From a phage, in assembly GCA_020318295.1 (NCBI GenBank), contig GCA_020318295.1_4859.1: DNA of 37,697 nucleotides. One strand, 5' to 3'. Of this stretch, positions 1 through 37,697 are shown piece after piece. A model generated the notes under the pieces. That model was not told the origin of the DNA. It saw only the letters and a program-made list of their open reading frames with translations, and made no database searches. Both the position numbers and the translations under genes were made by a program. Each line of letters starts with the position of its first letter. Within the stretch, counting starts at the first letter, position 1.

Positions 1-1345
1 GCTTGGACAGTTCGTATTCACCGAAGACCTCAGTCGCGGAGACTTTGATAACGAACTCAGTGATGTCTGTGGTGTCGGTTGTGAAGAACGAATCGATGAA
101 GCTTGCCGTTGATTTCTTAACGAACTCCGGCGTTGCTACCTGACCGTCCTGTCCACGCCAGAACAGTTCAGGATCGGTCGCATCGATAGCCACGTTAAAC
201 GCTTGTTTCAGTGACTGGCGATTGCGTGTTACCCAACTGCTGTCGAGCTTAGCACGCTGAATCGCAGAACGGTGGCCCCAGGCAGCGATGTAGTCTTTCT
301 GTTTTTCCAACAGTGAAGCTACACGCGTGGAGACATTGGTGTCACCTTCGTCCAGCTGGTAGATAGCGCCCAGTAACGCTTCAACGCTACCACCTTTTTC
401 CAGATAGTCGTCCATCACTTCCTGACAGATATACACTTTCTTCTCAACGTTGTCGTATCCGAAGACAATGTTACCGGTCTTGATGCGGGTAACGATGTTC
501 TGGGTGTAGGCGTAAACCCAACCGATATAGCTGTAATGCAATGGCAGCATCTGTGCTTTCCACTGCCCGCTATTCAGACCAGAGTCTTTCCACGGCATTT
601 CCAGGTAGTAGCCAGAAAGCAGCATAAACAGAATGTTGCGTTTCAGGTTGTGTGGTGCCTGGTCGCTTACCGGAGAGAGCATGTTCCCTTCGAGCATGTT
701 GCGAACGGCTTCGTTGATATTCCAACCCAGCGCATTCAACAGTTCTTTAACCAGATCGTCGTAAGCTTTGCTGCCGGTTTCTGGCAGTTCGATATCGGCA
801 GGGACGTTGGCTTTAACTGCAGGGTGCGTAGTACCATTGCCCAGCGGGTTTTCTACCGAATCAATTAATGCCTGTACCACCGGGGAGTTCAACGCCGGGT
901 CCATACCTGCAGGCACAAGTGCCCATTCTTCGCTAACTGCCTGGTTTTCAATACCCTGGTTGTTTTGGATAACCAGTTGAACAAACGGCTGAATAACGTT
1001 ACGGGCAAAGTCAAGCATACCCTGACAACGTTGGATAGCCATACGTTTCAGTTCGAACAGTGTCGGTTCGTGGTCTTCGACGTTCAGCGTTTCTGGACCC
1101 GCTGCAGTATCTGCGATTACAGACGCTTCGCCTGTACCGGCCTGCGGCGTTTTCAGTGCAGTGATATCCGGCAGAGACTGGAAGAACTCCTCGTCAGTTA
1201 TCTGTGTATCGAAAACGTTCTGCTGCGTAGTCGCTTTTGTCAGTAGACCAACAGGACTGTCAACGTCAGCTTCCAAACGAACCTGGTGTTGTTTCGCCAG
1301 TTTCATTGCGTTGGTGACAGCATTAAGTGAATATAAGTTGATCAT
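1..1345 (-). CDS. hypothetical protein, partial (start codon at 1345..1343, C-terminus beyond window start)
   Basis: Minus-strand frame from ATG at 1345 (MINLYSLNAVTNAMKLAKQ...) stays open for the first ~75 codons I translated; the ORF track lists no minus ORF starting here, so the frame probably runs off the window edge. Only short plus-strand shadow ORFs cover this region. Start overlaps upstream stop as ATGA. Confidence 0.55.
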   Translation of the reverse strand, partial: MINLYSLNAVTNAMKLAKQHQVRLEADVDSPVGLLTKATTQQNVFDTQITDEEFFQSLPDITALKTPQAGTGEASVIADTAAGPETLNVEDHEPTLFELKRMAIQRCQGMLDFARNVIQPFVQLVIQNNQGIENQAVSEEWALVPAGMDPALNSPVVQALIDSVENPLGNGTTHPAVKANVPADIELPETGSKAYDDLVKELLNALGWNINEAVRNMLEGNMLSPVSDQAPHNLKRNILFMLLSGYYLEMPWKDSGLNSGQWKAQMLPLHYSYIGWVYAYTQNIVTRIKTGNIVFGYDNVEKKVYICQEVMDDYLEKGGSVEALLGAIYQLDEGDTNVSTRVASLLEKQKDYIAAWGHRSAIQRAKLDSSWVTRNRQSLKQAFNVAIDATDPELFWRGQDGQVATPEFVKKSTASFIDSFFTTDTTDITEFVIKVSATEVFGEYELSK

Positions 1346-1635
1346 GCCTGACCCCCGTTTTTGGTGCTGATAGAATCCTGGATGCGACCAGTAATACGCG
1401 CACCCACCATATCAGCGATGTCTCGTTTCAGCAAACGCTGATCGCCCATGCGGTCAGACAGGCCATTGCTACCCTTCAGCAGTCCGTGAATAATTTCGGT
1501 GGCCAATTCAACCGCATTGCCCAGAACAACAAAGTTCATGCGTTGCTGTGGGGAATAACCTTCCGTTTCCGGATTCGTGCTATTACGGCCCACCGGAATC
1601 CCATGCTGCTGCTTGAGCGTATCTAAAATTCCCAT
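1342..1635 (-). CDS. hypothetical protein (97 aa)
   Basis: ORF with GGAG about 5 nt upstream of the ATG; stop overlaps the next start (ATGA); same orientation as flanking genes. Confidence 0.5.
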   Translation of the reverse strand: MGILDTLKQQHGIPVGRNSTNPETEGYSPQQRMNFVVLGNAVELATEIIHGLLKGSNGLSDRMGDQRLLKRDIADMVGARITGRIQDSISTKNGGQA

Positions 1636-1659
1636 TATTAACTCCGGAGTTTATTTACC

Positions 1660-1678
1660 GGGCGGGAGCGACCCGCCC
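1660..1678 (-). other. GC-rich hairpin (7-bp stem GGGCGGG/CCCGCCC, 5-nt loop) with no U-tract
   Basis: Perfect inverted repeat seen directly in the 25-nt gap between the beta'-C stop (1683) and the RBS of the 97-aa gene; no T-run follows on the minus strand. Confidence 0.3.
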
Positions 1679-1682
1679 TACA

Positions 1683-4600
1683 TTAGTTGATTTTAGCCGG
1701 CAAGGCTGGGACGTCTTCACCATCTAAGATGCGTCCGATATTCTCCCCACCACGATACCCGACAGCGTTGGTGGTTCCGATGCGCATGATAGAACCCACG
1801 ATACGTGCGTCGACGGAATCACGACCAAAGATAATGTCGAGTTCCTGCCCGTCTTCCGTTTTGTTGGTTCCATACATCACTTCCTGAACCGTCGTTTTCA
1901 GCTGGTTAGCAATAACCATCTTATCCGCTGCTGCCATCTCTACCCGGTGTGTGATGTAGAATCGGACACACAGGCTATTGTACGCTAACGGCACCCCCTC
2001 AACACGAAAATCACCGTTGACTCGACCGTCCTTCGGCTCGTCACGTTTGAGAGCCAGCGCAGTCTTCCGACGTATACGGTCGTATTTACGAACCATCTCC
2101 GCCAAAGACGGGGTCATATCTTCCACCTCGCCGTGGTAAACCACTTCGATTTTGTCGATAAACCCACGAACACCAGAGCGTGGTGCAAAGGAGCTTAACT
2201 CACGCAGCGTTTCCGCTGCTTCTTTACTGAACCCGCTCATATCGCCGGTCAGGTTGTCGGTGAAGGTGCATAGAATTGAATCCACGTCTACGTGGTCCCC
2301 TTCTTTTACCATCTCCAACAGGTTCTGGGTAAACGTCATTGTGACTTCTTTGAGTTTGGTAACATCGGCTTCAGCCTTAGCAGCGAACCGCTCACTAATG
2401 GCGTTGGAGTCCTCAATTACTTCTTCCCCTTCAATCAAAGCGACAGTTGCCAGTATCCCGTTTTTAAAACTGACCTGCGTTGGATCGTAGATGTCTGGTT
2501 CAAAGTGTTGTTCGTTGTACGTGATAACGGCACCGGCAGGGAGTTTATCTCCGCGCTTCCATTTCGTTACCAGAGTGTGTGGGTAGTAAGTCCCTTCGTG
2601 CGGACCGAACCAACGGCCCAGTGGGAAAGCTTCTTCCTCTCCGTCGTCGTATTTGATTTTAACGTGGTCGTTAAGAACCTCCACAATCTTGCCAGGTTTA
2701 TCGATTACGCGTGCGTGCTTCACAGAAGTACGGTGTGCCACGAACTTTTCTTGCTCGGTACGATACGGTGTGGTGGTTGCGCCAACACAACTGGTCGCAG
2801 AACCGAATTGAATCCCAACGAAGTTCTGACGCTTAGCATCGTCCATCAGGGTATCCGGCACCAAGCCATCAATAAACGACAGTGCCTCACCTGGCTTCAG
2901 TTTATCGAGGTCCTTTTTAAAGGTCGTGCCGTCCACGGTGTCGTAACGCGGATTGTTTGTTGCAAAGGCGGTGATACCTACATCGCCGTTATCGACCGTG
3001 TTACCGGAGACAATCCCCAGGTCGCTCGGTTGGAATTCACGGGTACTGTAGACCATGGTCTTGCGGTTACGACCACCTGTACCGCCCATGGTAACAACAT
3101 CTTTTTCTTTGATGTTCTGTACCGGGTTTGCGCCAGGAGCCAGCAGAACAGACGGGTCGGAGTTAATTGCACCCCACACCATGTCCTGCGTCAACTCAAA
3201 CTTACGATTCGAGTTAGGCGCGTTGTTGTAGTTACGCATCGCCCGCACCATTGCGGTGTAGATGTGATACGAAATACGTTGGTTCCCGATGAACATCATT
3301 TCGTCACCGTTAATTTCCGGTAACGTGTGGTCCGTCTGCAGCAGTTCATTAGAACGCTCCAGTAAGCCGATAAAGGTTTCCGGCTCGCCCATTTTCCTGA
3401 GGATACGCGCGTGCATGTCGTCAACAAATGCGGTCCGCATCAGTTTCAGCTCTTTGATGTAGCGTGGTGTTAGCCCATCTGCATCGCGTAACAGGTTCAG
3501 GTAAATGTCTTCCCGGTCAACTTCCGACTCGGTATACGTGGTAAAATGTTTAATGTAACGGTCTAAGCCGTTGACAATCATCCTCTGTTGATCGTTCTCG
3601 CAGACAATTGCAATTTTCGCATCCTGGAGACGAATAATGGAGTCGAACTGACCTTTATCGATACGTTGTCCGACAGAGAGAACCTCGTAACTGATACCAA
3701 AGTGTTTCAACATCCCGGTTAACCCGAGATAGTACGCAAACACAAAGCCCAGCGAGATTGATTTGCCCATCAGTGACAGTTCGGTCATTTCACGTGGAGC
3801 CTTAGAGGTGTCCACGCCAAAGACTTCGGCGAGCGTACCCAGTGGTTCGGTCTTATCCTTATCCACTCGATAGAGCTGGGAGTTTTTATCCATACCGACG
3901 ATGACATGACTCCGCGGTTTCTTCGCCACAGGTACCAGCTCGACACGGTCCGCGTCTGCCAGTTGCCCTTCGTTAAAGAATGCCGCTTTCTGTTTAATGT
4001 CAAAGTTCCATTGGTACCCAATTGCGTTGAACGCTGCTACACGACGTGCCACCTCGGTGTACTGACGCGGCAGTTTAGACAGCGGATCGAACACATTCGC
4101 CAGTTTTGCATCAGTGATTTCGGTGTTCTTTGGATCGACCGCGCGAGTAATAATCGCGTTAGTGAGCCAACGTCCGTAATCATTGACGACTTTATCACTG
4201 CGACGGACAAAGTTCTTCCCGTAGGCAGTGGTTAACGCTACAGTATCGTGGGACACTTTACGGATAGGAAGATCAACGCGCTGACGACGCATTGTATATT
4301 CTACACCATTCGCAACCCAAGTACCGTCTTCGGTTAATGCAGGAATTGAGAAACGTACCGTGGTTGGTTCTCCGCCAATCGGCTGAATACGCAACGTGTG
4401 GTGTTCGATATTCCCGGTAACGGAAATCTCTTTCTCAACAGTGTGATTGTGAATCGCCAAACCGAGACGCTGAGACGATGCTACTGCACCCAGAACATCT
4501 TTCGGGAAGATTTCCTGGTTGTACTGACGAATGATTTGGTCGGTGGTATTTTCCGCCCAGGCTTCATCCGTAACTAAGCGTTCAATCTTCTTAGGCTCGG

Positions 4601-5888
4601 CTTTAACTTCGAGTTTCTTCGGATCGATGGTCAGACCTTCGCCGTACGTCTCTTTAGGATTGTACGGGTTGGGTAAGTTTACGAAACGTTTAGAAGATTC
4701 GTTCAGAAACTGATACGCTTTGGCGGTGACGCGGCCCGCTTCTGCCAGGCGCTCAACTTCCTGTTTAATCACAGCATCGTGTGGGATGGTGCGTTCTACG
4801 ACGATGGTGGTTGGTTTGACATCTTCTTTCGGCGCTTCGATGACCAGATCTTCTTTCTCATCGAACTCATGATCGTTCAATGTATCGTCAACGTTGTCGC
4901 TTTGTGTTGCTTCATCGTCGACGATATCGAGGCTTTCTTCCGGTTTACTGGCAACGGTTTCAACAGCATCGTCGTCCTCTCCCAGATGTACGCGTTCATC
5001 CCCTTCCGGTGTAACGAACTCGTCATCTTCGTAGTCGGTAGACGGCGGTGTGGTCATCACCGTAGTCAGTGTACGGTAGAACATTCTGCCCATCTGCACG
5101 TCAGTCAAACGACCACCGGCAGACTTACGCATTCTTTCAATTACACCCATGTTCATGGATGTAAAACCACCGTTGTGTGTGAAGATAAAGTTCACACGAG
5201 ACAGCTGGTTCATGTCCATACCGTCGAACAGGGTTGCTTGCTGATCGCCGTAAGCCCAACCGAACAGTTCCAGTAACCACAGCAGGTTAAAGTCTTTAAA
5301 GTGTTCCAGTTTGGTTTTAACACGATCGTTATACGTCATTTTAAAACGATCGAAAGAAGGCAGTACGTTACCCAGTTCGATGATGTAGTAGTTCTGACGC
5401 ATGTACTCACGTGAGTCAGTTTTCATCTGGTTAGTTATCAGCAGCTGAATGTTGTGCAGACGTTCGTACCAGGACATCAGAGTATCAGGGTAGAAATAAT
5501 GCGGCAGCATCGGGGTGTAGTTTTCGATGAGCAGCACTTTCGGATCGGAACGTACCACGCCGTCTTCAATCATGCGACGAATACGACGGTTGTTACGATG
5601 GTACTGGAAGATTTGGCGCTCTTGACCAACAACCGGTTTCTTACGCGGGTGGCCAATAATGCCGTCTTCAGGCAGCTGGAAGTGGTGACGAATCATCGCC
5701 GGTTTTTCCAGCTGACCAAAACATGGTGTGGTTAACGGTGGTGCTAAAACCACCTGGTCTAAATCGATGGTGTGGTAGATAGAACCACGTGGGAGCTGGA
5801 GCTTCTCCAGCGGGATAATACGCGGACGACCGAACTCATCGGTCTTGCGCACGGTAAAGCGCTGGTTAAACTGTTTCAGAAAAATCAT
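1683..5888 (-). CDS. multisubunit RNA polymerase beta' subunit, C-terminal portion (1401 aa)
   Basis: N-terminus GRPRIIPLEKLQLPRGSIY resembles E. coli beta' GEPIIVPSQDVVLGLYY just after the catalytic loop; FIFTHNGG...RKSAGGRLTDVQMGR resembles the bridge-helix region (FISTHGARKG...TANSGYLTRRLVDVAQD); C-terminal ARIVGSIMRIGTTNAVGY resembles the beta' C-terminal block NVIVGRLIPAGTGYAY. Contains an acidic insertion (DYEDDEF...DDEATQSDNVDD) at roughly 4800..5050. Confidence 0.6.
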   Translation of the reverse strand: MIFLKQFNQRFTVRKTDEFGRPRIIPLEKLQLPRGSIYHTIDLDQVVLAPPLTTPCFGQLEKPAMIRHHFQLPEDGIIGHPRKKPVVGQERQIFQYHRNNRRIRRMIEDGVVRSDPKVLLIENYTPMLPHYFYPDTLMSWYERLHNIQLLITNQMKTDSREYMRQNYYIIELGNVLPSFDRFKMTYNDRVKTKLEHFKDFNLLWLLELFGWAYGDQQATLFDGMDMNQLSRVNFIFTHNGGFTSMNMGVIERMRKSAGGRLTDVQMGRMFYRTLTTVMTTPPSTDYEDDEFVTPEGDERVHLGEDDDAVETVASKPEESLDIVDDEATQSDNVDDTLNDHEFDEKEDLVIEAPKEDVKPTTIVVERTIPHDAVIKQEVERLAEAGRVTAKAYQFLNESSKRFVNLPNPYNPKETYGEGLTIDPKKLEVKAEPKKIERLVTDEAWAENTTDQIIRQYNQEIFPKDVLGAVASSQRLGLAIHNHTVEKEISVTGNIEHHTLRIQPIGGEPTTVRFSIPALTEDGTWVANGVEYTMRRQRVDLPIRKVSHDTVALTTAYGKNFVRRSDKVVNDYGRWLTNAIITRAVDPKNTEITDAKLANVFDPLSKLPRQYTEVARRVAAFNAIGYQWNFDIKQKAAFFNEGQLADADRVELVPVAKKPRSHVIVGMDKNSQLYRVDKDKTEPLGTLAEVFGVDTSKAPREMTELSLMGKSISLGFVFAYYLGLTGMLKHFGISYEVLSVGQRIDKGQFDSIIRLQDAKIAIVCENDQQRMIVNGLDRYIKHFTTYTESEVDREDIYLNLLRDADGLTPRYIKELKLMRTAFVDDMHARILRKMGEPETFIGLLERSNELLQTDHTLPEINGDEMMFIGNQRISYHIYTAMVRAMRNYNNAPNSNRKFELTQDMVWGAINSDPSVLLAPGANPVQNIKEKDVVTMGGTGGRNRKTMVYSTREFQPSDLGIVSGNTVDNGDVGITAFATNNPRYDTVDGTTFKKDLDKLKPGEALSFIDGLVPDTLMDDAKRQNFVGIQFGSATSCVGATTTPYRTEQEKFVAHRTSVKHARVIDKPGKIVEVLNDHVKIKYDDGEEEAFPLGRWFGPHEGTYYPHTLVTKWKRGDKLPAGAVITYNEQHFEPDIYDPTQVSFKNGILATVALIEGEEVIEDSNAISERFAAKAEADVTKLKEVTMTFTQNLLEMVKEGDHVDVDSILCTFTDNLTGDMSGFSKEAAETLRELSSFAPRSGVRGFIDKIEVVYHGEVEDMTPSLAEMVRKYDRIRRKTALALKRDEPKDGRVNGDFRVEGVPLAYNSLCVRFYITHRVEMAAADKMVIANQLKTTVQEVMYGTNKTEDGQELDIIFGRDSVDARIVGSIMRIGTTNAVGYRGGENIGRILDGEDVPALPAKIN

Positions 5889-5906
5889 ACATGTGCCTTA
5901 TGGGTA

Positions 5907-7520
5907 TCATTTCAACAGCGCAGCAGTCGTTCTTTTAATCACGTTGTTAACCGGATTGATTTTGAAACTGCCGTCTGTTGCAAACCAGTAGTTTTTCGAA
6001 CTGACCCACTTCCGATTTTCCTCGAGCGCTTCGGTTGACATCGGGCAGTTTGCTGAGCCGGTGTCACCATCGTAGTCACCACCCAAGCCCCCTAATCGGG
6101 ATGGGTGCGGTGCCATGGATTCCACAAAGGTTTTCACGGTACGGTCAGGGAAGCTAATTGCACCCTTCTCTTTTAACGTGACCCAATCGTCTTCCAGTTC
6201 ATGCAAATAGAGGGAAGAGGTGGTGGTCTCCAATCTTATGGTCGAGGAGTAAGTCGAACCGCGTCCCGTAACCGGATAACGCGTGATGAACGAGAAGTAG
6301 TCATTCCAAATATCGTAACCTGACAAATAGAGGAGTTCCGCTAAGCTCAGTCCGCGGACAAGCTTACGGTCACGTCCTTCCGGCAGGTCTTCAATATCGT
6401 AAAAGATTTTGAAGCTGCGTTTGTCCTGGTAGATTAATGCCACGTAATGGTCCGGATCAATCATCAGCGGTTTATGTCGAAGCTCGCGCGCTTCCATTCT
6501 GTTGATGAGCGTTTCGATGCCATCGTCGGTAGTGAAAAGGTCATACACCCGCCCGGAGACTTCCAGGAACTCACGCTTGAGTGTTTTGGTGTTAACGCCG
6601 TATAAGTTACCGTCCCCTGCCCGGATGTTACTGAGGTAACGTTCACGGATGTGGTATTGAGCCACAGGCAGTAATGCCTTCAGGGTTTGGTACAAACCGA
6701 TACGGGTATCCGTTGGACGAATCGCATCTTCGCGACCCATGACCTTGGAACCGGTTGAGAATGAAGACAGTACGTTACGCGTACCGTTCATTAACTTACG
6801 TGACGTCACTTTACGACGTGCAAAACCACCTTTACCGTCTTGGATGTTGAAAAAGTACATCCAGATATCATTAAAGGTTTGTTGGAGCTTCCAGCGAACC
6901 GGGTCAGTCAGTTCCGTTCGCGTACTGCGGTCGGGGATTGCACGTGCCAGAGAAATCAGACGGCGGTAGAGTCCGCCAATCTCTTCTTCTTGGTCGCGGC
7001 CATCCTGACGAATGACCAAATCACGTAATCCCGCAGGCAGAACCAGCACATAGCGGCTGAGACTGACCGGACGGAACTTATTGAAGAAATCGACTGTCTC
7101 GTCGCGACGCATCGATTCGTTGCGTCCCGGTGTCAGTTGTTCGTAGTAGCGTAGGAAGAAGTTGAAGCCGGTGTCTGCACCTTTATCACTGGGCAGAGCC
7201 GGCTCGAAGTCTTTTTCTTTCTCATTCCAGATAGCGAATCGCTTCCCGGAACAGATTTCTTCGTACAGCTGTTTCAGCTGGAACAATGCCAAACAAACGG
7301 TCGGTGAAATGATATCCAGTTTGATATCAATGTACGAGAACGTTGAGTCTCGTGCTTCGCTCCCTGTGAGGCCAAAAATTTCGGTTGAATACAGTCCTTC
7401 AGGGTGAAAGTTTTTCGTCAGTCCCTGAAAGGTGTCTGTTGTTGTAACTGGTTTTAAATGCGACACCAGGGACTTGTTGACGTTTAACAAGTAAAAGTCA
7501 ACCCAGTTTAGCTTTCTCAC
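5907..7520 (-). CDS. multisubunit RNA polymerase beta' subunit, N-terminal portion with DxDGD catalytic motif (537 aa)
   Basis: YVLVLPAGLRDLV...DG...GGLYRRLISLA resembles E. coli beta' [20 protein letters not shown]...LYRRVINRN; GKGGFARRKVTSRKLMNGTRNV resembles [28 protein letters not shown] at 6063..6077 sits where NADFDGD does. GTG start with AGGAG 9 nt upstream. Confidence 0.7.
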   Translation of the reverse strand: MRKLNWVDFYLLNVNKSLVSHLKPVTTTDTFQGLTKNFHPEGLYSTEIFGLTGSEARDSTFSYIDIKLDIISPTVCLALFQLKQLYEEICSGKRFAIWNEKEKDFEPALPSDKGADTGFNFFLRYYEQLTPGRNESMRRDETVDFFNKFRPVSLSRYVLVLPAGLRDLVIRQDGRDQEEEIGGLYRRLISLARAIPDRSTRTELTDPVRWKLQQTFNDIWMYFFNIQDGKGGFARRKVTSRKLMNGTRNVLSSFSTGSKVMGREDAIRPTDTRIGLYQTLKALLPVAQYHIRERYLSNIRAGDGNLYGVNTKTLKREFLEVSGRVYDLFTTDDGIETLINRMEARELRHKPLMIDPDHYVALIYQDKRSFKIFYDIEDLPEGRDRKLVRGLSLAELLYLSGYDIWNDYFSFITRYPVTGRGSTYSSTIRLETTTSSLYLHELEDDWVTLKEKGAISFPDRTVKTFVESMAPHPSRLGGLGGDYDGDTGSANCPMSTEALEENRKWVSSKNYWFATDGSFKINPVNNVIKRTTAALLK

Positions 7521-7549
7521 TTTTAAGCTCCTGAATTGGAAGAAACATT

Positions 7550-10500
7550 ATGGCAAAAAGAGGCAAAGACGGTTTCGATGATATCGATTTAGATAGACTC
7601 GACGACTGGGATGATTTCGGTGAACCACCCCGTCCCAAAGACGAGAAAAAACGAAGCCCGATACTCAGTACCCTGAATGTTGCCAGGAAGTCGGCGTTGT
7701 CAACTATCTGGCCAGAAGGGAAACGTGACCAAGTTATCCTCAAGGGGATGCCTAAGCCGGCAGCTGATGCATACGAGGGCTATCAGTCAGCGGCAGCTGC
7801 AGCAAAGGACATTTACGCCCATACGAAAGGGGAGCTTGAGAAGACCGAGCGCACGCTGAAGATGCAAGCGCGTCAACTCGGTCCGACAATGAAGAAATAC
7901 TTGCCGGATGCAGTTACTAAACGCTTCGACAAGTGGTCAAAATCTGACCAGTTAGATTACCAGAACTACGATCCGAATCAGGCATTGATGGATCGTGAAC
8001 TGGGCGACGTATTCTCAGGTGTGCCAAAGGACGCCGATGAGCAACGTCAGCTGCAGGATCGCATGGTAGAGGACAAGCTCCGTGACAGCATCAAAGAGAT
8101 GCGCGCGGATGCAATGCACCAAACCATGATTGGGATGGCGAAAGATATTAACCTGTTAACCGGGTTAAGCCGTGGGGTATTCTTAAACATCGAGCGTAAG
8201 AAGCTCGAATTGCAATACCGCACCCTGTTCGCCATTCAAGACATCGTGAAGATGAAGCAGTCGGAGTTCGATCGTAACACGCCTGCTTTAGAAGCCATCG
8301 TGAAGAACACGGCACTGCCGGATTACGCGAAGGAAGATTTCTCAGAAGTCCGTTGGGCGAACGTTAAACGCCAGGCTGCGGAATGGATGAACCCGTTGCG
8401 TTATGCTGACGGGTTTATGGACATGATTCGCGAAAATACCAAGAAGAAAATTTCTGGTATATTTGGCGAAGGTCGTGGTTTGTTAGAGTCCGTTCTCGGC
8501 ATGGGTGTTGAAGACGATTTCGGCATGAGCGATAGCTCTTCGTTGACTGCCGAACGTCGCAAAACAAATGCTCGCGATAAAGCAACTGCATGGGGTAGCG
8601 GATTCCTTGCGAAGAAACTACTCGGCCCACAAATCGAGAAACTCCAGAAATGGACTCGTGAGGAGATGGAGAAAAATCCAGAGGTCATGAAACGCCTGCA
8701 GAAGGGCGCGTTCACCTTTGGTAATCTTTCCTCTATCTCGAACTCAGCTATCGCAGGCGAAACGCAAGGACCGTTGGCGGATTTGTTCCGGGTATTGAAT
8801 GAACTCGGTATTGTCCAACCGTTAAACCGCGAGAAAGCTTTTCTTGATGAGCGTAATGGCGAAACGTTAAGCCGTTCGGCGAAGTTTGACCGCAAAGCGT
8901 ATCTTAGCATAGTTGAAGTTATTCCTGCCTGGCTGGCAGAGATTAACAAATCTGTTCGTCGTGGCTATGGCGAACATGCCGACCTGGAATATGACATCAC
9001 TAGCCGTGGTTTCGTAGACCGCAAAGTGGTCGGTAATCGTGTACGAAAAGCGGTTGCAAATGATGAGCAGCGTCTGCGTCTTCAGAATTCCATTAATAGC
9101 ACTGTGGATTTTGTTGACCGCGGCAAAACACTCTCGCAGAAGGATCGTCAGCATCTTGCCGACTATATTGAGTCGCGTGCCTCGCAGGGCCGTGCATTCG
9201 ACGTAGAAGCAATTTTGAAAGACCCGATGCATCTTCATCGGTATATGCCAGGAAACTCTGCAGAACGCATTAAGGAAGCGTTACAGGGGCATTCTGATAG
9301 CCTGGTCGGTGGTAGCAACGAATTAAGTAACGAACTGGCACGCAAAATCTCCACAGTGCAGTCATCTATCACCCAACGTCAGGCAATTATCGACGAGGCG
9401 GTGAATATTTACGGCGAGCGAGCGTTGCGTGATGCGGGTATCTTTAACTACGACGCGAAGAGTGACACCTTCGGCGTGGATAAAGACCTGTCCGATCCCT
9501 ATACCTTGTTTAATGACTTGGCGATGGGTAAGACACGCAGCGGGCGTGCATTGACTCGTGACCAGGAGATTCAACGTAAGCTGCAAAATGGTTCGGCGTT
9601 AGGCGACTATCTGCGCCGAATGAACCAAGGGGCAAGTGGTGGTGCCGATGACACGTCGTTACCGCCGGCTTTACGTGGCGGTGGTAAAGGCCGCGGAATG
9701 TCGCCTCGGCAGCTAGCCGCGGTTCTCTACGGTGAAACCTCGACTAACTTTGTTGAATTGTTGAGTCAACGTAACCGTGGCGAAGAAGCGCCACGGAATA
9801 ACTTTGACGGTATCATCGAAGCGATTCGTGGTAACAACAACAGTGACACTCTCCAGAAAATTCTGGAACACGTCAGAAGTATGGACGAAGAAGGGGTTCT
9901 CCTGGCTTCGTTAGCAGGGGGTGCTGGTTCTGGTGATGAAGAAATGGGTCCGCCTCGCCCTGGCGGTGGTAGCGGTGGCGGTAGACGCCGTCGTATTATC
10001 ATCGGTGAGGATGGGCTTATTCGTCGTTGGGGTGGTGTGTTGTTCGACACCGCAGCAGGAATCGGTGGCTTTGCGAAACGTGGTGTTAAGGGTGCCTGGA
10101 ATAAACTGAACCAGTTCGGTGGCTGGGCACGCGGTAAAGTCGCAGGAATGGGTGGCGGAGAAGGTCCTGGTTTCTTAACCCGGATGCGTGGCCTTATTAG
10201 TGGTAGTGTCCGTGGGGGCTTTGAAGCAGTAAGCTCTTTCGGTAAAGGACTACTGGGTATCCGCGACATTTACGATGACCACGGTAATGTTGTTCTGCAG
10301 GGCGCACGCCTGGAAGCTGGGGAATACTACCAGGTTATTGATGGTAAGATGGTTCAGTTGAAAACACTGGACGACATCAAGCTGGGGAGCGACATTGTTG
10401 ACTCCGCAGGTAATCTGGTATTAGCGGCCGCTGACTTAGCCGCAGCCGGTAAACTCCGCTACTATAAAGGCGGGAAAATCCAAGCGCTGACCCAAGGTCT

Positions 10501-13500
10501 GGCCAGTAAGATTGGTTTAGGCTTTAATAAGGTGGCTAAGCTACCGAAACGGTTCCTGGATTTCCTGTCACCAAAAGCGGGCAGCATCGTTGGTAAGATT
10601 AAGGACTGGCTGAACGAGATTCCGGAAGGCGAAGAAAAGACACGCCTCCAGAAAGCGTTCAATCGCGTAACGAGCTTGCCGGGTAAAGTGCTCGGTTTTG
10701 CGAAACGTGGTGTCGATCGTCTGAAAGACATGATTACCGACAACCCACTGACGCGTTGGTGGAAAGGCCGTAAAGATGGTGGGGGTGGTGGTTTCAGTCT
10801 CTTCTCATCAACCGGCAAGAAAACCAACCACATCCTTATCCGTATCTATAAACTGTTGAACCAACGTTTACCGGGCGATCCGGAAGACGAAAGTTGGACA
10901 GAGGAAATGGAGAAGGGCGTCGGGGGTGGCGGTAGTACGATCGGTCGTGCAGTACGCGGGGCGTATGATCGTGCGAAAGCGTCATTGTCTGAACGTTTTG
11001 GTGGACGTTGGTCAAGAACAAAAGCGTTCTTTGGTCGTGGACGTGACCGCCTGCGTGGTTGGTTCAGTGGTTTCCGAGGCCGGGCTGGGGATATGCTCGA
11101 TGGATATCGTGGAGCACGACACGACATTGCTACACGTTACGAAGTTGAACGTCGGTTGGCTGGACGCGATGACGATGTTGCTGAGTTTTATCGCAGCCAT
11201 TTGAACGCGAAAGGTGGCCTTTCTGGCCGTAAAGTCTACGGCGATGCGAAGGAAGACCTTGAGACCGCCCGTGATGCAGCAGGGAGGGTTATCAACAAAG
11301 GGAAGAATGCCGCCAAGTCAGCAGGTGCAAGGTTATTCGAACGCTTGGACCGAATGATTGGCTTGCAAGAGATGTCGTGGTTTAACACCATGCGCGAATC
11401 AGTATCCCGTGCAGGTGGCGACGATGGCATTATTCGTACCATGTTTGCGAAGTTCGGTAAACGTAACAAGCCGCCTGAAGGTGATGAAAAACGCGACTAC
11501 TTTAACTTCTTCAAACGTTGGCGTGAGAAACGTAAGGAGAAGAAAGAGAAAGCGCAGGGCTCCAAAGGGAAATCTGGCGGTCTGTGGGATATGGTGAAAG
11601 GCTTACCTATCATCGGTCCCATCGTCAGTATCTTGGGAACTGTGGGTAATATACTCGGTTCTATCACGAAATGGGGTGTGTTAAAACCCGTAGGTCTTTT
11701 AGGTAAGGCTGCGTGGAACGTTGGTAAGTTCGCAGTAACCCGTTTGGCGGCACCCGCGGTGTCCGCTGTGGCAACTGCAGCGTCTGCCGTCGTGACAGCA
11801 GTGGGCTGGCCGGCAATTCTTATCGGTGGCGCGATCGCTGCGGCAGGTTACGCCGCGTACAAGATCGCAACGACTACCTATACCCAGTACCTGGATAAGA
11901 TGCGTTTAGCTCAGTACGGTTTCCGTGATTACGATAAGTGGTCGTCGGACGACGGGGCGAAGGCGCGTTACTTAGAAGACGCATTGCGTGAGTATGTGTC
12001 TTACGCGGAAGATGGCCAAGCCAGTCTCCGCGGGCTAAGTGGAAAAGACGTTCAGAAGTTAGCTGAAGGGTTCGGTATCAACGTTGAGGAAAAAGGCGAG
12101 ATGTTGGCCTTCCAAGCGTTTATGCTTCAGCGCTTCATTCCGATTTATCTCCGCTGGATTACGGCACTGAAATCGATGCCGAACAGTATCCAGTTGGCTG
12201 ACGTCGGCGACGCGAAGAAAGTATCGAAAGAGGACATGCAGACACTCTTCAACAAAATGAAGATGACTAAGGATGCAAAAGCGTTCTCTTCGTTAACTGA
12301 CCCACGCAAAGTCAACCAAGGTTTCTTCTCGAAAGCTTGGGACGTTGTAACCTTTACACCGAAGGAGTTTTTGAGCGGTGAAGAGGTTATGGAAGTGCAG
12401 AATGAAGTTGAGCGTGCAATCAAGTTCAGAATGGACGATAAGAAAGCACGTAAGTACGGAATGGCACCGGCTGTAGAGGGGATTAAGTCCGCGGGCGTTG
12501 ATGAAGCTATCAACAAACTTGGACAGTTGGATAACGAACGTAATAAAAATCTGGCGAAGGTAGAGGGTTGGGAAGACGGAACAGAGCAGGTTCAGATTCA
12601 GGTAGACTGGAATGCGGTGCTCGACCAGAAAGACATGAATGCGATGGAGTCGGTACGTTGGAAGACTTATGGTTTTACCACCATCGACAACGCCACACGC
12701 ACGTTGATTACGGTATTCGAGAAAAACGTCATCAAAGACATTGACGTGAAAACCGCAAGCTACAAAGGTGATTGGAAGAAAGCAATCGCCTCAATGGTTC
12801 CAGACGCTATCGGCACACCGAAAGAAGATCGTTTGAAGCGGTGGTTCTTTGACCGTTTCTTACCGGTATTCATGACGTACTTGGTTGGGGTGAAACGCTA
12901 CCTGCCAACAGCTGATCCGCTGAACTTGAAACTGACCGGCGGTTACCTGTACGAAATCAGTTTGATGATGTCAACAGCTTATAGCTTGAAGGGCGGTATA
13001 AGACAGTCGGTGTGGGAAGTGAATATCAACCCATTAGGGGGCGATGCTAACACTAATCCGTTGTCTATCAAAGCCGAGCTGGAAACGCTGAAGCTGTTGT
13101 CAAAAGAAGCTGACCTTGCCGTGCGTAACATGATTAAAGCCATTAAAAATAATGGCAAGCGTGCACGCTGGAAGGATCGTAACAAGAACCGCAGTTCTCT
13201 GGAAGTCACCGGTGAAGATGAAGAAGACTCGAACATCAGTTCGGGAGATTCTTTGTCATCTGACGGTGCTCGCGCCTCAGGCTACATTCCATCGGGCACG
13301 AGTGGCGGTGTGCCGGGTAACTTAGGTCAAGTCGTCGATGCGGTCGGTGGTGTGCGGAACTACGCTGCAATGACCACTGGTTCGTCTTCGATTAACCTGA
13401 GTGATGTGAAAGACGGTGATTATAAGTCACTGGCTGAAAAATACCCGATAGAAATGTTGGGTAGAAAGGGTGCGTTGAACGTTCCGAATATCAAAGCATT

Positions 13501-14671
13501 GATTACCGATGCAGCGAACATGATGGGCGTGCCACCTGCAGTGGCGTTAGCAATGGCTAAGGCGGAGTCCGGATTTAACTACACCGCTAAAAACCCGTAT
13601 GCTTCGGCGTCTGGGTTGTTCCAGTTTGTTAACGGCACGTGGGACGGGATGATGAAGGGGTATTCGCGGAAGTTTGGTATTCCGCGTGTTAACCAGATGG
13701 ACCCGTGGGCGAATGCTATCTTGGGTGTGCAGTTCATTCGTGACAACATCCAACAAGCACAACGTGACCTGGGTGGTAAAGCACCACCTCCAGCCGTGGC
13801 TTATCTGTACCACTTCCTAGGTGCAGGCGGCGGTAAGAAATTCCTGGAAGCGTGGAAGCGTAATCCGAATATGGCGGCATCGAGTGCTCCTGGGATTACA
13901 TCTGCAATACTGAGAGGGAATGCCAACGTCTTCTACAGCAACGGTCGTATACGTAGCGTAGATGGGGTTATTCAGGAACTGAACCGCCGCATGGGTGCAA
14001 TTTCCGCCAACGAAGTCGCCGCCGATCCGAGCAAGACGAAGGATATGGTTGCAGGATTGTCGCCTAATTCACCAACCAACCCGGCAGCAGCAATGGGTGC
14101 ACCGGCCGCTAATGACCCGAGTCTGTCGCCAGCAGATAACCTGCCAGCAGATAATGCTAATCGTCGTGATGACGCATTGACGCAGAAAGGGGCCATGGCG
14201 GCACAAGATGCAATGGCTACCGCCGCAGGTAATGTAGGACCAGCAGCACCTACACCAACCACAGGCGGTACCGGAACATCCGATGCCTCAACAACGGCCG
14301 AAACCGTAGCGTCGCAAGCTGCAGCAGAAGGATTGTCTGCGACGGATGTTGCTAAAGTGAAAGCAGGCGCGGAAGCGCAGGTTAACGCAGCAGCTCGTCC
14401 AGTTGCCGCTCCAACTTCTGATGCTACAGCATCGACGCCAACGCTGAATGGTGACCCGATAGATGTTCAGCAGCTCAAGGTACTGATTCAGTCTCGCGAT
14501 TACTTGAAAGAGATTCGTGATATTTTGAAATCAAATCCAAGAGCGGCAAACGACACACGGGGTGGTAGTATCCAGCAAGCGGCAAATGTGCCTCCTCCTG
14601 GCTCAGCTGCACGTAGGCAGGAAATAACCCAACCGACACCGTCGTTAAACGTAAGTCGGAAAGCAAGCTAA
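7550..14671 (+). CDS. giant virion-associated protein (2373 aa) with C-terminal lytic transglycosylase domain; resembles phiKZ gp181-type proteins
   Basis: Single uninterrupted 7.1 kb ORF. Gly-rich low-complexity tracts at about 9900..11100, a long hydrophobic Gly/Ala-rich segment at about 11590..11870 (GLPIIGPIVSILGTVGNILGS...AILIGGAIAAAGYAAYKI), an SLT-like block near 13.5 kb, and an Ala/Pro/Thr-rich tail at about 14080..14450. Confidence 0.8.
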   Translation: MAKRGKDGFDDIDLDRLDDWDDFGEPPRPKDEKKRSPILSTLNVARKSALSTIWPEGKRDQVILKGMPKPAADAYEGYQSAAAAAKDIYAHTKGELEKTERTLKMQARQLGPTMKKYLPDAVTKRFDKWSKSDQLDYQNYDPNQALMDRELGDVFSGVPKDADEQRQLQDRMVEDKLRDSIKEMRADAMHQTMIGMAKDINLLTGLSRGVFLNIERKKLELQYRTLFAIQDIVKMKQSEFDRNTPALEAIVKNTALPDYAKEDFSEVRWANVKRQAAEWMNPLRYADGFMDMIRENTKKKISGIFGEGRGLLESVLGMGVEDDFGMSDSSSLTAERRKTNARDKATAWGSGFLAKKLLGPQIEKLQKWTREEMEKNPEVMKRLQKGAFTFGNLSSISNSAIAGETQGPLADLFRVLNELGIVQPLNREKAFLDERNGETLSRSAKFDRKAYLSIVEVIPAWLAEINKSVRRGYGEHADLEYDITSRGFVDRKVVGNRVRKAVANDEQRLRLQNSINSTVDFVDRGKTLSQKDRQHLADYIESRASQGRAFDVEAILKDPMHLHRYMPGNSAERIKEALQGHSDSLVGGSNELSNELARKISTVQSSITQRQAIIDEAVNIYGERALRDAGIFNYDAKSDTFGVDKDLSDPYTLFNDLAMGKTRSGRALTRDQEIQRKLQNGSALGDYLRRMNQGASGGADDTSLPPALRGGGKGRGMSPRQLAAVLYGETSTNFVELLSQRNRGEEAPRNNFDGIIEAIRGNNNSDTLQKILEHVRSMDEEGVLLASLAGGAGSGDEEMGPPRPGGGSGGGRRRRIIIGEDGLIRRWGGVLFDTAAGIGGFAKRGVKGAWNKLNQFGGWARGKVAGMGGGEGPGFLTRMRGLISGSVRGGFEAVSSFGKGLLGIRDIYDDHGNVVLQGARLEAGEYYQVIDGKMVQLKTLDDIKLGSDIVDSAGNLVLAAADLAAAGKLRYYKGGKIQALTQGLASKIGLGFNKVAKLPKRFLDFLSPKAGSIVGKIKDWLNEIPEGEEKTRLQKAFNRVTSLPGKVLGFAKRGVDRLKDMITDNPLTRWWKGRKDGGGGGFSLFSSTGKKTNHILIRIYKLLNQRLPGDPEDESWTEEMEKGVGGGGSTIGRAVRGAYDRAKASLSERFGGRWSRTKAFFGRGRDRLRGWFSGFRGRAGDMLDGYRGARHDIATRYEVERRLAGRDDDVAEFYRSHLNAKGGLSGRKVYGDAKEDLETARDAAGRVINKGKNAAKSAGARLFERLDRMIGLQEMSWFNTMRESVSRAGGDDGIIRTMFAKFGKRNKPPEGDEKRDYFNFFKRWREKRKEKKEKAQGSKGKSGGLWDMVKGLPIIGPIVSILGTVGNILGSITKWGVLKPVGLLGKAAWNVGKFAVTRLAAPAVSAVATAASAVVTAVGWPAILIGGAIAAAGYAAYKIATTTYTQYLDKMRLAQYGFRDYDKWSSDDGAKARYLEDALREYVSYAEDGQASLRGLSGKDVQKLAEGFGINVEEKGEMLAFQAFMLQRFIPIYLRWITALKSMPNSIQLADVGDAKKVSKEDMQTLFNKMKMTKDAKAFSSLTDPRKVNQGFFSKAWDVVTFTPKEFLSGEEVMEVQNEVERAIKFRMDDKKARKYGMAPAVEGIKSAGVDEAINKLGQLDNERNKNLAKVEGWEDGTEQVQIQVDWNAVLDQKDMNAMESVRWKTYGFTTIDNATRTLITVFEKNVIKDIDVKTASYKGDWKKAIASMVPDAIGTPKEDRLKRWFFDRFLPVFMTYLVGVKRYLPTADPLNLKLTGGYLYEISLMMSTAYSLKGGIRQSVWEVNINPLGGDANTNPLSIKAELETLKLLSKEADLAVRNMIKAIKNNGKRARWKDRNKNRSSLEVTGEDEEDSNISSGDSLSSDGARASGYIPSGTSGGVPGNLGQVVDAVGGVRNYAAMTTGSSSINLSDVKDGDYKSLAEKYPIEMLGRKGALNVPNIKALITDAANMMGVPPAVALAMAKAESGFNYTAKNPYASASGLFQFVNGTWDGMMKGYSRKFGIPRVNQMDPWANAILGVQFIRDNIQQAQRDLGGKAPPPAVAYLYHFLGAGGGKKFLEAWKRNPNMAASSAPGITSAILRGNANVFYSNGRIRSVDGVIQELNRRMGAISANEVAADPSKTKDMVAGLSPNSPTNPAAAMGAPAANDPSLSPADNLPADNANRRDDALTQKGAMAAQDAMATAAGNVGPAAPTPTTGGTGTSDASTTAETVASQAAAEGLSATDVAKVKAGAEAQVNAAARPVAAPTSDATASTPTLNGDPIDVQQLKVLIQSRDYLKEIRDILKSNPRAANDTRGGSIQQAANVPPPGSAARRQEITQPTPSLNVSRKAS
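13480..13900 (+). other. lytic transglycosylase (SLT family) domain within the giant protein
   Basis: MGVPPAVALAMAKAESGFNYTAKNPYASASGLFQFVNGTWDG...AYLYHFLGAGG: the catalytic E-S dipeptide followed by a GLFQF block, as in family-1 lytic transglycosylases and phage gp16-type virion lysins. Domain boundaries are approximate. Confidence 0.7.
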
Positions 14672-14674
14672 TCG

Positions 14675-14696
14675 TAGGGGGTGGCAACACCCCCTA
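14675..14696 (+). other. perfect 9-bp stem hairpin with GCAA (GNRA) tetraloop, 3 nt after the giant-gene stop
   Basis: TAGGGGGTG-GCAA-CACCCCCTA read directly from the sequence; it overlaps the GTG at 14681 that the ORF track uses as the start of the next gene. Confidence 0.5.
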
Positions 14697-14719
14697 ATCA
14701 TCTTACAGAGAGGTTTTAC

Positions 14720-16942
14720 GTGGAAGCAAGACAACTAAAAGATTCAGGATGGGTAACCGGCCTGTTTGGCGGTACAACCGCACAGCGCGATGAGCGCTTC
14801 CTGGGTTTGCGTCGTTACTCTAACGCGATGCTCTCGTTTGAAGATACCACGATGGGTGGTTCGCAAGCGTTAAATGCGCCGCCGCAGTTTACGATGTTTG
14901 CTGATCCGAGTTCAACAGGTGCCTTTGCACAACCTGATGCGGGTCGTGGCTCGTACTCAAAGTACGTTAAAGGTCAAGACCAACGTGGTTCCTATCGTCT
15001 AGGGACTTTCTATTACGAAGCTATTAACCAAAACAGTTTTTATCTTCATTGTCGTTTCGGTAAACCCCGATACATCGGGGTCGCTGCATTCTTCGCGAAT
15101 ATGTACGATTCCAACCTAGCGTACCTGGCACGCACGGGTGATTACCCAGGTATGTTACGTGCGATGGGGACGTATGTTGCCGCCGCAGCAATATGGGCTG
15201 CAGTAGGCACGGTTGCCTTTGCGGTTATTCTGATTACGCCACGTATGTTGAAGATGGTGCTGAACAAGCAGACTTCTCGCTACTACTACGTGAAACCGAC
15301 AATGCATTTGTATCTGCGCGCTGTGCAGAATATGGTCAATACCCAGTTAGTTTATCGCCGATTGGTACCAACGGGTGTGTTAGGGACTTTCCAGCTTGCT
15401 AATGCTGTAGATGGGTCTGAGAAAGGCGGTACTGCTAATAAGTACAACGGCGACCGCAAAGAGTGGTACTCCATGCTGCCAGAAATCTGGACAGCTGATG
15501 GTGAGTTCGATATCTATCGAATGATTAACCGCTACCAAACATTAGCCAACTACCAGGCGAAAACCATCGATAAAATTCGTAAAGAGTCGAGTAACGAAGA
15601 GGACATGGCTCGTCGTTTGCGAAACTTCTATCTGGAAGCGACGTACTCAACAACCCATTTGGAGAAAGCTGCGCAGTACGAGGTTTCTTTACGTAACCTT
15701 GAATACGTAGCCAAAGCCGGTAAAGGGTACGATGCCGGTTTTGAAAACGTCGATAACAAAGAAGACGAACTGGTAGCAGGGATGAACGGAAGCATTCAGG
15801 ATGCTCAGTCACAAGGAGGTAAAGCTGAAAACTTCGAAAACGAAGGTGATGCGCAACGTAAAGAGCTTGCCGAGCGTATGGCACAGGTTGAAAAGAACCA
15901 GGCTCAGGTTGCTAAAAGTCAGACCGAAGCAAACTCAATGGATGAGAATAATCTCGACATTGGGAAGATTGAAAACTGGATGGACCAAGGCCAGAAAGAA
16001 TCTGTCGGTAGCGTCTTCAAAGACTATATCGATATTTTAGAAGGCGCTATGGATGGGTTAACTTCGAACATCGCTTCGGAGATACGCAATGGTTCGCAGT
16101 GGATTACTTGGCGTGTTGATGGACGTGATACCGTAGGGCGTTCGTTCTCCAACACCACCAAAGAACCTGAAATCTCTGGCACGGTTAACTCTGCCACACA
16201 GAAAGCACGTTCTTTGGAAGTAAACCTCTCCGGTGGTAAGACTGGTTTCGACGCAGTCGATGGTCTCATTACTGGGTTGAAGTCCGCCTTTACAGGCGCA
16301 CTCGATTTCTTGCATTTATCAGGGATTATGTCACTGTACAACTCGTCGGTGATTGACTTCCCGGAAGTGTGGGACTCCTCAGACACCTCAGGTGACGATA
16401 TCTCGCTAAGTATTCCCCTTCGCTGTTGGTCGGGTAACGACTTAGATGTGTTTCAGGATCTGATTGTCCCGTTGTCGTTCTGGTTAGCGGCAGTTTGTCC
16501 GCTAGCAACCGGTAAACAATCGTTTACACACCCGTTCTATCTGGAATGTTATTCTCGCGGTCGTTATTCCATGCGTAATGCCATGGTAACTAACCTGAGT
16601 CTCCAGTTCGGTACAGGTGGTTTAGGTTGGCGTGCTGACGGTCTGCCGTTGTCGTGTGATATACAGGTAACTATTCGTGACCTGTCGCGCGTCATGTACA
16701 TGCCGATTGTAACTGATATTGGTGTGTTTGATGATGATAACAAGTTCAGTGAATTTATGTCTGTGTTGGGCGCTGCCACGCTTTACGAGCGTACCAACGG
16801 TATCGCGCAGGCTAAAATCAATGCGTCTATCTGGGCGCAGAACTGGGCAAGTGCTTGGTCGCAGGGTAGCATCGTCAACGCCGCCTTAGATATCATACCA
16901 GCCCGACAAATCGCGAACATTTTCCTACCACAAGCGCGTTAA
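14720..16942 (+). CDS. hypothetical protein, possible virion or membrane protein (about 740 aa; ORF track start 14681)
   Basis: Long ORF. I prefer the in-frame GTG at 14720, preceded by AGAGAGG plus a 6-nt spacer, over the track's GTG at 14681, which lies inside the hairpin. Contains a hydrophobic segment AAAAIWAAVGTVAFAVILITP. No recognisable catalytic motif. Confidence 0.6.
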   Translation: MEARQLKDSGWVTGLFGGTTAQRDERFLGLRRYSNAMLSFEDTTMGGSQALNAPPQFTMFADPSSTGAFAQPDAGRGSYSKYVKGQDQRGSYRLGTFYYEAINQNSFYLHCRFGKPRYIGVAAFFANMYDSNLAYLARTGDYPGMLRAMGTYVAAAAIWAAVGTVAFAVILITPRMLKMVLNKQTSRYYYVKPTMHLYLRAVQNMVNTQLVYRRLVPTGVLGTFQLANAVDGSEKGGTANKYNGDRKEWYSMLPEIWTADGEFDIYRMINRYQTLANYQAKTIDKIRKESSNEEDMARRLRNFYLEATYSTTHLEKAAQYEVSLRNLEYVAKAGKGYDAGFENVDNKEDELVAGMNGSIQDAQSQGGKAENFENEGDAQRKELAERMAQVEKNQAQVAKSQTEANSMDENNLDIGKIENWMDQGQKESVGSVFKDYIDILEGAMDGLTSNIASEIRNGSQWITWRVDGRDTVGRSFSNTTKEPEISGTVNSATQKARSLEVNLSGGKTGFDAVDGLITGLKSAFTGALDFLHLSGIMSLYNSSVIDFPEVWDSSDTSGDDISLSIPLRCWSGNDLDVFQDLIVPLSFWLAAVCPLATGKQSFTHPFYLECYSRGRYSMRNAMVTNLSLQFGTGGLGWRADGLPLSCDIQVTIRDLSRVMYMPIVTDIGVFDDDNKFSEFMSVLGAATLYERTNGIAQAKINASIWAQNWASAWSQGSIVNAALDIIPARQIANIFLPQAR

Positions 16943-16964
16943 TATACCATAGAGGTAGTGCGTT

Positions 16965-17516
16965 ATGAGTTTATTTGGAAAGACCGCAAAAGAGCTGGTT
17001 TACGATCTCATCGTGTCTCAGAATCCTGCACTGACTGGTAAGGGCGTGACCATCGATAAATTGTCGTTCGGTAACCCGGCACACATCACCGCAGCCGATC
17101 CTGACCCAGAGCAATACACCAGACTGAACACCAACCTTGATGTTTCTGGTATCATTGAGAAGGGTACGTTCGGTAAGATGGGTCTTACTTATCGACGATT
17201 GGACGTAGCACATTTGTTTGAGAACGTCGTGTTGTCTGTCGATGGCACCGGCGTGTCGACCGCTGCCGATCTTGTTCCCTTGCTGCGAACCAAATACAAT
17301 TGGTTAATCGACGCAACCGAGATTTACGCGACAGAATCAATGACTTCCTCCACGAAACACAATCTGCGTTTCAATGGAAAGTCACTGGCGTGGACGGGTA
17401 CGGTTGAAGTTTATTTGACCGAAGTTCCGAGCGATGGTGTCGATATCAGTAAACTGATTACCGTTACTGAGTTGAACGGTCTGGTTTATGACGTTTCCGA
17501 CATGGCTCAAGCGTAA
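16965..17516 (+). CDS. hypothetical protein (183 aa)
   Basis: ORF with GAGG upstream of the ATG, immediately followed by an intrinsic terminator. Confidence 0.55.
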   Translation: MSLFGKTAKELVYDLIVSQNPALTGKGVTIDKLSFGNPAHITAADPDPEQYTRLNTNLDVSGIIEKGTFGKMGLTYRRLDVAHLFENVVLSVDGTGVSTAADLVPLLRTKYNWLIDATEIYATESMTSSTKHNLRFNGKSLAWTGTVEVYLTEVPSDGVDISKLITVTELNGLVYDVSDMAQA

Positions 17517-17533
17517 CAAAAAAATAAGTAATG

Positions 17534-17576
17534 CGAGTACCCCGTTAGGGGTACTCGTTTGCTTTTATTTTTTAGC
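17534..17576. terminator. bidirectional rho-independent terminator between convergent genes
   Basis: Stem CGAGTACCCC / GGGGTACTCG with loop GTTA, followed by TTTGCTTTTATTTTTT on the plus strand and preceded by an A-run that reads as a T-run on the minus strand. Confidence 0.7.
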
Positions 17577-18009
17577 GTTCGATAATCACTTTTACGATAT
17601 CTTCTACCGGAGGGTAATACCACAACACCACACTGTTTCGTCCCAAGTCTTTTGGAAACGTTTGGCAATATGCAATGTCGGTGCCGAAGCGCTCAGAGAG
17701 CTTTAAAACGTTCTCTGGGAACTGACAACCACCACGCCAGTCGTGTGTATAGAGTACCTGCTGTAATAACTTCACATTAGCATCGAAGAAGTACAGATTT
17801 TCTACCGGCGCAATGTGTGGTACCGGAATTGGTGTGTCGGTGAGTACGAACTCCAAACCACCGCATTGTTCTGAACGCTCCGCTAGGAATTTCAGATGCC
17901 ATGGCATTAGACCGTGGTCTTCCCAGACGATATTGTTGACCAGTAAACGATCAGCGTATTCGTCGTAATCAACCGTGAACAGTTTCTTCGCCATCGGTAA
18001 ACGCCTCAT
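17572..18009 (-). CDS. hypothetical protein (145 aa; start may be the internal Met at 17994)
   Basis: ORF in the minus-strand block; its stop lies in the T-tract of the terminator. Confidence 0.5.
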   Translation of the reverse strand: MRRLPMAKKLFTVDYDEYADRLLVNNIVWEDHGLMPWHLKFLAERSEQCGGLEFVLTDTPIPVPHIAPVENLYFFDANVKLLQQVLYTHDWRGGCQFPENVLKLSERFGTDIAYCQTFPKDLGRNSVVLWYYPPVEDIVKVIIER

Positions 18010-18910
18010 CTTTTACAGTAAGGGAACCGTTTACTTCGATTTCAGCAGCGGTCATGTCTGCTTCTTTAACGAAGATACCGTCCGCGTTCAGGAAACCCTT
18101 ACGGTCTTTGATTTCATCCCATGCCAGAGAGAAGCACTGTTCCAGCGTCATATCGTACGCATTAGCCAGCGCATTGGCGTATTCGACCATCTGAGCGAAG
18201 TGACATTCGATCATTACCGCGTCGCTGTTCTCGAAGTGTTTATATTCGAGTTGCTTAGCCGAGTCGATGCCTGCCTGATCCCAGATATAATCAACCGCAC
18301 AAGTAAGATGGAAACGCATTTTGTGGAACAGGTAATGACTGTTCCCGGCGTGTGGTTTCTTTGAACGTGCGTCGTTGACGTATGTGCTGATATCGGTTGA
18401 GTCAAACTTAATGAGTTCCATCAAGTTAACCAGCACGACCAGAGCATCACCGATACCGTCCATGATGTAACGACGTTTGTTTTTACTGATACCGGTTGCC
18501 GCTTCACCGTCTTCTTCGTAGAGTTTGGTGGCTTGGCTATACCAGACGCCGTTATCCAGAATACCACGCGCTTTAGACCAACCCATAACGTTAGTAATAC
18601 ATTGTGGGATGGTGTACAAAGGTACGTAACGCGGACGATCAACCGTACCACGATACTCGACACCTTCCAACGTCCACGGCATTTCGAAATCATTTATTTC
18701 CAAACTCTGGTCGCCCGTGAAGACTTTACCTTCGACGTAAGTGTGACCGGTTTCACTGTTCACGCATAGGGTGTACAGTTTCTCAAAGGACCACGGTTCA
18801 ACAAACTGACGTTGGCAGAATCCAGCCAGAAGCTCATTAATCTGTGCCAGGTACTGGTTAGGTTCAACAATAACGTTATACGGAATCTGGATAATGAAAC
18901 GGTCGCCCAT
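17969..18910 (-). CDS. hypothetical protein (313 aa)
   Basis: ORF with AAGGAG 8 nt upstream of the ATG, directly downstream of a terminator hairpin. Confidence 0.6.
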   Translation of the reverse strand: MGDRFIIQIPYNVIVEPNQYLAQINELLAGFCQRQFVEPWSFEKLYTLCVNSETGHTYVEGKVFTGDQSLEINDFEMPWTLEGVEYRGTVDRPRYVPLYTIPQCITNVMGWSKARGILDNGVWYSQATKLYEEDGEAATGISKNKRRYIMDGIGDALVVLVNLMELIKFDSTDISTYVNDARSKKPHAGNSHYLFHKMRFHLTCAVDYIWDQAGIDSAKQLEYKHFENSDAVMIECHFAQMVEYANALANAYDMTLEQCFSLAWDEIKDRKGFLNADGIFVKEADMTAAEIEVNGSLTVKDEAFTDGEETVHG

Positions 18911-18925
18911 TTTGATAGCTCCTTA

Positions 18926-18964
18926 AACAAAAAAAATAAGTAGGGTGTCCATATGGACACCCTA
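18926..18964 (-). terminator. rho-independent terminator (minus strand)
   Basis: Perfect palindrome TAGGGTGTCCA-TA-TGGACACCCTA followed on the minus strand by CTTATTTTTTTTG, then the AAGGAG RBS of the 313-aa gene. Confidence 0.65.
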
Positions 18965-18973
18965 ATACGTATT

Positions 18974-19162
18974 TTAAATCTTGCACGCACCACCGGTGCA
19001 GTTGTCGTCGTCTTTCGACGGGTCAACGCCACCTTCCACACCTGCGTCAGGGTCAAGTCCAGGGATAACCATCTCGTCATCCGGAGACATGTTTACATCC
19101 GCACCTAACCCATCACGATACATGAACGTTGTGGCTTGCCCACGACCGAGTTCTCCAGCCAT
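18974..19162 (-). CDS. small acidic Gly/Asp-rich hypothetical protein (62 aa)
   Basis: ORF with GAGGA upstream; orientation matches the operon; a competing plus-strand ORF 18981..19178 has no RBS. Confidence 0.4.
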   Translation of the reverse strand: MAGELGRGQATTFMYRDGLGADVNMSPDDEMVIPGLDPDAGVEGGVDPSKDDDNCTGGACKI

Positions 19163-19174
19163 ATTTTCCTCTAC

Positions 19175-19654
19175 TTAATTAATCAGGTGTATCACAACGT
19201 CTGGCGTTACTACGTCGACCAGACTGCGATAGATTTTATCGTAACTGAACTTGTTGAAGAAGAAACCCGCTTCGTCGACAATAACCAAGCCGAATTTCTC
19301 GTAGCCGGATATACCAGCACCCGTCGCGCGTTTCCAACCCTCAGGCAAGTAGTTACAGTGCACGGTCAGCCAACCGTTCCCAGCGGCTTTTTCATGGAAT
19401 TTCTCCACCACTTCGCTCCGTAACGCTTCGTTGTGAACCAGATACAGAACGCTGCCGTGGAACTTTGCTGACATATCAACAGCGTGTGTTGTAACGCCTT
19501 TCTGACGACCAGCGCCATAGCGGATAGTGCGGAACTCTCTTAGTGCAATATGCGGTAAAAAGCCACAGCTGCGGGCTTCATCGGAGTCCAGTTCGATAAG
19601 ACCTTTGGACAGTTCTTTTACTACGGCGCGATAATCGATCCGAGTTATAGACAT
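19175..19654 (-). CDS. hypothetical protein (159 aa) with a Walker-B-like LVIVDEAGFFF segment
   Basis: ORF; hhhhDEA-type motif near the C-terminus and a degenerate G-rich segment (YGAGRQKGVTT) about 85 aa upstream; no confident family assignment. Confidence 0.5.
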   Translation of the reverse strand: MSITRIDYRAVVKELSKGLIELDSDEARSCGFLPHIALREFRTIRYGAGRQKGVTTHAVDMSAKFHGSVLYLVHNEALRSEVVEKFHEKAAGNGWLTVHCNYLPEGWKRATGAGISGYEKFGLVIVDEAGFFFNKFSYDKIYRSLVDVVTPDVVIHLIN

Positions 19655-19665
19655 CTGTTTTCACC

Positions 19666-20463
19666 TTATTTGTAGTTAACCATATACGGCGCGCCCTGCT
19701 TAGTAAAGCCAACCGTCAGCTTGCTCGCCTCTTTCTTTACCCATGCGGGTAATTCTTCACGGAATGCCGGGTTCAAGAACCAAATCTGCTCATAGCGCCC
19801 GTCAATCTTTTCAACAACGCGTTCCCAACCTTCGACGTACGTCAACGAGAACCATTTAAAACGCGCATGGCGTGCCCAGTAGTGGTATTCGATGGTTCGA
19901 CCGACGTGAGTCAAGACATCAATCAGAACTTGGTAGAAGCTCGGCTTTCCGATGACATGGGTATACTCGAAGATAACAGATTCTTCGCCAGGGACGAAGT
20001 TATCTTCAAAATTCTTCTCCCCTGTTAAAGGTACCATTATCGTGTCGTTGTTGATACACAGCAACCAGTGCTTATTCGAAAATATCGGCGTGTCGCCCGA
20101 GAACCGAGCCCAGCGATAATTTTCAATCGCGACGCCAATCTGTGGCCGTAACGTATCGACTACCTTCGCTATCGCTGCAGGGTCTATCGGCTCATAAACC
20201 AGACAAATCGCCTGCGCTTGCTCTCTTTCCTGCTCAGGTTCCGCAGGTCGCGGTCGCCGCCCCAGCATCAAAATCCCACTAAGATTAGTTTCCCCAATCT
20301 CAATGATTTCTATTTCGCTAGTAGGAAGCTGCCGTTTGGCGTCCTCCATGTCGACGGCCCCTAATAACCCGTATTCGTAGTCGTCGAATTCCACCGTGTA
20401 GAATTCATCGGAGAACGCAAAGAGTTTCATCATCTTATTTCTCCATTGTTTTAAAGAGAACAT
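19666..20463 (-). CDS. hypothetical protein (265 aa)
   Basis: ORF in operon context. Confidence 0.55.
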   Translation of the reverse strand: MFSLKQWRNKMMKLFAFSDEFYTVEFDDYEYGLLGAVDMEDAKRQLPTSEIEIIEIGETNLSGILMLGRRPRPAEPEQEREQAQAICLVYEPIDPAAIAKVVDTLRPQIGVAIENYRWARFSGDTPIFSNKHWLLCINNDTIMVPLTGEKNFEDNFVPGEESVIFEYTHVIGKPSFYQVLIDVLTHVGRTIEYHYWARHARFKWFSLTYVEGWERVVEKIDGRYEQIWFLNPAFREELPAWVKKEASKLTVGFTKQGAPYMVNYK

Positions 20464-20698
20464 CTACGCTGTTACGGAGCATATTCAGTTCTTCTTCTTT
20501 CTTACGCAGCAGCATTTCAGGAGCGTTCTTTGCAAACTCTTTCAGTGCCATTTGGACGACATGCGAATCGGTTTCGTCCGGGAACAGAGCTTTTAATGCG
20601 ACCCATTCCTCCGCGGTGAATACGTCACCTTTGCGGACATTACGCTGTTGTGGTAGTCGAATTGTTTTACTGAGACGGTCTGTCATAGCTCCACCCAA
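20435..20698 (-). CDS. hypothetical small protein (87 aa; start may be the Met at 20686)
   Basis: ORF in operon context; overlaps neighbours by a few codons. Confidence 0.45.
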   Translation of the reverse strand: MGGAMTDRLSKTIRLPQQRNVRKGDVFTAEEWVALKALFPDETDSHVVQMALKEFAKNAPEMLLRKKEEELNMLRNSVDVLFKTMEK

Positions 20699-21219
20699 AT
20701 CAGTTTAAAGGTATTACCTTCTAAGCCAGTCGGATGGATAATCATCGCTTCGGTATAGATAGGTTCTTCCTCTGCAATACGGTGCTCGGCTGCTAAGCCT
20801 GAAAGATGCATGTAGAGGTCTTCATCCATATCTCCGTTAAAAGACGAGGTCAGGATAAAGGGTGTGGACTCGGCGATTTGCAAAAGCGTTTCTTTGCTAA
20901 TCTGTATCTCCATTGTCCGACGCCGTTCCATCCAGCTACCTTGTTCGTGGATATACGGATCGGTGTTAATACGGACGACTGGTTCCATAGATTCACCCAG
21001 ACCACGAGTCATCATCTGAATAGCCAGTAGCGTCCACCATTCCTGCTCAGCTATCGGGAAGCCGATAGCTTTCATCGTACCGTCCGGCTGCGGCACGTGA
21101 AGTTGTCCACGGTGCTCATCCGGAAACTCCACGATTTTCTGTCCATTGATAGGAATGAACGGTGGTTCGTCCGTGGTAACCACCGCTTTAGGCTTGAAGG
21201 GAACGACGTTGTCAGCCAT
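20683..21219 (-). CDS. hypothetical protein (178 aa)
   Basis: ORF in operon context. Confidence 0.55.
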   Translation of the reverse strand: MADNVVPFKPKAVVTTDEPPFIPINGQKIVEFPDEHRGQLHVPQPDGTMKAIGFPIAEQEWWTLLAIQMMTRGLGESMEPVVRINTDPYIHEQGSWMERRRTMEIQISKETLLQIAESTPFILTSSFNGDMDEDLYMHLSGLAAEHRIAEEEPIYTEAMIIHPTGLEGNTFKLIWVEL

Positions 21220-21231
21220 AAACGCTCCTAA

Positions 21232-22269
21232 TTAGATAGCCACCGGTGCAGATATTTTTTCATGAGACTGATACCCAACGATCTCAAAATCTTCGAATTT
21301 ATAATCGAAGATAGATTCCGGTTTACGCTTGATGATCAGTTTCGGTAAAGGTAAAGGTTCGCGAGTCAGTTGCAGCTTGGCCTGTTCCAGATGGTTGGAG
21401 TACAGATGTACGTCGCCACCGCTCCAAACGAAATCGCCCGGCACCATGTTAACTTGCTGAGCTACCATGTGAATCAGTAACGCGTAAGACGCGATGTTGA
21501 ACGGTGTTCCCAGGAAGAAGTCTTGGGAACGTGCATACAGCTGACATGAAAGAATGCGGCGAGGTATTTCAAGTGCGTTCATCTCAACGTGGAATACTGC
21601 GTCATCTGCTACAGCTTCATTACTAAAGCGGGAATCGTTAAATTGATCTGGAAGGTTCTTTTCAAACCAATCAAGACGCTCGTCGATAGACAGCTCACGA
21701 GTGTAGAACTGAAAGAACGCATGACACGGAGCTAACGCCATTTGATCCAACTCACCCACGTTCCATGCGCTGACAATAATACGGCGACTGTCAGGATCGT
21801 TACGCAGCTGGTCAATCACCTTAGAGATCTGGTCGTGCTCTTTCAGAAGTACACGCGCATCGAACATTTGTGAACCGTCGTCCGCGTCGCCATAATCCGC
21901 GTATCCAGCATCTTGCAGTTTCTCGAGTAAAGCTGCATTTTTCTTAGGCACCAGTTTCACATCTTTCCAACGTCTCCATTGTGCACCATACAGGGGGCCA
22001 AGGTTCCCATTCTCATCTTGCCACTCCCGCCAAATGGTAACGCCGTTATCTTCCAGATATTTGGTGTTGGTATCCCCACTAAGGAACCACAACAGTTCGT
22101 GAATAATAGAACGCAGGTGGAGTTTTTTAGTCGTGACTAACGGGAAACCTTTGCGCAAATCAAAACGCATTTGGCGACCAAAGACGGAGAGAGTCCCTGT
22201 CCCAGTACGATCGCCTTTAACATGACCCTCGTCCAGAATGTTTTGCATCATCTCAAGATATTGTTTCAC
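21232..22269 (-). CDS. thyA: thymidylate synthase (ThyA family) with two insertions (345 aa)
   Basis: Near-identical blocks to E. coli ThyA: MKQYLE.MQ..LDEG...[61 protein letters not shown] (catalytic Cys), [10 protein letters not shown] (Asn that specifies dUMP), [21 protein letters not shown]. Insertions of about 36 aa (nt about 21850..21966) and about 45 aa (nt about 21555..21702). Confidence 0.9.
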
Positions 22270-22271
22270 AA

Positions 22272-23141
22272 TTATTTTCCTTTCAATAAATTCAAAATGT
22301 CTCTTAAATCATCGTTCGCACAAATGTTTACAGCGTTACCATCGAACTTAACATCAACACGAGGGTTACGATTGAACAACATTTGTTTTCTTACTATCCA
22401 CGGTTCAAAGTGCGCCTTGAGAAGCTCTTGCAGCTTTTCGTTCATAATGTCCTCCATCCGCAGCAATAGCTGCGGCATGGCGACTTCACCGTTATGTTTG
22501 GTTTGTAAATCGTTCGATGTGGCCAAAAGGCAATTTACAATAATGTCGTGAACTGACTCGTTGGTTTTGTACACCGTCTGATAGGTTTGTTTCGCCAAAT
22601 CGTCGTCGGATAACGGCAACGATGCTTTGAGCAGTTCGCCGAGCGTGCTTGTCGTTTCAGGCGTCTTAACGAGCTTACGATGGCCATTAAAAACAACACG
22701 GTCAAACTCCAGCCCGCAACGACACGCCAACAATTGATACTGTCTCATCAACTTACGAAGCAGCGCGCTATAACTCTTAGCGTCAGGTTCTGGTTCACGC
22801 AAAACAACACTAACGGTCTCGACTGCAATTAACATGAGCTGCTGCAGTTGTCCTTCTTTCGTGCCAGTTGTAGTACGAACAGACACCGCATCACTCAACG
22901 GAACGACAATATCACCGAGGTTAGAATGTGGACCGAGGTGTAGCAGCGCGGCAAATGTCCAAATCGATTCACCGATACCGGCAGCCACCTTTAAGTTATC
23001 CAGTTCATCGACACCTGCTGAGATCCTGCCGAGTGTGACGTAATACTTCACCAACTGACGTTCAGTCGCTTTCTGTTGGTAAATATCTGTCTTGCGAAAC
23101 CACTCTTCGACTGCCTGAACTTGCTGAACGATGCTAGGCAC
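22272..23141 (-). CDS. hypothetical protein (about 289 aa; ORF track extends to 23234)
   Basis: I prefer the in-frame GTG at 23141, preceded by GGGAGGAAG, which overlaps the upstream stop by only a few nt; the track's start at 23234 would overlap the upstream gene by 100 nt. Confidence 0.5.
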
Positions 23142-23556
23142 AGACTTCTTCCTCCCGATACGCGTAGCAGATTGCAAAGTTAAGCTGGCCGGTTGCGCGA
23201 GAAACGACAACGGCGATAGTCTGGTCTTCCACACCCGACATCGGTGTGCCCTGATTAACCATTTGACCTGCGGCCTTACTTACCGGACCCAGCAAACGCC
23301 AGCTGTACAGACGGCTACGTAACGCTGCGTTTTGTAAGAAAGCGGAGCCGCAATCATAGTCGACATTAAACGCTGCAAACATTGGACCACAGTCTGCCAT
23401 CGTGCCGTTTAACGGCAGCTCGCTCGTTACCACAATCTTCACAGGCTTGTCTTTGAGACGCTGTGCTAACGCTTCCCAGTTAGCGTTATTAGTGCCAGCG
23501 ATGATGGTGTTGTTCAGAAGTAACCCAACGCCTTTTTCAAACGCGATATTGTTCAT
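23134..23556 (-). CDS. hypothetical protein (140 aa)
   Basis: ORF with AAGGAG upstream. Confidence 0.5.
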   Translation of the reverse strand: MNNIAFEKGVGLLLNNTIIAGTNNANWEALAQRLKDKPVKIVVTSELPLNGTMADCGPMFAAFNVDYDCGSAFLQNAALRSRLYSWRLLGPVSKAAGQMVNQGTPMSGVEDQTIAVVVSRATGQLNFAICYAYREEEVCA

Positions 23557-23604
23557 TATAGTTCTCCTTGAGGTCTTTTACATACGTACAGCCGTGCCCG
23601 TAAA

Positions 23605-23967
23605 TTATCGAAGAATAAGAATTTGGCTACTGTCGTGCACATTGTACGTATTCATCCTGGGCTTGCTAGGCGGGTTGAATCCCATCAATAATTCGCACAA
23701 TACACGACCAGGCTGCCCACTGAAGATAACTAGATGCGTGGTGTCTTCGCCGTCTCCAAGTCGGGAGAAAGCAACGCGTGGCGACGCAGCTTGCGTGTAG
23801 AGTTGCAATAGTTGAAACTTACCTTCTGCGAAGGGAGCAAGTTTCTCTTTCCACTCGACCATAGATGTTTCGTCGAGTTCTAACGTGCGTACACGTCTCC
23901 CGTCACTATCCGGAACACCACAAACAAACACGATTCCGTGACGATTAAAGAAGAAGCCGATTTGCAT
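23605..23967 (-). CDS. hypothetical protein (120 aa)
   Basis: ORF with AAGGAG 8 nt upstream, directly downstream of a terminator. Confidence 0.55.
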   Translation of the reverse strand: MQIGFFFNRHGIVFVCGVPDSDGRRVRTLELDETSMVEWKEKLAPFAEGKFQLLQLYTQAASPRVAFSRLGDGEDTTHLVIFSGQPGRVLCELLMGFNPPSKPRMNTYNVHDSSQILILR

Positions 23968-23980
23968 TTACATACTCCTT

Positions 23981-24019
23981 AAGATAAAAAATAAAGATAC
24001 CCTCTCCCGAAGGAGAGGG
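23981..24019 (-). terminator. rho-independent terminator (minus strand)
   Basis: Stem CCCTCTCC / GGAGAGGG with loop CGAA, followed on the minus strand by TATCTTTATTTTTTATCTT, then the AAGGAG RBS of the 120-aa gene. Confidence 0.65.
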
Positions 24020-24025
24020 CACGAC

Positions 24026-24685
24026 TTAGATGCGGGTTTCATTATCCCAGTAGTTCCGAATGACTTCCTGGGCTTCAGCATCCGACGGGTTGCCTGGAAT
24101 AGCGTCTTCTACTGCAAACGGCAATACGTCCTTGATAGACGTCAGCTCAAATCGCTCAACTTCCAGTTCGACTTTTACCCACTCGCCGAATGTAGTGGAG
24201 TCGCGCAGTTCGTTGACAAGGTCTTCGAAACCTGCCTGCGATTCGATAACTGGGTGACCTGCCAGTTTAAAGAACAAGTCGATATCCCAATGCTTCGCAC
24301 CTTGCTCTGCCAGCTCGCCTGGCTCGAGTTTGATACGACGCACGAGATGTGCAAGATTGCCATCTTCGTAGAAGGTCAGACCGGAAGCAAACCCGATATC
24401 TGAGTTCTCTTCGATACGACCATCAGATGCTTGTCGTTTTAACGTTAAGACTGCGGTTTTATCGGTGGACAACCGCACACGACGTTTGCCGTTAACGACC
24501 GGCATGATGACGTCCAGGAACGTTTCACCTGTCTGACCAAACAGCCATTGCCAACCTTCTTCAGTGGGTTTAACCCACATGCAATACTCACGTTCCTTCT
24601 CCGTAGAGATGGACTCACGCGCAACAGTAATGACTTCTTTTTCCTGCTGCTCGTCGAGGTTTTTGAGAATATCAAATAGTCCCAT
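24026..24685 (-). CDS. hypothetical protein (219 aa)
   Basis: ORF with AGGAA upstream; 14-nt overlap with the upstream gene. Confidence 0.55.
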   Translation of the reverse strand: MGLFDILKNLDEQQEKEVITVARESISTEKEREYCMWVKPTEEGWQWLFGQTGETFLDVIMPVVNGKRRVRLSTDKTAVLTLKRQASDGRIEENSDIGFASGLTFYEDGNLAHLVRRIKLEPGELAEQGAKHWDIDLFFKLAGHPVIESQAGFEDLVNELRDSTTFGEWVKVELEVERFELTSIKDVLPFAVEDAIPGNPSDAEAQEVIRNYWDNETRI

Positions 24686-25523
24686 CGTCGATTCCTAGTT
24701 TCTTCAAAAGTTCGGCTCGATCAAACGTACTGTCTTCAGGATCGATATGTTCAGCTATCATCTCAATCAGATTTGGTAGCCAGTCCCAGTGTGCTGGGAA
24801 TATCTTACGCCCTTGCATCATGTAATAATGCTTAAGCGGGATACGTGCTCGCAGAATCTCTGCAAATACATTACCTAACGATGTCCCGTCGACCGACAGT
24901 ATAAAGAGTTTATTTACCAGCGCATGGATAAAACGGCTTTCTGTAACCGGAGTAAATGTACCTGGCTTATAACTGGTTCCTCCGTAGATTTCCGCTTTCA
25001 GATTACGACCTAACCGGATACAGTCGGTGCCATCTAGCGCACGTAACTTCTCAATATCAGGCCAGGTGTTCACTGCCTGTTGCATGATATCAAATTCCAT
25101 CACCAAAGTGCGGTTATCAATTTCACGCATTAAGTAATCCAGAATACGCAGGTAATGATAATAACCTTCGAGCGTCCGGAAAGGGCCGTGGGGGGTAACA
25201 AAATACTCACCAGGGCGAGCATAAAAGTTACTCGCCATCCGACCTATCTCAGTTCGACCCTGCGAATAGATGTTGAAGTGATTCAAACCATCTGTAGACG
25301 GCGTGATATCCACCAGGGTACTCTGATAACCCATACGCAGTAAATAGCGTACAAAGGCTTCCTTTTCTTCTGGCGGGAGGATGGGACGTAAAACAGGATA
25401 TGTGGTTCCTACTGCGGCGGGCAATGCAAAGCCAAAAGCAGCCGCCAAAGCATCCACCGATGCACCATCATCGCGTAGGCGTTCCAACGCACTACGCAAA
25501 AACTTACCTTCATCTTTCGACAT
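24672..25523 (-). CDS. hypothetical protein (283 aa)
   Basis: ORF in operon context. Confidence 0.55.
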   Translation of the reverse strand: MSKDEGKFLRSALERLRDDGASVDALAAAFGFALPAAVGTTYPVLRPILPPEEKEAFVRYLLRMGYQSTLVDITPSTDGLNHFNIYSQGRTEIGRMASNFYARPGEYFVTPHGPFRTLEGYYHYLRILDYLMREIDNRTLVMEFDIMQQAVNTWPDIEKLRALDGTDCIRLGRNLKAEIYGGTSYKPGTFTPVTESRFIHALVNKLFILSVDGTSLGNVFAEILRARIPLKHYYMMQGRKIFPAHWDWLPNLIEMIAEHIDPEDSTFDRAELLKKLGIDDGTI

Positions 25524-25532
25524 AGAGGTACC

Positions 25533-26807
25533 TTATAAGGCGAAATAGCTCTGTACCAGTGTACTGGCAGACTGATATTGGACACTACCACCGGCGATAA
25601 CGTATGGGCGTTTCTCGGTAGTTAAGAGTGCTTGAATCGCATTACTGTTGGCGTATGTGTAAAGCTTAAGTTCAACCATTCCAGGATTCGTTTTAGAGAT
25701 ATCCCAGTTTGGATTAAGCGCTTTAAACAACGTTAACAGTCGCTGACCGTAGGTACTGTAACCCACGCCTGGTTCAACGTTAAGGTTCATCAGAAGATTC
25801 TGAATAACGGTATCTGCAATCTCAGCACCTTGACCAGGCTGTAGTTTAGGCAAGTAATACTCAACAGAATTGAGATTACCCGCCGCCGCAGCCTGTATCA
25901 TCAGTTCGCCGTACAACGCTTGTTGTGCAATAGGATCGGTGATAGCCTGAATCATCGGATCGATGCGATTCGGCAGACCGTATTGATTGAGCTTTGTGGA
26001 CATACCGTATATCAACGCAGACGAGGTGTTGATATCCAGCGAGGAGAAATTCCCACTCCCGCCCGTAAAGCTATCAATGATCCCGTCGATAGACAAGAAG
26101 TCGTCCAGGTCCTTAAAGCTATCAAACGTGTGTGTAACATCGTCAATCAGTGCGGTGACTTGCCATTTGGCGCTATTGGCCATATCGACGTAGTTACCGA
26201 TTTCACGCTGTACCTCACCAGGCAGTTTGGCAAGCTGTCCCGCGATGTTCATCGTGGACTCCAGGCGAGCTTTCACTGACGCATAATCTGTCCCGACCGC
26301 GCTTAAAGCGCTATCGCGAAGATCAGTCAGTGTATCCCATCCCTTACTTAACAGACTACCTGCGCCGCCCGGTGAGAGATAGCTCAGTGCAGTTTTCCCT
26401 TCCTGGTTTACCTTCTGAAAGGGTTCGGACACATCGCGCTTCTGTGGATCGATAACTGGCAGCGCTTCTTTCGTGTTGGAAGCAAAAGTAGGCACACGTT
26501 GAGGCGGCGATACTCCGGAAGCCGCTGAACCTGCTGCCTTTTTACCACCTACCGTGACTTGGTCGCCGCCCCCGAACACGTTACCAAATTTTTCACTTAT
26601 CGTGTTGCCAATGTTGGAGATCTTGTCGAAAGTTTCCCCTGCTTTGGCGGTTACGTTATTGTACAAATTTTGAGCACTTTCAATACCGCGCTCGGCATTA
26701 CCAATCGTTGACTGGACACGGTTTTGAACATCGTTAACTTTGTTCTCTATTGCGCCCGTTGTGCTGCTTATCTGGTTGGTAATCCCATCAAGGTTGTTCA
26801 GTTTCAT
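25533..26807 (-). CDS. hypothetical protein, possibly structural (424 aa; Gly/Ser/Thr/Asn-rich)
   Basis: ORF whose composition resembles phage virion or fibre-like proteins; no catalytic motif. Confidence 0.55.
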   Translation of the reverse strand: MKLNNLDGITNQISSTTGAIENKVNDVQNRVQSTIGNAERGIESAQNLYNNVTAKAGETFDKISNIGNTISEKFGNVFGGGDQVTVGGKKAAGSAASGVSPPQRVPTFASNTKEALPVIDPQKRDVSEPFQKVNQEGKTALSYLSPGGAGSLLSKGWDTLTDLRDSALSAVGTDYASVKARLESTMNIAGQLAKLPGEVQREIGNYVDMANSAKWQVTALIDDVTHTFDSFKDLDDFLSIDGIIDSFTGGSGNFSSLDINTSSALIYGMSTKLNQYGLPNRIDPMIQAITDPIAQQALYGELMIQAAAAGNLNSVEYYLPKLQPGQGAEIADTVIQNLLMNLNVEPGVGYSTYGQRLLTLFKALNPNWDISKTNPGMVELKLYTYANSNAIQALLTTEKRPYVIAGGSVQYQSASTLVQSYFAL

Positions 26808-27666
26808 TGGAACTCCAGAATCTATACGTCGCTAACGGAACGTCGTCGCTGACCTCATATTCTCTACCACTACGATGACGAACTTTGAAAGTGATTTCGA
26901 ACTCACGTACGTCCAGCGCTTGTAAGATTATTAGAAACCAACGCCAGGTGATTGCCTCGGTGTGACGCATCGCCTGTTTCATGTTGTTTCGTCTGTCCCC
27001 ACGTTTGGATGATGTGCCTGGGCACAACTTAGGGTTGTTGACGTAGTTCGTCGTCCACCGTTCCAGTTTATCACCATCGATTTTATACCCACGAATAACT
27101 TTGTAGATTAAACGCAGGAGAATGTGCTTCATCACATGTTCGATAGTGTGGTCGATGTTCGCGACATACTCGTTAACGTCGTAAGATGCGGGATGCTCGA
27201 AACGCTCTTTACGTTTCTTCCTGTTCTCATTACGTAAGTTCTTAATGAAGTCCTCACGCACAAACGTACTGTCGAATACAAAACACTTCGTGTCAAAGCT
27301 TCCCCGCTTAGTCAGCAGGGTGACTGTTAGCGTTTGCATCTCCAGGATAACTAATCCCTCGATGAAACGTTTCCACGTAAAATCGACTGTCAGGTTACGT
27401 ACCGAACCACCCGTAAGTGAGGTGTTCAGCCGGTTAACGCGGTCGGTCATCGTGGTCAGTTTGCTGTCACGAAACTGTTTCAGATACTCCGGGTCGTTGA
27501 CATGTTGACGGATAAGGTCTTTCCATATCCCGTCGCTAATACCCATCAACTTAACCAGATTCCAATAAGCTTTCCTTAACGGGTAGCTGGAATCTGACGC
27601 CGGTGGCGTACCGTGCCAAATTTGCTCGCGTGTGCTATTCAGCGGCGGCTTTTTCTCATCATCCAT
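26788..27666 (-). CDS. hypothetical protein (292 aa)
   Basis: ORF in operon context. Confidence 0.5.
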   Translation of the reverse strand: MDDEKKPPLNSTREQIWHGTPPASDSSYPLRKAYWNLVKLMGISDGIWKDLIRQHVNDPEYLKQFRDSKLTTMTDRVNRLNTSLTGGSVRNLTVDFTWKRFIEGLVILEMQTLTVTLLTKRGSFDTKCFVFDSTFVREDFIKNLRNENRKKRKERFEHPASYDVNEYVANIDHTIEHVMKHILLRLIYKVIRGYKIDGDKLERWTTNYVNNPKLCPGTSSKRGDRRNNMKQAMRHTEAITWRWFLIILQALDVREFEITFKVRHRSGREYEVSDDVPLATYRFWSSNETEQP

Positions 27667-27699
27667 ACATCACCTTGTTACAAGGGAATAGATTAAAAG

Positions 27700-28230
27700 T
27701 TAGAGATAGTGTTCCACTATCACTTCTAACTCGCGGAAGATATGTGCGGTTTGATTAAACAGCGTATCCTGTTCGGGTGTTTGTTTATCAAATGCACGCT
27801 GATACAGTTCTAACATAGCGAAGACTGTGCGCAGTTTATCGCGCGCGACTTCAGGATCGGATGCACCGAAATAATGATCAAGCCATCGTGGTTCTGAACT
27901 CTCTCCTTTTCTATCGATTGCCTCAGGCAACTCTAACCAACGTTGATTGGGAATGTTGCTACTGGATACACGGTTATACTCAGAAATGAAGAATTCCAAT
28001 CGCTCCACCAACGTGTCAAAATCTCGAATACGTAATTCGAGTTGTCCACGCAATGAAAAAGGAAGGTATTCTTTCCCATTATATTCCAGAGGCTCTGTAA
28101 TGAGTTCTAAGCCCACCATCACTCTGTGCAGGGTGTTATGGGTATTCTTATGAAACTCAGCCTCCAAAGAGCGTCTGCGAGCTTCTACAGCCTTACGACG
28201 CAGGAGTGTTGAAAGCCATTTAAAAAGCAT
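27700..28230 (-). CDS. hypothetical protein (176 aa)
   Basis: ORF; first gene downstream of the conserved promoter-like motif. Confidence 0.55.
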   Translation of the reverse strand: MLFKWLSTLLRRKAVEARRRSLEAEFHKNTHNTLHRVMVGLELITEPLEYNGKEYLPFSLRGQLELRIRDFDTLVERLEFFISEYNRVSSSNIPNQRWLELPEAIDRKGESSEPRWLDHYFGASDPEVARDKLRTVFAMLELYQRAFDKQTPEQDTLFNQTAHIFRELEVIVEHYL

Positions 28231-28263
28231 AGGTGTTATCCTATTATGAGATGTTGTCTCGGA

Positions 28264-28293
28264 TAGATAATATCTGTCTGAGTTCTTTTTGAG
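28264..28293 (-). promoter_or_regulatory. putative phage promoter element, copy 1 (minus-strand read CTCAAAAAGAACTCAGACAGATATTATCTA)
   Basis: The 12-nt core AGATATTATCTA is identical to the copy at 35829..35840 and, in both, ends exactly 33 nt upstream of an ATG; 23 of 30 positions are identical across the extended motif. Confidence 0.5.
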
Positions 28294-28306
28294 ATGAGGT
28301 TATCCC

Positions 28307-28777
28307 ATGAGCGAAGAAGTGAAATACCAAGCGTTCGACGGAGATGTGGACAACGAAGATTCGCTTCTCCGCCAAACACAACAGCTACGCGTTAAGCTCG
28401 TCACGGATATGGTGAACGACGGTGAAGTACACAAAGACTTAAAAGCCGTCGACCGAATCGAACGCCTAATCAACGGCATCGACAAACAGGTCATGACGAA
28501 GCGGAAAATTAAAGCTGCTGAGAAAGGCGCTGAGGCGACTCAAGATTTGGCCAACAGTTTAAACGGCTTCTTAATGACCCGTGCAGGCGTTGGTATCAAA
28601 CGTCACGACGATGAAGAAGATTTAAATAACGGATACCAACCCACCGTCCCACAGATTGCCGCAGTACGGCCTCCGAAAGAAGGTGAGTTGGCACCAGTAG
28701 GCGAAAAGATTGACGTTGACCAGATCATGGCGTCTGCGTTTGCGAGTCGTCGTCCTGCTGATGACGACGAAGACTAA
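28307..28777 (+). CDS. hypothetical acidic protein (156 aa)
   Basis: ORF with GAGATGAGG upstream; lone plus-strand gene in a minus-strand block; its 3' end overlaps the convergent 242-aa gene by 53 nt. Confidence 0.5.
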   Translation: MSEEVKYQAFDGDVDNEDSLLRQTQQLRVKLVTDMVNDGEVHKDLKAVDRIERLINGIDKQVMTKRKIKAAEKGAEATQDLANSLNGFLMTRAGVGIKRHDDEEDLNNGYQPTVPQIAAVRPPKEGELAPVGEKIDVDQIMASAFASRRPADDDED

Positions 28778-29453
28778 ACAGCGCAGTGTCCTTTACGTCA
28801 GTACCGACGTATTGAGCAAGAAAACGGGTGGACTCCTTAAAGGGGTTCACCTTATCTCTTTTTATTTGCGCGATTGCTTCTTCCGTTAATTCGCTGGTCA
28901 GCATACTCGGTCGGGTAATGGTGAAATCCGGAATCGGTTTCTGGAAATGGCCCGCGTGTTGTTCTATCCACGGGTACCAGTCGTACATTATCCAACCGTC
29001 CCACGCCGAAGCAAGTCGTCCTGGTGTAAGATCGCTGTGAGGAATAACAACGACGTCTACTTGCACTTCGTTGTAGTAGTAGCGAAGTTCTTCCAAAAAC
29101 GCATGACGTTCTTCATCATCGAGATCAGCGTATGGCCACAGGTTAAACGTTAAGACAGGTCGCTCGATAGGAGCGTGCATCTGTATCGTCATTAACATTG
29201 CCTGTACTTCGTTCTTTAGCGTAAGCAACATTTCTGTTGGCTGCGCGTTCTGCAACGCGCGTTTATCACGCTCCGCGAACTTTTTATTCCAGTCCTGAAT
29301 TCCTACCACTTCGGCCCACGCATCCGTGAACCGCATCCGATACACTTCTAAATCAAGCTTCTCTAATACATCAGGCTGCAGCACTTTCGCCCAACCAATT
29401 CGTGTATCGAAGATTGTGTCGATATCGACTAAGAAACGGCGTCCTAATCTCAT
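28725..29453 (-). CDS. hypothetical protein (242 aa)
   Basis: ORF; ATGA overlap with the upstream gene. Confidence 0.55.
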   Translation of the reverse strand: MRLGRRFLVDIDTIFDTRIGWAKVLQPDVLEKLDLEVYRMRFTDAWAEVVGIQDWNKKFAERDKRALQNAQPTEMLLTLKNEVQAMLMTIQMHAPIERPVLTFNLWPYADLDDEERHAFLEELRYYYNEVQVDVVVIPHSDLTPGRLASAWDGWIMYDWYPWIEQHAGHFQKPIPDFTITRPSMLTSELTEEAIAQIKRDKVNPFKESTRFLAQYVGTDVKDTALFSLRRHQQDDDSQTQTP

Positions 29454-30118
29454 TCCGGGCGTCCTAAGTTGTTACCGATGTGCATTGCTTTAAAGTACGA
29501 AGACCATGTACGCGGCGCTTTTGAACTGGTACGCTCAGCCCCTTCCAGGTTGATGCGACCTTTACCGGTTTGCCGTAGCGATTGATAGAACGCACGTTGT
29601 AACGTATCGTTACCACCACGCGCCCACAGGAACTCCTGGAGCGTTGAGTCGTGTCCATCCGAGTACATGATGTACGCTTCTGGAAACGAAACACCCGAGG
29701 CTTTGGAAGGCCCTACTACCTGACCTGAGAGTTTATCGCGGACTTTATCGTTCTTCGCCACCGCCATTTTCTTCTCTTGCATCTGCGTCTGGCGACGTGC
29801 AGGTAGCCGGAAGACCAAATGGGGATAACGGGTACGCTGTAGGATACCGGTTTTCGGTTCCGTGAGCCACAGGCGCTGACACAAGTTCAGTCCCATCGCT
29901 TCGCAAATTTTAATATTGCGCATATGGTCAATTTTGACCTTGCCGCCAGTTGGGTTGTAAACAGGCAACCCTTCGCGCAGACGATTGAACTCTTCGTCAG
30001 ACATTCGTGAGAAAGCGCGCTTGGCAGCTTCCGCGTTAATCCCGGTCGGGTCAACTAAGTTCAGTAACTGTAAAGCATAAGCTTCTGCTTTTTTTCGCCG
30101 TGCCGGGTCTAATCTCAT
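29450..30118 (-). CDS. hypothetical protein (222 aa)
   Basis: ORF; ATGA overlaps on both sides. Confidence 0.55.
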   Translation of the reverse strand: MRLDPARRKKAEAYALQLLNLVDPTGINAEAAKRAFSRMSDEEFNRLREGLPVYNPTGGKVKIDHMRNIKICEAMGLNLCQRLWLTEPKTGILQRTRYPHLVFRLPARRQTQMQEKKMAVAKNDKVRDKLSGQVVGPSKASGVSFPEAYIMYSDGHDSTLQEFLWARGGNDTLQRAFYQSLRQTGKGRINLEGAERTSSKAPRTWSSYFKAMHIGNNLGRPE

Positions 30119-30390
30119 TTTTTCATCCTCTCACGGAGCACTGGAAGAACCACACGTTCCAGGTCTTCAATCCAGTACGGGATATCTTCATTGTGTTCAG
30201 GCACACCGACCGCATCAACCTTCGGTTTATCATTAATCAGGTTGCCGTAATGGGCATTTACCTGATGACTAAATTCAGACAGTGCATGTCGCGGTGCTGA
30301 GAACTCGTTATGGAACGCGGTGCTAAGTTCCTGGCTAATACCAGCGAGACCCAGACACAGACGCTCTACAATATCTTTCTGATAACGCAT
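30115..30390 (-). CDS. hypothetical protein (91 aa)
   Basis: ORF with GAGGA upstream, downstream of a terminator. Confidence 0.5.
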   Translation of the reverse strand: MRYQKDIVERLCLGLAGISQELSTAFHNEFSAPRHALSEFSHQVNAHYGNLINDKPKVDAVGVPEHNEDIPYWIEDLERVVLPVLRERMKK

Positions 30391-30402
30391 CGCTAATCCT
30401 CA

Positions 30403-30431
30403 GGGGAAAAAAACAGGCGGGTTGCCCCGCC
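30403..30431 (-). terminator. rho-independent terminator (minus strand)
   Basis: Stem GGCGGG / CCCGCC with loop TTGC, followed on the minus strand by TGTTTTTTTCCCC; lies 6 nt after the stop of the 497-aa gene. Confidence 0.6.
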
Positions 30432-30436
30432 CGTGC

Positions 30437-31930
30437 TTATTTCTTCTTAGTCAAGAACTTAGGTTCCAGACCATCCACGGCCATCGCCAGTAATGACATT
30501 GCTGTTAAGCAACGCTTACCGCCTTTGACTTCCTGATCCTTGAACATCCAGTATTCCACTGTATTGTCCAGAATTTCATTCCAGTCCCACTTTTCGTCGA
30601 TAACTTTATAAAGCTCCGCCGGTGAGAGATGGTATTTCATTTCCAGTCGGTGGTAGTTATTCTGCATGTACGCTAATGCGGCGGTGATTTCCAACGCACG
30701 GCGCAAACGCGGGTTGCTGTCACACATGTCGCGAATCGTGGTACGCATGAAAGATGTACCAGGTAGCAAATCGAGGGTATAATTAGCACCACTACGTTTG
30801 TAGCCCCATTCATCTTTCAGTGTGTCGCTCAGGTAATGCCACAGAGAGAGGTGATAAAGCAGACCCATCTCCTGTGAGAAGACCATTTTGAACTTAACGC
30901 CTGTGTGACCACCTTTCGCACGGTACTGCGTGAACACGATTTCTTTCAGGTCGTTCACCGAAGCATTCATTGCCTTCGAACGCGCAGTCGGGTATTTCTC
31001 TTCGTTTACACCGGTCTTCGCGTTGTAAGTCTGATCCTGCTTCAACTCACCAGACTTGGTTGCAACCAGCAGGGAGTTAGTTAAGAACGACAACTGACGG
31101 CGCGGGATACCCGCAAACTTCAGATCATCGCCCGCATCGTCCAACAGTTTACCGTTCGCCTTCGGTCCACCACGGCCACCTGCCGCCATTGCTTTACCCG
31201 CATCGTCGGCCAACTGAGCAACGAAGCCCATATAGAAACCACCACGCGCAAACGCAGACGGCCAACGGCTCATCATATTCGATTTCTGCAGGGCATCGTG
31301 GGCGTTCAGGATGTTCTGTTCAGAATCACCGACTTCTGATTTGGCATGTTTCTCTTCCAGAGAAGAGGTGTGCCATTCGGACAGGGAGTCAATCGAGTAC
31401 AACCACGGGTCGAGAATCTTTTTCGCAGAGCGACGGATTGGGTCCGGGAACGGTGTTTCGCGTGCCTTACCAGCCATGTACTCTTTGAAACGTTTTTCGA
31501 CTTCGTCACGGATATAAGCAGAGTAATACTCCTCACCCGCCATGATATCCGAGCCAACCATGTTGTAACGACCTTCGTGGATCAGGTCCAGCACGCCGCC
31601 CGTTGGTGATACTTCTAATCCGTTTGCTTTCGCTGCGGAAATGTACCCTGTTTCCAGACGACTTAATGCAGCCGTAACTTCGGTATCGTATTTCGATCCC
31701 CAGGCCGCATTATAACGTTGCAGAATCATGAAAATGCAGAAGTCTAATAGGGTAGACTTAAAGGTGTTCCCACGACCTGCGAAGCCCATGATGTGGGCAA
31801 AACCACCGTTGAGGTAGTACAAACCATCTTCCCCGCGCTCGTAGTTACCGAGAGCGTGGTCCATGATGGTATATACGTTAAAACGAGGGCGAATCACTTC
31901 ACCCATGACTTGTTTAGCTGGACCTGCCAT
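30437..31930 (-). CDS. RecA/UvsX-like P-loop protein, putative recombinase (497 aa)
   Basis: Gap-free resemblance to the T4 UvsX Walker-A region as I recall it: NGGFAHIMGFAGRGNTFKSTLLDFCIFMILQRYNAAWGSKYDTE versus TGGMQSGLLILAGPSKSFKSNFGLTMVSSYMRQYPDAVCLFYDSE (GG, AG, FKS, RY, YD.E conserved). Confidence 0.45.
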   Translation of the reverse strand: MAGPAKQVMGEVIRPRFNVYTIMDHALGNYERGEDGLYYLNGGFAHIMGFAGRGNTFKSTLLDFCIFMILQRYNAAWGSKYDTEVTAALSRLETGYISAAKANGLEVSPTGGVLDLIHEGRYNMVGSDIMAGEEYYSAYIRDEVEKRFKEYMAGKARETPFPDPIRRSAKKILDPWLYSIDSLSEWHTSSLEEKHAKSEVGDSEQNILNAHDALQKSNMMSRWPSAFARGGFYMGFVAQLADDAGKAMAAGGRGGPKANGKLLDDAGDDLKFAGIPRRQLSFLTNSLLVATKSGELKQDQTYNAKTGVNEEKYPTARSKAMNASVNDLKEIVFTQYRAKGGHTGVKFKMVFSQEMGLLYHLSLWHYLSDTLKDEWGYKRSGANYTLDLLPGTSFMRTTIRDMCDSNPRLRRALEITAALAYMQNNYHRLEMKYHLSPAELYKVIDEKWDWNEILDNTVEYWMFKDQEVKGGKRCLTAMSLLAMAVDGLEPKFLTKKK

Positions 31931-31945
31931 TTAGCGCTCCGTCAA

Positions 31946-32245
31946 TTAGCGTTTTTTCAGTGGGAGTAACAGACGACGTTTATGCCAAACTTCGAAATGC
32001 ATTTCTGCCCACTCGGTGACTTGACTGTCATCTTTAGGGTTGATATTAGAAATGCCCTTGAAGCGGTTACGGTTACGTTCGTCGATTTCGATTTCCAGAA
32101 CGCGCTGACCATCAGCACGAGTGGTCACGTTCAGGATTTTACCAACCACGATCGGACTACCATCGGTATTCTTCTTCGTCGGGGTGGTGTAAATCTCAGG
32201 TTCGATACGAGAGGTTAAAGCGCGAGTCAGTAATTTGATTCTCAT
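31946..32245 (-). CDS. hypothetical small basic protein (99 aa)
   Basis: ORF; first minus-strand gene after a 98-nt divergent intergenic region. Confidence 0.5.
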   Translation of the reverse strand: MRIKLLTRALTSRIEPEIYTTPTKKNTDGSPIVVGKILNVTTRADGQRVLEIEIDERNRNRFKGISNINPKDDSQVTEWAEMHFEVWHKRRLLLPLKKR

Positions 32246-32343
32246 CAGATGTTACCTTTATGCAGTTCTCGTACATAAGGTTTGGGTGATACGTAAAAGA
32301 CTTACTATGTAGCCCAATCCCTTATATATTCGAGGTTGATAGA

Positions 32344-33099
32344 ATGAATGTTAATCCACTTGCAGCGTTGTCGGGCTTTGTTGCCAAAGCATCCACGATT
32401 CTGCCTAAAGCCTTTAGCGGCTCTCAACAGGAACTCGCGCTGACCACCTATGACGACATGTCTGATGTGTCCAAGTGGATGCAGCAAGAGAAGTTTTTAA
32501 ACTTTACCGGAATGCTTGTACCCGTACCTCCGGGCTTCAACACGTATGTGATGGACCACATAGAACGGTTGGAATCTGTATGGGCTGTGCTCCAGAAGAT
32601 TCAGGAAGGGGTTTTAAGTCCCATCGACAAACGTTTCGGCGCGATGACACACGACCTGGGTATGCTGACACTGCCTATCGGATTTAAGTTCAAAGACCTG
32701 AACTACCCACTGAAAAACATTAACCCGAAAGACCTGGTTGAGAAACTGGCGAAGTCGTACACCAACAATGTGGTCGACCAGCGTGCGATTGAAAAGACCT
32801 ACCACAGTGCAGGTGAGATTGACGTTGCGTTTAATCGTGCCAAAGCGCTGAACCTGGAAGTGACTAAGAAACTCCAGAAAGGTATTGACCGTACAGTTGA
32901 AAGCATCAACGTCTCTGTAGACATTATCTCTAATTCACAAGTCCATCCTAATGTGGCGGCAGAGTTAGTGAAAATGGCTGACATGGGTGCTGACTGGGTT
33001 GAGCTGTTCGGACTGTTTATGAAACAGATTAATGAACTGACAGAATGCCTGAACGTAACCGGTGATCGCCTCAAGACCCTGAAAGCAAACAAAAAATAA
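32344..33099 (+). CDS. hypothetical protein (251 aa)
   Basis: ORF with GAGG upstream; lone plus-strand gene bounded by a divergent intergenic region and a bidirectional terminator. Confidence 0.55.
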   Translation: MNVNPLAALSGFVAKASTILPKAFSGSQQELALTTYDDMSDVSKWMQQEKFLNFTGMLVPVPPGFNTYVMDHIERLESVWAVLQKIQEGVLSPIDKRFGAMTHDLGMLTLPIGFKFKDLNYPLKNINPKDLVEKLAKSYTNNVVDQRAIEKTYHSAGEIDVAFNRAKALNLEVTKKLQKGIDRTVESINVSVDIISNSQVHPNVAAELVKMADMGADWVELFGLFMKQINELTECLNVTGDRLKTLKANKK

Positions 33100-33110
33100 A
33101 AAGTAAGCAG

Positions 33111-33152
33111 TACCCACTCCCCTTACGGGAGTGGGTAGGCTTTATTTTATTT
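33111..33152. terminator. bidirectional rho-independent terminator between convergent genes
   Basis: Stem TACCCACTCCC / GGGAGTGGGTA with loop CTTAC, followed by GGCTTTATTTTATTT on the plus strand and preceded by an A-run that reads as a T-run on the minus strand. Confidence 0.7.
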
Positions 33153-33161
33153 CGGACCGAT

Positions 33162-33704
33162 TTAGAATTTACTGATAGTAAGTGGCTGCATTGGCTCGAC
33201 CACAATCAGTATTTCTTTCAGACGTGAAACGATATGCTCCCAGACCTGTGCTTCAAGGTGACGTAACATGGTGGTGAACTCACCCATGTACATCTCTTTA
33301 TACTCGTCGCGGTTGAGATGTTCCCACGCTTCTTTCAATGGGCCTGCTTCTGGACCAGACATCTTGATCATCATTTCGATGTCTTTCATCTCATCAAACG
33401 CTTTACCGACTTTATCAATAACCTCATCGGTTTTAAGTTCGAGCGAGAAACGACCCATCTTAGACTGCAGGAAGCCGTCTTCAATGTCTTCATCGTTGTA
33501 TTCAAAACAAGCAATACGTTGCGCGAGTTGATGAACTTCATTTACCGCGATGTTGACGTACGCCGCAGAGATAAGACCAGCGAGGTGCTGACGATCGATA
33601 TTCTTTGGTATCAGATAGTCTTCACACTTACGCTTAAACTCGAACAACGCCGCTGGAAATATTTCGCGAAATTCGTCATCGAGTAAATCAATGAATATTT
33701 TCAT
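33162..33704 (-). CDS. hypothetical protein (180 aa)
   Basis: ORF; ATGA overlap with the upstream gene. Confidence 0.55.
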   Translation of the reverse strand: MKIFIDLLDDEFREIFPAALFEFKRKCEDYLIPKNIDRQHLAGLISAAYVNIAVNEVHQLAQRIACFEYNDEDIEDGFLQSKMGRFSLELKTDEVIDKVGKAFDEMKDIEMMIKMSGPEAGPLKEAWEHLNRDEYKEMYMGEFTTMLRHLEAQVWEHIVSRLKEILIVVEPMQPLTISKF

Positions 33705-34240
33705 TCAGCAGGTTTCCCATATTTCTCGCCGAGATACAGTAGTTCACGACGACAGATAGCCAGCACCTTCATTTCCGCATCACGATACAGCTTGGTGATT
33801 TTGTCAATGATTGGCTGGTCAACGATATCAGACCATGTTACCGTGTCCGTGACGTTCGATGATTGCCCGTTAATGACCACAGCAACATATGTCTCGCCCA
33901 GGTTCTCTTGATGTAACCCCGCCAGTGATTCACCAACCTTATCAAAGGCTTCACTCAATAAGTCGGTGATTTGGTCCGTCCCTTCTACCAGTTCAAAACG
34001 ATGGGGATAGTTCAGAATATTGCGCAGCCGCGTGAACATACGTTCAATAAGCTGATTTACCATATCCCCAGTGTCGCAGATAGCCACATCTACGCCCGAA
34101 CCTATTTCGTCAGACAAACGATTTTCGTGGACGGCCAACGCATCGTGAAGTTCAAATTCCACGTCACGTTTTAATCCTAACAGAATTTCATCTAGCTGAC
34201 GTCTCGACTCCGACAGAGCGAAGTCAATTACGATTTGCAT
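33701..34240 (-). CDS. hypothetical protein (179 aa)
   Basis: ORF with AAGGAG upstream. Confidence 0.55.
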   Translation of the reverse strand: MQIVIDFALSESRRQLDEILLGLKRDVEFELHDALAVHENRLSDEIGSGVDVAICDTGDMVNQLIERMFTRLRNILNYPHRFELVEGTDQITDLLSEAFDKVGESLAGLHQENLGETYVAVVINGQSSNVTDTVTWSDIVDQPIIDKITKLYRDAEMKVLAICRRELLYLGEKYGKPAE

Positions 34241-34250
34241 CTAATGCTCC

Positions 34251-34724
34251 TTAAAAGTTACTTACCTCGGGCTGCGTATACCAGTATCTGCACGCTACGA
34301 GATCCACAACGTTATATTTCAGTTGTCCACCGTGCTGTGACGTGTCTGCCAATTCATGCGCAAGCTTGTACGCTAAGTCTTCACGGTTGTCGAGGATAAG
34401 CAACACAACACGCTGCACCTCATTAAAGATATCCGGTTCACGTAAACAACTGTAGCGCTCGCTAAGATGCTTAATAACGCCTTTATAAACATCTCCTGGT
34501 ACAGCAGTGCCATTTTCTGCTACGTGGAATGAAACAAGCACGATTTTAATTAAAATCTCGACAACCATGGAGTATATCATTCCACGGTTGCCGTTAATTT
34601 CCACACGCTTTAGATACTCTTGCAAGTCCATCAATGACTCGCTATACACCTTTAACATAGCGACCACCTCTAGTTGGTTGCCGGCCACACCCCTGGCGAT
34701 GGGATTGCATTGTATCCACGCCAT
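34251..34724 (-). CDS. hypothetical protein (157 aa; start may be the internal Met near 34658)
   Basis: ORF in operon context. Confidence 0.5.
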   Translation of the reverse strand: MAWIQCNPIARGVAGNQLEVVAMLKVYSESLMDLQEYLKRVEINGNRGMIYSMVVEILIKIVLVSFHVAENGTAVPGDVYKGVIKHLSERYSCLREPDIFNEVQRVVLLILDNREDLAYKLAHELADTSQHGGQLKYNVVDLVACRYWYTQPEVSNF

Positions 34725-35047
34725 TTCTTAATCACGACAAGGTTCGAGCCTGGAAGACCATCTAAATCAAAACCAACAGTAGCAACGACATCAACTTCAG
34801 CATCCAGCGATACCTGATCGCGACCCTGTGTTCTGAAATGCGCAAGAGACGCCAGTTTACCGCCAGTAATCGCAGTATCGCGAATAAGACGTGCCATATT
34901 GCGCATCTCTACTGTCACTTCTCCACGAATAGCGACACTCAGCGTTGCTTTATTTAACCAGGCTTCTTGTCCCGGTTCGACAATATAGAGAATCACACCT
35001 TCTTTGTAATACTGTTTTACCATCGTTTCAAATTCGTCTTGCGTCAT
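34670..35047 (-). CDS. hypothetical protein (125 aa)
   Basis: ORF with AAGGAG upstream. Confidence 0.5.
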   Translation of the reverse strand: MTQDEFETMVKQYYKEGVILYIVEPGQEAWLNKATLSVAIRGEVTVEMRNMARLIRDTAITGGKLASLAHFRTQGRDQVSLDAEVDVVATVGFDLDGLPGSNLVVIKKWRGYNAIPSPGVWPATN

Positions 35048-35060
35048 TTTAAATACTCCT

Positions 35061-35795
35061 TCAGTAGTTTAGTTTCTCAGCGACATCTTTACGGATGCGA
35101 CACATCACCACCATCGCACCATTCGGAATTTGGCTCACGCAGTTATCCGTGTAAAACTTACCTTCACACAGATAAAAGTCCAGACACATGGCATCGGTCA
35201 GTTCGTGCCACAGGGTGCCGAAACCATACTGCCAAGGGCCGGAATGAACGACATCGTAATCGCCATCAGTTATGCCAAATGCGGCAGTAGCGGAAGACCA
35301 CAGTGTTGAGGAGGTGGTATAAGTGTCATACCAGTAACCGAGCAGACGATGGTTACGACGTATCTCAGCTAACCGCTCGTACATTGGGATGAATACATCT
35401 TCCACCTGCGTGACAAAATCAGCCAGCATCAACTTTTCCGTAAACCACTCGATCCACGCAAAGATTTGTTCTTCAACGTCTTGTTGGCTTAACCCCGTGG
35501 CAGTAATGCCTTCTTCGTAGGTGTAACCTTCGTAGACGTCAACAACATTAATCTCTACATGTTCTAGCGTGAACAACCGTTCGGTGTTGATGCAGTCGTA
35601 CATCTCTTGTAACCACGCAGTGAAGACTTCTATACAGACGTTGATGGCTGTGTACTTGAATTCATCGCGCAGTGGATACCACTGTGGGTTATCCTTTAGT
35701 TCGTTCTTCGCGAACGCGGGCCAATGCTTTTCGAACAACGCTTCAAAGAACTGGGGCGTGAGGTTTAAAAGCACTGGCACTTCGACTTTAAGCAT
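35061..35795 (-). CDS. hypothetical protein (244 aa)
   Basis: ORF with AAGGAG upstream; first gene downstream of the second copy of the promoter-like motif. Confidence 0.55.
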   Translation of the reverse strand: MLKVEVPVLLNLTPQFFEALFEKHWPAFAKNELKDNPQWYPLRDEFKYTAINVCIEVFTAWLQEMYDCINTERLFTLEHVEINVVDVYEGYTYEEGITATGLSQQDVEEQIFAWIEWFTEKLMLADFVTQVEDVFIPMYERLAEIRRNHRLLGYWYDTYTTSSTLWSSATAAFGITDGDYDVVHSGPWQYGFGTLWHELTDAMCLDFYLCEGKFYTDNCVSQIPNGAMVVMCRIRKDVAEKLNY

Positions 35796-35828
35796 CGTGA
35801 ATAAATTCTCCTTAAGGTTACGTCCCTG

Positions 35829-35858
35829 TAGATAATATCTATCTCAGATTACTTTAAG
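35829..35858 (-). promoter_or_regulatory. putative phage promoter element, copy 2 (minus-strand read CTTAAAGTAATCTGAGATAGATATTATCTA)
   Basis: Same 12-nt core and the same 33-nt spacing to the ATG at 35795 as copy 1. Confidence 0.5.
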
Positions 35859-36589
35859 AGATGCAAGAAGCGTGCTGCCTGTTCTGTAAAGTGAAAATAC
35901 TCGATGGTATCAGGTTCGTCCGAGTGAATGTCATCCGGGTCCAGCAGGTAGCCCGAGATATCATCCGTTAAAACCCAAGCGTCTCCCTGCAGGAAAATAC
36001 CCATCGGTTTTTCTACCACAGGCATCACCAAGTCCGAATAAGAGTTACCTTCTGCTACCCTTACAATGTCTTCACACGGGTCAACAATATACAGGTTGCA
36101 GAGACTACGATCTTTAAGACTGCGATGAAACATCGCACGATCGTACCAAATAACCTGAGAACAATTATCTTCGTCACCCGCCACATCGACCAACTCTGTC
36201 CAGAAACGATGTAAGAACCAGTTCAACGCACCGGTTATTAGCTCGTTCGGTTTCAGCATTCTAACGTGTTCGTCGTACAACTCTTCCATTGTCCAGATTC
36301 GACATTGCTCACGATCGATTGTCGGTAGCGGAGGTATTTGCGGCGGGACTTGTTTAGGCATCGGTTCATCACATCTTGCATTGTAACGCGCAATTGTTTC
36401 AGTAACCAGCTCTGCCACAACATCACAAGCCGCTTCAAACCCCCACTTGTACAACACGTCGTAATCTTCCATGGGCGCAGCACCGAACTCACGGTTCGTT
36501 GCCATCCACGACATCCATCCGTATTGCTCCACACAGTTAATCAGACTTTGTGTGTGGAGCGTGAGCGATTCACTCACGACTCGCAACAT
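35849..36589 (-). CDS. hypothetical protein (about 246 aa; ORF track extends to 36649)
   Basis: I prefer the internal ATG at 36589, with AGAGG 7 nt upstream, which sits 1 nt from the upstream stop; the track's start would overlap the upstream gene by 59 nt. Confidence 0.5.
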   Translation of the reverse strand: MLRVVSESLTLHTQSLINCVEQYGWMSWMATNREFGAAPMEDYDVLYKWGFEAACDVVAELVTETIARYNARCDEPMPKQVPPQIPPLPTIDREQCRIWTMEELYDEHVRMLKPNELITGALNWFLHRFWTELVDVAGDEDNCSQVIWYDRAMFHRSLKDRSLCNLYIVDPCEDIVRVAEGNSYSDLVMPVVEKPMGIFLQGDAWVLTDDISGYLLDPDDIHSDEPDTIEYFHFTEQAARFLHLLK

Positions 36590-36590
36590 G

Positions 36591-37697
36591 TTACACCTCT
36601 TCTTCTCGCAGTATGCGACGGTTTGCGTAATACGCACACCACAACCCATGATACTCTTTACCGATATAGATTAAGAAGTAACGGATGTAGTATTTTTCAG
36701 GACGACACACCGCGATGTAATAACGGCCTTCCGGTTCTTTAATACGGTTGATTTCCGTACGCGATGGAATATCGATGCCGCGAGTCAAAATAACCGAGAC
36801 AGGTCGTTTACCCATCGGAAAGTCAATCTTTAACGTTATTGACTTATCGACGCTACGGTAGTATTCCTTGACAGGTTTACCTTTGTCGTCGAATAGCAAG
36901 TCGGTAATATCGTTTAAGACATAACCCTTTTCCTGATGCAGAACATCACGCAACGTTGTAGCGAGTTCGTCACGAATATCCAGCGCACGGTACGACAATA
37001 AGGGCGGGCGAAGCATTCTGGAGATGGCCAGGTCTTCAAAGAACCAGACGTTGGAATCTTCTCCACTGAAATGCATCTTGTCTGCTGGTAATCCATCACC
37101 TGCCACGTCAACGAACTTCTTACGTTTAACGAACTCATTGTTAACAACGCCGATTGGATCATACTGCCGCATCTTCGGTGTATCTTTCCATGCCAGGGCG
37201 GCGTGATTGTTTACAATCGTGTAGATGTTATCCCACGGTTGTTTAGTGAACATTACGGAAAAGTGTGCATCAGGAATCATTTTCCCAATAAACACCAAGT
37301 CGTCCTTGTTCTTTGCATGGTTGCCACCAAACATGTAATAGAAAGTTTCATCTTTCACTTTTACAGTAGGATGGTCCTCGTTCACCAACGGATAGCAATA
37401 TTTAACCGTACAAATCGGCGGATATGCCGCAAGGTTCATCCCAGCGGCGATGGGCTCTGGTTCCGCGGATGCAGGCAAATCATCCTTCGACCAGTACGGC
37501 TGATATGGAACACCGTCGTTGGTCGCGGTGATAGCTGAACCTTTTCTAGCCAATTCGTCCGCCCGGTCATTGCCGTAGTGTCCGGAGTGTCCTTTGATTT
37601 TGATAACCTTAACACCCCGTCCTTCTTTTTTCATCTGCTGTTTGATTTCCCAGATACGAACAATAAGTTCTTTGTTCGCCAGCGGAGTACCGTCAGC
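36591..37697 (-). CDS. protein with an RNase H-like motif followed by an unassigned C-terminal extension of about 310 aa (partial; start beyond window end)
   Basis: The minus frame stays open to the window edge. The translated edge reads ...NKELIVRIWEIKQQMKKEGRGVKVIKIKGHSGHYGNDRADELARKG, resembling the RNase HI C-terminal block (E. coli ...[25 protein letters not shown]); the following ~310 aa have no motif I recognise. Confidence 0.55.
   Translation of the reverse strand, partial: ADGTPLANKELIVRIWEIKQQMKKEGRGVKVIKIKGHSGHYGNDRADELARKGSAITATNDGVPYQPYWSKDDLPASAEPEPIAAGMNLAAYPPICTVKYCYPLVNEDHPTVKVKDETFYYMFGGNHAKNKDDLVFIGKMIPDAHFSVMFTKQPWDNIYTIVNNHAALAWKDTPKMRQYDPIGVVNNEFVKRKKFVDVAGDGLPADKMHFSGEDSNVWFFEDLAISRMLRPPLLSYRALDIRDELATTLRDVLHQEKGYVLNDITDLLFDDKGKPVKEYYRSVDKSITLKIDFPMGKRPVSVILTRGIDIPSRTEINRIKEPEGRYYIAVCRPEKYYIRYFLIYIGKEYHGLWCAYYANRRILREEEV

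Follow-up and report, generated by a model that had tools for sequence, protein, structure and literature searches.

A truncated jumbo-phage gene encodes an RNase HI joined to a probable clamp-like domain and is an orthologue of phiKZ gp155 and Goslar Rhc

The analyzed stretch of phage DNA (the window, 37,697 nt) ends inside a gene, and the question raised by this locus was what protein the truncated gene encodes. In the translation of the window, a minus-strand frame is open from 37697 to the TAA at 36591-36593 and comprises 368 codons. The frame at 36591-37697 contains ...IKGHSGHYGNDRADELARKG... (given in the frame also as ...VIKIKGHSGHYGNDRADELARKGS...), after which about 310 more residues follow up to the stop. 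The preliminary description of this DNA had seen here the C-terminal signature of RNase HI in a gene truncated by the window and had proposed an RNase H fused to a novel domain, unlike the T4-type RNase H/FEN. The truncation was confirmed, the window edge falling at codon 137 of 504. The features discussed below are as follows:

36591..37697, minus strand: 3' 1107 nt of the RNase H-clamp gene, codons 137-504 and the TAA (from the open frame, the translation, and the identity to SPN3US and EC001)
37536..37697, minus strand: C-terminal third of the RNase HI domain, residues 137-190, with helix D, strand 5, and the start of helix E (from Pfam, alignment, and PDB matches)
37401..37520, minus strand: interdomain linker, residues ~196-235, acidic and poorly conserved (from low pLDDT and the gapped family alignment)
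36594..37400, minus strand: probable sliding-clamp-like (PCNA-fold) domain, residues ~236-504, lying entirely inside the window
35849..36589, minus strand: downstream gene, SPN3US gp208 orthologue, 246 aa (from sequence and the SPN3US annotation)

The DNA was compared with known phages. Window bases 35800-37697, covering the RNase H-clamp gene and the next gene, showed 98.9% nucleotide identity to Escherichia phage EC001 and 98.3% to Salmonella phage SPN3US. Altogether, 34 phage genomes matched these bases at 95-99%, and the near-identical phages belong to the genus Seoulvirus of the family Chimalliviridae. In their genomes, the gene is a 1515-nt CDS labelled "putative ribonuclease H" or "ribonuclease" (gp207 in SPN3US). 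The part of the gene at 36591-37697 (minus strand) accounts for residues 137-504 of the 504-aa product; codons 1-136 are situated outside the window, and the missing 136 N-terminal residues were taken from the near-identical SPN3US and EC001 (98-99% nucleotide identity). With E 1.2e-189, the full-length SPN3US protein was matched over its whole length by PHROG 3265 'ribonuclease'. The SPN3US essential-gene paper makes no mention of gp207. The promoter and terminator scan of 33000-37697 gave fewer promoter-like sites than were found in shuffles and no convincing terminator near the RNase H-clamp gene. By correspondence with SPN3US, the large genes at 1683-7520 (minus strand) and 7550-14671 (plus strand) are labelled 'RNA polymerase beta subunit' and 2373-aa 'tail fiber protein', and thymidylate synthase and MazG-like genes are present elsewhere in the window; all of these genes are unrelated to the RNase H-clamp finding.

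The nuclease signature was examined at the level of the fragment and of the full protein. The window fragment alone matched Pfam RNase_H (PF00075) with E 3.9e-7 and a score of 30.8 bits, above the gathering score of 25.8, its residues 10-54 aligning to profile positions 95-140 of 141. A match of this strength to the end of the profile marks the C-terminal part of a genuine RNase HI domain rather than a random motif, so that the proposed signature, followed by ~310 residues in the same open frame, was upheld. Two catalytic residues are encoded within the window, H173 (37587-37589) and D183 (37557-37559), and the part outside it, as read from the near-identical genomes, supplies D12 (VIYTDGS), E91 (GELIAF), and D114 (IYVDASY). 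All five were invariant in the alignment with E. coli RNase HI, phiKZ gp155 (the D102 of which aligns with D114 of the full-length form of the window protein), and the Goslar protein. We take them to be the equivalents of E. coli D10, E48, D70, H124, and D134. The full protein matched Pfam RNase_H with E 8e-22, and in the PDB the structures of E. coli and human RNase H1 were matched with E 1e-11 to 1e-13. In the full-length AF2 model (pLDDT 86.5), the elements follow the RNase HI order b1-b2-b3-aA-b4-aB-aD-b5-aE, with a family-specific insertion of ~40 residues between strands 2 and 3. The point on which the preliminary description saw its proposal as vulnerable, DEDD residues missing upstream or no RNase H fold, was checked, and both the residues and the predicted fold were present. 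Judged by its residues and its model, the N-terminal domain, situated mostly outside the window, makes up a whole RNase HI whose D-E-D-H-D centre is intact, and it is fused to a further domain as had been proposed. RNase_H was also the sole Pfam family reported at E up to 1, with no PIN-like 5'-3' exonuclease/FEN domain found, in agreement with the suggested dissimilarity to the T4-type enzyme.

Conservation of the active site was followed among 134 diverse representatives of the family, with identity to SPN3US down to 17%. D12 was kept in 129 of them, E91 in 132, D114 in 131, and H173 and D183 in 129 each; 126 retained all five residues. The eight members that have lost catalytic residues (e.g., P0059 and P0068), together with the fact that the window displays just the last third of the domain, could speak for an isolated chance match or a decayed remnant in a protein that is no RNase H. 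The probability of such a reading is negligible, and it was rejected: the Pfam score of the fragment alone, the five catalytic residues of the full protein, and the confident element order in the AF2 model are all contrary to it, and RNase H activity in vitro has been reported for the phiKZ orthologue.

The region behind the nuclease begins with a flexible linker, where pLDDT fell below 50 (residues 1-20 in the C-terminal model, residues 209-217 in the full-length one) and which is variable and gapped in the family alignment. Residues 196-504 gave no match in Pfam or NCBIfam, and it is because the domain is absent from both collections that no motif had been recognized in it. The C-terminal family profile had 0 matches among all PDB sequences at E up to 10, hence no sequence likeness to known clamps was seen in that search. 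The most conserved positions of the domain are T401 (134 of 134, in the DIT motif), R449 (131 of 134, in IDxPxR), P367, G274, R373, and R475. In the models, R373 and R449 lie at or near the N-termini of two of four helices, which would fit phosphate contacts.

Three homologue searches gave the same architecture, which indicates that the C-terminal domain is essentially always fused behind RNase H. The word-indexed search returned 38 proteins which, frameshifted SPFM calls aside, are ~500 aa long and carry RNase_H. With tblastn, 222 places in 216 phage records were found; among 50 of these records, all genomes were of 210-310 kb and belonged mostly to Erwinia, Pseudomonas, Salmonella, Vibrio, Aeromonas, and Ralstonia phages. 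The ratio of records to places and the Seoulvirus identity point to one copy per genome of nucleus-forming (Chimalliviridae) jumbo phages. In the exhaustive profile search of 1.84 billion representatives, 544 proteins passed a cut-off of E 1e-3; of the 150 highest-scoring ones, nearly all had a length of 450-560 aa and carried the domain at ~200-500. Short matches from this search (98-365 aa) were considered as stand-alone clamp domains and rejected, as most start in the middle of the domain or of the RNase H and resemble truncated gene calls.

Several members of the family depart from the common form. P0059 combines a Macro domain and the clamp domain with an RNase H-like region in which catalytic residues have been lost; in P0068 and P0157, no RNase_H match was detected, and P0171 carries an I-TevI-like DNA-binding N-terminal extension. 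The eight of 134 representatives lacking at least one catalytic residue suggest that the clamp domain may persist without nuclease activity. In several assemblies of Salmonella phage SPFM (P0028, P0030, P0031, P0033, P0037, P0038; H36, H37), the gene is split into several 'hypothetical protein' calls, with the match in 5 pieces; these look like assembly frameshift errors rather than biology.

Structure prediction had been advised in the preliminary description for the C-terminal region. The AF2 model of the 309 in-window C-terminal residues, built with 21 aligned sequences, had pLDDT 85.6 and pTM 0.83 and displayed a probable clamp-like fold. In the AF2 models, an N-terminal hairpin is followed by four helix-then-three-strand units (helices H292-305, H329-335, H368-389, and H449-455), which is consistent with the clamp pattern. 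In the Foldseek search of the PDB, archaeal PCNA was the top match with E 1.3e-3 and probability 0.87, the TM score being just 0.28-0.33. In BFVD, jumbo-phage "ribonuclease H" models came first (TM 0.64-0.91), and clamp-sized viral proteins, giant-virus PCNAs, and phage beta clamps occupied the next ranks. Two stand-alone, clamp-sized viral proteins in BFVD, I1VX43 (233 aa, E 5e-10) and G4KKB4 (247 aa, E 2.4e-4), were closer to the domain than PCNA and may be its unfused relatives. The comparison by hhalign of the N-terminal and C-terminal halves of the domain in the 134-sequence alignment gave no signal of a clamp-type internal duplication (probability 0.3%). Because the scores are modest and support at the sequence level is absent, we grade the PCNA-like fold of the modelled domain as probable, that is, consistent with the data and not proven. 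The fold search led to the clamp assignment independently of the Rhc preprint discussed below.

Ring-forming clamps (9-1-1 subunits, PCNA, and gp45) head the structural matches, and one could imagine a canonical closed ring, a trimer or dimer round DNA, loaded by a clamp loader in the manner of T4 gp45 or PCNA, with the RNase H riding on it. We consider this arrangement very improbable. Non-ring processivity factors of the same fold (KSHV PF-8, HCMV UL44, EBV BMRF1, and the HSV processivity factor) were also among the structural matches, and no clamp or RFC-like loader has been described for the phiKZ group, to which Iyer et al. (2021) attributed an RNase H1 and neither a classical sliding clamp nor a primase.

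To which known proteins does this two-domain protein correspond? In BLASTP, SPN3US gp207 (residues 5-493) aligned with phiKZ155 (residues 3-475) at 26% identity (E 4e-38), and the C-terminal domain alone gave E 2e-13; phiKZ155, like SPN3US gp207, matched PHROG 3265 end to end. Goslar HOV27_gp190, which we infer to be Goslar Rhc, aligned with residues 76-501 of SPN3US gp207 at 27% identity (E 8e-38), and with the C-terminal domain alone at 25% identity over 98% of its length. The C-terminal domain is homologous to its phiKZ155 and Goslar counterparts and, in the model, structured and clamp-like. By sequence relationship, the window gene is orthologous to phiKZ gp155/Nlp2 and Goslar Rhc and encodes the SPN3US-type version of an already known protein from a recently characterized family. 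The word 'novel' in the preliminary description could not be retained: the architecture was published in 2025 (PMC12571901), a preprint of October 2026 (PMC13648698) gives the clamp-derived nature of the domain, and the gene is annotated in dozens of genomes.

The literature on these orthologues bears on function. Gerovac et al. (2025; Nature, PMC12571901) described the two-domain architecture of phiKZ155, counted its gene among the core genes of nucleus-forming phages, and found the protein to be active as an RNase H in vitro. Its knock-down stopped genome amplification and nuclear maturation while nuclear transcription went on, and the D102N variant had no RNase H activity in vitro and still complemented (PMC12571901). 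Also known as Nlp2, phiKZ gp155 enters the phage nucleus by Imp1/PicA-dependent import. The Goslar protein was called Rhc, for RNase H-clamp, in a preprint of 2 October 2026 (PMC13648698; bioRxiv 10.64898/2026.10.01.755736). According to this preprint, Rhc is the essential third subunit of a split DNAPN-DNAPC-Rhc polymerase and binds DNAPC, and its C-terminal domain is sliding-clamp-derived and DNA-binding. RNase H catalysis is dispensable in phiKZ and required in Goslar. Knowledge of DNAPC binding, nuclear localization, and the essential role in genome amplification comes from Goslar and phiKZ/PhiPA3.

We therefore favour, with a probability of about 0.8, the reading in which the orthologue of phiKZ gp155/Nlp2 and Goslar Rhc consists of an RNase HI and a PCNA-like clamp domain and acts as an accessory subunit of the nuclear polymerase with a tethered nuclease. 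By extension from the orthologue literature, the protein would be imported into the phage nucleus, where the clamp-derived domain would bind both DNA and the split phage DNA polymerase, the latter through its C-terminal half; such binding would make it the accessory or processivity subunit otherwise missing in these phages. The tethered RNase HI would remove RNA primers and resolve RNA:DNA hybrids (R-loops) at the replisome, and loss of the protein would lead to arrest at a small nascent nucleus with no genome amplification.

The same literature offers another interpretation, of an ordinary primer-removing RNase HI with a C-terminal domain that is mainly a targeting or docking module (an Imp1/PicA cargo signal or a scaffold), the clamp fold being reused without clamp-like function. 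The phiKZ Nlp2 (gp155)-EcoRI fusion was carried into the phage nucleus, with escape mutants mapping to imp1, phiKZ155 formed a PicA-like punctum at the nuclear periphery under some conditions (PMC12571901), and the clamp similarity scores are modest. We nevertheless judge it improbable, as the Goslar work reports DNA binding by the domain and a physical interaction with DNAPC (PMC13648698), and the knock-down specifically blocks genome amplification with nuclear transcription continuing. The other imported cargoes, Nlp1, 3, and 4, are without this domain, which argues that it is no general import tag. Targeting and the polymerase-accessory role are compatible and not mutually exclusive.

The neighbouring genes were also analyzed. 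The gp208 orthologue has its ATG 1 nt beyond the TAA of the RNase H-clamp gene, whose last codons include a GAGG motif; this spacing and motif indicate that the two genes are probably translationally coupled. The gp208 orthologue belongs to PHROG 9472 (E 3.8e-113; function listed as unknown) and had no Pfam match. Compared with the gp208 orthologue, the genes that follow phiKZ155 and Goslar gp190 are shorter, and phiKZ154 is in a different PHROG. On the other side, just beyond 37697 and upstream of the RNase H-clamp gene, SPN3US has gp206 (L001:2874-3593), a stand-alone DEDD 3'-5' exonuclease gene (Pfam Rv2179c-like, E 1.2e-8; PHROG 255, E 8e-53), the stop codon of which overlaps the Rhc start codon by 1 nt in SPN3US-type genomes. 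This adjacency is absent in phiKZ and Goslar. Separately, phiKZ156 (L003:10185-10598), a small gene located upstream of phiKZ155, is weakly related to the likewise upstream SPN3US gp205 (L001:2307-2786) and matched phrog_8165 with E 2e-6, which hints at a conserved pair of a small gene and the RNase H-clamp gene, broken in SPN3US by the exonuclease gene.

According to Iyer et al. (2021), the divergent split polymerase of the phiKZ group has no fused exonuclease, and this, taken with the adjacency, suggests gp206 as a possible proofreader in the complex that contains Rhc. One may speculate about a four-part replicase of the SPN3US type, comprising two polymerase halves, Rhc, and the translationally coupled gp206 proofreader, in which the clamp domain would be a non-ring, UL42-like processivity and docking platform recruiting the exonuclease. 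We regard this model as rather unlikely. If true, the family members without RNase H catalysis or with a Macro domain would show that the clamp platform, and not the nuclease, is the indispensable core.

The phiKZ-like nucleus-forming phages have been thought to have no sliding clamp or primase, and processive replication by their split polymerase was an open question, part of which the RNase H-clamp protein appears to answer. The value of the present analysis lies in annotation: SPN3US gp207, a "putative ribonuclease H", becomes an Rhc/phiKZ155 orthologue, and its "unknown" part of 270 residues probably a clamp-derived domain, so far modelled by no domain database. No new question is opened beyond the papers of 2025-2026.

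Among known systems, phiKZ gp155/Nlp2 (and PhiPA3 gp176) has in common with the window protein the RNase HI insertion and the C-terminal DIT and IDIPSR motifs, whereas it is only 482 aa long, with a shorter linker, and its essential function is reported to be independent of RNase H catalysis. Goslar Rhc resembles it in the two-domain architecture and length (504 vs. 508 aa), both phages being Chimalliviridae of enterobacteria; however, the proteins are only ~27% identical, and Goslar has no adjoining DEDD exonuclease gene. With E. coli RNase HI (PF00075), the phage domain shares the D-E-D-H-D residues, the Trp-rich helix B/D region, and the GH.GH..N..AD motif, but the cellular RNase HI is a stand-alone enzyme of 155 aa, whereas the phage protein has the ~40-residue insertion between strands 2 and 3 and a fused C-terminal region of 300 aa. 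The T4 RNase H, of the FEN/5'-3' exonuclease family, presumably has a common task in RNA primer removal, although its fold and family are unrelated to those of the window protein. PCNA, 9-1-1, T4 gp45, and herpesvirus UL42-UL44-PF-8 are linked with the C-terminal domain as its consistent best structural matches and, in the AF2 models, by the four helix-plus-sheet units, and by analogy a polymerase accessory role would be common to PCNA-type processivity factors and the phage clamp-like domain. In contrast to this likeness, sequence similarity to PCNA-type clamps is undetectable, the phage domain has an extra N-terminal hairpin, and TM values of ~0.3 indicate strong divergence. Finally, RNase HII and FEN1 are recruited by archaeal PCNA without a covalent link (3p83 and 1rxm were among the structural matches), whereas in the phage protein the nuclease is fused to the clamp-like domain.
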